Source: Stylophora pistillata (taxonomy: Eukaryota). From it: a DNA stretch of 64,000 bases. The notes under the pieces were generated by a model that searched no databases, was not told where the DNA came from, and was given only the letters and a program-made list of their open reading frames with translations. This document shows positions 1-64,000 of this stretch, piece by piece. The position numbers and the translations under genes are program-made. Where the stretch lies: contig NW_019218178.1 of assembly GCF_002571385.2 (NCBI RefSeq), positions 212,146 through 276,145 on the forward strand. The letters are read 5' to 3'. The first letter of the stretch is position 1. The number at the start of each line of letters is the position of its first letter.

Positions 1-235
1 GGGGGTTGGCTTATTAGAGGGGGGTTGGCTTATTAGAGGGGGGTTCGCTTATTAGAGGGGGGTTGGCTTATTAGAGGGGGTTGGCTTATTAGAGGGGGGT
101 TGGCTTATTAGAGGGGGGTTGGCTTATTAGAGGGGGTTGGCTTATTAGAGGGGGGTTGGCTTATTAGAGGGGGGTTCGCTTATTAGAGGGGGGTTGGCTT
201 ATTAGAGGGGGTGGCTTAATAGAGGATTTACGGTA
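1..235. repeat. G-rich 19-20 bp tandem repeat (GGGGG(G)TTGGCTTATTAGA)n ending in a MITE-like terminus GAGGATTTACGGTA
   Basis: About 11 units are visible. The array ends in ...TTTACGGTA, the reverse complement of the TACCGTAAA terminus at 15385, so it is probably an expanded subterminal repeat of a MITE. Confidence 0.85.
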
Positions 236-417
236 GTTGTTATGTAGTGGTACCAATGTCTGGGAATCTGGAGTCATCTGGAGTATAGAATTCAAAGTGC
301 TGGGGCTTAATTCTTAATGGGGACATCAGAATTGTTGTTTGTCCCATAATCATGACAGGACCAATAATATCTGTCATCAACTTTTAACGTCTCAAATTTA
401 TTCTTAAATATCAACAG

Positions 418-3400
418 GTGTTTGATTTACTTTGGTGCCTGGTTTGTCATGACATCTGGTTTGTTTGGGAGCGATCTCAATTCCTTCAACAGGCTGAAGG
501 ACAAACGCTGACGTCCAAACCTTTCTCGGTAAGGAACACATAAGAATTAGACTCAAACAAGGGCGGGATATTTCAACCAACAGTTTGTAATTTCAGAAAT
601 GATTTCATAGCAGGATGCACTAGAAATTCTATGTAGATTTGTACATGGAAGTAGTCTTGTTTTATCTCATCTGGTCTTTTATGTGACTTTGATATTTATT
701 TCTTTGATAATTGTTATTTTTCCGTCTGATCTTCAGCATGGAGAATAGTTTTGTGGATAACTATTGCCAGAAATAATGACTTGTAGTAGTGGAAATAAGG
801 CCTGAAAAAATTCAGGCCAGTATGGGATTTGAACCCATGGCCTCCCTGAGCACTGCACTGCACTGCACTGCACTGGTATCGCAGAGGTCATGAGCTCAAA
901 TCCTGTATGAGCCTGAATTTTTTTCAGGCCTTATTTCCACTGCTACATAAGTAGGGTTCTTTACTGCAAGGATCACTTTTATACAAAACTCAAAGTGTGT
1001 TTAACAACACAGCTTCTAGATGTGTTCTAGCTTTGGTGTGGATACAGTATTTGTTATCAAATGTATGATAATGTTCCTCATAGTTTCAAATTATTTGTTG
1101 TATTACTGACAGTGTCTATAATATTTATTTGTTATTTATTCAAAGTGGACTCCTCCGCCTCCGCCACCCAAAACTTCTGCCGTCAAGACAAAGAAATCCA
1201 TGCTGTCAGGATTTGGATCCAAATCCCTGACTCAGACACCAATAACCTCACCTGAGGTAAGGAAGATGCTGGATTGAAATATAAGGCAACAAAACCTTTT
1301 TAATATGTGACATGCATCATTATAAGTAACTACAGTAATAGTCAAACCTCCATTATCCAGATTTCTTGATTATCCAGCCTCTTTTTCTGGTCCCAATTTT
1401 TTTGTGAATATTTATTAGTCATTATCAAGATCTAGCCATATCCTTTTGTAAAACTACAGCATTGGAAAAGTGAAGTAAAGGCGATGTTTTTCTTCCTAAC
1501 AAACTGACTTACTTCAACAATTTAGCCAATGTAAAAACATTTATCATTGATTTTAATTGTTAATGCACACGTGTAGAGGTATTCACATAGTACAGTGAAG
1601 ATGTAGACCACATCTTTTTCAAAACGATTTGTAAATGTTTTGTTTCAGGATTAAATGTCACTTTCTTAATTTGATCAGTTTTTGTTCTTCATTAATATTC
1701 ATATTCTTGATTATCCGGACTATTTTGTCTAGTCTCAATGTGTCCGGATAATTGAGGTTTGACCATAAGTAACATTACTACTATGTTAGTATCGTAGCAA
1801 CTACTCACCTACCCCCTCCGAACCCAACATTAACCCTTACTTGGGAGGGGTGACTGTGCATTTGCTCAGATACTGACATGAAACCTTACTTACCAATATA
1901 ACTTACAGTCATGTATTATTATAAAGAAACATGACTGAAAACTATAGCTTCATCAGAATCACCAGTTTCTCTTCTTATAACAGGTGCCTTCTCCAAGTCC
2001 AACAAATACAGCGTAAGTTGTTTAAAGTGCCTATGAAACTTAATTTTTTTTATTCTACATCAAAATATAATGACTCTTAATTATGTTTTCACAACATTTG
2101 TGGTATTTTGCCCTTCTCTGAATTTTTCATCAAGCTCTATAATCAGCGGATAAAATGTCTGGCCGAGGGGCTGGGACTGGGCACCATGACGTTACAGTAG
2201 GAATCTTGTGGAGAGAAATATTCTTCATCAAGTCAGGGGTATTCGAAAAACCCCAAACTACACATCAAAATGGCATTTTTTGGCTAAAAAGATTGTAAAC
2301 AGTAGCTTCCACACTCACTTTGCTTCTTTGATAAACTTGGTGTTACTACAGTTACGTCATGGGTTCCAGTACTCTGTAATGCGGCCAAAGAGATATGGGG
2401 AGCCTAAGTTCGATACAACTTTGGACTTTTATCGCCTTGTAAAATAACAAAGATGCATCAGAATCACTCACAAATCTTACCAGACACCCTCTACGTACTT
2501 CTATTTTTATAATTTAATGCCAAAAAGACAGGTGTCATAGGGACTTTAAGTTGTTGTGTTTTAAATGGGCAAGACACCTTACTCTCACCAAGTCCCTCTC
2601 CACCTTGCAGTGTAAATGGGTACCAGAAAACTGTCAATGGAAGTAAACCTAAAAAAATTCAGGAGGTGGAGGTGGGGGGGGGGGTGTCTCTGTGAGAGTG
2701 CGATGGGTAAGCTTACTATCCAGAGGGAATTGTTAAATTCCTGTTTACCTTGTGCCTCAGAAAGGGGGTAAACTCTTCTAGTTATGGACTAATTAACCTG
2801 TAAATCTAAACCTTCACCACTCACCCCCCCCCCTCCCTGCTCTCTTTATTGACTACTACTCTGGTCCCCCAGTTGTTGGAAGGCTGGATAATGCTATGCA
2901 CTGGATTTATCTCTATCTGCTGGATAGCGCAGTACATTTTGCAGTTCCTTATCCACTGGATAGTGATTTATCTGTTTGATAGCATTATCTGCCCTCTATA
3001 CAACTGGGCCCTGGTATACAAATTGAAAATGAACCTCTATGGTTAGCCCTGACTGTTACAAAAAAAAAAATCCACCAGTATTAGTTTGTACATGCTGACC
3101 ATGTATGCAATTATGCAAGGCATAAGCTGATGTGTATATTGCAATCCTATAATAATGAAATAAGCTTGAAATTAAGATACAATTTACAAGTCAGAATGAC
3201 TATGATAATTTTTCTGCTTTCTTACTCTTACAGGAGATCAGATGACATGGTTAGTAGACGCCACAAGTCAAGAAATTATCCTTCTCCAGAATACTGCATC
3301 TTGGATATGGTGAACGCCCACCTTAAAATGAACAGAGAGGGACGCAAACTCACAAGAGGTGTTTTGGTAGGCATAAGTCCAAGAATATGTCGCTTTGACA

Positions 3401-6400
3401 AATGAAAATCTTTGAGAATAGATCTTTTTTGTACATGCACAACCTTGATTCTTGGTTTAATGAACACAAGGAATCGATAATGTGTGCTTATATTTACGTG
3501 ATTTGAGGGAGCCACAATCCTTTGGTTGAAAAAAAAAAAGAAGAGAAATAGTAAATTTATGATTCACTAACAAATAAGTGCAAAGCATCGCACCATTCAG
3601 TCCTCAGGTTTAACATCAGCAAAACTCTCCTGAGATACAGTCAGTGTTACTTACATACGCAATAGTGAAAGTTTTCAACATGGAGAAAAGATTAATCATG
3701 AGATGAAAGGGATTACTGTGTAGATATTCTATTATCTATACTGTAAGTTAGAGTAATAGCTGATTACTCTTTATAGCCAATTTTTATTTAGCTGCAAGGT
3801 CATTCCTATTTAGACTAACTTAGTATGTTGTCTCCACAGAGTTTGAGTGACCTTACAGACAGCAGGTATGAATTGTTAACTAGAAAGGGAAATCAAATGA
3901 AAAAGCAAACAAACACAATTCGGCTGGACTGATAGATAGACTCGTCTGACAGATCAACTGACACAGATGGATGTATGATTAGTTTACAGGCAGATGAATG
4001 GATGTGGGACAGACTGACAGACAGACCTTCAGACAGAAAGACAGAAATGCACACTGACAGACAGACAAACAGACAGACTACCAGACTGAGAGACAGATAT
4101 ACAGTCACGCCAACAGACAGACAGACAGAGTCAGGCCAACAGACAGCATGGCCAGCAGACAGTGAGGCCAACAGACAGACAGACAAACAGACAGACTACC
4201 ACAACAGATAGTAAAGGCTAAAAAACAGACAGACAGACAAACAGACAGGTAGACAAACCAACAGGCAGACAGACAGACAGTTGGACTGACAGATAGCTAG
4301 GCAAATAAACACACCAACAGATGTTTGGGTTAGTTTTCATCAAATAGTCGTAAATGTTATGAAAATGTTTTTATATTCTTGATCAATCGTATCGCTAAAT
4401 TTGTTAACTTAACTTCATTAAGAACTCTTCTTTTTATTCCTCAGGGTCCTCTGTGCTCTCGTGAACTCATTTGTTCCAGAGACCTTCACAACAGAAGTCT
4501 TACTAAACGACCGGTGAGCTTTCGATATCTTTTGGGTTGATCGAATCATTGAATGGGTAACTGATTTACCCTCAGATTTGAAAGGGGCTTTAGATGTAAA
4601 AAAAATTGTTTGTGCAATTTCCATTTCTGACCATCACAGCACCAAAAATCCAAACCAGCTAGACTGCAACACAAGGTAAAGCAACGCATCAGCCATAAAT
4701 TTAGGATAGGTTTTTTTCTTGACGACTAGTTCGAACTCTTCTACTTACACGTTATTGCCAGTGGTTTCTAAATGTTACAAACATAATGCATTAAGAACAG
4801 AACAACAACTGTAATTAGAACATTGGCCTCCTCTTCAGTTGTGTGTAGTATGTGTGTGAATTCTCTGCTGTCTGGGTTATTAACACAACGGCAGACTGGG
4901 ATCCCGTTTTCCTTACAATATCAGTACGATATCAAGCAGACAAGTGAGGAGAATATAAGAAAAATAATAATAATAACAAAAAGGGATTATAAGTTGGCCA
5001 GATACTAAACTCTCCAAATTAACGTCATAAGAATTGTATAGCAGACAGAAAGGAGCATTCCTAATAAAATCTTGTAGAAGCCGGGATGGAGAACATTCTG
5101 ATGAAATAAAGACAGTCATTCCGGACTGCTTTGGTTTAGCTTCACTTTGCTTTGTGATTGGTTCAGAAACCTCGCGCCACTCTCTCAACCTATCAGATTC
5201 CAATGATAACCAATAGCGACTTAGTAACCCCACGTTTTCCCGCGCTTTAAACAGTTTGCTCGTCATAGAGCATTGTGAGAGTCAGCGGTATGGGTTACTT
5301 TGCTTACGTGCAAAAATGACGTTGTTCTCTGACCAATTTTTTTTTTCTTTTTTTCTTTTTTTCAGGTGGACAATAAACCTTGCGTTGAGGACAGCAGATC
5401 AGATGTTTAAATCTTCAAATCCCTTTGATTCTCAAGACTTGGTTGAGGTGAATTAAGCCCGAGATTTTGGCAGTAATCTGATTTTAGCAACGTATCTACA
5501 TAGATGTAACAGGGCGAAGCTTCCAGAAAATAGTTTAAACCGGAACAGATACTGTTTGCTGTTAAGTATCTGGACATATTTTCGAGCTAAATAGGTTATT
5601 TTTATGAATTCCCTTCTCCTTCAGAAATTGATAAATTTATGAACGAATTTTCCATTTTCTTTTTGCCACCTTTAACGGGTTTTCACACGTAATCAGCTAT
5701 ATATGTACCTCTATCTCAGTGAATAATCTGCTTCCTACTTTCAGGGTGACATCATGTCTGTGTGCTGTTATTTTGGGTTTTTCTTCATGAGTGGATACAG
5801 ATATCGACAAACCAGAGCAGTACTTAAGAGACTGGTAAGTTGTCTTAATCTGTAGCGCCTCTGTTGATGCTGAGAAAGATGTTTTTGAAAGCGGTGTCGC
5901 CGAATGGCCGAGTGGCCGAGTGGCTGAGTGGCCGATTGGCCAAGCTGCTGAGTGGCCGAGTGGCCGAGTGGCCGAGTGGCCGATTTCAACAGATCTTTCG
6001 GATTTCGGACTACTTTTTGCCTCTTCTAATCTGTTTCGATGCTATGATCTTGAATATTGCAGGATGAATTGAATGTCTTGAAAATTGGGATTAAAGACGA
6101 AATGGAACAGTTTCCATCTCTTATTACCAATGCAAAGGATCTAAAGAGAAAGAAAGAATTGGAGAATCTTAGATCAGTGTACGATGAAGGTAAGGTTCGC
6201 TTTCTTGTTATGAGAAATCCAACGGAACTTTAGCTTGCTTAATACTATTACTAAGTCCTGTATTGGAGCAAATTGTTTTTTGAAAAGTCGTAAGTAATCT
6301 TAGGTAGTTGCCGAGAAGCATAACTTCGCCCGTGTACTCGCTTAGTTTAGCATCTGTCGTATGTTATCGTAGCGCAAAGCGCTATTACGGGGAGAGTTTG

Positions 6401-9400
6401 TTAGTCATAAAGTTAGTGTTAACATGCGATCGTAGATTTTTCAGAAATCCAGTTTTTAGAGCAAAATTATGACATTGCTAAATGTAATGTTTGGATAAGA
6501 CAAGTAGTGGAGATACAAAATAAGGTTAGTGATCCAAATTACGTTTTTGTGCTTTACTCGCCTGATTTTTTAGGCTTTGAATCAGAATTATTTTGCTTAT
6601 TAAACCAAATTCCAGGATTCATGGTCCTAAATTTAACTATCGTTTTGTTTTTGACAGTGTCGAACACTAGTAGCAGAAAAAATTGTTCAAAGGTTTGATG
6701 TTGTTAAGGTGCCAAGGTAAGTTTCATACTTATACCTGATTGTCACAGTAGAGCGTCAGAATGTTATGCCATAAACAGAATTTTTGCCTTTTACAAAGAC
6801 ATACAGCGTGCCTTACAACGTAGAACAANNNNNNNNNNACGCTCGTGCCTTAAACGCTCGTGCCTCATACGCTCGTGCCTCATACGCTCGTGCTTCATAC
6901 GCTCGTGCTGATGCATTAACGATGGGAACCTAGCACACACTAGCTGAGCAGCTAATCACTTGATTTAAACTTACTAACTGATTTACCTATTAACTCAATG
7001 GCTTCCTGAATGGTAATGATTCACTATAGCTAGTTGTTTGATCGATTTGCTCCGACAGGTGGCCTTCTTTAATGCAGACAAGGACTTCATCAAGTCTAAG
7101 GAGCATGGCTCTGGTAATACAGCTCTGCACATGGCTTGTAGACACGGACATTTTGTAAGTATGGCTGTTAACTATTGCAGAACTTTTCCATTCCTCTTTG
7201 TACAGCAGTTGCTGGTAGCTGCTCCTTTCCCATGGAACAAGCTGCCAAGGTCCGCGCGCGAAGCAACAAACTTAGAATCTTTTAAGATTTTACTTAAGAC
7301 ACTTTTATTTAGGAATCATTTCAGTTATCTTAGTATATCTATATTTTTATTTGTAATTATCTTTCACTAATTTAATGTAAATAAGTATATATAGTTTATG
7401 ATTTTTTACAAAGAATTGTATAATTTTAGTTATTCATTACTGTTGTGATGCGCTTTTGAATATTTTATAGAAAAGGCGCAATACAAATAATAAATGTTAT
7501 TGTTATTGTTATTATTGCTAAGCCCCTGGAACTCTCAAATTATTTTGCGGAACCACTGACAGTCACAATCCAAGTTCGATTATTTAATTTAGACCAGTAG
7601 TAATTTAAATTGCAAAGTGAAACCAACAAGATAGTAGTAGAAGAGCGATTCATATTAAACTGTTACGTTGCTCTACGTTTATTTGCCATTTCCGTTTTCT
7701 TTGAAATAAATGGCTTGCAGGACATTGTGTTATATTTGTTGGAAAATGGAGCAGACATTGATATGTTGAACAATCACCACAATACGCCCTTCTTCCTCGC
7801 CACCGAAAGCTTACAAAAAGAGATTTGCCAGGTAAGGAACAATGATTTTATTTTGTTGTCCTACTTTTTCGACTGACGGACTGCTTGGCTGAATGACTGA
7901 CTTACTGACTGGACAACGAATTGGAAGATCCAAAAACTGGTTGACTACCTGACTGTATGGCTAAGCGAATTTTTTTATTTAATTTTTTTTTATTTTTTGA
8001 TGGACAGCTTCTTATCGAATGGGGTGCCGACGTGATGAAGCGAAACAAAAGCAGCAAAACGGCGTTTGACCTGATGCGTCATTATGAACTCAAGAAATTC
8101 TTGGAAGGTAAAATATTACATCTGACACCAGCTCTTAACGTTTTTTAATCACGTGGTAAGATTAGATTATTCCGCTCATTCGGCTTGTAAATTGACAGTG
8201 CAAAGCAACACCTCCTAACAAAATACATAGAACAAGGCATATGGAATTGATTGTATTCCGTTAGTATTATTTACTCTTTTCACCCTCGAATCAGTACACA
8301 TATTGTCCATACTGTTCTCTATACATTTCCTAAGGTGCTGACAAGGAGAATTTGTTCAACAATCAAGAGCTTTTTTTAGTTGATGGTCATTTTTCCTTTA
8401 TTTCTCGTGACTTTATTACTGCTCGTCATTTTTTTTTTTCGCTAGCCAAGTATAAAGAATGGCAAGAGCTTGTCCCCAAGTTGATATCCGGAGACATCAA
8501 GAAACTAACTGCTGTGATAAACGCTCATCACAGAAGAGAAAAAACTATGGCAAGTCTCAAAAGCAGGTGATAGTGAGAGTCGTTTTCCTGTTGGTAGTAT
8601 TTTGTTTATTTCATGACTGGAGCGGCTCTCGTCACCAATGCATAGTAGTAACATCGGTCGTAAAATATTTTAAAAAATCAGACGGCAACTTTTAGAATAT
8701 ACATATCAGCAGTTATAGGCAGTTTTCCTCATGGCGGGGTGGGCCGGGGGTCTGTAACAACATTTTACAGGCATTTTGGGGACATGCCAATTATTGTGGG
8801 GGGGGGGGATAGTTAACATGCAGCCGGACACTTCCTTCCTGCCTTTCCCCTAGCTACGTTCTGTTTCATTAACTGTGATAAGGGGAACAACAAGTTGCTC
8901 GTTTCAGCTCCCGGACTTCTTGAGGACGGGGCTGCCCAATAAGAAGCGTAAACACAAGTTAATGCGAATATCCACAAGCGCAAAAAAATGGGCCAAGAAG
9001 CTGAGACTTCAAATGAAAAAATACACGGCGGTTCTTTTGTTATTCATCATGATTTCTTTTTACTCCCGCCAGGTGTGTCAGTGGTAGCACTCTACTCCAT
9101 ACTGCGTCCTTCTTTGGAGCAATCCCGGTTATCAAGGTACTCGTGGTGACAGAATGGTTACTTACTCAAATACTTTCTCATTTATGCTCATCGACAGTAA
9201 TAATTGTTATTATATATTTCTCGTTCCCAGACCTTGCTCTCAGAAGGAGTTGATGTCAATACTTTGGACTACAAAGGAGCCACGCCCCTGCACAGGGCCA
9301 AAGATGCGGCCACCGTGGAGGTATGAGTCTTTAAGACAAGTTGTTTTTTAAGGCTGGATTTCATTCATGTCGAAGTCAGAATCTTTATCAAAAGAGCAGA

Positions 9401-12400
9401 GCACCACAATCCGGTGAAAATGAAGCCGAAGCAGTTGTAAACCATCGGATGACCTGAGAACTAGCATTGTGATTGGTCGGTTATTCTGCCTCTGCTTGCG
9501 ATCCGACAGTTTAGTCCTCACTAGGTAATAATTGGCGGAGTTATAGCGGAGCTGGCAGCGCGCGCGGAGCGCGGCCCCATATCAATGATAAACGGAATTG
9601 GAATTGTTCATTACGTCATAGGCCCTCCTACAACGCCGGCTACGAGTCATACTCCAATGTCGACTCCGACTTCGTTGCTTATGGAAACCAACTTTTATCC
9701 TAAATTGAAATTTTTATGATCCTTTTTTAAATCCTGTCGCAGATGTTGAATTAAGAAACAGGTTGGTGTAGCTTCATTGCATTTTTATTCATTTAGTTTT
9801 TCGTCTGGTTGATTATTCCCGTCCCTTTTGATTTCGTAGCTTCTCCTCGAGGCAGGCTCAAACATCGACAGTGAAGATCATGATGGCAACACTCCATTGC
9901 ATGTCAAATGTTACGGTGAAAGTGGAGAGCCAACTGACTTAGAATGCATTGAAAAAATGGTGAGTCAAATCTTGATGATAGGAATCATTCAAATTTTGGG
10001 CTGTGGTGATACTTCCAATCAATAATGATGTAGATTTGGATCCATTAGAGACAGGCGTTGCAGTCACCCGCGTCCCTTTCTTTATTCTCAGAAACGTTCA
10101 ACTTGACTGGTTCTTGTTCTTTTAGCAACAACGTGTTAGCTTTTCATCTCGGCGTCTTTATCTGTATATTTTTTTACTCTCTATTTTGTTTAGCTGATGA
10201 AAAAAGCTCCTCTCAATATCAGAAATAATCGAGTAAGTACGAGAAATGATTTTGTTCATTAACTATGTTGCTTTTTTTTCTCTTTTTTTGTCGTAACAAA
10301 CCTTGGATTCCTTCCCCGTCTCCCCCCGTCGTCGTCTCTGTCCCCCATCCCCATTCCCCATTCCCCATTCCCGTTCCCCATTCCCGTTCCCCATTCCCGT
10401 TCCCCATTCCCGTTCCCCATTCCCGTTCCCCATTTCCGTTCCCCATTCCCGTTCCCCATTCCCGTTCCCCGTTCCCGTTCCCCATTCCCGTTCCCCATTG
10501 CCGTTCCCCATCCCCGTTCCCCATTCCCGTTCCCCATTCCCGTTCCCCATTCCCGTTCCCCATTCCCGTTCCCCATTCCCGTTCCCCATTCCCGTTCCCC
10601 ATTCCCGTTCCCCATTCCCGTTCCCCATTCCCGTTCCCCATTCCCGTTCCCCATTCNTTGAAATTTTATGTAATTTATCAGGATTTGATGCCTATTCACT
10701 GCTGTGCGATGCAAGGACGGATAGACGCCATTCAGGCTTTGCTCTTCTTCGACACAGAAGGAATCATTAGGCAAAACTTGGAGATGGAAGGCGAGGTATT
10801 ATGTCATTAAACCGTACAAACCTTACATCATCCATTTACTGATGGATTTCGTAAGATGTAACTGTTTACAAACGGGTCAGTTGTCATGAAATATTCATCT
10901 TCCACGTTTCGGATAGTCATAAACCCTACGACTTCATCAGCTATTTTTTTTAATGCAACTTTCTGCCCTCTGAGTTAATTTGGGTGTATAAAAACTATTT
11001 TCTTCTTTAGCTACTGCTTTGCCAAATCCTTGGGTTCGATCAGCTCTCATGAATTAGGTTCACGGACTCCGAAATTTCTGGATAGGAGTTGATTTTAAAA
11101 CTTTATGTATAAAACTATTTTGTTCCTTTTTCATTTCAGAAAACTCCACCCAGTCTTCTTCATTTGTCTGTGGCTAATGACTTTCTAGATTGTGCAAAAT
11201 GGTGAGTTGCCAGAAATTGTTCCTCTCTGCTGATACCTTTGTACTGATGTTGGCTCCTTGCTGTTGACCTTCACCATCTAATGAACAAATTACGCAGACC
11301 ATTTTTCAAGCGCGCGGTTGAACATTATCTCGTCTTTTTTACCTGTAATACATTTCCCACAGCTTTTCACCAGTTATAAAATGTCCTATACTTTTCGTGT
11401 TGTGCACATTTCCTCCCCTTTTTTCATCTGTTACACATTTTCCCGCGCTTCTCACGATTTGTATGTTCTTTTCACCTGTTACACGTTTCCCCATGCTATT
11501 CACAAGGTGCACGTTCTCACTTTTCACCTTTCACAAACTTGAACTCTCCCGCGCGCGTTTTTTCACCAGTTGCACGTTTTCCACGTTGTCTTGTGTTGCA
11601 AAATTACAATTGCCTATTCTTCACACCAGTTGCATGAACTTCAGTCTGAGTACCTGCTAGGCCTGAAAGCTGATTTTGGTTTCTTGTCGCAAATAGGTCA
11701 CAGAACACTTTTGTGTCTTTCTTTTAGGCTAGCAGAAAACAACTTCGAATTCAAGGACAAAGAAACAGATTTACTCGTGCATAAGATTCTACTTGAAGAA
11801 GTTCCTTGGTAAGACTTTTTTGATACAGCATCCAATGTAAAATGTTTCACCTTGACCCACGAACGAGTTCTCTGTGGACCAGTGGAAGCGTTGTATCTTT
11901 CACAACTGTTGTCTGATATTGTAACACAACGTACGTGCGTGCCGTGACTGGTGGTTGCGGTTGAAATCTCCACCAGGACTCAGAGTTATGATTTGATTTC
12001 TAAGCTTAAGTGTCGTGTGACAATTGATTTAAAAAAAAAACTGTGTTTCACGAGCTAGCAAAAATTTTCACGAACTCTAAGGCTTCGTGTGGGTTGGTTA
12101 TGTTGATTTTTTTTTTTTTTATTTTTTTTTATTTTTTTTATGTAGTGGTAATCGTGTGGCAACCGTCAGGTTTCTCCTCGAAAATGGTGCTTCCGTGAAT
12201 CCTACATACCCCGGAGGAAATACGTAAGCCTTTGATTGTTGTGAGTATTCTTTGTTAATCTCACTTTTAAATGGATTAGATTAAAATTCTGTGCGCTATC
12301 GTCCTACAGAGCTCTTCACCTGACTGCTGGCCTGTCGAACGCTTCAGATCTGTTAGAGCTGTTATTGTCATTTGATGCCGATGTTGATGCCCTGAGCGAT

Positions 12401-14325
12401 GACTTGTGTAGTCCGCTTTTTTACGCCGCGCAGGCCAATAATCTGTACGCGGCAAGTCTTCTGCTAAATCAAGGTTAGTGATGAAATTGCAGTTATATTT
12501 TAAATTAATGAGTGTGTTGATGAGCGAGCGAGCGAGCGAACGAACGAGCTAGTAACGAACTATTGGACGTACGGATGAAAGAACAGAGGGACGAAGGCAT
12601 GTACAAATTCGTGAACGGAAAGACAAACAGACCGACGTACGCACGGATGAACGAACGAACGCACGAATGAGTGGACAGATGAATGGACGGACGAACAGAC
12701 GAACGTACGAACGGACGAAGACGATCGGACGAACGGACGAACGTACGAACGGACGAAGACGATCGGACGAACTGACGGACGGATCAACGAACGAATGGAT
12801 GAGCTGACAGATGAACTTAGGGAATGTTGGAGGAGGATTAAAGAAAGAGGAAAGAAGGAATAAACGGTCTTGGATAGAACGGGGAAGTAGTAAAAGAACG
12901 GTTGATTAGGGACCTTAAGCAGTCAGGACGGCAACGCCAAGGAAGACTCCGATTAAAAAATGAATTTCTACTCTTAGTTAGAATTTCGAACATGGCTGCA
13001 GGAGCTTACTGTCTCATTAGGCGCCACAGCTCGACTTCAGCATGACGTATAAAAGTGGCGTTGAGTTCCAAATGGAAATTAAGATAATTTGCCGTCGCGG
13101 TTTCGGTTCGCAGACGACGCAAATTTCGGCGATTTCACGTTGTTGTTTTGCAAAGGACGGCTAACAAATGTACAAAATTTCAAAACGCACGTGCTGAGCT
13201 ATTGTTCTGCCAATTAGATCTCTTGTTTTTCCACGTCCTCGTTGCCGTCGCCGTCGTGGTTGCTTAAGGTCCCTAATAAAGGGATGGAGGGCGGGAAGGA
13301 CGCGGACAGATCGATGAGGTCACGAAATCTAGTCGTGTGAATAGTCTAGTCTCCAGTACTCTTGTAAAATAAGATAAAAAGTAAAAAAGTAACTTTCAAA
13401 AGTAAGGCTGATCGATGGTGCTTTGGTAAATTTTTATAGGAGCCAATGTGAGGACGAGAAATTTACAAGGTAAGGTGTTGCTGTAGATAACACCCACATG
13501 AACAGGCCGCAATGTTAATTCACTAGTTTATTCTTTATATTTTCCTTTCTTCCATTTTTTCGATTGTTTTATTATATCTTTCATCACTTTCTGGTCAAAA
13601 CGCGATTTCTTAAATTTGTTTGTGGACGTTCCACGTTTCCTTATCATTACCGTTGTAATTACCACGTCTTATCGACACCGGTATCATTACATTTATCGTT
13701 ACTGGTGCTGTTCCAGAGTCGCTAACTGTGATTTTAGTGAATTTCAATATCTGTCTCCGTTGAACGCTTGATGTTTTGGTCTCCCCGCAGGGCTGACTGC
13801 ATTTGATTTTATCTCTGACTTCGAAGAGTGGATCGAATGTTGTTATTTCAGTGAAGAAATAAAGGCGAGATTAAAAGGTTTGTCAGCAAGAATACACTAT
13901 TTTATACCAGTTGGCGACTCCCCAAACGTCAAATTCCTAAAATTCTCAGTCCATATCTGGCCAGTGGTACATTGTGTGATAACTTCCTTCGACGAAAAAC
14001 TATGCCAAAAATTAGACATTTCGCAACAAAGCGCAGCCTGAAGAGTGTTTCTGCAGTTTGTTCGTGCAACTCTTTCTGCCCCATTGCGCACATCTGAAAG
14101 GCCTATCCATCAAGCTAGCCCCTAAAATTCCTTTGTTACCTTTCAGCCTACAGCCTCAAGCACGCGCGGGATCTGGTGCGAGCTATAACCAAGAAAGTCA
14201 GGAACCAACCAGGACTTTCTGCGTCGCAGCAGCCGGTGGGTCGATCTCAGCCTACCTTGCGGGCAATCAGTAGTGGTCACGTCCCTCTGATGCTTCCACC
14301 AATCCGGAAAGGAGCGACAAGTTGA
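418..14325 (+). CDS. Multi-exon gene, 5' end outside window: CH-domain-like region(s), helical linker and multiple ankyrin repeats (uncharacterised)
   Basis: Exons with GT-AG boundaries and continuous frame: 418-528, 1146-1256, 1984-2012, 3234-3366, 3840-3865, 4445-4513, 5366-5447, 5745-5834, 6063-6189, 6445-6524, 6658-6716, [N gap, phase break], 7059-7154, 7721-7831, 8008-8107, 8446-8566, 9073-9136, 9231-9320, 9840-9959, 10194-10232, 10682-10795, 11140-11201, 11728-11808, 12146-12223, 12310-12473, 13440-13469, 13791-13877, 14147-14325 (TGA). Ankyrin motifs: GNTALHMAC, NTPFFLA, GSTLLHTAS, GATPLHRA, GNTPLHV, LMPIHCCA, GNTALHLTA, CSPLFYAA. CH-like: SPEYCILDMVNAHL...SLSDLTDSRVLCALVNSFVP...INLALRTADQMF...FDSQDLVEGDIMSVCCYF. 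Confidence 0.88.
783..945. mobile_element. Palindromic tRNA-derived short element (inverted arms containing B-box-like sequence)
   Basis: GTAGTAGTGGAAATAAGGCCTGAAAAAATTCAGG...GGATTTGAACCCATG on the left pairs with ...CATGAGCTCAAATCC...CCTGAATTTTTTTCAGGCCTTATTTCCACTGCTAC on the right, around a central (CACTG)n. Confidence 0.6.
1339..1767. mobile_element. MITE, Tc1/mariner-pogo-like
   Basis: Terminal inverted repeats GTCAAACCTCCATTATCCAGA / TCCGGATAATTGAGGTTTGAC with TA-type flanks and internal GATTATCC(G/A)G subrepeats. Confidence 0.65.
2022..2549. mobile_element. TTAA-flanked non-autonomous DNA element (Kolobok/piggyBac-type)
   Basis: TTAA-AGTGCCTATGA at the left end and TCATAGGGACT-TTAA at the right end. 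It lies 9 bp inside the intron after exon 1984-2012. Confidence 0.6.
3925..4320. repeat. Degenerate (CAGA)n microsatellite
   Basis: Dense ACAG/GACA tetramers. It explains the spurious ORFs 3893..4186 and 3975..4211. Confidence 0.9.
5905..5983. repeat. 8-bp tandem repeat (GGCCGAGT)n
   Basis: About 10 units in the intron between exons 5745-5834 and 6063-6189. Confidence 0.9.
6839..6908. repeat. 15-bp tandem repeat (ACGCTCGTGCCTCAT)n abutting an assembly gap
   Basis: About 5 units immediately after the N run at 6829-6838. Confidence 0.9.
7209..7517 (+). mobile_element. 5'-truncated L2/CR1-clade LINE 3' end
   Basis: Translates as AAPFPWNKLPRSAREATNLESFKILLKTLLF, matching the RT C-terminal 'AAPxLWNxLP...FKxxLKTxLF' motif. 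An AT-rich 3' UTR and a (TTATTG/TTA)n tail follow. Confidence 0.75.
8270..8412 (+). mobile_element. Copy of an abundant ~200-bp TTAA-type MITE family
   Basis: Core CCATACTGTTCTCTATACATTTCCTAAGGTGCTGACAAGGAGAATTTGTT..ACAATCAAGAGC recurs, variably decayed, at ~18575-18770 (reverse), ~20866-20968, ~25840-26020, ~27072-27262, ~27660-27820 and ~50020-50180. Related elements at ~24860-25078 and ~48560-48740. Confidence 0.75.
10340..10656. repeat. 13-bp minisatellite (CCCATTCCCGTTC)n
   Basis: More than 20 near-perfect units ending at a single N (10657), 25 bp before the exon at 10682. It explains five spurious ORFs. Confidence 0.95.
11300..11640. repeat. Degenerate ~28-bp tandem repeat (TTTTCCCGCGCTTTTCACCAGTTACACG-like)
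   Basis: Recurring TTCACCAGTT/TTCACCTGTT and TTTTCCC(A/G)C words at roughly 28-bp period. Confidence 0.7.
12520..12815. repeat. Degenerate GAGC/GAAC/GGAC tetranucleotide repeat
   Basis: Runs of GAGC, GAAC and GGAC are directly visible. Confidence 0.85.
12908..13274. mobile_element. MITE with terminal inverted repeats (PIF/Harbinger-like assignment tentative)
   Basis: AGGGACCTTAAGCA (12908-12921) and TGCTTAAGGTCCCT (13261-13274), with subterminal GACGGCAACG / CGTTGCCGTC. Confidence 0.8.
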
Positions 14326-14664
14326 GGCGCGCAATTATCAGCTGTGATCACCTGGAGCAGGCTGCAGTGATCGCTTCTTGAATCTTAGAAACACCAGAAA
14401 AGTCTAAATCACTAATTGATATATTTGTTAAAATTTGTTAAATGAGCTCAGGAAGTTCAGCAAGTAAGCTTTCTAATTGGAGAATGCATTAGTGTTATTT
14501 AGCCTAACCCTTTTAGTGGACCGAAAAAAAACAATCAACAATCATCTCCCCTACGCTTAAGACTTTATCCTTTTTTTTTTTACTTTGAGCTCTTATTGGC
14601 ACCTTTTGATTTTTTCACAAATTTTGATTACGATTTGTTTAGGTTTCCTTGTAGAATATAAAGA

Positions 14665-14812
14665 TCATTCCACGGAAAGTGCGCACAAACGACTTTTATT
14701 CACGGGTTGCGATGCATCGAAAAAAAGAAACCAAACGAGTGAGCGAGTGGGTTCTTTGATGCATTGCAACGAGTGAATAAAAATCGCTCAAGCACTTTCT
14801 ACGGTATGATGT
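14665..14812. mobile_element. Palindromic MITE; a second copy at ~20275-20402
   Basis: Arms GAAAGTG..TTTTATTCAC..GTTGCGATGCATC / GATGCATTGCAACGAGTGAATAAAA..CACTTTC. The same words occur in UBAC2 intron 6. Confidence 0.65.
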
Positions 14813-14872
14813 TTTTAATTTTTCTTACTGCCCAACTCATTTTAAAGATTGGAAGTGAACGACTGTGAAAAT

Positions 14873-15033
14873 ATTCATTCGCTCCGACGAAGGGCTAACG
14901 CTCGAAACGTCAGCTTTTGTAATCGTTACGGTGGCCAATTTACCATTTCAACTTTGTTGATATATCCAAATTATTTCGTTACTCCCACCGACGCAGCCCC
15001 AAACAGTTTCTTTCGAAACTATCAGCCTTTATT
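14873..15033 (+). mobile_element. 161-bp Penelope-like (pLTR/retrozyme-type) insertion with a 13-bp target-site duplication
   Basis: Flanked by the direct repeat CGACTGTGAAAAT (14860-14872 and 15034-15046). Near-identical to the reverse copy at ~22095-22250 and contains a hammerhead motif. Confidence 0.8.
14881..14914 (+). ncRNA. Minimal type I hammerhead ribozyme motif (U4C variant)
   Basis: GCT-CCGACGA-A-GGGC-TAAC-GCTC-GAAA-CG-TC-AGC. Stem I is GCT/AGC, the core is CUGANGA-like, stem II is GGGC/GCTC, and stem III is reduced to the palindrome ACGT before the UC cleavage site. Confidence 0.7.
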
Positions 15034-15384
15034 CGACTGTGAAAATGCATCGCTCGTCCAATCAGAGATGAAAATATTTATATAACTAAACAATCTTCGC
15101 TTGTAAAGAAATAGTTTTGTAATGCTTCTATGATATTTATAATAAAGAAAGCCTCTCATTTTAATAGTGTGCACTTTCTCTCTAATCCCCCACTCTCTTT
15201 TCTAGTTCATACTTACATCGTAATGGCATAAAGACCAAAGGACAGAAAAATAACGATAGAAACAGATCAATTTTTTTCTATGCATGTTCATATTATTAAT
15301 ACAATGACATGAACTCCTTTTGTGTGTTTTATTCCCTTATGTGGCAGTAATGTGAATCATACTCATGGTGCTATGCCAATGTCA

Positions 15385-15866
15385 TACCGTAAAATGCCAC
15401 TTGTTAGCCCCCTGGTTTTGGGCCCTTCCTGCATCTACCTCTAAGCAAAAAACTATATCCGATTATAATTAAACCCATTTCCCCCCGGATAGAAACCCCC
15501 GTCTAGCTTTTCATCTTTTGAGAGAAAGAAATTTTGTTGTGAATTGTGCACTAGAATTGGTAGCAAAGTTAAACTTCGAAGGAAAAGTCTGAACTTCTGT
15601 TTTTTTATGTTCCAGTGTTCTAGTTTTGTGCTGTTCCAATTGTATTGAAATGGATTCGATTTAATATGACGTTTAAAAGCTTAATTAATAACCAGTAAAT
15701 ACAAGAAGTGTTTCGATCAGCACTGCTATGGTTTGTGCGAAAGCGCCTTTCCTATTCCGGTCGTATGCCACCTCAGATTAAGGCCCCTTCGTTTATGAGA
15801 TTTCCTTAATTGAAACCCCTTACGAGGTTGTAGAAGCCCAAGGATACTAAGCGCCAGTTTACAGTA
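15385..15866. mobile_element. Decayed MITE with TACCGTAAA / TTTACAGTA termini
   Basis: Terminal words match the terminus at 227-235, with internal AGCCCC subrepeats. Confidence 0.5.
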
Positions 15867-16261
15867 TGTTACGACCATGTCTTTACGCCTGCATTTTCAC
15901 ACTCTAAAATAACGACATAATTAACCTTCCCATGTCGTTAGGCCTTTGAAGAACTGTTGTCATGTCGCTAGTGTGAACCAGGCACAAAGTTAAAATTGCT
16001 ATTGCGTGACATGTAGCGACCCTTGCATCACCAAGTTTGCAGATTTTGGAGCCGGCAATGATTTGACCAGAGGAGACAAATTCAGAAACATGCGTGTTGA
16101 AAGAGAAAATCATATACGATCAAAATTTGATATTTTTGTCTTGTTTTGGTCAAAATTCTCGGTTTTTTCCCTATTGTTTGCGCAGAAAAACGTATTTTAG
16201 CTTTCGAAAGAGGAGTAAAAATACGGAAGAGGTCTCCTTGCATCTATAAAAGCGTTATTAA

Positions 16262-19200
16262 ATGTTCCCTGGTGCTTCCTCGACGGGTTTTTGTAAGTAT
16301 CCTGTCAGTTGTTAGTAAAAAACCTTGAATTCTTTTTGTTGATGAGGCAGTTGACTTTGAATTTTGGTGGGAAGCAGGTGTTGATGTTACATCAAATGAA
16401 GAAAAGTTTTTTCCTCCTAGACCATGCGCCATTTAGTAAAGGCTTTCTGGTTTTAACTGGAACAGCTTCGTTCATCAACATCCTTTTTGCATCATCCACA
16501 AGACGCTTGTTTCCTAATAATCCATGGATCCAGATTGTGCATAACTCAAAGGTAGTGTACGAATTTAATTCTTACTTCTGATAATATTTATTTTACTCAG
16601 GCTGTCAGTTCTTTAAAGTCGGTTTTCAACAACAGATTGATTGGAAGATATAAGATGACTAGGGACGTGGTGAAAATCAACAAGAGTGGGGTAAAGATCT
16701 CTGTATAACCCCATACTATTCTTAAATAAAGCCTTAGTCCCAAAGGTAATCTATTGTTTTCTTAATCGAAGAACTGTATGCATATTGATGTTAGTGGCTG
16801 TGCTGAAATTGTACCTAAATGGGAGCTCGAAGTGGAGTCTTAAGCCAGATAGAATCTTAATCTGTTACAAACTATATTGTTGGATTTAAAAGCAGATGGA
16901 GAAAAATGAACAAATCACAATTCCAGTTCTCGGTAACTTGAGTATAACGCAACTTAAACAATCAGGTTTTCACCAGGTGAGAAGTTTAGAGCCAAATTAG
17001 ACAGAATTTGCAGGCTGTGTCTGATTCTGTCAGTTTGCTTTGGTACCATTTATATTCCTCTGTGCTGGCCATTGTGACTCTGGACCTTAACTTCCTCCTT
17101 AATGAAATCCTGCTTTAGTATACATATACAATCTTGACATATAACTGTTTAATGATTCACATTGCAAGATGCACCATCCAGGTAAGTTTTATATTTACGA
17201 AATAGATTGTATGTTGCCAGGCGTCTGCTCAGGAATAGGTAACAAAATAATGACGTCAAAAGGTGGAAAGAACAAAAAAGTGGCACACAATTGAGCAACC
17301 AAGTGTATCATCTTCTGTTGCTGTGACTATATAGACCCTCAGCACCATGGAACTTATTTTGTGCTATATGATAGAAAAGCAAAATGTTGTTGATATTGAC
17401 ATCACATGTGTGGTCATCCTTCAATAAGCAAGAACCAATCAAAATTTGTGTGCAATTGAACAGCTTATTACACAAATAACTGTAGCTCCCATTACTGACT
17501 GAATCTGTACATAAGTTATCTTTTTTTTCTTTTCATTTTTCAGTTATGGCAAGTTTTGTCCTCGTCTTTTTACTATTCAAGTGCTAGAAATTTGATTTGT
17601 GGTTCATTTCTTCTGTATTCCTTCCGGATCTTTGAGAGACGATTTGGATCTAAAAGATATGCAGTAAGTGATAAATAATGGTAAAAAGACTTACTGAAGG
17701 GAAATTCAGTCTGTAATCATGCGAGTGATAAATAAAATAGGACAACGGCAAAGTGGTTGTCTGATTTGTTCATTACAAGTTTGATTACCGACAGAATTAG
17801 CCAACACAAAGTTCTGTTACCAATTAATCAAAACTATGACATAATTAATTTTAAGAAACAACCTGTCGGTTGGTTGTGGGTTTATGTAAACAATCAACAA
17901 TTAACTTGTTGAAGTGCACGAGGACAACACACCCACATGACATATGCAGTCCAATTACACAGGCATTAAGGGTTCACTGTCCAATTATAAGCATGCCAAT
18001 TTTGTTAAAATTTTGATTAATCTCACTGTTAATTTCAATTGAGAATGTATGAGTACCAGTAATTTTTTTGTCAGTTCTAGTACTTTTTCTTCTTATATAC
18101 AATTAACTTATTTCTTTTTCTTTACAGTCTTATATTTTCTGTACCTCTGTTATTGCAATTGGACTTCAACTTACCTCTGTAGCTGTTCTCAAACATTTTG
18201 GGCAAGAAGTAGGACTTCCTCCACCAGGACTGTATCTTTTTGTCTTTAATAAAAACATGTTATCCTGTAAAAAAAAATTATGTTCCATCGAGTTTTTTGA
18301 CACGACTTTAATACACAATTATTCACTGTAAAGGAGGTGAATAATGGTAGATATTACCAAGCCACAAAGCGTCAAGGTAATTATCCACCACTTCCACCAG
18401 TACTGATGTGAATAATTATTTTTAATCAGTATATAACACTGACATAGACCCAAAAAACTAGTTTATTTCTGCCCTATACCAAAAAGCGGTCAAAAAAGTA
18501 AACTCTTGCTAGTCACTTCCAAACTAGCCAATCAGGTGGTTTGTTTTGGTTCATGGATAGACCTCATTACCATAACTTAAGGGTGAATAACTTAGCATCT
18601 AATTTCCCCTTACAATATCACCCTCGAATCACACATTAAGATCTCAAGAATGAATGATCACCAACTAATGAAGCTCTTGATTGTTAAGCAAATTCTCCTT
18701 GTCAGCACCTTGGGAAATGTATAGAGAACAGTATGGAGAATATGCATACTGATGTTGGGGTGTAAAGAGGTGAGATAGTATTTTCCTTACATGTGCCTCA
18801 ACACTAACAGTTTTGGAGTGCTGTTTGCAACTCTTGTCAAGTATTTCTATGATGTCCCAGCATCAGATGCCATTACTTTCTTTGGATTCCCAATCTCAGG
18901 CAAAATATTTATTTACTCCATAGCGTTACAGGTAAGTAGTTTGCCTTTGATCCTTACCAGAGGTTTTATTATATACTAGTCTTCTCGGATAAGGACGAAT
19001 AAACCGTAGGCCCCATCTCCTGCAGGGTTAGGGGTAAGAGATGTTAATTTCCCATGCATGAGATTACTGTGTGGTGGATGTCCTCCCCTGGGGTGGGATG
19101 GGTGGGTTTACTGGGCCCGCAGTAACTGGCGCAAGCTGTTGCGGTGTCCCTGCCTGTCGGCAAATCTAATAAATTAAATTAAATTAAATTAAGGGCCAGG

Positions 19201-22200
19201 CACCACACAAATGGAGGTGTTGTGTGGATGGTTTTGCCCACCTGGTTTGACCATCTGGAGGAAAGTTTATCCTATAAAGAAGTTCAGTTCAAAACGTTTT
19301 GCCCTCCTTATGAAAATGTTAATGAAACCTGTGCTTTACACTACGTGTAATTGTGGACCTTGTAGTGGTTTGGACTATGCAAGGAAAACAGAAGAATTCC
19401 CAATTTATTCCTAATCTTTCCAGATGGTCCTGAATATCCAAGATTTTATGCTTGGGGCAAGATGTTAAGTTTATTCATTAGTTGCCAAAGTTATTGATAA
19501 TAGTTTTAAAGGACAATCTTTAAATTACTTGTCAGGGCCCAACACTAACTTTTCAACGTACTAGCCAAGTGGTTAGTGACAACTTAGATGTGACAACAAT
19601 TTCAGTTTGTTTACTAGCCATACTGGCTAGTGGAAATCAAAAACCATTCTCCAAAACTGAATTTCAACTAGTCCATGGGTAGTTGGCTACCATTAGTGTT
19701 GAACCCAGCTTGTATAAATAGTCATTCATTTTCTTCTTAATAGATGCTGTTAGCTAGTAGGGAATCACTTTTAGCTGGTGTTTGTGGGATGGTAAGTTCA
19801 GAATTAAACCTTTTTATTTCATACATACTGAGATGTACACTATATATATCTTATTAACCAAGCACGAGGGCCGTACTGGGAGAATATCGGCCCGAGGTCT
19901 TGACAGTACAGACCTCGCTGCACTCGATCTGTACAAAAAAGACCAGGGACCGATGTTCTTCCAGTACGGTCCCGAGCAAGCTTGGTTAATAAAAGATTTA
20001 TTATACGACTGAAGTTCAAAGGGACACAAGTGCGGATCATTCAGGACCATTCGGGACAGTGCCCGGTCCAATACTGAGAGAATATTGACAGGCAATAGAG
20101 CATTTTGATTGGTTGTTTTTAGTTATTGGCCCTCTGAATGCCCGTGTCGTGTAATAAAAAGTGTTATTATTCATGTCTCTGATTGGATGAAGGATGTATT
20201 TCCACAGTTGTCTGCTTCCAATCTTTGAAATGTTTTGGTCAGTAAGAAAAAAATCTCTGTATGCATGAAATTAAAACATTCCATGGAAAGAGTTTGAATG
20301 ATTTTTATGAACTTGCAGCAATGCATCAGACAACTCTCTTGTTTGTTTTTCTGATGCATTGCAACTCATGAATAAAAATCATTCCTGCACACTTTCCATG
20401 GAGAAATCTTTATAACTCCCTTGAGTGGCCTAGACAGAATTCCTCCATACAACATCAATACAATATCTAGCAGGCAAGTGATGTAAATAAAGAAAAATAT
20501 CAGGGAGAGGATTATTATTTTTTATGGTTATAACCACTGATTTCATGATACAAGTCTTGAAAAGGTTATAACATTGAACTTGTTCGCGCAAGAAATGCTA
20601 TCATTTGTTCTCCCTATTTTACAGGTAGCAGGATTTATTTATAGGTTCAACTTATTTCAAGTTCAACAGTGGCTGAACTTGCCAGAATCTCTGACGTCAG
20701 CTGTGTCCAGAGCAATCGGTGGATTGTTTTCAACAGAGAGTCTCCCTACTCAGCCCTATGCAATGGGTGCGACGCTGGAAATACAGAGAGCTCAGCAAGT
20801 GGAACATTACGAACAGCAAGCATTGAGGGCTAGAATGGGACATCTCAGAAACAGGGTAAATACATCATTTCCTATATTCTCATGACTATGATGTGTGATT
20901 CAGGGTGTGATATTGTTACAGTAAGGAGAAATTACATGTTAGTCACTCTTAGGGGCCAAAAGATTTAAGTTTAATTAAGAAACCAATCAAGAAATTTTTT
21001 TGTAACATCTATATTTATTATTTAATATATAATAAATGTTTGATGTCATCTAGGGTCCTCCAAGAGTAGGCCAAGGATATGCAGATGTTCTTGTGCCCCC
21101 TGGGGGAGGAGGCTGGCTTTGGGGTGGGGCAGGTGGCCAACAGCCACCACCCCCACCTCCAATGAATAACTGGCATGACAGAGATGCTGATGCAGACAAT
21201 GCTAACGTACCTCAGCAACCAACTGTGGAAGTTTCCGAACAACAGGTAGGTAGAAATCGTTTCAATTGGTTATGTGAAGGGGAACCACTCAAGAGATATG
21301 AGTCAGGTTGTGGCAAATGTAGTAAGGTTTGGCATGATGCTTCACAAAGATAAGACTATGAACAGTTCCTCTTTCCAAGCTCAGTCTGGTAGGGTGGCAG
21401 AAGTGAACAGTGTAGAGTAGACATCTATATTTATACCGGATAGCCCCTTCAGTGTGGTAAACACTGGTATCAACGGGGGTCCTGTTACCCACCCATCCCA
21501 GGGGAGGACATCCATCACACAGTAATCTCGTGCATGGGAATTTAACGTCTCCTGCTCCTAACCCTGCAGGAGAGAGGACCTCCATTTATTCGTCCCTATC
21601 CGAGAAGACTAGAATATCTAACCATTTCTTGATGTTATAGAAAGGTAGCATATTCTTCTCAATTATTTTATGACCCTGAGGGTTGGTCTGGCCGGGGCTC
21701 GAACCCTTAACCTCCCACACAACAGTCCAGTGCTCTATCCATTGAGCTAACTGGTAGGTGGTATGTAGTAAGGTACTCATTTTGATGCAAATTGTAGCAT
21801 TAAAAGGTGCTGATCACTTTTAACACATGTAACAGACTCACATTCAGAGTAATAATAATAATTTAATATTTATATTGTGCAAATTAACATCTGAATAATA
21901 TGATCAAATGCGCATCGCAACACTGTCTGGGGGACTTTAGTTAGACTGCATCAGCAGTTTACAAACAATTGAAGGAAACTTATTTCAAGATGCCCCCTCC
22001 CCCCAATTCCCAGTAAACAGGCCAGACCACATCACAGTAATCTTGTGAGTGGGTTCTTTAACGTCCCCTGCCTAACCAAATTAACTAATAAATAAATAAA
22101 GGCTGATAGTTTCTAAAGAAACTGTTTGGGGCTGCGTCGGTGGGGGTAACGAAATAATTTGAATATATCAACAAAGTTGAAATGGTAAATTGGCCACCGT

Positions 22201-23244
22201 TATGATTATAAAAGCTGACGTTTCGAGCGTTAGCCCTTCGTCGGAGCGAATAGAGGAATTGTGGGTTGTGTGTGCTTTTAAAGACAGAAAATGGAGCTTC
22301 ATTATTGGTGGAGCTATTACTTAGCTCCATTTACTGCCTTCAAAAGCACACATAACCCACAATTCCTCTATTTGCTCCGACGAAGGGTTAACGCTCAAAA
22401 TGTCAGCTTTTATAATCGTAATGGTGGCCAATTTACCATTTCAACTTTGTTGATATATTCAAATTATTTAACTAATAGATGCAGAGTAACAGTAGATTGG
22501 TGGAAGTTTACAACACAAGGACCTACTATACTCTCATGGTTTGATCATTACCAGCCTGTTCACAGACTATCTTATTTTCCTCTTCCAATAATGTATCAAG
22601 TGTGGGAAAATTCAAAGAATGCAGATCTAAGTGGGTAGAGAGTAGTTACAACTCTGCACCATAAGCCTATAAAAAATGAAAGATTAATGTGATGAAAGTA
22701 GTGCTGGAGGGTGGTGCAATGCTATGCTTATCCTCTTAAGGAAAGAAAAGAAAAAGTGGGTTTGGACAGGCTAGAGCAGTAATTAAGCGATAGAACACCT
22801 TTTCCAGGCTCCATAACATGATCAAGGCTCGTGGGATATTGAGATTACAGGTAGCCTTCAGCTCATGATTATAAGCTTTCTGAAAGTTCCCTTAACATCA
22901 CAAGTGACACTGTCATGTTATAAGGCCCAGAAAAATGCGTTCTATTGCTTTTATGACATAATCAGTTACAGACAGGCTCTATAATCTGAAAAATACATCT
23001 GCTTGGAAACTGAACTGACCAAGCAGATGACACATACTATGTTCATTTTGTCATTTAGAAGCTGAAACTGTTTTCACACTTAAATCATTGAATGACTGTT
23101 TAAGCTCAATCAATCTTTCATTAAATGTGGCAGGTTCAGACTTTGGTAGAGATGGGTTTCTCCAGAATGGCAGTCCTCCATGCTCTGACAGCAAGTAACA
23201 ATGACATCACCGTGGCCACAAATATTTTATTGTCGCAGTCTTAG
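16262..23244 (+). CDS. UBAC2: Ubiquitin-associated domain-containing protein 2 (rhomboid-like pseudoprotease with C-terminal UBA), ~362 aa
   Basis: Exons 16262-16292, 16421-16551, 17544-17663, 18128-18231, 18811-18931, 19744-19791, 20625-20855, 21054-21245, 23134-23244 total 1089 nt in one open frame. Recognisable UBAC2 motifs: MFPGASSTGFYHAPFSK, LYSFRIFERRFGSKRYASY, MGATLEIQRAQQVE and UBA EVSEQQVQTLVEMGFSRMAVLHALTASNNDITVATNILL. Confidence 0.95.
18232..18810 (+). other. Candidate U12-type (minor spliceosome) GT-AG intron, UBAC2 intron 4
   Basis: Donor GTATCTTTT (consensus RTATCCTTT). TTTTCCTTAC lies ~21 nt before the AG (consensus TTCCTTRAY). There is no polypyrimidine tract next to the AG. 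Confidence 0.6.
18977..19192 (+). mobile_element. 5'-truncated tRNA-derived SINE body with (AAATT)n tail
   Basis: Shares CTAGTCTTCTCGGATA(A/G)GGACGAATAAA...CTCCTGCAGGGTTAGG...GAGATTACTGTGTG with the reverse copy at 21478-21755 and ends in TAATAAATTAAATTAAATTAAATTAA. Confidence 0.75.
19533..19709. mobile_element. Small MITE (hAT-like CAGGG terminus)
   Basis: CAGGGCCCAACACTAA ... TTAGTGTTGAACCC with internal ACTAGCCA/TGGCTAG repeats. Confidence 0.5.
19848..20003. mobile_element. Palindromic MITE
   Basis: TTATTAACCAAGC..GGGCCGTACTGGGAGAATATCGG pairs with CCGATGTTCTTCCAGTACGGTCCC..GCTTGGTTAATAA. Confidence 0.7.
21478..21755 (-). mobile_element. tRNA-derived SINE with Pol III A and B boxes
   Basis: The minus strand begins ACCAGTTAGCTCAATGGATAGAGCACTGGACTGTTGTGTGGGAGGTTAAGGGTTCGAGCCCCGGCC (A box TAGCTCAATGG, B box GGTTCGAGCCC) and continues into the body shared with 18977-19192. 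Confidence 0.8.
22091..22469. mobile_element. Head-to-head inverted pair of Penelope-like pLTR units in UBAC2 intron 8
   Basis: Arms 22152-22298 and 22323-22469 are inverted copies (147 bp each, 24-bp spacer). TTAACTAATA occurs on both sides (22081-22090, 22468-22477). The left flank is SINE-like (GGGTTCTTTAACGTCCCCTG). Confidence 0.75.
22214..22247 (-). ncRNA. Minimal hammerhead ribozyme motif, identical to 14881-14914
   Basis: The reverse complement reads GCTCCGACGAAGGGCTAACGCTCGAAACGTCAGC. The partner on + at 22374-22407 has GAAA changed to AAAA and is likely dead. Confidence 0.7.
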
Positions 23245-23837
23245 CCTCGAGTATTATTAGTACCGGTAGTGGTTAATTACAACATCTGGTCCGTTGTAGC
23301 AACTACCTGTCAGGATTTCTGTAAATACAGTGTAAAATGCAAGATCAAAATATTACAGATGTAAAGTTCTGATTTTGAGAGACTTAATAAGCAAGTCGGA
23401 GTAACATTTTTATGTTACATGCCTTCTAATGTTTATGGTAGGATAGTTTTAACAGTGGAGGCCATTGGAAGTTTTATTAATGTGCCATGGTACTATGAAA
23501 CTACATGTACAGTGAGGTGGCTGAAAAAAAGGAAGTAATAAAATTGTTTTAAATTATGATGAATGCACTTCAGTGTCAAGCTCGAAGCCAAATTAAGCTC
23601 ATCAAACCAAAGTTTCAAACCTTTAATCAGTCAACTCATGTCCTTTTTTAATACCAAGGTTCTTTCAAGCTAAGGATAAGCATCCAGAGAAATTCTGCAA
23701 ACTAACTGATGTCTGATACTCAAAGAATTGCCTCTCTTTAGCAAGAGTATGCAAGAATTTTTATCAGCGGAAATGTCTGTTCTGAAAAGATAACTTTTCC
23801 GAGAGTAGAGTTTATGAAAACTAAGAGTTTTGACCTC

Positions 23838-23995
23838 CAGCTGAAAGTAGTCCTGCAAAGGATGGTTCTTGGTTGTAGCAACTGGCAATGCCACAACCCT
23901 GGTGGGGGATGTTACCCGGTTAATAGGACATCAGGTACAACTACCAACAAAAAACTCCTTCTGAGGACGACCCTCAACTGTGCAATCAGACTACA
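23838..23995. mobile_element. Old inverted-repeat fragment, possibly another Penelope-like family
   Basis: GTAGTCCTGCAAAGGATGGTTCTTGGTTGTAG imperfectly pairs with CTACCAACAAAAAACTCCTTCTGAGGACGAC. Confidence 0.35.
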
Positions 23996-26555
23996 AGTTC
24001 AAAGATTAAAAGATACAGAACCACAATTGATCTTTACAAATCTAGAAAGACATGGAATCCATATTGTAGAGCAACCAATTGATTTAACTGAAAAAAGAAC
24101 CTATGACTTGTAAACTGAGTTGTTAACAAGAATTAGTTTAATCTACACTTCACTAATCTCCAAAAGTTTCCATTGTTACCTAACAAGTCATTTAGCTGGA
24201 ATTTGATTAGCTATCTGTCCAGGAATGACACGTGAACTAACTGCTACGTTTTCAAAATCACTATTTATACAACTGATTAAACAATACTTCATGGTAAAAG
24301 ATAACTAATTTTCTCAGCCAAAGTTTTTGAATAAATACAAAGAACATGCATAAATTAAAGCAAATTTAAAGATTGAAAAATTGTTTGCCCTCTCTCAAAT
24401 GTTCTTTGGTACTATACATTGTACATAGCATTTGGCTTGTAAACCTACATTCCTTCAAATAAACCATGTACTGGATATATGTAGGTTGGTAAAAAACTTA
24501 CACTTTATGCATGAGACCCAATTATCCACAGGAAGAGTTGCACAATATAGTGTGACAATATTCACAGAACCTCAAGAAACCGAGAAATGTTTTGGTAGAG
24601 TTAATTGCAAAAATAATCGAGTAATAGTATGCATAGAAGTCAGCTAATTCCTTGTACAGTTAAAATTTAATGAAGATAGTAATTATTGAATATATCACTG
24701 TCAAATAATCAAATGATTGTGAAAGCAATTTGGAATGAATGTGCAATTGCTCTTTTCTGTCATGGAAAAAAACCACTACTGCATATACATTGGAAATTGC
24801 CAACAAAATCATTTGATTAGCAGTAACTATCACTAGCATTTACTTGTTTCATTTACTTCTTAAACCTCTCTAACTCCCCAAGATCCGATGGTGAATTCTC
24901 CCCTCAAGCTACCAAACATTTCCTTGTAAATTAGTTACAAAAATTTAGTGTCAGATTGAGTTTAAAACTTCTACCTGATAAGTAGTTTGGGTACTCTCTT
25001 AACTTGTCTACTGGATAACGTATGAATATTACAGAGAGAAGTTACATGTTAATCACCTCTTGGAGTCTCAAGAGTTAAATACACCAGAAAGTATTTGGTG
25101 ACCATTGTGAATTAAAATTCTTCAGTCTGTATTGTGTAATCACCTCGCCCAAGAAGATAGTGCTACGTAACCCTCGGCCTAAAAAGAGTATGGAAAACTA
25201 CCATTACCAGACCAAAACTATCAATTTATTACTAAAAAAAAGAGTATACAATGGTCTAGTGGTATTCCTAATCTATGTCTTCAGAGTACAAAAAGATTGT
25301 TTAATATAAAACTAAAGTCCCCTCACCTTTTGCATTTTTAACACACACTTCACTTAAAATTTACAGTACTTGCTAAAGACACATTCCAGCAATCTTATCC
25401 CCTAAACTTTTCGCTACTGTACCTATTTCATTTTCTAACTTTCTTTCCAATTCCAGAGTTGCCTTTCAACCTACTGGGACCTTAAGTGACCTTCTTAAAA
25501 TGCAATTAAAAAAAATCAGTTCTGATCTTGAGCCTTGCTCTATTCACATAGCAATGAGCTCCGTGTATATGTACAACTTGATCAAACTAATGCCCTCTCA
25601 TAACACTAGTTTGAAATATCTTAATTCTATCTTAATTGCATCTTAATTGAAGGCCACATCTAAATTTCACTAAGAATTTAAGAAACCTCAATTCACTTAA
25701 ATTAGTCTTTGTCCACTAATTTTTCAGCATCCTCTGACACTACCGCCATAATCAGCTTTCTCTATACCCACGGACATAGAAATTTCCGAGCCTCACTGAA
25801 TTTGTTTGCCAAGTTAGTCTACACTTTAACAAGCTGGCCCTTTTGACCTCTCATGATCTCATTTTAGTAATTCTCCTTGCTTTCTAACATACAATTCTTA
25901 TCAGTGTTAGTTCAGAGAATTTGGTATTTGATCAACTAATAATCCTCTAATTGATACTTTTCTTTAATCTCATAACTAGTCTGACCATTATTGTAAAGAG
26001 AAATTCACCGTGGGAATTTAAGGCTCAACTTGCTTTTTCTCAAAATTCAGGCATGTCAAAACCCGATTTACTGTAACTAAATATTAAATATTTTGAATAC
26101 TTGCTGTATCTTCGGTCAAAGAGTCCTAAAATGACGTTAACTCAGATGTTCATTGACATGTTTCAACATTGTCTCACCAAAATGTTCAGCCTGTTGGCAG
26201 ACGTTTGATAGCCCCCTGTTGACATCAATGAGCTTTGACTACAAATTGTGCCAACATGTATGAAATCTTCAAGGTAATTTCGACCCTCATCATTAATTCT
26301 CTTGTGGATTGCCTGCTGCATAATGTCAGGGTATACACAATACTCTTCAAATTTTTGTGGATTAATTTGTAATTTGTACAATTTTTTTTTGCAGACTAAA
26401 CACTTCACTTCAATACAGGAAATGTCTGCTTAGTAATAGCAATTTCACAATAGAAATTTCCTCTGCAGAGTCTCAAAGACATCAATTATTCATCAACCAA
26501 GTAAAATCATGCTTCTTGCCTGGTTCTAAACTTTGTGAAATTTTCAGATACTATA

Positions 26556-28734
26556 CTATGATCCATCCTCAAAGGGCTTCACCAAAAACATCTTGTTACC
26601 AGCGTCATCTGTAAAAATGGGATTTCTCTTGTAATGTTCTATTAAGTCTTCCACTCTGTCAAAGCTTCGTGGACCAATTTTATATTTTCCATCTGCAAAA
26701 TTTACCCTAAAATGCTTGATTTTGTCTGGAGCTTTCATGGACACTGAATATCCTCCCTCCTGGCAAGACAAAAAAAAAAAGAAGACAATTAGTCTATAGA
26801 TTCACAAAATCTTCTTAAGTATCATGTTCATCTTAAGGATAAGATGCAATTATACTTTAGAAAGCATCCTTGAGATAAAAGCAAAGGTTTAACCACACAC
26901 ACAGATTATAAAACTGCTGAGAAAAATAAACTTGAAAAAAAGACTTTGCCTCCTTCTCCAGCCCATTCATATTTGCACTTGCCCATTTATTTGAACCAGT
27001 TATCTCTTATCGTGGATGTAGTTCTACAAAGTGACACAAGAGTAGTCAAGAGTAGATCCCAAAGCTCATAATAACCCTCGACACCCTAACATCAGTATGC
27101 ATGTTCCCCAGACATTCCCTGAGGTGCAAACAATGAGAATTTCTTTGACAATCAAGAGCTTCAGTGGATCATTTCCTTTTTTCTTATGACCTTCATGTGT
27201 GATTCAGGAGTAAATTTGTCCAGAGGAATAAGATGCTTGTCACTCTCAAGCACCAAATGGTTTACTCTGCTATCTAAACTAAAAAGCTAAATGAAGCTTC
27301 AGTTGAGAGAAAACAGAGACCTTTAACAGTAAATTAGACAATCTACCTTTAGTGAGAGGCAAACGGCCTCAGATCCTGCACAGCCCTACCATTGTTTTTT
27401 CAAAAAGACCTGGTGGTCTCAGAATCAGAGATTGCCCTGCAAGTTTCTATGCTAATCCTCTAAACCTTAACAGGGTCTGGGTTAAGGTCTAACAGGTCTA
27501 GCAGCACCCGCTGGCCCCTGGCGCCTTGTTTCTGCTCTTAGATAACTCAGGAATCTTAGTTTTTTCGTACAAAGCATACAGTGTATGCTGGGTAGCCCTG
27601 GATTTCACAGTTTCAGAGCACTAGGCTCCCTTCAATTTTTCTTAAAGCACAGCCTTGCTCAACATCAGTTTACAAATTCTCCATAATGTTCACTACACAC
27701 TTCCTATAGTGCTGATTAGGAGACTTTTTTTAACAACCAAAAGTTTCTTCTGCTGCTGATCACTTACTTTGTTCTCCTACATTAACCTGTTTGACCCCAC
27801 AGCAATGCTGTTGGGAGAAATTTCAAGCTAGTAAAAGCATAACAAGGTTCTTCCTTACCTGAGTTTCACTAACCCTTACTAGAAAATCTCCATCAGCTGC
27901 ATTTTTATTCAACATCTTTTCAGCCTGAACCCTTGTGATTTTACCCCAAAACCATGCCTCGTCAACAAATGGAAGTTTCTTATGCTGAGGTAAAATAGCT
28001 TTTCCCGGTCCCTTGTTGTCAGCTGCTGGCTCTACATTCTGCATTGGCATTTTGCCATCATTGTCTACATTTACAATATAATTGCTGGGGACCAGTCCCG
28101 AAGAACCATCTGATTTTCTCGCAACCCACCATTCAGGGTCATCTTCGGGTTTCTCAATTATATCCAGAATTTCATCCTTTTTAAAACTAAGCTCTTCGGG
28201 ATTTTTCGGATCAAAGTTGTACAGTGTCTTCACTTTGTGAAGTACCGGTTTATCTGGGACAGATTTAGTCACTTTTGAGTTCTCTTCTGCATGTACATAA
28301 TTGGAAGGAAACCAGCCTGATTCTTTTCCAATTTTCCCCTTCCACCAACCATCTTCTTTCTTTTCAAGAACAGTTATTCTGTCACCCTTCTTCAATACAA
28401 GTTCATCATCATGTTGCGGCTGGAAATTAAATTTAGCAATCACAGTTTCGAAAGCATTTAGAACATCCTGTGGAACAAAGTATTCCCCTGGTGAAGTCAT
28501 GGCTCCATTTTCCTTTGATGATTTTCCAGGTCCTAGACTTTTTAACCAGTTTTTGGGTTTGCTCTTTTTTACATAGTTGGAAGGGACATAACCAGTTTCC
28601 CGCTTTGAATTTTCCACATGCCACCAAGATTTGCTATCATCAAGAATGACCAGTTTCTCATCCTTTTTTATGGAGAGCTCTTCATTCTGTGTAGCTTTGT
28701 AGTCATAAAGAGCGATAGCATTAGTGTATGACAT
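26556..28734 (-). CDS. NCK: Cytoplasmic adaptor NCK/Dock (SH3-SH3-SH3-SH2), ~359 aa
   Basis: Coding exon 28734-27859 (ATG directly after acceptor ttttacag; donor CAG/gtaagg) plus exon 26759-26556 (TAG). Three SH3 domains ([17 protein letters not shown]; [21 protein letters not shown]; [20 protein letters not shown]) and an SH2 domain ([17 protein letters not shown]|..[17 protein letters not shown]). Confidence 0.95.
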
Positions 28735-31523
28735 CTGTAAAAAGAGGGAAATTACAGTTATTATCACAGGCCATAATGGAGAGTTTACTGCAGGGCATAA
28801 AATTAACTTTCTTTTTCTGGTAGCCACTTGGCTCCTAAATATTTTAAAGTGATAGCCAATTCCAAAAGGTTGGTGGCCGTTATGACACACACACGCACAA
28901 AAATTTATTTACCCTGTCACTGTACTAAATAGATTTTCATATCATAGTAATACAGTCATATAAACATCAAAAATGAGCCTGCTAAATTTGCACAAGCTAC
29001 AAAGAGGACACTACAATGGATCATATACAACTTTATAGGTTACCTAAATCCAAGATGGCGTCTAGTGACTATAGATTTACGTTCGACATCGTGCATGTGC
29101 TGCATTTTGGAAACGAGCTTAACGAGGAACTTTGCCGCAAATTTATCCTTACAAATCTTCAACAATCACTAGATCTCTAGGTAAGGTGTGATTAGAAATT
29201 CTAGTCGCCAATTTGGCGACTAATTTTCAGGATTTGGTCGCCAAAGTGAAAAACTTAGTCGCATTGGCGCCTGTATTAGGTGCAATTTTACACCCTGTAG
29301 TGGACTAATTAACAAATCAAGATTGATTTAGCATTGTCTGTACTCTTATTGACTACTATATTCACCCTCACAGTGGTCAAAATAATGTGGACTCGTGAGG
29401 TGCAGCCCGTTGACACGAGCAGTGCTGTCTGTACTCTCATCAACAATTGCAAATTTGGCCAATCAGATTGGGACATTGCTGCCAATTATGGTAAAAAATT
29501 TATTTTAGAATAATGAAATTAAACCAGTGAGAAGCGAAAATCAACCAAATGTACAATATAAGCGGCTGGTAAATAAACAAGTTTTACGTATGATGCACAA
29601 TCCTCGCAGTAGATAGCGCTATTTATGCAATACGTATCTAATACCGCAGTTCAAAATATATGAACTTCATATATTTATTCTATCTCAAAAAAGTTTTAAA
29701 TACGCTCTGACTTCCCTATCATGTCTTTTGTAATTTTTGCAAAACTCAAATAGCAAAATTTCATATTCTAGCCAGCTTTGCTCAATGGTGTAATTTCATT
29801 TAAGGAAAATAGAAGCCATTCAACTGGTAAATGATGGTGTTAACCCTAAAAACCCAGATTGTTTTGCTATTGATTTTTTTCAGTTTTAATTCTCTCAATC
29901 CCCACCAAAGTAACAGTAATACAGTTTACTTTCTTGGGCATAAATATGTTTCAGGCACCTCAGAGTAATTTTAACCCTCACCTGGTATCTCAGGCTAAAA
30001 ATGGATAACTCAAAGTCAACCCCAAAACATCTTTGTGCCTGCCAACATAACCTGTATTGTTTTATTATATCCAAATAATCAATCAACAAATCTATGGAGG
30101 TTTTTCGTTTATTTTAGATTACCAAAAACTTCAGCCATCCTGGCAAACATCATCGAGTTTACATTTGTATTGCTGTTCAATTTTCAACCTGATTAAAAAT
30201 TCATTCACACATCAGATTCATTTTTACATATTTTCCTCTTTTTTCTGAAGACATCCAAGAATTTAAGGCAAGGTAAGATCACACTGGTTTTAAAGAACTT
30301 TAACTCAATGTAAAAAAAAAAAAAAAAAACTTTGAACCACAACAGGCACAGTTTATCACTATTATCAGAGTAACACTTGAGATTGTCCTTGAAGAAATTT
30401 TGGAGAAGATCTATGTGAGCATGTGTTATACCTAAATTTACGGTATTATTGAAACTCTTCAACAGCTGAAACAACATTCTGTCCTTCAAGGGAAATTGAA
30501 AATCACAGCTATTTCACAACAAATCCCAAACAATCACCAGGACGAGAAAGATTGATAAAATAGTGTGAATCATGTACGGTATAAAAGATTTAAAAACAGG
30601 CAATGTAATAACTTAACATCTGAACCTTGTACCGACTGAATATCGAACCAATTACTCGCAACACTTTTTGATACAGTCCTACTCCACGCGTACTTTTTTT
30701 CTGCTTTTATTTGTATGAAGTCACATGCTAGACTTGCTTACCACACGAAAGTGAAACAACAATTAATGACCGCTACTGCTAACTTTCATTTGACTGAAAT
30801 TGCTTTCATTATTAGAAATAAAAAGATTCTGAAAGAAAAATTCGCTCCTTTCCATAATATTCTTGCGCAATTAATAATTCTTATCGTAACTAATTTGTTT
30901 TGCAAGAGAAAATCTGCTTAGTTAAAAAACGGTACCACTGATGTTTATCAAGAACAAGGTGAGATAATGCGAGAAGAACTAAATATTTAACTTCAAAGTG
31001 GTCATCTAAAATTGTGTAGCGAATTTTTCAATCAACCGGAAAATTTCTATTTGGTGTATATTTTTATATTTAGTTGAGATACTTCTTATGATTTCTGAAA
31101 AGTAAATACAGTTCCTCATCTAAGATGCTTATCTCGAATGGTAGACCTCAAACAGAATCAGCGGCGTAGAGAAGATCGTGCCCTTACGAACGAAAGAGAA
31201 TGCTCAGTAAAGGGAATTTAATATCAATTCCACAGGCGGTATATAACTCACGAAATTTGCCTCTCGCCAAGTTGGAACTCACTTTCGAAAAGCAAACAGC
31301 CTAACCAATAAAAATCTACATAGGCGGTCACAGATTAATTACATTTGTATTTTCCATGGATTAGAGAACAGACAAACAATATACAAACCGTACACACGGA
31401 CCTCGTTCGTAATTTTTTCTTTCCCTTGTGTGAGTATTGCTGCTTACAGTAAAAATATGCCTAAAGATGACTTTGTCTACCATCAATTTCCTCTAGAATG
31501 GCTCCTTCGAAGTCAAAACTAAC

Positions 31524-31680
31524 CTTTTGATTACAGCAACTCCGTGAAAATCCTTTAGTTGTTCAGAGGGCCTATTCACTTTCCTTGAAGAGAGGTCCAA
31601 ACAGTTTTCGGATTACCGCCGACGGTGTCAACATGGCGGAATACACCACAACTTTACACCCTTGTCACGTGATAGTCAAA
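31524..31680 (-). promoter_or_regulatory. Probable NCK promoter and non-coding first exon
   Basis: The NCK ATG exon starts at a splice acceptor, so an upstream exon is required. A minus-strand donor AAAG/gttagt sits at 31523, with a YY1-type AACATGGCGG (31630-31639) and an E-box GTCACGTGA (31664-31672) in a CpG-richer patch. Confidence 0.45.
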
Positions 31681-31972
31681 CCCAGTACTCCTGCTGCACG
31701 ACTCATTCCGTTCTTCCCAAAAGCAGTATTAACTGGAAACTAGTCTATCAGNNNNNNNNNNNNNNNNNNNNNNNNNNNNNNNNNNNNNNNNNNNNNNNNN
31801 NNNNNNNNNNNNNNNNNNNNNNNNNNNNNNNNNNNNNNNNNNNNNNNNNNNNNNNNNNNNNNNNNNNNNNNNNNNNNNNNNNNNNNNNATAGTTCTTAAA
31901 AACGTATTACACATAAGTCTCAATGCTTTTACATAAGATTTAAAGTAATTGCAAAATAAGATAAAATTTAAA

Positions 31973-32130
31973 CTATAAATTAAAAGCGATTTTTAAAAGG
32001 TGAGTCTTGAGCCTGGTTTTAAAATATCTTATGAAATCAGAAATTTTGTTCCAAAGCATGGGGGATGGACGCGCAAAGGATCTGTCGCTATAGGTAGAGG
32101 TTCTAAATCTTGGGGCAGACAAGTGATGGA
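31973..32130 (-). mobile_element. L2/CR1-clade LINE 3' fragment
   Basis: Translates as PRFRTSTYSDRSFARPSPMLWNKIS..IR..FKTRLKTHLLKIAF*, the RT C-terminal motif. Confidence 0.75.
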
Positions 32131-32144
32131 CCTTGAGGAAAGGN

Positions 32145-32319
32145 ATCGTTCGAACGTTTGGCCTCACTATCATGGGGATTACCTTGAACGCGGAATCGGC
32201 TGTTCCTTATATCACATTCGCCTTCGTGGTCTGGCGAAACGTATACCTTTGTTTCAACAATTTACAAAATACGTACAAGGAAATCAAAATTATGATTTGG
32301 GAAGAATGGAAAGAGCAGA
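32145..32319 (+). pseudogene. 175-bp fragment of the membrane-protein gene family, running directly into a microsatellite
   Basis: Aligns to 40893-41067 with 3 differences in the first 25 nt and identity thereafter. It starts right after an N. Confidence 0.8.
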
Positions 32320-32585
32320 GCGAAGGAACGAAGGAACGAAGGAACGAAGGAACGAAGGAACGAAGGAACGAAGGAACGAAGGAGCGAAGGGACGAAGGAA
32401 CGAAGGAACCAAGGAACGAATGGAACGAAGGAACGAAGGAACGAAGGAACGAAGGAATGAAGCAACGAAGGAAAGAAGCAACGAAGGAACGAATAGAAGG
32501 AAGGAACGAAGGAACGAAGGAACGAAGGAACGAATGGAACGAAGGAACGAAGGAACGAAGGAACGAAGTAACGAAGGAGCGAATG
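32320..32585. repeat. 8-bp tandem repeat (GAAGGAAC)n
   Basis: About 30 units. It explains the ERRNEGTK-type spurious ORFs. Confidence 0.95.
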
Positions 32586-33070
32586 ACATAATTTACCCTT
32601 ACGGCTACGACCATGAAATGCTTTGAGACCATTCGACATTCGATAAACTGAAGAAGGGTAGCACCGTACAGTCGATACGTCGTGACCCACATCACTAAAT
32701 TGTGTAACAAATGATGAGAACTTTATTATCATTGTATTCCACTGTAATAAATAATCCAAATCTTTTGATACCAAAAAATCAAGATCCATGAACGATGAAA
32801 CCCAACAGTTCTATTGGAAATACTTGCGCAGTTACGTAACAAAAATGTTATGTTTTTATATCATCACTCATGGCAAACCTTTGTTTATGAGAATCTTTTT
32901 TCCTTCAGGATAGCGCGGATAGCCTCCATCACTAACCGAGCTAATTGTGGTTATCATGAACAAAAAAATGTGTACTTATCGTCCTTTGCCAACACTTTTT
33001 TGGTGTCAACGTTTTTGCAACCGTGTGTAACTGCTAACTTTTATGCTTGAACTACCGTACGTGCTCTGTA

Positions 33071-33224
33071 TTTAATTGTGTTTCTCTAAAAATAGAAACG
33101 TTAAAGGATACTAGACCATATTAACTTCGTCATACTTCCGCTTTAAAAAGAAAGCGGAAGTATGACGAAGTTGATATGGTCTAGTATCCTTTAACGTTTC
33201 CATTTTTAGAGAGACACAATTAAA
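33071..33224. repeat. Near-perfect 154-bp hairpin (74-bp arms, 6-nt loop)
   Basis: 33071-33144 is the reverse complement of 33151-33224 with 3 mismatches. The loop is AAAAAG. Confidence 0.9.
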
Positions 33225-33474
33225 AGTATCTTAAGCAACCAGCCTAAACGGTCGATCAAGCATGCCGAATTTTGGAAATATGCGGAGGTCCATAAGCATG
33301 CATTGCAAATTAACGAAAGGAAATTGAAACATTTCCTTGAAACGAAGGAAGTCTAAACATTTCTTCTCCCTCTAAAAATCCCCGCCAAACCCAACTGACG
33401 CAGGCAGTTAGTTATTGTATAAATGGACATTCTACGCCAGTTTCTCATGCGAAGCATGCAAGCAGACAACACAC

Positions 33475-35093
33475 GTGCCACGAAGAAGTTTATTCCTTTC
33501 TGTTCTGATTGTTTCTTGTTTGATTTGTCGTAATATGGCAAAGTATTCTTGTGACAAATCGAAGTGTCGGGTTTCTCTCAACAGCGATTCATCGCCTGAG
33601 TTCGGATTGAAAGCTTCTGAAAAAGGTGTGAAACAAGTGTACTTAAAAATTCAAGATCTTCATTGACAGTTACAGAATTTTGCCGTACAGATGGGTTTGG
33701 GCTCGAAGCGAAAGCGAGCCAATGTTAGGTCTGTCCTACGACTATGACGTTTTGTCTTCAGTTGGGTCTGTTGAAAAATCAAGCAAAGTCCATGGTTTTG
33801 ATCTTTAAAAGAAACACAACATGGATGCCTTCTAGATTTGAATTATTCATGCCAGCTCATTGCCATAGCAGAAGCGCTGACAAACTTAACAGCGACAACA
33901 AGTTCAACTGATGGGAAACTGATGAATGAGCTAAACTCTGGTGTCGTTTGTTTCCGAGTCTTGAAGGAATTCTCTTTCGGCCTTGGAAGTGGATTTAAGT
34001 ACAAGTGTTGCAAGTAGGCTAAGGAAAATTAGAGAAACCAAGTAAACTGTGACTTTGACCTAATTGAAAGCATATGGCTCTTGGTTTTTAACGCTGTTTT
34101 GACAGTAGTTTTCATCTTTGTGTTGTTCTACTGGCCTTTGCTACTCTGTGGGATTCCAGATTTCTTATCACACGGACATCTTCAGGGATACGGAAGAAAA
34201 GTTACTTCAAAACAAGGAAAAAATGAAAATGGAAAAGAAGGGGAGATATTTTTGACTACAGTAGACGAACTCCCGGTGGATGATTCAAGCCCGATAACTT
34301 GTGCGGAGATTGTACAAAAATGCATGACTAATTTGCCATCTTTAAGTACGGATTCAATGTAAAATTGATTCTCTTTTGGTATTGTATAATTCCAATATTT
34401 TTTTACATTAAACTCTTGTTGTATTTTATAATCAAGGAGAACTTCGACGAGACCTCCAGAAAGCTTCTGTTTCAAGTTGTTGATTCTTATCTTTACATCT
34501 TTAGCATGGTTAAACCTGCTGTTTATGTTTTGTTTATTGTGCCGTTATTTGTAATATCCACTGTGGTAATTTTCTGTTGGACACCCAGAAAAGGCGGGGT
34601 TTTTCATTCAGGTGAAGTGTTTCATTTGCGGGCGAGACCAGCTCAGTCTTAAAAAGCATACAGTAGAGCATGTAAAAATTATGCCTAATAGTTTAATCAA
34701 GGTAATGAAAACTGTTTTACTCTTTCTTCGACAGTTCGCATTAAAGATGCGTCCCAGCGGCAATGAATGTATCCATTCTCAGCAGTCACTGTGTGGGAAT
34801 GCATTTTGTATCTTATGCACGATTGCATTCGTGGTTGTTATGAGTCTAATCGCCATGTAACAATATCTCTTTTAATCGGCTTAGCTGTTTTTATTGTAAA
34901 AACTATTGTACATTCTCCCCTCGATACTGGATTGATTCACCTGACAGCACAAGCTAAATTTATAATTCATAAATACGGTAAAATTTGCAAGTGGTTGTCG
35001 AATTTTCTATTCATCATTGTTTCCCTCCCATTTTTCGTCAGCGTATCAATCAATGTCACCTTTTCTAGTCAATTCATCGTTCGAACGTTCGGT
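33475..35093 (+). pseudogene. Disabled paralog (copy A) of the intronless membrane-protein gene, truncated by the N gap
   Basis: Collinear with 39260-40910. ATG is changed to GTG (ACGTGCCA vs ACATGGCA), there are in-frame TAG stops near 34015 and 34030, and several indel frameshifts (e.g. near 33665, 33760, 33805, 34345, 34615). Confidence 0.85.
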
Positions 35094-36631
35094 NNNNNNN
35101 NNNNNNNNNNNNNNNNNNNNNNNNNNNNNNNNNNNNNNNNNNNNNNNNNNNNNNNNNNNNNNNNNNNNNNNNNNNNNNNNNNNNNNNNNNNNNNNNNNNN
35201 NNNNNNNNNNNNNNNNNNNNNNNNNNNNNNNNNNNNNNNNNNNNNNNNNNNNNNNNNNNNNNNNNNNNNNNNNNNNNNNNNNNNNNNNNNNNNNNNNNNN
35301 NNNNNNNNNNNNNNNNNNNNNNNNNNNNNNNNNNNNNNNNNNNNNNNNNNNNNNNNNNNNNNNNNNNNNNNNNNNNNNNNNNNNNNNNNNNNNNNNNNNN
35401 NNNNNNNNNNNNNNNNNNNNNNNNNNNNNNNNNNNNNNNNNNNNNNNNNNNNNNNNNNNNNNNNNNNNNNNNNNNNNNNNNNNNNNNNNNNNNNNNNNNN
35501 NNNNNNNNNNNNNNNNNNNNNNNNNNNNNNNNNNNNNNNNNNNNNNNNNNNNNNNNNNNNNNNNNNNNNNNNNNNNNNNNNNNNNNNNNNNNNNNNNNNN
35601 NNNNNNNNNNNNNNNNNNNNNNNNNNNNNNNNNNNNNNNNNNNNNNNNNNNNNNNNNNNNNNNNNNNNNNNNNNNNNNNNNNNNNNNNNNNNNNNNNNNN
35701 NNNNNNNNNNNNNNNNNNNNNNNNNNNNNNNNNNNNNNNNNNNNNNNNNNNNNNNNNNNNNNNNNNNNNNNNNNNNNNNNNNNNNNNNNNNNNNNNNNNN
35801 NNNNNNNNNNNNNNNNNNNNNNNNNNNNNNNNNNNNNNNNNNNNNNNNNNNNNNNNNNNNNNNNNNNNNNNNNNNNNNNNNNNNNNNNNNNNNNNNNNNN
35901 NNNNNNNNNNNNNNNNNNNNNNNNNNNNNNNNNNNNNNNNNNNNNNNNNNNNNNNNNNNNNNNNNNNNNNNNNNNNNNNNNNNNNNNNNNNNNNNNNNNN
36001 NNNNNNNNNNNNNNNNNNNNNNNNNNNNNNNNNNNNNNNNNNNNNTTATTGAGTAGTTGTTTGAAATAATGAGCTAGCCTAAAAAATAAGACAAACAGCG
36101 GTGATGAACATTGTATTCCAATGCATTTTATACAGAACTTGACGTTTCGTATGCTAGTCAACATACATTTTCAAAAGTGAACCGTTACAATTGTTGAAAA
36201 CTATATGTAGTGAATGTAAGAGTTCTGGAACCTAGACTGAAGACCACTGGTCACAACATTAAATGGGATCATTTTGACATTTTAGCGTCGGGAAAAACTG
36301 ACTTCCATTGTAAAATTAAAGAGACTTTGTTCATTCAAGAGCTAAAGCCTTCTCTTAATGTCAATGTTAGTAGTGAGAAGTTGTTGTTATTTTAGCCAGT
36401 ACTTCTCATTAGTCTAGACATATAGACCACTTTCATAAATGGCTGCCGGATTAACATTCTTTTGTTTAAATTTAAATTAGCCCTTCTGGCCTCGCTTGAG
36501 ATGATGTATTCTTTTGAATTTTGTCTAGAGAACGAGGCCAGAAGGGCTAATTTAAATTTAAACAAAAGAATGTTAATCCGGCAGCCATTTATGAAAGTGG
36601 TCTATATGTCTAGACTAATGAGAAGTACTGG

Positions 36632-36790
36632 CTAAAATAACAACAACTTCTCACTACTAACATTGACATTAAGAGAAGGCTTTAGCTCTTGAATGAACAA
36701 AGTCTCTTTAATTTTACAATGGAAGTCAGTTTTTCCCGACGCTAAAATGTCAAAATGATCCCATTTAATGTTGTGACCAGTGGTCTTCAG
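36632..36790 (-). mobile_element. Penelope-like element GIY-YIG endonuclease C-terminal fragment (mirror copy at ~36237-36395 +)
   Basis: KTTGHNIKWDHFDILASGKTDFHCKIKETLFIQELKPSLNVNVSSEKLLLF* matches the 'H..w..f.IL.......IkE.l.I....P.LN' end of the PLE endonuclease. Confidence 0.8.
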
Positions 36791-36848
36791 TCTAGGTTCC
36801 AGAACTCTTACATTCACTACATATAGTTTTCAACAATTGTAACGGTTC

Positions 36849-36890
36849 ACTTTTGAAAATGTATGTTGACTAGCATACGAAACGTCAAGT
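36849..36890 (+). ncRNA. Minimal hammerhead ribozyme motif with U3-A8 core variant (mirror at 36137-36178 -)
   Basis: ACTT-TTGAAAA-T-GTATG-TTGACTAG-CATAC-GAAA-CG-TC-AAGT. Stem I is ACTT/AAGT, stem II is 5 bp, stem III is the ACGT palindrome. It lies next to the PLE endonuclease fragment. Confidence 0.6.
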
Positions 36891-37124
36891 TCTGTATAAA
36901 ATGCATTGGAATACAATGTTCATCACCGCTGTTTGTCTTATTTTTTAGGCTAGCTCATTATTTCAAACAACTACTCAATAATAGAAACTATCGTAGCTTA
37001 AAAGATACCTTTTTGACAATTTGTACAAACTTTTTACAAATTTTGAAAATTTGTAATGAAGAAGAAAAGGTTTGAGTGCAATGCGTCGCATAATGAAAAA
37101 GCCGTAAACTACGCCGTTAGGGAC

Positions 37125-37890
37125 CTCTTTCTCTCGTCCCCTCTTCCTTCGTTCCTTCCGTTCCTTCGTTCTTTCGTTCCTTCGTTCCCTCATTCCTTCA
37201 TTCCTTAGTTCCCTCGTCCCCTCTTCCTTCGTTCATTCCTTCCCTCGTTCCGTCGTTCCGTCGTTCCGTCGTTCCGTCGTTCCATCGTTCCGTCGTTCCG
37301 TCGTTCCCTCGTTCCCTCGTTCCCTCGTTCCCTCGTTCCCTCGTTCCCTCGTTCTCTCGTCCCTCGTTCCCTCGTTCCGTCGTTCTCTCGTTCCGTCGTT
37401 CCCTCGTCCCCTCTTCCTTCGCTTATTCGCTCCTTCGTTCCTTCGTTCATTCCTTCCCTCGTTCCGTCGTTCCTTCGTTCCGTCGTTCCGTCGTTCTCTC
37501 GTTCTCTCGTCCCCTCGTTCCCTCGTTCTCTCGTTCCCTTGTTCCCTTGTTCCCTCGTTCCGTCGTCCCTCGCTCCCTCGTTCTCTCGTTGTCTCGTTGT
37601 CTCGTTCCCTCGCTACCTCGTTCCTTCGTTCCCTCGTTCCCTCGTTCCCTCGTTCCATCGTTCCCTCGTTCCCTCGTTCCGTTGTTCCCTCGTTCTCTCG
37701 TTCCCTCGCTCCCTCGCTCCCTCGTTCTCTCGTTCCCTCGCTCCCTCGCTCCCTCGTTCTCTCGTTCCCTCGCTCCCTCGCTCCCTCGCTCCCTCGCTCC
37801 CTCGTTCCCTCGTTCCCTCGTTCCGTCGTTCCCTCGCTCCCTCGTTCTCTCGTTCCCTCGTTCCTTCTCCTCCACTCTTCCCCTCCTTCA
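37125..37890. repeat. 8-bp tandem repeat (CCTCGTTC/CGTCGTTC)n, opposite-strand relative of the 32320-32585 array
   Basis: Directly visible. It is the source of many spurious ERGNEGTR and SLVPSFPR ORFs. Confidence 0.95.
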
Positions 37891-38451
37891 TTACTGGTTC
37901 ATTTGATCATTCATTAATTTATGTATTCATTCATGTATACTATTTGTTCAGTAATTCCTTAAATTCACGCATTTGCCTATTATCCGCTTGATTCTCGTGA
38001 AAGCCTCTTTTTCTGGAGAAACTAATCATTAATCAGGAGCATTGGGAAAATTTCTGGGAATATCAGAACTTTTCATAATTAAGGGAACAGAATTTTACCC
38101 TTACATGTATTTTAAACCAGAAGGCAGAAACTCGAAATCACTACAAAATTTTCGATGATGTAAACCAAAACAAGAAAAGAAAGGCTAACAGCAAAAATCT
38201 AAATTTTGTGATAAAAACATATGCAAATTTCACATCGAATGAAAACTTAGGTCTTAAAACTTACAAATCTTTTCAGGAATATTACGGTCATACATTTTCT
38301 TTATTCTTGTACCCAGAGCCGTTCGATGTGAGTGAGTCGCTCGTTTCTCCGACCACGTGACCAAAAGAAACAAGGGCTTTGGGGTATGAGACTGATTTTC
38401 ATAAGTTTGCAATACATACTTATGGATCTCCGCATATTTAATTAATTTGGC

Positions 38452-38633
38452 TTGCATGGCAGCCATGTTGCATGGCAGCCATGTTGCATGCCAGCCATGT
38501 TGCATGCCAGCCATGTTGCATGCCAGCCATGTTGCATGGCAAGAACAATGAAAATATTTTGCATAAGAAAGAATTTTTTCCCATGGGAAAAATCATCTAT
38601 AGTTCCTGCTGGCTGCTGTGCAAAACCTCTATT
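38452..38633. mobile_element. MITE with tandemly expanded 16-bp subterminal unit (TTGCATG(G/C)CAGCCATG)
   Basis: About 5 units at 38452-38540, a short core, then the decayed inverted end GGCTGCTGTGCAAAACCTCTAT. Confidence 0.65.
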
Positions 38634-39259
38634 GTTTTAGAGGGAAAAAAGCAGAAAGTGTGACCAGTTTGAAGTGGTACATTATCGTTTCGACGTTTCC
38701 ATTGTTATAGTGACACAATAAAATTTAGAGTTCGTGCAAGAACTCACGCATTTAAGTCAGGAATTATTTCCTGAAAAGGGTTGTACTTATTAATCGTTTT
38801 TTCACACGATTTAGTGACTTAAGATATGGATCGTGACGTATCGACTGCTCAGTTCCACTCTTCTATGGGCAATCAAGGTCGAATGGTCTCATGTTCGTGA
38901 GCTGGAAGTTGAAACATTTAGAAAACGTGGTTGGAAGGGGGGGGGGGTGGTGGAGTCTTAGAGCATCCTTAGTCTCCCGCCATCCCCACATTTGGTCCCC
39001 GTCTCCGCCTTTTGCTGCAAAACACCGAAGACATATGAACGGACTTTTGCATTCTTCCATTACTTTCTCTCTTCTTACCCTTAAAAGCCCCCGATCCCGT
39101 CATTTCATTTCCCGTGCCCCGTGCCCCCCTTCCACTATTTCTGCCCCCACCCCACCCTCCAACTCGCGCTTCTCAAACCAACAGATACGGGTGATTAGAT
39201 ATTATAATTATAACAACCATTCTAACATCGCAGTCTCTTAAGCGAAACAAGCAAACAAC

Positions 39260-41462
39260 ATGGCACAAAGAAGATTCCTTCTCTCTGTTTTGATTGTTTC
39301 TTATTTGATTTGTCGTAGTATCGCAAAATATTCTTGTGGCAAATCGAAGTGTCAGCTTTCAGTTAGGAGCGGTTCGTCGCCTGATTTCATATCGAAAGCT
39401 TCTGAAAAAGGTGTGAAACTTGTGTACTTAAAATTCAAGATCTTCAATGACAGTTACAAGCCACTCGTGACGAATAACAGAATTTTGCCGTACAGGTGGG
39501 TTTGGGCCCGAAGTGAAAGCGAATCGATGTTAGGTCTGTCCTACGACTATGACGTTTTGTCTTTGGGTCTATTGAAAAATCAAGCAAGGACGATGGTGTT
39601 GTCTTTAATGGAGACACATCATGGATGCGTCCTAGCCTTGAATTCTTCATGCCAGGCCATTGCCATCACAGAAGCGTTGACAAAACTTGATAGCGACTAC
39701 AAATTCAACTGACGGGAAACTGATGAATGAGCTAAACTCTGGAGTCGTTTGTTTCCGAGTCTTGAAGGAATTCTCTTTCGGCCTTGGAAGTGGATTTAAG
39801 TACAAGTGCTGCGAGAGGGTTGAAGAAGATCAGAGGCACCAAGTTTACTGTGGCTTTGACGTGAAAGAGAGCATATGGCTCTCGGTTTTCAACTCTGTCT
39901 TGAACGTGGTTGTAACCATTGTTTTCTTTTATGGGCCTTACCTCTTCTGTGTGGTTCCAGATTTCTTCTCGGACGGACATCGCCAGGATCACGTAAAGAA
40001 TCTTACTTCAAAACAAAGTAAAATTGAAAATGAAGAGGAGACATTTCTGGCAATATTAGATGAAATTCCAGTGGATGATTCAAGCCCGATAAGCTGTACA
40101 GAGATTGTGCAAAAATGCGTGAAGAATTTGCCAACTTTAAACTATGGATTCAACGTAAAATTAATCCTCCTTTGGTACTGTATAATTCCAACATTTTTCT
40201 TCTTTAAGCTCTTGTTATATTTTATTATCAAGGATAACTTCGACGAGGCTTCCAAGAAGCTTCTGTTTCAAGTGGCTGATGCTTATCTTTATATCTTTAG
40301 CATGGATAAACCTGCTGTTTATGTTTTGTTTATTGTACCGTTATTTGTAATACCTACCTTGGTAATTTCCTTTTGGAGATTTGAAGAGAGCCTGGATTTG
40401 TATTTAGGTGAATGTTTCATTTGCACGGACTCGGGCTCAGATTCTCAACTCAGTCTAAAAGAGCATTTTGTAAAGCGTTTAAAAACTATGCCAAATAGTG
40501 TAATCAAAATAATGGAAAGAGTTTTGGAAAAGCTCTTCCTTCAAAAGTTCGGGTCAAAGTTCCCGCCCTGCTCTGAATGCAACCATTTTCAACAGTCACT
40601 GTGTGGGCATGCAATTTGTGTCTTATCCACAGTCGCATTCATGATGATTTACGGTCCAATTGCCATCACAATCTCTCTTTTGATTTATTTAGCTGTTTTA
40701 CTTGTGACAACTATAATATATTCGCCTCTCGTAACTGGATTAATTTACCTGACAAAATCCATGACCTCACAAATTGAATCCATTCACAAACACCGTAAAA
40801 AATGCAAGTGGCTATCGAATTTTCTAATCCTCATTATTTCAATTCCGTTTTTCGTAAGCGTATCAATCATTACAATCTTCTCTTGTCAATACATCGTTAG
40901 AACGTCTGGCCTCACTCTCATGGGGATTACCTTGAACGCGGAATCGGCTGTTCCTTATATCACATTCGCCTTCGTGGTCTGGCGAAACGTATACCTTTGT
41001 TTCAACAATTTACAAAATACGTACAAGGAAATCAAAATTATGATTTGGGAAGAATGGAAAGAGCAGAAAAAGCCTAAGAGAGAAGGCACAATTCCAAAAA
41101 AACTATTTTGGTCCATCTGCAAGGACTCGGTTGCAAATGAAATTTGCGCCATGTTGTGTAAAATGGTTGCGATACTCATATTTCTGTCAATTGCCTTAGC
41201 AGCAATCTTTCTGTTCAAAGTCGAGTATAATTCGTCGACTATAGTCTCTAGTATAGCTGTGTTTGTGAGCGGAAAGATATCAGAAGTGTTTTTTAGTAGA
41301 GTTACAACGGGCAACAATATAACTGGCTGGGAGAGAGTTCTGGAAAAACAAAAGATTCGCGACGCTGTGCGAGAATTCACACCTGACATGTTCGACGGTG
41401 AACGCGACGTTCGTATGGAGAGGGATTTTTCTATGGTTTCACCCCACGAGTCTGCAGTCTGA
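39260..41462 (+). CDS. Intronless uncharacterised multi-pass membrane protein (copy B), ~733 aa if one frameshift is corrected
   Basis: ORFs 39260..39712 and 39687..41462 join if one A is removed from AAAA at 39682-39685; paralog A has AAA at 33882-33884. It has a signal-peptide-like MAQRRFLLSVLIVSYLIC, a Cys-containing ectodomain and roughly 8-10 hydrophobic segments. Confidence 0.75.
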
Positions 41463-42171
41463 TTAGAAAATGCAATAGTTTTTCTTATACTTAGCTGAAA
41501 TTTTATTCTTAGTTTTCGCTTAGCATAAAAATGACTTCTTCTTAAGGCCCACTGAACTTTTCGGCCAGCTCATCTTTTCGAACAGTTACTCAATGGCGCC
41601 AAACCACTTAGCTTAACGTGCGCCTTTTAATGATTTTGTGTCCATATAGTTAACTTAACAGCAGTTTCCTTTCCATACTGAGTGAATTTGAAAACAAAAA
41701 CTTCATTCTAACGATTACGAAGACCGGTCCATCGAAAAAACATTTTTCGAAAACGCTTTTGAAACCAACTTAGACGTTCGTTGTTGTTGTTGTTGTTTTT
41801 GAGTGATTCTGGGAGTCTTGCTATGCATTTGATTCGTTTCTGAGAGAACAGAACGTATTTTTTTTGTTGAGGATGACGAGTGAAATTGCCATTTTCCTGG
41901 TTCTCTTGCGTCTGGTGTAATCGGGGCCAATGAGTGTCTAATTTGCCTTGCTATCTGTTTGAAGAGCAACTTTTGTTACTTTTTACAGTAGTTCATAACC
42001 TTTGACAGGCGGCAACTAAAATACTGCACGAAGCTATTTGGAATAAATGTCATATCATCAGTCCCTATATTCTATGATTGTTATTAATTACGTCTTTACT
42101 CTTGAGGAAATGTCGTTATCATCGGTCTGAGTAACATACCAAACGAGTCTAACAATTTCATTGTCAACTAT

Positions 42172-42498
42172 GCAGGAGCCCGTTATCCAGAGCTTCCATC
42201 TTCCATACTGACCCTCTGAGTCGATCCTGTCCCGTATCTTTCTATTTTTAGAAGCACCTCGCACGGCGGTTTTTAAGGGTGTTTTTATAATAGCCAATCA
42301 TAAGAGAGCTGTCGTCTCTATTGTGTTACGTCTCTATTGTGTCACTTACAGGCCGCACGAAATTATTTCAATAATGGTGGAAAGCGCGGAAAGATTAAAG
42401 AACCCCCCGCAAATATCTCAGTTCAAAAATTAAAAAGATACGGGACAGGGTTGACTCAAGGGTACAACTGAGATGGAAGCTCCGGATAAAAGGCTCCT
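42172..42498. mobile_element. Fold-back element with ~68-bp imperfect inverted arms
   Basis: CAGGAGCC..TTATCCAGAGCTTCCATCT..CCTGTCCCGTATCTTT pairs with AAAGATACGGGACAGG..AGATGGAAGCTCCGGATAA..GGCTCCTG. Confidence 0.65.
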
Positions 42499-43225
42499 GA
42501 CTATGTCATAACTAATTATTCAGTTTTTAATAAAGAAGAGGTATTAAAGAAATGTGTCGAATACTGGAAAAGCTACAAACCAAAGCACTCAATGTGCATG
42601 CATGCGCAGTTCTGGCGTATCCTTTAGATTCTCTTGCAGAAGTTCGTTTAAAGTCGTCAAAATATATCACAGACGCCGCCACTTCGAATTTTGCCTAGCA
42701 ACCTGGCCGAATACCCCTGCTACAACAAAATCTCACTTCTCCATTTTTTTTCCGTCTGAGAAATCTGCTGGAACAATAAGGGGGGCCTCCCATTGGCATT
42801 CTTGGCTAAGACAATGATCGTTTTTTTGCAATAGCCAACGCAGTAGGTTACTTTAAGGCATGCAGTAGGAGCTATTGCACCTATTTTGTACGCACCGCGT
42901 TTATTGACTGAGAACCTAGGGCGAGAGCGCGCGCAAATCTTTGCGAACACTTCTCAATAGCCGTTCTGATGGAATTCTTTCAATTCTCAGTGACAGGAAC
43001 GATCATTAACATTTTATGTGCATGCTAATTAACCTTCTTAGCCTCTCTTTCTATCGTTCTATCGTTTGTAAGAATGCCGTCGAGGCTAGAAAGGTTAATT
43101 CAAATACTGTTTGGCTCGCCCCCATTTCAAACTCTCGCAAGAAAAACGTTACAACGTCGGCCTCATCGTCGGGGTGTTATTTACTTTAGACGGTGGGGGA
43201 TGTGTATCCAGTGGACAAGAACAAA

Positions 43226-43516
43226 GCTACAACCCCGGACAAAACTGTTGAGACATTTCAATGCAATTTTTAATTTCCCGCCATGCAACAATCGTTTCCA
43301 AAAGGAACAAACTTGGCCCCCTCCCCACCCCTGGTACAATGTTGTTGGGGCTTAACAGCTCAAGCATGCATTTCTTGTGTTACCGCAAACAACATTGCAA
43401 TAGGGGAGGGGGGAAACAATCTTTGAATTTGCGACGGTAAGCATTTTTGTCAGGGTGAGTGCAAAAAATAGGTATTTTTGTAATGTGTCTCAACAGGTTT
43501 TGTCCGAGGTTGTAGC
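43226..43516. mobile_element. MITE with ~30-bp terminal inverted repeats
   Basis: GCTACAACCCCGGACAAAACTGTTGAGACA / TGTCTCAACAGGTTTTGTCCGAGGTTGTAGC. Confidence 0.8.
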
Positions 43517-46202
43517 AGTTCTGTATCGTTTATGTGAATGTAACTAAGTACCAGTATTTTACAANAAATACATTACTTCTTTGTATCCATTATTTCTAGT
43601 CGCAATGAATGGCAACCGAGAACATTTGTTCTGCCGTGTCGTCGGGAAGCTTAAACAGACGAACATCGCGGACGGAACGACAAACGACAAATGGCTAGCC
43701 GAAGTTCAGCGTTCGCCGTTTTCGCGCTGCTTAATCTAAATAATGATTAGTGCTAGACCTCCGGCAAACCTCTCCTCTAGTCGTCTCAAATCTTCCCGTG
43801 TGTGCATGGAAAAAAGTACGTTCTGCATCGCTGATAATGAGAGTATTTTCAAAGGGTTCAATTTGCGAGAATTTTATCATAACTTTTCCTATGTTGAGCT
43901 CCGATCTTAGAACTTCTTTGGTTTTCTTATCAATGCTGTATGGCAGTTTAAAGACTGATCTTATTATTTCTAATTTTAAAATAAGAAGTCCGTGGCAGTC
44001 TTTTTCCGTTCCGCTAAGCTAAGCGGGAGAGACGTGAGCCAACCGGGTATCACGTGTTCCTCCCTTTCGCTCCCCGCTTCACGTAACTCACGCTTAGCCC
44101 ACGCATCTACCATAAGTTCACGCTTCTCGCGCTTGCCTCACGCTCTTCCCGCCTGACCGAAAGGAAACCGAAAATTCTGCTAAGCAAGTAAAAAATATAT
44201 TATCTCCTCAAATCTGTAAAATGTAACACGAATTATAGTTTACTTGGTCTATTACCATGATAATAAATCATACTTCGGTCACTTAAGGGTAAGGTTAAAT
44301 TGCGCCCTCAAAAAAATATTATTTTGAGTTAAAAATTTTTTTTGATGATTCTAGACAGTGGAAAACCTAATTATAGAAAAGAAATTATGAACATTTTGCA
44401 CAAAGTAAAAACACATTAAGAAACTTTCCCGATTGTCATGCGTACGTTCTTTCAGTTTTGTCTGAAACTGAAATCAAGACGAAAGAAATCAAATTCAGAT
44501 TTTGTTTCTTGTGTCATATGAAATTAAAGTTTACCTCAGATCCTAAAAAGAAATCTGTTTACGTATACTGTATTTACTTTTACTCATGCGAAAGAGAAAA
44601 ACATGAAACAAAAGTGAGTATGACATCGACATCTAAAATTGGAAAGAGTTACCAGTAATCGTTTTTAAATTCAGCCGACTTACACAACATTCCAGATCAT
44701 ATGACAATCAAATATTAAATAGAGTGCTTTGCCTCGCAGCAAACTGAGCAACATTGTATCTGCTGAGATACTCTGACTCAAGTCTTTGAGCCATTAAAAT
44801 TAATTTTTACGAGAACTGAACTTTTCATTTATAAACAACAGAAATCCTTTCATTATCTTATGGTTTTCAACTAAAATAGGAAAACACTCCTTTCCCAGCG
44901 AGTCAAAGAATAGAGTGACACAATAGCAGCAGATTGTGCACTTACCGACCTTTCCACTCCACATTCATTTCAGTGTCTACCGGCCTTAGAGAAGAATAGA
45001 TATATACTTCATGCCAGTTTAAACCATTCTGTATTTGAAAAATTTTCGTTTTTTCTATCGATTTACTGTTGTTAGTGGTTTCCTTAAAATAGCGCGTGTT
45101 TTGTTGTATCCCTGCATAAAACATTGGGGTAAAGAAAGGCCGGATTACTCTGTCTCGAACATGTTCTCTCTCTATGGCTACAGTCAAACTTAACCCTTCA
45201 TTTGAAGTCGTTCGAATCTCCTTACCACAGATGCATTCGACAGCAAATTTCAATTTTGAGTACCTACGTGATTACGGTAATTTTCTTTTAACGTGTAGTG
45301 TAGTGTGTGTTTGGAAAGTTTCCACTGATATGTTTTATACGTCAATTTCTACATCATCGATATTTTAGCCGTAGAGAACTCTTTGGCGAGCTAATTGGCC
45401 GATGTCTGTTTTTATAGCATGACAATTTTCATCTTTTTTCCGAGAGCGTGTTTTTTTTTAGAATTGTTGACTAATCGAGTAACGGATCTACACGCGAAAA
45501 GGGCGAAACATTTCCTTGCTCAGTGATCAACCTTTAAATCATGTCTCCAACGAAGTGAAATCATGTCATTCTGTAATTGTTTAACTGAAGGAGACATGTC
45601 TCTTTAGTCTTTATATTTAGCAGACAATTTATCTTTAGTTGATATAAAGAAAGAGCTTTCACCGCAAACGTCTTCCGCTATTTTTCACCTCTGACATTTT
45701 TATTTCAGTTTCGTTGACGTTGAGCTGAAATATGAATACTAATGTTGATCAGACTGAGATTTCAAAGTAAAAGAGCTTTGTTTTCAGCAATATTTACCTT
45801 AAGAGATTCGCAGAGAAGATCAGATTTCGAAAGTAAAGGAGTAATTTTTGCCGAGCAGTGTCATCGTAGGGCAGTAGATGTTATGCTTGCAAATTTTTGT
45901 TTAATTCTTTTAAATTAATGTGGTACTGTTTACTGTTCTGTGCAAGGTGTTTTGGGGTCAGTGAGTGAAACATATCCACGAATTAGCAATGAAGAAGCAA
46001 TTTTACAAAAAAACTGGTTTAACATTTCGCTATGCGCTAAAACAGTCTTGGGTTAGTTTTCTCTCAGGTCCCTCGCCGTTACTAGAGAAGATAGAATGCG
46101 ACATATATGATTTCATTTCATTTTCCTTTCTGTTTAAAGTGGACTCCAAAAGGTGGCCGAGCAATCTTCTAGAGATAAAACACATTTCGGATTCTATGAA
46201 GA

Positions 46203-46355
46203 AAGGGGGTAGGTCTCGGAATAAACTTTTGTGCTGCGTCGGTGGAGGTATTACAAGATAATCTGGTTTTATCGACTGAGTTGTCAATGTAAACTGGCCA
46301 ACATAAAGAGTATCTATAGCTGATGTTTCGAGCGTTAGCTCCTCGCCAAGGCGAA
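46203..46355 (-). mobile_element. Decayed copy of the hammerhead-bearing Penelope-like repeat; further decayed copies at ~48915-49057(+), ~50563-50602(+) and ~60203-60340(-)
   Basis: Shares TGCGTCGGTGG, GATAATxTGG, GTAAAxTGGCCA and AGCTGAxGTTTCGAGCGTTAGC with 22120-22250. Confidence 0.7.
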
Positions 46356-47458
46356 GGATTCTACTTTGATCTATACCAAACATCGGATCAGCTTACCTGG
46401 ATTAGGCAAAAAAACAAAAACCATGACCCAAAGAAAATACAGAAAGCACTAATTAATCTAACTTCCCAGTCTAAATTCTGAAAAGCCAACCGACTGTTAA
46501 GCACAGTAAAAGAATGCTTGTAATTTAGTCTGTGGAGTTTAAAAGTTCATTATCTTTCTATGCAAAAAAGGGTTACGCGTTAAGCAAAACAAATTGTAGT
46601 TCGGTGCGGTTAAGGTCGATTTGACGAGTAAATCTTTACTACGCCAGTCGCCCTCTAAAATTAAAGTCAGGGATGGAAAAACGTACCCAAATTTCCGGCA
46701 TAATTCAATGATATTTACTGTAGAAATGCACCTCGCATGACAACTGGGTTCTTCTTTTCACGGTTGCGCAAACGTTTGGCAATTCAGAAAATGAATACAT
46801 GTGGTCCATTTCCATTAATGCTTGGAGGTTTTGTTCATGAAATTTTTCTTTTTCTTAAGGGCAGACACAGTAACAAAACAAATTAGAAAAAAATGGAGGA
46901 AGTTTATTTTTCAGCCGCGGGACAATCGGAAAAAGAAAGTCTTTTGCGACTGACACCGCACTGAAACCAAATTTCAAGAAAATGCTGAAATTCTCTTAAG
47001 ATTGAAAGAATCTCCCATCATTTCTTTCAGTCTTGTCACATTTTACAAATTATCGAAAAAAAACCCGTCGAATAATTTGAAAACATCAAAAAAAAAAAAA
47101 TACCAGGTTTAAAATTGTATGGTCTAATTGATAACTTTTAAGCGACAAGACCGAAAATTTCCTTCTCTGACACGTGCAGGTTAAAATTCACACTGCATAA
47201 CTACACAAGTTGAAAACATCGGATAAAAGGATTTACGATTTCTTAACTTTCTCTCATTACCACTGTTTAGTCTAATTTCAGTCTCTTTTCAAAGAGAAAG
47301 GCCCTCCGATTGTCCTCATTTGACAATAAGTCCTTAATTTACATAGAATTTTCACGTGCGCAAGTTTGATGCGTGCATACACGCCCCTATAGAGTGACAT
47401 ATATTAAATCCCATTCGGAACCCATCAGAATTAGTTGAACTTTTGTAAAGCCGGAAGG

Positions 47459-49546
47459 ATGGCACAGAATTTGTCGTTCTCTATCGCCAATATTCTTCGC
47501 TCGGACTTCCCTCCACCTTCTCAGATCAGACAAGTACCGAGGTGTCTTTACTTAGAACGTCTAGCTGAAAGCAGAAATTTGCCATACGTCGCTCTGAGAT
47601 GCCAACTAGATCGACGAGCTAGCTTCTGTAATGAAACAGAATTTTTTGCCAGAAATTATTACAGCGCGCACACATTTCCTGTAATATCAGAGAAGGATGC
47701 CAAGATTCAAAACTCTGGTTATATCAGAGAACAACAAAGAAAGAAAGGTAGGTGAAGTTTGATTTCTTGAACACGCTTTGAACTGTTCAGGTTAAGTTCA
47801 TTTCCCCTCACTCTCTTCTGCAGTTAGCTCCTAAGGGCAGTTATGTTAAAAACGTGGTTAGCTTTTCACACATCGACACACACAACAAAACACTTGGAAT
47901 CTCTGACTCTGAGGCGTGTAAGGTGTCGGGGTTAAAAATATTTGTTTGCGTATTTTCTAAGCGCAATTAGTTCAGTTTAAACCAGCTTTGGATTTCTCGC
48001 CTTTTGTTTTTAAAGCAAGCATTGAAATTTGGCGCTAAGCGGACATACAATGTTTATGTATGCATTTTAACTCGTATGTTCAGTCCTGCGCTAGGACAGT
48101 TTTCCGCCAGCAACTTGTCATTTAACGCCTAAAGAGTGAACTGAAGTGTGAAAAGCTTGTATTCTGCGCGGTGGTAAAATTTGTTCTCAAACGTGTTTGA
48201 TGCTTTCGATTTCAATTGCCCGCGTTTTACTTTCCTTATGTACGCCATCGGCGTTAATTGAGGGCACTTTTGTCAAAATCCCGCTTCCACGAATTCTCCC
48301 CCAGGACATCGACGTAATTTATTGCATGAAACGAAGCGATGGTGGTCAAGGCATCCCAAGCGACCAAGACTCATAAAAAGTTCATTATTCTGATGTTTTT
48401 TTTTTTTTATAACCAACCTACATTTCTAGGTACCCTTTCACGTCAGCACACTTAAAGGATTCTTTCCCTGTGGGGAGAGGCCCCTGTTATTGTATTTTTC
48501 AGCGGGAAATAGCCGTACGATTGATAAGACACATAAGTCAGCTTTTTAACGCTTATCGCTTTAACTCTAAAGATCTGATTGATACTTCTACCCCTTAGCT
48601 GTTATGCATTTCCTTGTAGATTATTTAATGTGTTAGATAAAGATAACAACTCTTACCTCATAACTGGGTTTAAGTACTCTTATTACCTGTCTACAGGATA
48701 ATGTATGGGTATTGTAGGACTAAGTTACGACTTCTGGAAGTTCTAGAAGAGTAGGTTACCTCGGGTGTTCTCGTCACAATTTCAAAACATTTTCTTGGAA
48801 ACAGGAAATGAATAAGGAAGAATTGATCAGTAGAAATACGTTGTCTCGATGTAAAACTAAAATCTCCAGACTGATTTTAACAAAGCAGATATTTGTAGCG
48901 CTGGTCCTTCGTTAGAGCGTCGTTCGCTTTTGATACGTCAGCTTTAGACACTCTCTAACAGTGGCTAATTTACAACAAACTTAGGTGGTAAAGCCAAATT
49001 ATCTCATAAAAACCCCCGCCAACGCAGCACTACAGTTTGTTTCGAAACTTACCACCTCCTTTCATTTGATTTTAACAAAGAGAGACGAAGTAGATAAAAA
49101 TAGAGACATCGTTGACAAAACCAGTCTAAAGAGGAGCTGGTTTCAAACTAAAGGTGATGTAAAGAAAATAATCTTTTTTTACCATTTGTTTCATAGATAT
49201 ATTGGCAGCTAACGGAAATAAAAAGATAGAGGAAGGTAAACGGAGCAGTGAACTGACTGGCACTGCTGCAAAAAGTGCAGTGAAAAAGAAACGGAATCGA
49301 AGCCATTTCACTCAGGTGCAGCTTAAGTATTTGGAAGACGTATTTACCCGCCAGCAGTACCTTACACGCGACGAACGCGCTCTGCTGGCGACTGCTTTAA
49401 ACATGACGGAGCTGCAGATAAGAAACTGGTTTCAGAACAGGAGATATCAGTTGAGGCACCGAGGATTAAACAGAGCCAGACAGGTTCCAGTCAAAGTACT
49501 GGTCAGCAGTAGTACAGGGCAGGATTCTGATGATCGTAGCACGTGA
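47459..49546 (+). CDS. Divergent NK3/NK2-like homeobox protein, tandem copy 1 (~212 aa)
   Basis: Exon 1 47459-47747 (MAQNLSFSIANIL, eh1/TN motif; phase-1 donor G/gtaggt). Exon 2 49197-49546, with an in-frame alternative acceptor at 49209. Homeodomain 49286-49465 KKRNRSHFTQVQLKYLEDVFTRQQYLTRDERALLATALNMTELQIRNWFQNRRYQLRHRG, followed by RQVPVKVLV (NK2-SD/NK3-like). Confidence 0.92.
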
Positions 49547-52500
49547 TGTGCACGAGATCTACACGTGGTGTTCATGGGATCTTGATTCTGGGCTGTTTCA
49601 GTCAAATGGCGACAACCTTTTTCTCTTCTCTGGATTTGACTGAGGACTTGAGACTGCTTCTTCGCCATATTGAATTATCTTTGCAAGAATTACTTGCTCT
49701 CTTAAAATATTTCTGATTTAATCAAGTTTACTTAGGTCAAAATCAATTAACGTTGATGAAAACTTGATTTAAATGCAAGATTTCCCATCTTAATGTTTTT
49801 GTCGTAGTGGGTCCTTCTAATTAAAAGAAATGAGAAGCTTGCTTATTTCATTAAAAAATGATTTATATTAAGATATTTTTGATAGTTTAAGTCATGCAAC
49901 ATTTTGATGTTGTGAAAGGAGCAATTGAAACAAAGTGGGTCTATCTGCGCTCGAAGCTAAGTGTATCTCAATTTTTTTCTGAAAACATTTCTATGAACCC
50001 TCCACGCTAACCGTAATATTCATTTTGTCCATACTGCTCTCTTTACATTTTCAGATACCATCAGGGAGAATTTGTCTGACGATCAGGAGCTTTTTGGATT
50101 GCTGATTATTTCCTTTACTCTCGGGATCTTTCTATTCGATTTCGGGGTGAGGCTATTAGGAAGCCAGTCACTGTTAGGGCGTAAAGAGTTAATGCTCGAT
50201 AAGGATGGGTTATCAAATGTGTGCTCGTGATTTTGCCAATGAAAGATCCGCGCTGCCAATTGGAACTTTGGAGCATACATCTAATTTCAATTCAGGATTG
50301 ACAAAATTGTTTGAAAATTCAAGTCTCCCTTAATTGAGGGTCTCAGTGGTGGCTTTTACGGCTCACGGTTGAAATTTTCATTGGCCATTTTACCGCTACG
50401 GTTGACCCAAAATGACATAAAATGACAAATTGGTTAAAGAAGGAATTTTTTTACGGTTAACTTTTTTTGCGACTAACGGTTAGAATTCGCCAAATTTTGA
50501 TGGCGTTTCACGGCCAACGGTTAATCCCATCTAATTTGCTACACTCTACCTTGACAAACTGGGATGACGCTCAAAACTTCAGCTTCCAAAAAATCTCTAC
50601 GGTGATTTCAAGTGTGTGTTTGTTGGTTACATGTACTAGATGTAGATTGTGATAAACTCAAGTGTTTTATTTGCCTGTACACGTAACAGAGCAATTCAGT
50701 CGTCGTAACAAATTATTTGAAAACTTGTCCTCTTCTTCTCCAACTTATTCCTAACACTCCTATACGTCATGTAACATGAGAGAGCACAGCTATCTTGTAG
50801 ACTCAATTTTATCCACTAAACCATAACGCAGCGCATGAATGTGCAACACTTTCATTCACATGAAAATCTTAAGAGGGAGATTAAGAGGTTGTCATAACTA
50901 CGGCGAGGAAAAGGGCATTTGATGCGATCTAACCTTTAAACTTCAATAATTTCGCGAGTTTGTATTCTCACTGATTTCGCTGCCAACTCCAGACACATCT
51001 AAGCTCTTTGAGAACTAAGTACGTGAAGGCAGCGTTATGAATGAAATCTGAAAACAGGAAAAAATTTTCTGATGGGGTTCCCTTCCTCAGACAGACCCAA
51101 ATTGAGGTACTTTCATGGTTTTAAACTATAGAGAAGGTGCAGACTACTAAATAGATCATGTAATATCCGCGATTTTAAACATTTTAAAGGAAAACGCACC
51201 AAACATAATTTTCGTGGCTTCAGTGGTAAAATTGCGCCCCATCGACTTTAGTTTAAGGGGTACTTAACTTTGTCTTTATGACGAATATTAAATTCATGAG
51301 AAAGGCACGAGTTTTCTCGAAAGCACTTGTTGCCTAACGGAATCCATGAGATATGTCCATGCAGTGTCCTTCCTGTGCGTGCAAAGGTTGAGGGATTTTT
51401 CCCGCCGTATATGCCGCCATCAATGATTTTAGAACATACCACTTAACGTGAATTTCATATGACTTAGTGGTATGCTGTGTTCGACATGTTTCGGCAACAT
51501 GGTGTCAGTAAACAAAGTGCCTGCACAGTGACTTTATTGTACTGTTTTTATTAGCAGCAGTTGAGAAAATGGTGCGCACATATTTCACCGTGATCGACTG
51601 AAGAAATGTGGGATTTCTTGAGTGAACTGTTTTGAGAGTACTCTGAAAAAAAATCTCCAGTAAATATTTTAGATTTCTGCTTAATTGGAAATAAGGCTAA
51701 GTTAATCTTTTTAGGATCGTTGGATGTACCCTACGATTTCAGCTTTGAAATTATCAAAATTCCTCGAACTTCACTTTTAAAACATTTCTTTATTTTTGAG
51801 ACATCTTAACGTTTCTATTCATAACATTGTCAGTCCTGCCACTTTGCGCATACAAATGCTGATATTACCACTCGACGGGTTAGAGTTCATATTAAGAATT
51901 TCCTCGAAAATCCCAGAAATTTCTGTAGGGCGTGCAACACCCAATCTACCGCCTTCTAAAGAAAGATTACCCGTTCAAGCGTGCTTAGTTTCGAGACAAA
52001 TCCGATTAATTTAATGCAAAAAGTTACAGTATGTTTTTGATAAGATTTTGTACACAAAAACTGAATTGATCTCTAGTTTGACTTTATTCCTAAATATTTC
52101 ATACGTTCAATTTCGGAGAAGATTCTGACAAGAGAAACTTTTAATAGGGAAGACACTTCGCAAACAAATTACTATGGATAGAAAGCCTGATAAAAAATTT
52201 AACACTGTAATGTGCGTTTGAGAGTTGATAAACAAAAACCAATATTCTGAGCGTGCGTCTATAAAGGAAACTAAAGAAAAGCGCTCTTTTTATCATCAAA
52301 GTAAGAAGGTGGAGCTTTCTAGCTAAGCCTTTTTGTTTTGTTGTTTGGTGTCAGGAAGCCGCGATCTCAATTACGTTTGTTTACGCCTAGATATCAAACG
52401 CAAATCAAACAGGAAAGAAATTTAGGTACAGTTAACCGATACTTTAGTGATCCAAAGAGTAAGACGCAAATGTACCCGCCTTCATACGTAGTTTTGTCTC

Positions 52501-54522
52501 TCTGTTAGTGGTCCAGGCATCGATTAGCAGTTTCTACGTACAGGAAAGTACTCCCACGTTGATAAAGATCAAGTTTGCATTGTTACGGCCCGTCGATTTG
52601 TCGACTCTCAACTGGGTGTAACTTAGTCTTGTACTTAATGCCGCTCTAACTTGCGTCAAGGAAAATTCCTTTACTGAGGTGAAGTTTTTAGAATGAAACA
52701 TTAAATAAAGAAAATAATCAATGAAACATACAAAATAACCATTACGTTCCAGGTCTACACAAAATTTCCCGATGCTAGTTCCCGTAACTGATCATATAAA
52801 TCGTAAGTTTTCTTCGAATCCCCAGTTTTGGAAGAAATCTGTTTTCCAAAGAAAAAAGCTAATTTTATAATTTACAACCAAATTGTTCATTGGGGAATAT
52901 TTGAGAACTGAAAACAGCTGGAAGGCGATCAATCATGGCGTTAGTTGTCGTTCCAGAATCGCGGAAGCTCCGGCCGGGGCACGGTCTAATTTAATCAGGT
53001 TATCGAGATTGAAAAGAAAGGAGTCACTGTTACTTTAGTCGTATTCCTTAGAGACGCCTCAACTAGCCAAAACAATCCCAAATAGTCGATTTTGTACCAC
53101 ATTTATCCTTCCTTCCTTTGCAATACATCACAGCTTTCCTGTCTCCCCGTAGATAAACCGTCTGTGATTACGTAAAATTGATCGAAAGGTCAGTTCACGG
53201 TGACTTGAGAAATTGTTCAAGAGAAATTATAAAACTGTTGCTCATCTGGAGTCTGCTAAAGTTATCATAGCCAAGACTCACTTAGAAAACATCACTTAAC
53301 GTTTATTTATTTATCTTGTCTCATTGGCGCTTCCGCAATTTCTAATTAAGTTCGTGATTCTCCCGTGATGGTCTATAATCATGCGATAAATATGTTTTGT
53401 TTTGCCTCAGAAACCGGAAATACGATTCTAATTGTTTAGATTCGTGTGTCACGCACCCAACACGCGCGGACAATGCCATGATGCTTTTACTGATGACGTA
53501 ACCGGAAATACGTTTAAGAACTTTGCAATTTGAAAAAAAAAAATGCTATTTCATCTTCGAATAATGGCTAAAATTGTTTCGCGATATTTGTTTTTATTTG
53601 CTGACTAACTAGAAATAATCCGGAAAAGTAAGGGGACTTGTGTTTTTGTTGACTAAGAAAAATTAAAGTGATGTTAAGAAAATAAGAGGGATTTTTCCCA
53701 CACTTTTGAGTCATCCCAAAAGGAAGCTTGTCTAATCAGCACGGGGATTAGGTTTAGAAATGTTGTTTTCTTTATGTTTTTTTTTTTTTTCTGGGCTTCT
53801 GGCGTGGCGTTATTTATTTACTTTAAGTTTTTCTTGATCCAGAGAAAAGAAACATTCATGGTTCTGTGATTGCAAATTAAACAAATTCTACTCAGTTGAA
53901 ATAAGCACATTACATCCTTAGCACAGCGATCTCGAAAAAGGACTGACGCACATGATCTTCCTTGTTTCAATTCTTTCTTGATTTTTGTGTATTTTCATAG
54001 GAGGGTCATATGTATGTTCCAATTCGGACGGCGTTTAAGGTGCTATAACCATCATTTTTTATCACTGCCTTAGCATTTGTAAAAAATATTTTTTCTGTTG
54101 AAAACAAAATTCGGCTTTTAACAAACTGCAAACTCGGCAATTTCTGTTTGAACCGTTCGATTTCAGTTTCACAAGAACTACGGAAGCACTAAGACATTGC
54201 GGTCTCAAACTGCCAACAGCAATTGACCTGGAAAACTAGAAGCTCTGCTTTCCCGGAAAAACTGTTCTTCATAACGTGGATTAATTTAATTTGATGTATT
54301 TCCCTGAGCGTTGACGGGGGGAGTGCGTTGCGGAAAATCAATTCAAATGCGTTCCTAAAAATAGTAACTCTCCACGGGTCTTGACAGGTCCAGGATAGCA
54401 GGCTTTAAATATCTGTGACTAGTTTTTAAGAGTCATACGCAGCCGTCAGAAGTTTCACTTTCTTCAGTGATTTGACATCGTAAGGTCACGTCGCGATACG
54501 AACGACAAGCTAGTGATCCCGT

Positions 54523-57500
54523 ATGGATCTCAACAACCAGAAATCGAAGCTATCTTTCTCGATTGAAAATATTCTGCGAGATGATTTTTCTACAAGGCCA
54601 AGAAAAGATGTTCCTACACAGATACCATCCATGCATTCTAGTTTTGTAAAATGGCCGAATATTCCGGTGTATCGCCTTTGTGCAGTTCGTTACAACCCAA
54701 TGTTTGTGCAGGTTTTGCCGCGATGGCAATATGCTGCCGGGACCAAGCTGAACAATATGAAAACAGAGGACCAACAGACGTTTCAAGAGCAGCAAAGAAA
54801 CATCGGAGAAGACATTAGTTGCTCTGCCTGTGAAGACCCAAAAGGCGAAGGTTGGTTTTAATGTTTAGAAAGCTATTTTTGGAAAAATAATCTTCATAAC
54901 CACTAGCTGAATGGCAAAATTAGTGCCTTGAACATAATCGATACATTCATTATTGGCAAAATTTTTAAAGCTTCACGGTTTGGTAACCTTAAGTTTTTTT
55001 AACCACTGAATAAATTAAGGTTCAAAGTTATTTAACAATAAGTGGGGGCAGGAACTCACAAAACATGTTGTAATGCGTTTATTTAAACGCTGGTAATCCT
55101 TCAGACACATCTCACATGATTATGTTTCAGTACCAGCGTGACATACGGCACTCAATTCGTAAGCTCTCAAAGCAGGCGAAAGTCTAAAATTCACTTAGAT
55201 ATAAGTATTTTTACTTATTTTGTAACATGGGTCAAACTCTTCGCGACAAGAGAAAACAAAAGAATAATTGGCGATGTTTTACTCACAAAAATAACTTTAT
55301 CGACTTGAGCAGGGTCCAAATTTCAGTTAAAACGATGTTACTTTTGATATGACTACTAGTGAAGGAATCGTTCATTTTCCGTCGCTAAAAGGTATACGCC
55401 AAAGCAGGTCTAAGGATTTAAGAAATTCTCTTTATATACGCTGGCGTCATATCACGAGGAAGCAAGAATTCCTTGCCTAAAAAGTAGACTTGTATAGCTT
55501 AGCATTATCATTATTTCATAGCGGTTTAAAAGAATACGACGGCTAGATGTAAAAAAGGAAAATTCTTGTTGACACCAAAAGTGTGGCCCGTCTTTTGTAA
55601 TTAGAAATAGCAAGTAAGAACTTTCTGGGCGGGATTAGCTGGGAAAGACCAAAGGAAAAACAAAACCACTGAGCGTTTCGTTTCAATCCCTGAGAAAGAG
55701 TGAGATAAAAAAAAAGATCATTCACAGCTCACTAATTTCCTATGCAATTTGAAAAACTTTGCTAGGTTTTGAATGTGATAAAATGATATGCCACGAAGAC
55801 ATCGGCTCATAATGGCCATACTGACCGTGCGGTACCCTTGCTTTTCGTCTGTTTTAAAAGAAATCGCTCAGCACAGGCAGGCCTTGAAACTGTTAACTTT
55901 TATTTCACATCGAGCGTGTGAACAGTTAAGATGTGAGCCCCGTTTACAATTCAGTTTTCAAATGCCGCCGTGGTCCACTTCGGGCTTTGCAAAAAGTTTC
56001 TAATCTTAAATTTCCTTTCCAAAAAAAAAATTGTTTTCATCGAAGCCCATTTTCAGACTCTTCCTATAAAAAAGGTTTCAGCGCATTTCAGTTAATTCTA
56101 AGTTCTCGCAGTTAATATTATATAGAGTCAACTTTCTTACTGCATTTCGGTGTAACCTTTACGCGCTGAGCTGAAAGCGTTTCTCTGAGATTTCTGTGTT
56201 AAAATTCTGACCACAACTTCTGACGCACAATCAAAAATATGCCCAGAGTCTGCCTTGAGGTATTCCGCAATCCGATCACATTTTCTGTTTTTCCTTATTA
56301 CATTCATTTACTTGCGAAAAGCTGTTGGTGATAATTCGATCGTAAGATGTTCAGGAACGATTGAAATGCATGATCGTGCTATTTCGCCATCGAGAGATAC
56401 ATGGGTGTGTTTTGCGTTATTTGCATAAAAAAGAAACCACGCAGTTTAATTTTTTCGTGCAAATGAATTTCCGCTTCAAGTGTTTATATCATGGTTTACA
56501 GAGTTTCAAGTGTTTGTTTTTAGATATACTGGCATTTTAGAATGTCTTTTGCCTTCTGTTTAGGGTTGTGTCTTTTTTCATAATTTATGACGCTTTCCAC
56601 GTCAACCGCCTCAATTACAAGCTTAAAACAAATTCTTTTCTAGGAAAAAAACCGATGATCTTTCAGCGAAGGATAACCATACTTTCCCATTAAGTTGAAA
56701 GTATGGTTATCAAAATAATCCAAAATGGATTATTTTGTTTCGCGTCTCTGGGATAATTTATCTCGTGTTATACAGTAAAAGTTCCGATAAAGAATGAATC
56801 CTTGAATAGTAAGAACTTAAGCTTTTATATTGTATTCTTTCGGGTTAGAGAGAGCTTGTTCAGAACGTGATCACCCGCCTAGACCTACTGTGGTGTACAT
56901 CAACTATTACATGATATTAGCGAAAATTGACATACAGTGAGGGATTTATTGAAGACACGCACACTTTGAATAGCTCATATCTTTTGTTTGTCCTGAAATA
57001 ATCAGTCTATGCGCTTCTTAACGCAATAATGAGGCCCTGACACAATTGTAGCGAAAAATAATCTTCTGTTACTCTATTTACAATGAATACGTTTGATTTT
57101 GTTACAGTATTCATACAAGCTAGGATGGGGTTTAAAATCGCAGGAATATCCGCTCAACGATTACAATATCAGAGGCACTCTTGTTATTAAATGTAACCGC
57201 AAATGTTATATCGAATTAACTATTTTACGTTTGAGCACTTGAAAATTTTCGAGCACGGATCTTCGTTTCAGTATATAATCCTAAAAATTACCAAAGCTCA
57301 TATTGTTTTCTGTTTTATTTTCAGACGAAAGAAACGAAAACAAAGCCAAGGTGGAATCCAAATCAGAGAAATGCTTGAAAGTGAAAACTTCGGAGAGAAA
57401 ACGCCGTCATCGCAGCCATTTCACGCAACGTCAGCTTCAATATTTAGACAAAATCTTTTCTCGCCAGCAGTATCTCACCCGAGACGAACGCACGCTATTA

Positions 57501-57638
57501 GCGAGGGGTCTGGAAATGACTGAACTTCAGATCAGAAACTGGTTTCAAAACCGGAGATACCAGCGAAAACATCGAGAAAACAAGGACACAAAACCAGATG
57601 AAAAGGGTTCGCCATCAAGTGTGAGAAGTGAAGATTAA
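54523..57638 (+). CDS. Divergent NK3/NK2-like homeobox protein, tandem copy 2 (~213 aa)
   Basis: Exon 1 54523-54850 (KLSFSIENILRDDF; phase-1 donor G/gttggt). Exon 2 57325-57638. Homeodomain 57399-57578 KRRHRSHFTQRQLQYLDKIFSRQQYLTRDERTLLARGLEMTELQIRNWFQNRRYQRKHRE is 45/60 identical to copy 1. Confidence 0.92.
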
Positions 57639-60044
57639 GTCTTTGAGAAGGTTAAGGCTAAACCGAGAACAGCCAAAAAAGGAGACGAAAAAAGAGATAA
57701 AAAAAAAAGCTTTCTAAATATTAACTAGAGGACGCCACTGGGCTTAAAGCGCAAGCTGCGACTAACCATTAAGTAGATACTCTACTTATAAAAAAGAACA
57801 CAGTTTATTCAAAACTTCATAAAGGAGGATATTGATGTAAACGGGAATGGGATGCCATGTGTTATTATGGCGTTAAAAAAAAGTTTCAACCACTTAAAAC
57901 CAGAGTAAAGGAATTTTCTATGCCAACGTTATTTATATCAAACTATTTAAATTAATCCTTGAAAAGAAAAACAAAACACATTCAGCAATACGAGGGTACA
58001 AAAAATCTTGATTATACAAACTAATGTACTGAATCTACATTTTTGAAGCTCATCATGATAACACGTGATTTGTAAATATTGTAAAAATATTGTGTGATTT
58101 ATTGAATTCAGAAAAAGGACAAGGAATATACTTTACCAGGGCTTTACTGAATTTGTAGTTGTTATAACTCATTTCTCCGAGATGATCGGGAAATGCTTCG
58201 ACTATGCGCTGTTGTGCCCTCCCCCCCTGCGGTCTCCCTTCCCTGGTCGCCTCCCCCCTTACTCAACCCACCCTTTCCATCCTCTCCCATTAAACTTGAA
58301 ATAGTTCTGAGCAAACATTAGAAGGTATTGTTCATGGATAGTCTAGCCTTTATATAAGGGATAATGGTTGGGGGGGAGGGGAGGCTTGGGTGACCTTTGA
58401 AGGGGAGGGGGGCTTGGGTGATCCTAGAAGGGGAAGGGGGCTTGGGGTGATCTTAGAAACACAAAGGGAAAAATGATAAGCCTTTATATAGTTTTACTCG
58501 TATGAATTTTTTTTCAACAATGAGGTTCCCTAAGTGTGTTCGAGAATTTCACTATATCCATACATGCTTGATGTTTTTACTCAGATTGGCACAACAGATA
58601 CTGCAACCTATACTGACCTATTTACCTATTTACCTATACTGACCTACCACCATGTAGGGACACTGATAAACTGATTTAATTACGATCTCAAGATCACTCA
58701 TGTCAAGCTTTGTAGAGTAATTTTCTATATTGTTGTCCTGATAACGTATCCCACGCTCAAGCTTGTGTGATCAGTGTAGAAATATAATTTTAGATAAATT
58801 TTTTTTGGGGGGGGGGAATGTACCTGGGGTGATTGTGACATCGCACGAAAGGCAACGCGGAGGTTAACCTCGAAGGTTACGAAACCGAGGCCAGTTCAAC
58901 TCTAACTGAAGAATTTTTATGTTCATCACTGATTAAACTGGAAAGCCTTGATGATACTCTGAATATAAATCTCGTAATGGTCTTGTTCCTTTGTCAACAG
59001 CGTCTATATTTGATCTGATCGCGATCTTTCACACGGCCTAGTTTACATGCGTTTGAAAATAACTTAACATTTAGTGGGGTAACTCTTGCGACTAATCAGC
59101 CCCCGTTACCAAAGGGAATCAAAATTACTCAATCCTAAATGGTATATCGCGAGTCAGTAGACAGACGGCATAAATGGAAAGAGGTATTATTGAGGAATTC
59201 GTTGTTTTATTTCGACTAATGAATGTTTAGGATAAACGCTCCAATTTTCAGCATGTTTAAGATATTGTAATAACTAGCTTCGGTGTAATTTATTGTATTC
59301 CTGATAAATTTTAAACGTGTTTGGATAAATAAATTAATAACCATGATTTATAGACAGAAATATACATGTCATTAAACAAAGTGCTCCTTTTTTTAAATCC
59401 ATATAACGGAAGCAAGCTTACCGCGAAGAACTTTCTTTTCGAAAATTCAGTAGAGACATACCTCAGATAACTTCGAGCTACTTTTCTTGAGTATCTTAAG
59501 TATGTTCACTTTATGGAAGTAGAAACTGACATTGGCGTTTATTGCACGATATGAGGGTCAAAGTTGTTAATAATTGTTAATAACTTTTTGACAATTTTTC
59601 TCTGAAAAAAAACAATGAAAAGTAAATGAAAGAGTTGACGAAGTCCGGAACTAACACTGCCGCAAAAAAATGCAGCTCGTAAAATGACCAATTTGATGGA
59701 CAGGTGAGATATAAGTATTGTATCTTCACAGGATTTTTCACCATGCATAATGCATGGTATTTGAACTTCGATAAATTTAAACGAGTCACATATTGGTCCG
59801 CGAAAATTCGAAAGCAGCTCGTTAGTCAAACGTTAAGGATTCTCAACTGGTTCCTTAGTAACTGAAATCAAATATTGCTGCTGTAAGCAAGAGAGCCGCC
59901 GGGTCAGTGCAGCCGGGAATAGCCGGGTAACAGGTCATGATTTTATTTTTAAGTATATTAACTTTGTGGCAAAAAGCTAGAATTCAGATGAAAGTTTTGG
60001 ACTGATTAATAGTTATTTTTATATTTAAAATTCTCTGCATGCTT

Positions 60045-60860
60045 GTTCTAACTTTAACGTTAAAACTTTAGCGTGTGACCATGCATCTCATTGGAGGCTG
60101 CTGAGAATTGCTTCATGTGCCACTGTTTTTCATGCAGCACAAGGCAGTTCGAACTTTTTAGTGGGTAAAATCCTCGTTATGTGACCATCCCAATGAAATA
60201 GAAGGGGTAAGTTTCTAAACAAACTGTGGTACTGCGTCGGTGGGGATGTTACAAGATAATTTGGTTGTATCAGTAAATTTGCCACAGTAGAGAGTTTTCT
60301 AGGAATCTAAAGCCAAAGTTTGGAGCTTTAGTCGTCCGTTAGAGTACTTTCATTAGGACGGTTTCAGGATCATTCTCTGCAAAGTAGCTTTACTTGCTCA
60401 GTCCTAAGACCTTGCTATGCAGCTATTTGATTGAAAGTTTCCCAGCAGTTACGTTAGTTGGTACTCGATATGCTGCTGTAAATTGCAGTTCTTATAGTGT
60501 TCAGTTTATAAATAAAACCTTGTAACTATTCAACGAAAGCTTGTAAAATAAAACCCTGTAACTATTCAACGAAAGCGTCTCAGCAGTTATGTTAGATAAC
60601 TCGATCTATATTGTGCTGTAAATCGTGGTTCTTTCTGTACGGTGTATACGTATGGGTCAAGATTACCCTCTACTGAGCTGTAGGCTTGACTGCGTAGTAT
60701 TGTTTATTATACTGTTGGCACTAGCTTTCAGTCTGAGGCTAAGCTGATCTTACTATGGGGCCATCCAAATGAAATTATTTGAGTGACGGTATTTGTATGT
60801 GGTTCTGTTCATCATGCTTTACAGTATCGTTCTGGGCTCTAGATCTGTGAATGAAGGAAA
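60045..60860. repeat. Highly decayed tandem (satellite-like) repeat interrupted by a Penelope-like copy, with a local 31-bp duplication
   Basis: Recurring GTGTGACCAT..AATGAAA and GTTCTAACTTT-like words. AAATAAAACC(T/C)TGTAACTATTCAACGAAAGC occurs at 60510-60540 and 60546-60576. Confidence 0.5.
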
Positions 60861-61827
60861 AATCCTTGGACGATTTCTCCACAATTGCGGTGAACTTTCT
60901 CACGGTACAGAAATGTGTGCCTATGTAGGAAAACGAGAAGAAATACTGATTGTCTTTAGAATAAGAAAGGCAGTAATTTTTCTGAACTTGGTCGAGGAAT
61001 TATGGACGACGTTGTCTGGAGAATGGGACGAGGAATTTATCTGAGTTCCCAAAGAGGAATCGAACTTCAGATTTTTGTATTTTGCGCTCCAGCGCTTGGC
61101 TATGACTGAGCTACGGAAACTCAACGGCAAGTTAGGCCATCGCCAGATTCATACTACATATTGGAAGCATCAGTTATGTCGAAAGCGTCATCTATAGGCC
61201 TATCGAATAATACAAGGAGTAAATTTTTCCATCATAGATTCTTTAACATTAATAAAACGATATAAATCTTCAAAGTTTAAGTAATTATCGCTTCCACTGG
61301 AAATTTTGGTACACAATTGCTGAGTCGTTTTAAGAAGAATTTGTACCGACTGCCTTCTGGAATTTAGCAGAATCGTTAAAAACTTTGATGTAAAAACTAT
61401 TCTAATGTATATATATTAAACTATTAATGCATACGGCGATCAGGAATCGTTAGAATTAGACGTTAAATCTGATGTTGGACTTGATAGCTTGCATTTTTTC
61501 GCGTCCGTTTTTGGCGCCATTTTAATTATAATCAACGAATAACTTTTGAAAAAAGGCTGGCTTTGTCTAGGAGCAAACATTTAACAGACAACATTTTTGT
61601 TAATTAAGTGCTGCCTATTGTAACTCAATAAAGAAAAGGAAGAATCCTGTTTAATTTTCAGTTGTTGATCATTCCTTGGTAGTGAAGGAAGCTTTGATAA
61701 TAATTGCCATTAATAGTTAAGTATTAAAGCCGAATTATTCTTGCCAGGAACAAATGATGGACCCATTAAAAGGTGATAGACGATCATCCTTGCGGTTAGA
61801 AACTATTTAGGAGTAAAACCCATGTAT

Positions 61828-62010
61828 TAGGTCATCGGAGCAAAGAAACTTTATCTAAACGCAAAACAATTAAAAGTATTTTTGGATTAAAATATCTCTT
61901 AATTATGGAAATTCCATTCCATAGGTCATCGGAGCAAAGAAACTTTATCTAAACGCAAAACAATTAAAAGTATTTCTGGATTAAAATATCTCTTAATTAT
62001 GGAAATTCCA
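61828..62010. repeat. Direct tandem duplication of an 89-bp unit
   Basis: 61828-61916 and 61922-62010 differ at one base. The 5-bp spacer TTCCA repeats the end of the unit. Confidence 0.95.
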
Positions 62011-62894
62011 CTTGAATCAACAACTTGATAAGCCTTAAACAGAGCAAAGTTTCCAACAACAGTCAATTTACACGCATTTTGTCATGATTTAATTGTTCGT
62101 AATTAAGCAGAACGATTACAACTCCGGGTTAAACGAATTCAATCAAATAACTGTTTTCTTATAGAAGATAAAACTGATATAAGTAGGAGCAACTTGAAAT
62201 GCGTCTGGTCTGTGTAAAAATTTACGAACATTCACGAATACGGCTGCAGAAATAATCCTGTTTTACAGCTAACTGGGTGGCAAGCTAGTCAGACTCTAGA
62301 AAATACCATAACGCAACAGATCAAAATTTTTGAATAAAATAACTAAGAAAAGCCAATTAATACAAGACACCGATTTCTTAAATCGCAATTCATCTCCAAA
62401 AAAAAAAACTCCATCAGCCTTACGTGATCACAAAATTTACTGGAATACCGAACAAACGCTTTGTTAATATTCTGTCTCAGTGCGGTTCTTTAATGTTTGT
62501 GGTCAATTTGCACTCAGCTCATCTAAGGACATTACTTATTATCACGGAAACAGTTTGAACACCGGTTAAAACAACACAGCTTATAAATAGTCTTTTGTTT
62601 AACACAAGCTAGACCCACAAACATCCGCGACATCTATTCCGGCGACAACCTTAGTCCATGTCAAATTCCTTGTACAAAAAAGTAAGTAGAATTCTGATTT
62701 CGTGTGTCCGGTTTTCAGCAATGCTATTTTCAAGATTTATGATACTATATGAAGTGTATCGTTGGCGTAAATAGTGAGGCAATATGTACCGGTGTTCTGA
62801 AAATAGCAATACTTGAGAAAACATGCCCCGACGACATATTACTAAGAGGCGGTTTCTTTAAATAATAATGACAATAACAAGCTCACGAGTTGTC

Positions 62895-62901
62895 TATAAA
62901 A
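62895..62901 (+). promoter_or_regulatory. TATA box of homeobox copy 3
   Basis: TATAAAA 70 bp upstream of the ATG, with an Inr-like TCACAGTT about 28 bp downstream. Confidence 0.55.
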
Positions 62902-62964
62902 TGAAACCACTTTCGCTGTGATCACAGTTTAGACAACTTCAGGTCACAAACTGCTGTCGTCAAA

Positions 62965-63298
62965 ATGGATTTGTCCGAACAAAAAACGAGTCTCTCATTT
63001 TCGATCGAAAATATCTTACGAGAAGACTTCGCCCATCGACGTAGGCCGAATTTTGTTAACTTCTCCACGCGGGGCGAGTTAGATTACGAGCGTTGGCCAA
63101 GCTCACCTTTTTATCAGTGTTGTTCGGTGCGTTTCCTAAGCCCCGGCTTTGTGAAATGTTTACCCAATATTCACAGAGTGGAGGACAGATTACAGAGACC
63201 GAATGCAGCAACAGAAAACCTTTCTTTAGAAGAAGAGAAGAAATCTTTGGAGGAAGATAGCTTGGGTTGTAAAGAAAAAGTGATTCTCCAAGAAAATG
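62965..63298 (+). CDS. Exon 1 of tandem homeobox copy 3 (homeodomain exon predicted beyond the window)
   Basis: MDLSEQKTSLSFSIENILREDF aligns with copy 2. Exon length is similar (334 vs 328 nt) and the donor is again phase 1 (G/gtaaga). Confidence 0.85.
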
Positions 63299-64000
63299 GT
63301 AAGAGAACTTCGTTTGGCTGAAATTACATCTTCACATTTGAAAGAAAGTGATATTTTAGCCTCGGGCGGAAAAAACGGACGATTTGAGCTCTACCTTGAT
63401 GGCTATAAATTCCAATAGATATCAAACTATCTATAAAAAGTAGTGCAGAACGCGATAAATTGGAAAAAATGTAATGTTCGAATTGTTTATTTCTGGCACC
63501 GTGCGGAAAACTTAACGGTAATTGATTTGCTATGAATTCAAGGTAATTCCAAAAATTTTTCATCTATAAAAGGATAAAAAATGGGACTTTTCTCTTGCAA
63601 TTGAATTAGACGGTTAACGTTTTATAGTACAGAATTTGACCCTTTGGGGGAAAGTTCGAAAGTCGCAAAAATTCATCAGAACCGAAGAGTAGGAAAGATG
63701 AATTTTACTTATATTTGCCTTTCTTGTCAAGCCCTGTTTTCGATGTTACGTCATACGAGTTTTTATGTTACCAGCAAAATAGGGAAGCTTTAAAAATGAT
63801 ATGACTAGAAATTTTTGAAAAAACTTTTCTTTTTCATTCCGGATGGACTACTTCGAAAATAAAGTTAATTTATTTTAGTGGATGCTAATGACCCATCTTT
63901 TCACTTTTTACCCATTAGTACTGATAAAAATTTATCTTTTTTTCTTTCTTGGTAAAAGAATTTGTTTAGGAATAGTCTAAGGGAAATTACCCTTTTCACT

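What the first reader, a model, noticed from the sequence alone, without database searches (positions are those of the whole stretch)
14860..15046. Hammerhead-carrying 161-bp insertion with a clean 13-bp TSD, in sense just 3' of the ankyrin gene
Seen: a minimal type I hammerhead motif with a CCGACGA core and ACGT palindromic stem III, flanked by CGACTGTGAAAAT repeats, ~550 bp after the stop codon and upstream of an AATAAA at 15141. Known: Penelope-like elements and retrozymes carry such minimal hammerheads, which cleave mainly as dimers through the palindromic stem III. Inference: this is a recent, non-coding, mobilised unit. If the 3' UTR runs to 15141, the mRNA contains a potential self-cleavage site that transcripts of other genomic copies could activate in trans.
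Basis: partly seen in the sequence, partly recalled or inferred. Interest (0 to 1): 0.7.

Follow-up and report, generated by a model that had tools for sequence, protein, structure and literature searches.

The report
Penelope retroelement end in coral mRNA
The insert is real: it is the short end piece of a very common coral jumping gene (a Penelope-like element) sitting in an ankyrin gene's 3' untranslated tail, and its hammerhead ribozyme motif, already published apart from one core letter, probably does not cut that message to any useful degree.

Summary
Observation confirmed. The 161-bp insert has a true 13-bp TSD; four paralogous empty sites of the host repeat hold the 13-mer once. It is not a separate non-coding unit. 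It is bases +1 to +157 of the pseudo-LTR of a young Neptune-type Penelope-like retroelement (RT + GIY-YIG; 4,923 exact hits to one 31-mer), plus a 4-nt stutter. The same hammerhead, with the canonical CUGA core, is in Cervera & de la Pena 2014 (A. digitifera, Neptune). Here the U4C core dominates (3,396 vs 485 exact hits).

In 96 copies picked without regard to the ribozyme, 50 start at -6 to +20, just below a TATA-like box at -31, and 1 starts at the cut site. The copies were therefore likely made from uncut RNA. Sense reads show the ankyrin mRNA running past AATAAA 14776 and across the insert's 3' junction (4 and 7 reads), ending by about 15150. Trans-cleavage is possible but unsupported: the core is non-canonical, predicted to be sequestered, and the dimer helix is 4 bp. 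The scan noted similar Penelope hammerheads in 3' UTRs of other genomes. Ordinary insertion; the amplified U4C family merits one bench test.

The parts
14860..14872 (+). 5' copy of the 13-bp target-site duplication (original target sequence of the host repeat)
   Evidence: single copy in 4 paralogous empty sites
14873..14876 (+). 4-nt stutter repeating the first four letters of the element; not from the target and not from the element's natural upstream sequence
   Evidence: sequence
14877..15033 (+). pLTR bases +1 to +157 of a Neptune-type Penelope-like element: from the inferred transcription start to the distal reverse-transcription start (tail end)
   Evidence: 98.7% (155/157) to the ORF-linked pLTR in L112; end statistics; TATA-like box
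14881..14914 (+). minimal type I hammerhead motif with U4C core (C at 14885); predicted cut after 14911; cleavage untested
   Evidence: same motif with U4 in PMC4209133 Suppl. Fig. S3
14975..15033 (+). optional tail of about 57-60 nt between the two preferred 3' ends (about +98 and +157); 5' boundary approximate
   Evidence: 40 of 96 copies end at +85 to +110 and 56 of 96 at +148 to +160
15034..15046 (+). 3' copy of the target-site duplication; its first C also matches the element's next base (1-nt microhomology)
14653..15068 (.). older host repeat with an internal palindrome (MITE-like; 69-78% identity to its main paralogous matches), split by the insertion; contains AATAAA 14776
14147..15151 (+). 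last exon of the ankyrin-repeat gene: stop 14323-14325, 3' UTR covered by sense reads to about 15150; AATAAA 15141 is the likely poly(A) signal

Best explanation
The insert is a solo pseudo-LTR fragment (+1 to +157) of a young, thousands-strong Neptune-type Penelope-like retroelement, likely pasted by that element's own endonuclease and reverse transcriptase into an older repeat in the ankyrin gene's 3' UTR, where its U4C hammerhead probably stays silent. Shown: identity to ORF-linked pLTRs, true TSD, two fixed 3' ends, a pile of 5' ends at +1 to +20 with a TATA-like box at -31, and read-through of the host mRNA. Inferred steps: (1) a pLTR promoter starts RNA at about +1, so the hammerhead lies at the very 5' end of the element's transcript; (2) the GIY-YIG domain makes staggered nicks 13 bp apart; (3) reverse transcription starts inside the RNA at +157 (or about +98) and runs to the RNA's 5' end, giving a 157-nt cDNA, with a 4-nt stutter added at the join; (4) because the cDNA spans the cut site, the template RNA was uncut; (5) in the host mRNA the motif is a passenger, since a loopless stem III needs a second copy, the core is U4C and an alternative hairpin is predicted to bury it.
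For: Long copies run upstream into an uninterrupted RT + GIY-YIG frame ending 93 bp before +1 (Pfam RVT_1 E 7e-6 and GIY-YIG E 2e-4). The window unit matches such a pLTR at 155/157. Three loci (L232, L237, L238) show a 5' pLTR continuing past +157 toward the ORF start at +229 to +236. In 96 copies anchored at +59 to +89: 50 begin at -6 to +20, 0 at -61 to -7, 1 at +36; 2.2 would be expected at -6 to +20 from the upstream truncation rate. T[AT]TAAA stands at exactly -31 in 53 of 56 U4C and 6 of 9 U4 long copies. 20 of 30 closest loci have a head-to-head inverted arm and 17 of 30 a 9-16-bp duplication near the junction. Internal RT starts at two sites, AT-rich nicking and use of unprocessed RNA are reported in vitro for a lizard PLE (PMC11167929). 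U4C lowers cleavage in vitro in a viroid (PMC3088659). Predicted probability of stem I in host context is 0.07-0.22; ACGU duplex -1.7 kcal/mol.
Against: No intact full-length copy was seen: the three 5'-pLTR loci have broken frames and most ORF loci have assembly gaps. Both Pfam scores are just under the curated cut-offs (26.3 vs 29.6; 21.9 vs 22.6). The transcription start is inferred, not mapped, and 5' ends spread over about 26 nt. Reads past the insert were fewer than a rough end-effect estimate (11 observed vs 15.6-21.4 expected, P 0.15-0.01), which leaves room for partial loss. Steady-state reads cannot see mRNA already cut and degraded. Folding programs do not model hammerhead tertiary structure or protein help, and the lizard PLE ribozyme cleaves only with its protein. 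The 96 copies come from the first 100 listed places, all on three contigs, of 4,923.
Confidence: 0.8

Rival explanations
1. The insert acts as a conditional cleavage site: transcripts of other copies, or the element's protein, complete the hammerhead in trans and cut the ankyrin mRNA after 14911, removing its poly(A) tail and lowering expression.
For: The mRNA includes the insert in sense. Family RNA is abundant: depth about 3,100 in the sense direction against 14-37 for the host UTR. All other core letters and the palindrome are intact. A viroid U4C variant stays active enough in vivo. Reads past the insert are somewhat low.
Against: Minimal hammerheads cleave poorly even as cis dimers or trimers (PMC4209133). 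The intermolecular helix is 4 bp, -1.7 kcal/mol. Antisense family RNA is as abundant as sense (3,632 and 3,095). No read-end pile inside the element among the 6 of 10 places listed. At most 3 of 96 copies start near the cut site (upper 95% bound 7.9%). No significant sign of constraint on the motif among subfamilies: 0 of 23 non-CpG sites with shared variants against 13 of 346 elsewhere.
Confidence: 0.1
2. The unit is a monomer of an independent non-coding retrozyme that moves as a 158-nt circle or tandem repeat; its end and start share letters that could be a circle junction.
For: Fixed ends, near-identical copies (41 near-full-length matches at 98-100%), and the end and start overlap in a few letters. 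Coral retrozymes exist (PMC7229834). One DNA contig joint links +157 back to the hammerhead start through 11 other letters (table 5c).
Against: The exact end-to-start junction has 0 matches in the genome; head-to-tail pairs at 100-130 nt spacing have 1 match against 3,396 cores. The letters after +157 are the natural run-on into the ORF. Described coral retrozymes are 220-245-nt tandems with canonical hammerheads.
Confidence: 0.03
3. Same element, but the 5' end at +1 is not a transcription start: long transcripts are truncated there because the hammerhead hairpin stalls the RT or promotes fold-back, or the head-to-head structures arise from an antisense template.
For: Many 5' ends near +1 are fold-back junctions with short stutters. 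A stable hairpin spans +5 to +38. An antisense-template model for head-to-head PLE ends has been proposed (PMC3846280).
Against: An RT coming from +157 should stall at the hairpin's 3' foot (about +38), where few ends lie; ends pile at and just inside +1 and vanish from -7 to -61. A TATA-like box sits at exactly -31.
Confidence: 0.15

Closest known systems
Minimal type I hammerhead in the pLTR of an Acropora digitifera Neptune PLE (Cervera & de la Pena 2014, PMC4209133, Suppl. Fig. S3 and Table S1)
   Same: Stems I and II, loop, unpaired A after position 9, loopless palindromic stem III and the upstream flank of the long copies match the listed sequence; Table S1 gives 5' and 3' hammerheads about 3 kb apart.
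   Different: Core position 4 is C, not U, in the dominant young family here (3,396 vs 485 exact 31-mers). This copy is a solo fragment inside a host 3' UTR.
EN+ Penelope-like elements: Poseidon PAc of Anolis (PMC11167929), general structure in PMC8557442, Adineta Penelope (PMC3846280)
   Same: 5' truncation, partial tandem pLTRs, inverted 5' arms, optional tail set by two RT start sites, TSDs, solo pLTRs, TATA/Inr-like motifs in the pLTR, uncut RNA as template.
   Different: Tail is about 57-60 nt rather than 30-40. The ORF starts at about +230, downstream of both the hammerhead and the tail, whereas in PAc it starts inside the hammerhead. About half of the sampled copies are start-to-tail fragments with no ORF sequence.
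Animal non-LTR retrozymes (PMC7229834; bioRxiv 10.64898/2026.07.22.740005)
   Same: Short, hammerhead-bearing, PLE-related, dispersed monomers; exon-overlapping copies reported mostly in 3' UTRs.
   Different: No tandem arrays, minimal rather than canonical hammerhead, directly continuous with a protein-coding PLE.

Membership tests
EN+ Penelope-like element (Neptune type) | Single ORF with RT followed by C-terminal GIY-YIG, linked to this pLTR | tested here: met
   473-aa open stretch in L082 ending 93 bp before +1; RVT_1 E 7e-6 and GIY-YIG E 2e-4, both slightly under curated cut-offs. The window copy itself has no ORF sequence.
EN+ Penelope-like element (Neptune type) | CX2-5CxxC linker between RT and endonuclease (PMC8557442) | tested here: met
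   C-x4-C-x2-C read by eye in the translation; shared with Nematis, so not decisive alone
EN+ Penelope-like element (Neptune type) | Placement in the Neptune clade by RT phylogeny | not tested
   Label taken from Table S1 of PMC4209133 for the matching hammerhead and from the linker
EN+ Penelope-like element (Neptune type) | pLTR on both sides of the ORF (partial tandem) | tested here: met
   3 distinct places among 25 loci (L232, L237 = L242, L238) have the pLTR 5' of the ORF; all three frames are broken
EN+ Penelope-like element (Neptune type) | Inverted 5' arms, optional tail, TSD | tested here: met
   20 of 30 inverted arms, 17 of 30 duplications of 9-16 bp; two 3' ends in 96 of 96
Minimal type I hammerhead (min-HHR) | CUGANGA core | tested here: not met
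   U4C at 14885; family-wide, C in 41 of 44 sampled copies covering the site after end-trimming. Some descriptors allow C or U here (PMC13481778).
Minimal type I hammerhead (min-HHR) | GAAA, nucleotide between 9 and 10.1, G10.1-C11.1, palindromic 15.2-16.2, cleavable NUH triplet | tested here: met
   features from PMC4209133
Minimal type I hammerhead (min-HHR) | Self-cleavage as a dimer | not testable with these tools
   Indirect signs are negative: 1 of 96 copies starts at the cut site; no listed read-end pile
Non-LTR retrozyme | Head-to-tail tandem units, each with a hammerhead | tested here: not met
   0 exact junctions; 1 short-spaced pair
Non-LTR retrozyme | Abundant monomeric circular RNA | tested here: inconclusive
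   Family reads are about equal on both strands and no back-joint in RNA was among those listed, but 67 joints were not shown

The most novel reading that the evidence does not exclude
A coral Penelope lineage swapped its hammerhead core to U4C and then expanded to thousands of copies, about half of them exact promoter-to-RT-start cDNAs of uncut RNA. U4C weakens the six-base hairpin that locks the canonical core (-12.3 to -9.8 kcal/mol), so it may be a tuned, protein-gated ribozyme rather than a dead one. Sense copies in 3' UTRs would then make host mRNAs, such as this ankyrin message, cleavable and retro-copyable whenever the element's protein is made.
Probability: 0.1. Interest if true: 0.65.

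Novelty: new member of a known kind. Interest (0 to 1): 0.25.

Why it matters
As an insertion it is ordinary: one of thousands. Two side results are useful to PLE specialists. First, the copies' ends give genomic support, in a second clade, for the in vitro result that PLEs reverse-transcribe uncut RNA from internal start sites, and they point to a pLTR promoter with a TATA-like box at -31. Second, a family with a non-consensus U4C core outnumbers the canonical one 7 to 1, which offers a natural matched pair for the open question of whether PLE hammerheads need to cleave at all. If host mRNAs were cut in trans, that would be a new route of transposon control over host transcripts, but the evidence here does not show it.

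Tried and rejected
Circle or tandem-monomer origin: suggested by overlapping end and start, rejected. Empty allele at this locus: empty-type reads in X24 (4 reads, opposite strand) and an X5 contig match the paralogous locus L106 exactly on both sides, so they are not an empty allele; none was seen in the four runs. The DNA-type contigs of X15 and X16 overlap the element by under 31 letters and do not count as bridging. U4C as decay of this one copy: rejected. Retrocopy of the ankyrin last exon carried by the element: the unique part (query 1-487) matches only its own locus among 57 matches. Constraint test on the motif: not significant. Rfam: no hammerhead hit. Overall folding of the insert is no better than shuffles (z -1.13). 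Intact full-length master: not found among 20 + 25 ORF loci. Lunse et al. 2017 (PMC5785218) and Ambros & Flores 1998 (PMC147498) were not held, and the supplement of PMC7229834 was unreadable; any of these may already describe the U4C form. Look-up of earlier findings by sequence returned nothing.

Full report
OBSERVATION. The 13-mer at 14860-14872 recurs exactly at 15034-15046, with 161 bp between. The insert lies in an older repeat with an internal palindrome (about 14653-15068). Four other copies of that repeat show left flank, one 13-mer and right flank without an insert, which proves a target-site duplication. The hammerhead reads: stem I 14881-83/14912-14, core 14884-90 with C instead of U at position 4, one unpaired A, stem II 14892-95/14900-03, GAA, the loopless ACGT stem III, and C17 at 14911. 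The host gene is spliced on the + strand, has ankyrin repeats and stops at 14323-14325. The host looks like a stony coral: the motif matches an Acropora entry and one holding run is labelled coral metagenome.

WHAT IT IS. The insert has at least 41 near-full-length matches at 98-100% (40 of 509 candidates scored). Exact pattern counts are 4,923 for an internal 31-mer, 3,396 for the U4C hammerhead, 485 for the same with U4, and 1,732 for copies that continue upstream. Those longer copies run into an open frame with RT, a CX4CxxC linker and GIY-YIG, ending 93 bp before the letter I call +1 (window 14877) (both Pfam scores just under cut-off). The window unit matches an ORF-linked pLTR at 155 of 157 bases. 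Of 8 places where the ORF stop and the following core were read, 6 read CCGACGA directly, one more shows it in the printed stretch, and one is decayed. Three loci show the pLTR 5' of the ORF, with the start at +229 to +236; all three frames are broken. Cervera & de la Pena list this hammerhead, with U4, for an A. digitifera Neptune element. U4C copies are younger than U4 copies: median pairwise identity 0.96 (103 copies) against 0.84 (15 copies) over +40 to +90.

HOW IT GOT THERE. I sampled copies by a 31-mer at +59 to +89, so the ribozyme did not bias the choice: 96 of the first 100 listed places (3 not fetched, 1 lost in de-duplication), all on contigs C1-C3. 3' ends fall at two places: 40 at +85 to +110 and 56 at +148 to +160. 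5' ends: 35 lie upstream of -61 (10 of them at the reference edge), none at -61 to -7, 50 at -6 to +20, 1 at +21, 5 at +33 to +40 (three bounded by assembly gaps, one at +36, one at +40) and 5 beyond. The upstream truncation rate predicts 2.2 ends at -6 to +20. A TATA-like hexamer stands at exactly -31 in 53 of 56 U4C and 6 of 9 U4 long copies. I infer that +1 is the RNA's 5' end, that RT starts internally at about +98 or +157, and that the window copy is a complete +157-to-+1 cDNA. This agrees with the in vitro PAc work: nicking of AT-rich DNA, two internal RT starts that define the tail, unprocessed RNA as the main template, and a ribozyme that cleaves only with protein. Since such cDNAs span the cut site and at most 3 of 96 copies start near it (upper 95% bound 7.9%), the templates were mostly uncut. 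Inverted head-to-head arms (20 of 30) and 9-16-bp duplications (17 of 30) in the closest copies are standard PLE features.

IS IT IN THE mRNA. About 2% of two raw RNA runs was read. Sense depth was 19 and 33 at 14693, 14 and 36 at 14769, and 14 and 26 at 14816, so most transcripts pass AATAAA 14776; a poly(A) contig reaches 14867. On a stretch holding only 22 letters of the element, 4 (X23) and 7 (X24) sense reads cross from the element into unique flank; coverage stops by 15151, fitting AATAAA 15141. The two samples carry different flank variants, so the insert sits on more than one haplotype. The empty-type reads match paralog L106, not this locus. A rough end-effect estimate expects 15.6-21.4 crossing reads against 11 seen (P 0.15-0.01): no large loss, partial loss not excluded.

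WOULD IT CUT. Against: minimal hammerheads show no monomer activity and low dimer activity; U4C considerably lowers activity in vitro in a viroid, though enough remains for infectivity; the lowest-energy fold pairs the core with the cleavage strand; stem I probability in host context is 0.07-0.22; the dimer helix is -1.7 kcal/mol; family RNA is about equal on both strands, and no read-end pile in the element was among 6 of 10 listed places. For: partner RNA is roughly 100-fold more abundant than the host UTR, U4C weakens the locking hairpin from -12.3 to -9.8 kcal/mol, and protein help is documented. The subfamily test gave no significant constraint (0 of 23 vs 13 of 346 sites). I put meaningful cleavage of this mRNA at about 10%.

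COMPARISON AND NOVELTY. It works like, and on all tested structural features is, a solo pLTR fragment of an EN+ PLE; the Neptune label rests on the linker and the published match, not on a tree. It fails the strict CUGANGA feature of minimal hammerheads and the tandem feature of retrozymes. Searches for U4C in print gave the viroid case and a descriptor that allows C or U, nothing on a coral PLE family; but Lunse 2017 and Ambros 1998 were not held and the supplement listing 16 A. millepora families was unreadable, so the variant may be known. Earlier scan notes describe like cases in other genomes and two-ended PLE-type insertions in this genome; they are unchecked leads.

PAPERS SEEN. PMC4209133: parts 1-2 of 4 and supplement passages. 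PMC11167929: parts 1-2 of 4. bioRxiv 10.64898/2026.07.22.740005: part 1 of 5 and passages. PMC3088659: section 8 and passages. Passages only: PMC7229834, PMC6765202, PMC8557442, PMC2377424, PMC3846280, PMC13481778. TATA position near -30 and CpG decay are recalled textbook knowledge, not from a call.

VERDICT. Real, correctly described, ordinary in kind. Interest 0.25.

Noticed in passing
window 22095-22469: A second young member of the same family in head-to-head form: one arm ends at the distal 3' end, the other at the proximal one, both with upstream pLTR sequence, flanked by a shared 10-bp word.
   Followed up: partly
window 46213-46358, 48882-49049, 60210-60281: Older, 72-77% identical relics of related pLTRs.
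   Followed up: no
window 14884-14886 and family copies such as L105, L167: U4C creates a CpG, so ordinary C-to-T decay would restore the canonical core; a few young-type copies do carry T there.
   Followed up: partly
G000 C39:878439-878592 (L245): The only short head-to-tail pair found: two start-to-tail units in one insertion joined by stuttered 5'-end letters, a natural cis-dimer substrate.
   Followed up: partly
run X15, joint 15033 to 14881: A deep contig links the tail end back to the hammerhead start through 11 other letters, hinting at a related tandem subfamily in that sample (table 5c).
   Followed up: no
window 20198-20414: Another copy (69%) of the host repeat, on the opposite strand.
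   Followed up: no
window 12890-13280, 33104-33191, 36434-36593: A high-copy intronic repeat and two long hairpins that give sub-threshold Rfam miRNA hits, probably MITE-like.
   Followed up: no
window 10330-10660 and 12520-12800: Simple-sequence arrays in introns of the ankyrin gene.
   Followed up: no

What the first reader, a model, noticed from the sequence alone, without database searches (positions are those of the whole stretch)
49286..49465. Atypical recognition helix QIRNWFQNRRYQ (N47, Q50, Y54, Q55) shared by both homeodomains
Seen: residues 40-55 (MTELQIRNWFQNRRYQ) and RSHFTQ in the N-terminal arm are invariant between copies 1 and 2. Known: NK2/NK3 helices read QVKIWFQNxRYK, N47 is typical of TALE/SINE/CUT/HNF classes rather than ANTP-class genes, and positions 47, 50, 54 and 55 determine specificity. 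Inference: these paralogs may bind a site different from the NK T(C/A)AAGTG consensus, and the change predates the duplication and has been conserved.
Basis: partly seen in the sequence, partly recalled or inferred. Interest (0 to 1): 0.75.

Follow-up and report, generated by a model that had tools for sequence, protein, structure and literature searches.

The report
Coral NK-like homeobox, unusual recognition helix
These are intact, spliced, side-by-side copies of a homeobox gene family shared by stony corals and sea anemones, likely descended from NK-type genes, whose DNA-reading helix carries a fixed unusual residue (Asn47) that likely shifts, rather than replaces, the NK-type binding preference; that binding is untested.

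Summary
Both homeodomains (49286-49465, 57399-57578) carry N47, Q50, Y54 and Q55, and residues 40-55 are identical despite saturated synonymous sites. They are two of four tandem copies (six in the genome), and both are spliced in RNA data. The family is not new: it is Nematostella NVHD054/NVHD081, listed in 2006 as ANTP genes of ambiguous family. Among 85 distinct family homeodomains, N47 holds in 84 and R46, Q50, Y54 in 85, but Q55 in only 61. Q55 is therefore not a fixed determinant. Helix-3 invariance between paralogues is ordinary; the residue itself is what is unusual. Y54, an eh1 motif and a VPVKVLV motif otherwise seen only after NK2/3/4 homeodomains point to an NK2/3/4 origin, though the tree does not resolve the parent. 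In NKX2-5, Y54 is the main NK determinant and a change at 47 shifts preference among NK and HOX-like sites. The likeliest reading is a Groucho-recruiting repressor with a shifted NK-type site; a wholly new motif gets about 20%. I found no measured motif, but could not see the dataset that holds measured Nematostella motifs.

The parts
47459..47747 (+). Copy 1 exon 1 (coding), with eh1/TN motif FSIANIL at 47477-47497
   Evidence: ORF; donor GT at 47748; joint seen in 4 of 4 RNA runs; the eh1 label rests on the motif described in PMC4901127 and on recall
47748..49196 (+). Copy 1 intron, phase 1, GT..AG, 1449 bases
49197..49546 (+). Copy 1 exon 2 (coding, to the TGA stop); protein of 212 aa from the Met at 47459
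49286..49465 (+). Homeodomain 1; R46 49421, N47 49424-49426, Q50 49433-49435, Y54 49445-49447, Q55 49448-49450
   Evidence: PF00046, E 1.8e-17
49484..49504 (+). VPVKVLV motif, like the motif that follows NK2/3/4 homeodomains
   Evidence: pattern found after 6 of 89 homeodomains of the genome (copy 1, NK3, NK4-like, three NK2-like); also after Nematostella P0115
54523..54850 (+). Copy 2 exon 1 (coding), eh1 motif FSIENIL
54851..57324 (+). Copy 2 intron, phase 1, GT..AG, 2474 bases
57325..57638 (+). Copy 2 exon 2 (coding, to the TAA stop); no VPVKVLV motif; protein of 213 aa
57399..57578 (+). Homeodomain 2; N47 at 57537-57539
   Evidence: PF00046, E 1.4e-16
62965..63298 (+). Copy 3 exon 1 with eh1 motif; its homeobox lies just beyond the window (G000:C394:277649-277828), and copy 4 follows on the minus strand (C394:284376-284552)

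Best explanation
These are tandem copies of an old coral and sea-anemone homeobox family (Nematostella NVHD054 and NVHD081), likely derived from the NK2/3/4 stock, that likely act as Groucho-recruiting repressors and likely still read an NK-type AAG core, with a shifted or loosened preference caused by the fixed Asn47. Shown: gene structure, splicing, family identity, fixation of R46/N47/Q50/Y54, variability of 55. Inferred, step by step: (1) eh1 recruits Groucho/TLE; (2) R5 and N51 anchor the usual T-A-A 5' half; (3) Y54 sets the NK-type base 4; (4) N47 replaces the hydrophobic Ile contact at bases 4-5, retuning the balance among high-affinity NK, low-affinity NK and TAAT-like sites; (5) loss of K55 mainly tunes affinity, since that position drifts. 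The family had at least two genes in anemones and expanded further in stony corals.
For: Family identity: P0107/P0115 and P0216 are Nematostella proteins whose homeodomains match NVHD054 and NVHD081 in the Ryan 2006 alignment. The family is one clade at 100/98 and 100/99. Origin: in this genome Y54 occurs in 13 of 89 homeodomains, namely the 6 family members and the 7 NK2/3/4 genes. The downstream V[AP]V[PKR]VL[VI] motif occurs after 6 of 89, all Y54 genes, and is kept from Nematostella to corals (28 of 101 family proteins). bapx1 (NK3) was the best hit of NVHD054 among 54 reference homeodomains. eh1 is present in exon 1 of all six genomic copies and binds Groucho in other proteins (PMC4901127). 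Binding: NKX2-5 Y191C (residue 54) switches to HOX-like sites, whereas I184M (residue 47) shifts from high-affinity to low-affinity NK and HOX-like sites, and I184 is called a weak contact (PMC12191230). An engineered N47-Q50-K54 domain binds taaCCA, and K54 is the residue preferred for CYN subsites while 47 is more variable there (PMC3460184).
Against: The homeodomain tree does not resolve the parent. With 88 rows the family joined a BarX/Bsx-like group weakly (83/80). With 35 rows it sat with NK2/3/4 at only 71/77, and AU tests rejected neither an NK3 sister (p 0.55) nor the BarX/Bsx-like sister (p 0.53). The stem is long (0.75-1.1 changes per site) and identity to the genome's NK3 is only 51%. 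The N-terminal arm (S6 H7) differs from NK2 (V6 L7) and NK3 (A6 A7), and position 6 is linked to base preference (PMC12392098). Near-total fixation of N47 where other ANTP genes toggle among I, V and T suggests a specific contact, which fits a new motif as well. Residue 47 covaries strongly with base 4 in selections. Ile to Met in NKX2-5 is only an analogy for Ile to Asn. No binding data for this family were seen.
Confidence: 0.5

Rival explanations
1. N47 together with Y54, R46 and the S6-H7 arm gives a qualitatively new motif, unlike both the NK and the TAAT consensus.
For: N47 is fixed in 84 of 85 distinct homeodomains across anemones and corals. Positions 47 and 54 both covary with base 4. 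The combination N47-Q50-Y54 appears in no other of the 89 homeodomains examined in this genome. The HOXD13 I322L variant (residue 47 by the paper's numbering, Q325 = 50) changes specificity (PMC11006913).
Against: Y54, Q50, N51 and R5 are all kept as in NK2/3/4. The residue-47 change in NKX2-5 shifted preference within NK and HOX-like site classes. Natural homeodomains show little motif diversity (PMC3460184).
Confidence: 0.2
2. N47 is a tolerated or structural substitution that was frozen early. The proteins bind essentially as NK3/NK2 do, and their novelty lies in expression or partners.
For: Helix 3 is near-invariant within most homeobox families here (34 of 39 control pairs unchanged at 47/50/54). 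I184 may act between stabilising and base-contacting roles. N47 alternates with I47 and T47 among the NVHD009-group paralogues.
Against: Even the conservative I184M measurably shifts NKX2-5 binding. The basic K55 of NK2/3/4 is lost in all but 1 (R55) of 85 domains.
Confidence: 0.15
3. The domain is a weak monomeric binder whose targets are set by a partner or by dimer sites, with N47 and the variable residue 55 serving that interface.
For: Loss of K55, and Q or K at residue 52 in 20 of 85 domains, could lower affinity (inference). N47 is shared with classes that often bind with partners (recalled for TALE and SINE; SIX-type N47 seen).
Against: R5, R31, R46, N51 and R53 are retained. No partner or hexapeptide evidence was found.
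Confidence: 0.1
4. The family is not NK2/3/4-derived but an independent NKL offshoot (for example near BarX/Bsx- or Tlx-like genes) that gained Y54 and the VPVKVLV motif by convergence.
For: Weak tree placement next to a BarX/Bsx-like group (83/80), not rejected by AU. A Tlx-type homeodomain scores about as well as NK3. P0087, the deepest branch, has T47.
Against: It needs two independent convergences, Y54 and the 7-residue motif, each otherwise confined to NK2/3/4 in this genome.
Confidence: 0.15

Closest known systems
Nematostella NVHD054 (DQ206272; XP_032241060.2) and NVHD081 (DQ206330), 'ANTP class, ambiguous family relationships' in Ryan et al. 2006 (PMC1779571)
   Same: Same family: R46 N47 Q50 Y54 Q55, the Y-L-S/T-R-D-E-R helix 1-2 signature, eh1, and in NVHD054 the QVPVKVLV motif.
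   Different: Two genes in Nematostella against six in this genome, four in tandem. V45 instead of I45, and K52 in NVHD054. I found no function or motif reported for them.
NK3 (bagpipe / NKX3-2 / bapx1)
   Same: Y54, Q50, N-terminal eh1, intron upstream of the homeobox, downstream V-x-V-K/R-V-L-V motif; best hit of NVHD054.
   Different: The genome has its own true NK3 (G000:C52; 56 of 60 residues equal to mouse bapx1 as printed). The family is only 51% identical to it and has R46 N47 Q55 for K46 I47 K55, and S6 H7 for A6 A7.
NK2/NK4 (NKX2-1, NKX2-2, NKX2-5, vnd, tinman)
   Same: Y54, Q50, eh1/TN motif, and a motif like the start of the NK2-specific domain (the name of this domain is recalled).
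   Different: No V6-L7 arm, no K55, no H52; a separate, strongly supported clade.
SINE/SIX, CUT, HNF and TALE homeodomains (N47 classes)
   Same: Asn at 47 (SIX-type; CUT, ONECUT, HNF; TALE and recall).
   Different: Everything else: Q50/Y54 rather than K50, H50, M50 or A50, no SIX, CUT or HNF domain, no three-residue loop insertion. N47 here is convergent (inference).
'ANTP-group-c', an anthozoan-specific tandemly expanded ANTP group (PMC10598428)
   Same: Anthozoan-specific, ANTP class, expanded by tandem duplication (passage).
   Different: Cannot tell whether it is this family or another orphan group; the supplement with the tree could not be read.

Membership tests
NVHD054/NVHD081 orphan family | Homeodomain clade with the Y-L-[ST]-R-x-E-R (25-31) and R46-N47-Q50-Y54 signature | tested here: met
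   Signature found in only the 6 family members among 89 own-genome homeodomains; clade 100/98 (tree includes anemone P0029 but not the Nematostella proteins); window HD1 is 69% identical to NVHD054 (P0107)
ANTP class, NKL subclass | 60-residue homeodomain closest to NKL genes, no intron inside the homeobox, no other class domain | tested here: met
   L26 and Q50 present
ANTP class, NKL subclass | N-terminal eh1/TN motif | tested here: met
   FS[IV]xxIL in exon 1 of all six copies; Groucho binding itself not tested
NK2/3/4 group (descent) | Tyr at homeodomain position 54 | tested here: met
   85 of 85 distinct domains; confined to NK2/3/4 and this family in the genome
NK2/3/4 group (descent) | Hydrophobic V-x-V-x-V-L-V motif after the homeodomain | tested here: met
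   Copy 1 and NVHD054 have it, copies 2-4 lack it; 6 of 89 genome-wide
NK2/3/4 group (descent) | Supported phylogenetic grouping with NK2/3/4 | tested here: inconclusive
   71/77 in the 35-row tree, not grouped in the 88-row tree; AU rejects no alternative tried
NK3 family (orthology) | Helix 3 K46-I47-Y54-K55, arm A6-A7, and high identity to bapx1 | tested here: not met
   R46 N47 Q55, S6 H7, 51% identity; a separate true NK3 exists in the genome
NK2/NK4 families (orthology) | V6-L7 arm and K46-I47-Y54-K55 helix | tested here: not met
NK2/3/4 group (function) | Binds the T(C/T)AAGTG element | not testable with these tools
   No protein-DNA assay or predictor available; no measured motif found
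SINE/CUT/HNF/TALE classes | Class-specific domain or loop insertion, and non-Q residue 50 | tested here: not met
   Pfam finds only the homeodomain in exon 2 and nothing in exon 1; Q50; gapless 60 residues

The most novel reading that the evidence does not exclude
A hexacoral-specific offshoot of the NK2/3/4 genes fixed a determinant set (R46-N47-Q50-Y54, with K55 lost) before the anemone-coral split, reads a DNA motif used by no characterised NKL protein, and was then multiplied in tandem in stony corals to run a lineage-specific repressive programme: a natural case of a homeodomain escaping the narrow motif repertoire of its class.
Probability: 0.2. Interest if true: 0.65.

Novelty: new variant of a known kind. 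Interest (0 to 1): 0.35.

Why it matters
Natural homeodomains use far fewer motifs than engineered ones can reach, and why is a stated open question (PMC3460184). A determinant set held across anemones and corals is a ready natural test: one PBM with wild type and N47I answers it. The work also gives a likely origin (NK2/3/4) to two Nematostella orphan genes that automatic annotation names inconsistently (BarH-like 2, koza, zampogna-like, HMX2-like, notochord-like, vent1-like, Hox-D9a-like). Motif inference for coral single-cell networks would currently hand these genes a borrowed motif. If binding proves NK-like, the finding is an ordinary lineage-specific paralogue family.

Tried and rejected
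Pseudogene or assembly duplicate: rejected. Frames are open, GT-AG joints appear in 4 of 4 RNA runs for copies 1 and 2 (X2 and X5 give nearly the same rows and may not be independent), and synonymous sites are saturated. Recent duplication or gene conversion as the cause of identity in 40-55: rejected, 7.0 of 7.8 synonymous sites differ. NK3 orthology: rejected (a true NK3 is elsewhere). Q55 as a family determinant: rejected. Autoregulation clue: T[CT]AAGTG occurs 21 times in 33.9 kb around the cluster, against 13.5 expected from 82.9 kb of flanking DNA and 11.0 from Markov simulations (0 of 60 reached 21). Ten patterns were tried, the looser [CT]AAGTG showed nothing (37 against 32.7), and true NK2/3/4 proteins could be the binders, so I count it as inconclusive. 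ESM Atlas gave only generic homeodomain clusters. Measured motif for an N47-Q50-Y54 domain: none found. The string IRNWFQN is in no main text; the HD054 and HD081 searches listed no cnidarian paper using those names (30 of 404 rows listed, 24 of 24). The supplements of PMC3460184, PMC10598428 and PMC12392098 could not be read, file 1 of PMC9528988 was not searched, and Noyes 2008, Berger 2008 and Weirauch 2014 are not held; Lambert 2019 did not come up. These may bear on novelty. Earlier scan findings: none. No structure prediction was run, as the register is unambiguous from sequence.

Full report
1. Observation. The window holds two complete homeoboxes on the + strand, 49286-49465 and 57399-57578. 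They differ at 14 of 60 residues. Over codons 40-55, 7.0 of 7.8 synonymous sites differ and 0 of 40.2 non-synonymous sites do, so the identity reflects selection. As a control, 39 other homeodomain pairs of the same genome with 9-19 differences show 0 changes in 40-55 in 3 cases, at most 1 in 18, and no change at 47/50/54 in 34. The invariance is ordinary. The residue is not: among 89 homeodomains with an uninterrupted helix 3 (extracted from the loci fetched; the Pfam search listed 149 matches, and those split by an intron near residue 46 were not examined), position 47 is V in 34, I in 31, T in 14 and N in 10, the last being six members of this family and four SIX-type domains.

2. Anatomy. 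Each gene has two coding exons: a first with an eh1/TN motif, a phase-1 intron, and a second with the homeobox. Both introns are GT-AG and are bridged by contigs in 4 of 4 polyA RNA runs laid (3 studies; two runs give nearly the same rows). A third first exon starts at 62965. The genome search finds four copies within 23 kb on contig C394 and two more on C488 and C283. Copy 3 has the same homeodomain and N-terminus as P0008, which NCBI names as Stylophora pistillata, so the organism is probably that coral.

3. Family. Four searches gave 233 proteins in all. Of these, 120 carry a helix 1-2 signature defined independently of helix 3, giving 85 distinct homeodomains (extraction required W48, N51 and R53, and one isoform lacking helix 3, P0055, was dropped). 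R46, Q50 and Y54 hold in 85 of 85 and N47 in 84 of 85. Position 55 is Q in 61, L in 17, H in 3, and M, R, Y, V once each. The word-free HMMER search alone gives N47 in 36 of 37 and Q55 in 28 of 37, so the result is not a seed-word artefact. All named hits are stony corals (Stylophora, Pocillopora, Porites, Montipora, Acropora, Oculina, Desmophyllum) or sea anemones (Nematostella, Actinia); most hits are unnamed, so the range is not proven. Neighbouring locus tags in Oculina and Desmophyllum and shared contig lengths for the Nematostella and Actinia pairs suggest old linkage (inference). The two Nematostella proteins match NVHD054 and NVHD081, which Ryan et al. 2006 (PMC1779571; I saw the outline, section 8, supplement 1 part 3 and search rows, supplement 4 parts 87-88) filed under ANTP genes of ambiguous family. 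The same table shows N47 in an unrelated orphan trio (NVHD009, 023, 076), so N47 is rare but not unique in the ANTP class.

4. Origin. The family is a firm clade with a long stem (100/98 in 88 rows, where 14 non-ANTP rows were left out and the bootstrap had not settled; 100/99 in 35 chosen rows). Sixty columns do not resolve its sister: weakly BarX/Bsx-like in the first tree, weakly NK2/3/4 (71/77) in the second, and AU tests reject neither. Two characters outside the tree signal favour NK2/3/4. Y54 is confined to the seven NK2/3/4 genes and the six family genes among the 89. A V[AP]V[PKR]VL[VI] motif follows only six of the 89 domains: copy 1, NK3, NK4-like and three NK2-like. It is also present in NVHD054 and its Actinia counterpart. 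With K or R at its fourth place it resembles NK3 most. I put NK2/3/4 descent at about 0.75-0.8. Gene labels for the genome's other homeoboxes are recalled from hallmark residues, except NK3, which matches mouse bapx1 as printed at 56 of 60 positions.

5. Mechanism. Shown: intact, spliced, selected genes with a fixed R46-N47-Q50-Y54 helix. Inferred: eh1 recruits Groucho/TLE (PMC4901127, passages), so they are likely repressors. Residues 47, 50 and 54 set the 3' half of the site, with 47 and 54 covarying with base 4 (PMC3460184, parts 1-3 of 6 read); feature selection also picks 3, 6, 19 and 55 (PMC3371834, passage). The nearest experimental analogy is NKX2-5 (PMC12191230, preprint, passages; residue numbers converted by me from N188 = 51). 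Y191C, at 54, switches binding to HOX-like sites. I184M, at 47, shifts preference from high-affinity to low-affinity NK and HOX-like sites, and I184 is called a weak contact. An engineered N47-Q50-K54 domain binds taaCCA, and K54 is the residue preferred for such subsites. So Y54 likely keeps an NK-type AAG core and N47 likely retunes it. Against this, near-total fixation of N47 suggests a specific contact, the arm (S6 H7) differs from NK2 and NK3, position 6 is tied to base preference (PMC12392098, section 36), and a residue-47 variant of HOXD13 changes specificity (PMC11006913, passages). My odds for binding: shifted NK-type site about 0.55, new motif 0.2, same as NK3 0.15, partner-dependent 0.1.

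6. Comparison and novelty. It likely works like an NK2/3/4 repressor but is not an NK3, NK2 or NK4 orthologue, and not a member of any N47 class. The family has been in print since 2006 as unnamed orphans. I found no text noting its helix, its coral expansion or the VPVKVLV link. It may coincide with the anthozoan 'ANTP-group-c' of PMC10598428 (passages; supplement unreadable). A bioRxiv preprint (10.1101/2025.07.01.662323, passages) states that motifs were measured for a subset of Nematostella factors in Lambert et al. 2019, which I could not see; a measured motif may therefore exist. PMC3874178, PMC11832328 and PMC9528988 (term searches and passages) added nothing on N47.

7. Verdict. Observation confirmed; interpretation partly supported (N47 old and fixed: yes; Q55: no; a different site: open, more likely a shift). 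New variant of a known kind, interest 0.35. The novel case, a new motif in a hexacoral-specific NK offshoot, has probability 0.2 and would merit 0.65.

Noticed in passing
window 27823-28908 (-): Exon encoding three SH3 domains and the start of an SH2 domain (Pfam); an NCK-type adaptor by recalled architecture.
   Followed up: partly
window 39681-41462 (+) and 33438-35088 (+): A 593-residue open frame with several hydrophobic stretches and no Pfam match at E 0.1, with a 78% identical second copy upstream that is broken into short frames.
   Followed up: partly
window about 7020-10810 (+): Short exons with ankyrin-repeat-like peptides (label recalled, not scanned).
   Followed up: no
window 36046-36981: A 936-base stretch that matches its own reverse complement at 97.7%, directly after a run of N; a fold-back element or an assembly artefact.
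   Followed up: no
window 10219-10810, 32127-32600, 37108-37990: Long simple-sequence arrays that open many spurious frames.
   Followed up: no
G000:C394:193591-193761 (-), L049: A divergent PRD-like homeobox about 68 kb upstream of copy 1, similar to the Nematostella query shown first.
   Followed up: partly
L018 (G000:C52:534001-544000): The genome's NK4-like and NK3 genes lie in tandem about 4 kb apart, with Lbx-like and Msx-like homeoboxes on the same contig (labels other than NK3 recalled): an NK-cluster remnant on another contig than this family.
   Followed up: partly
P0087 (unnamed record): The only family member seen with T47; it is the deepest branch in both trees and could mark an I to T to N path or a reversion.
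   Followed up: no
PMC1779571 supplement 1: Another Nematostella ANTP orphan group (NVHD009, 023, 076) also has N47, with M54 and K55, while its paralogues have I47 or T47: a second, labile origin of N47.
   Followed up: no
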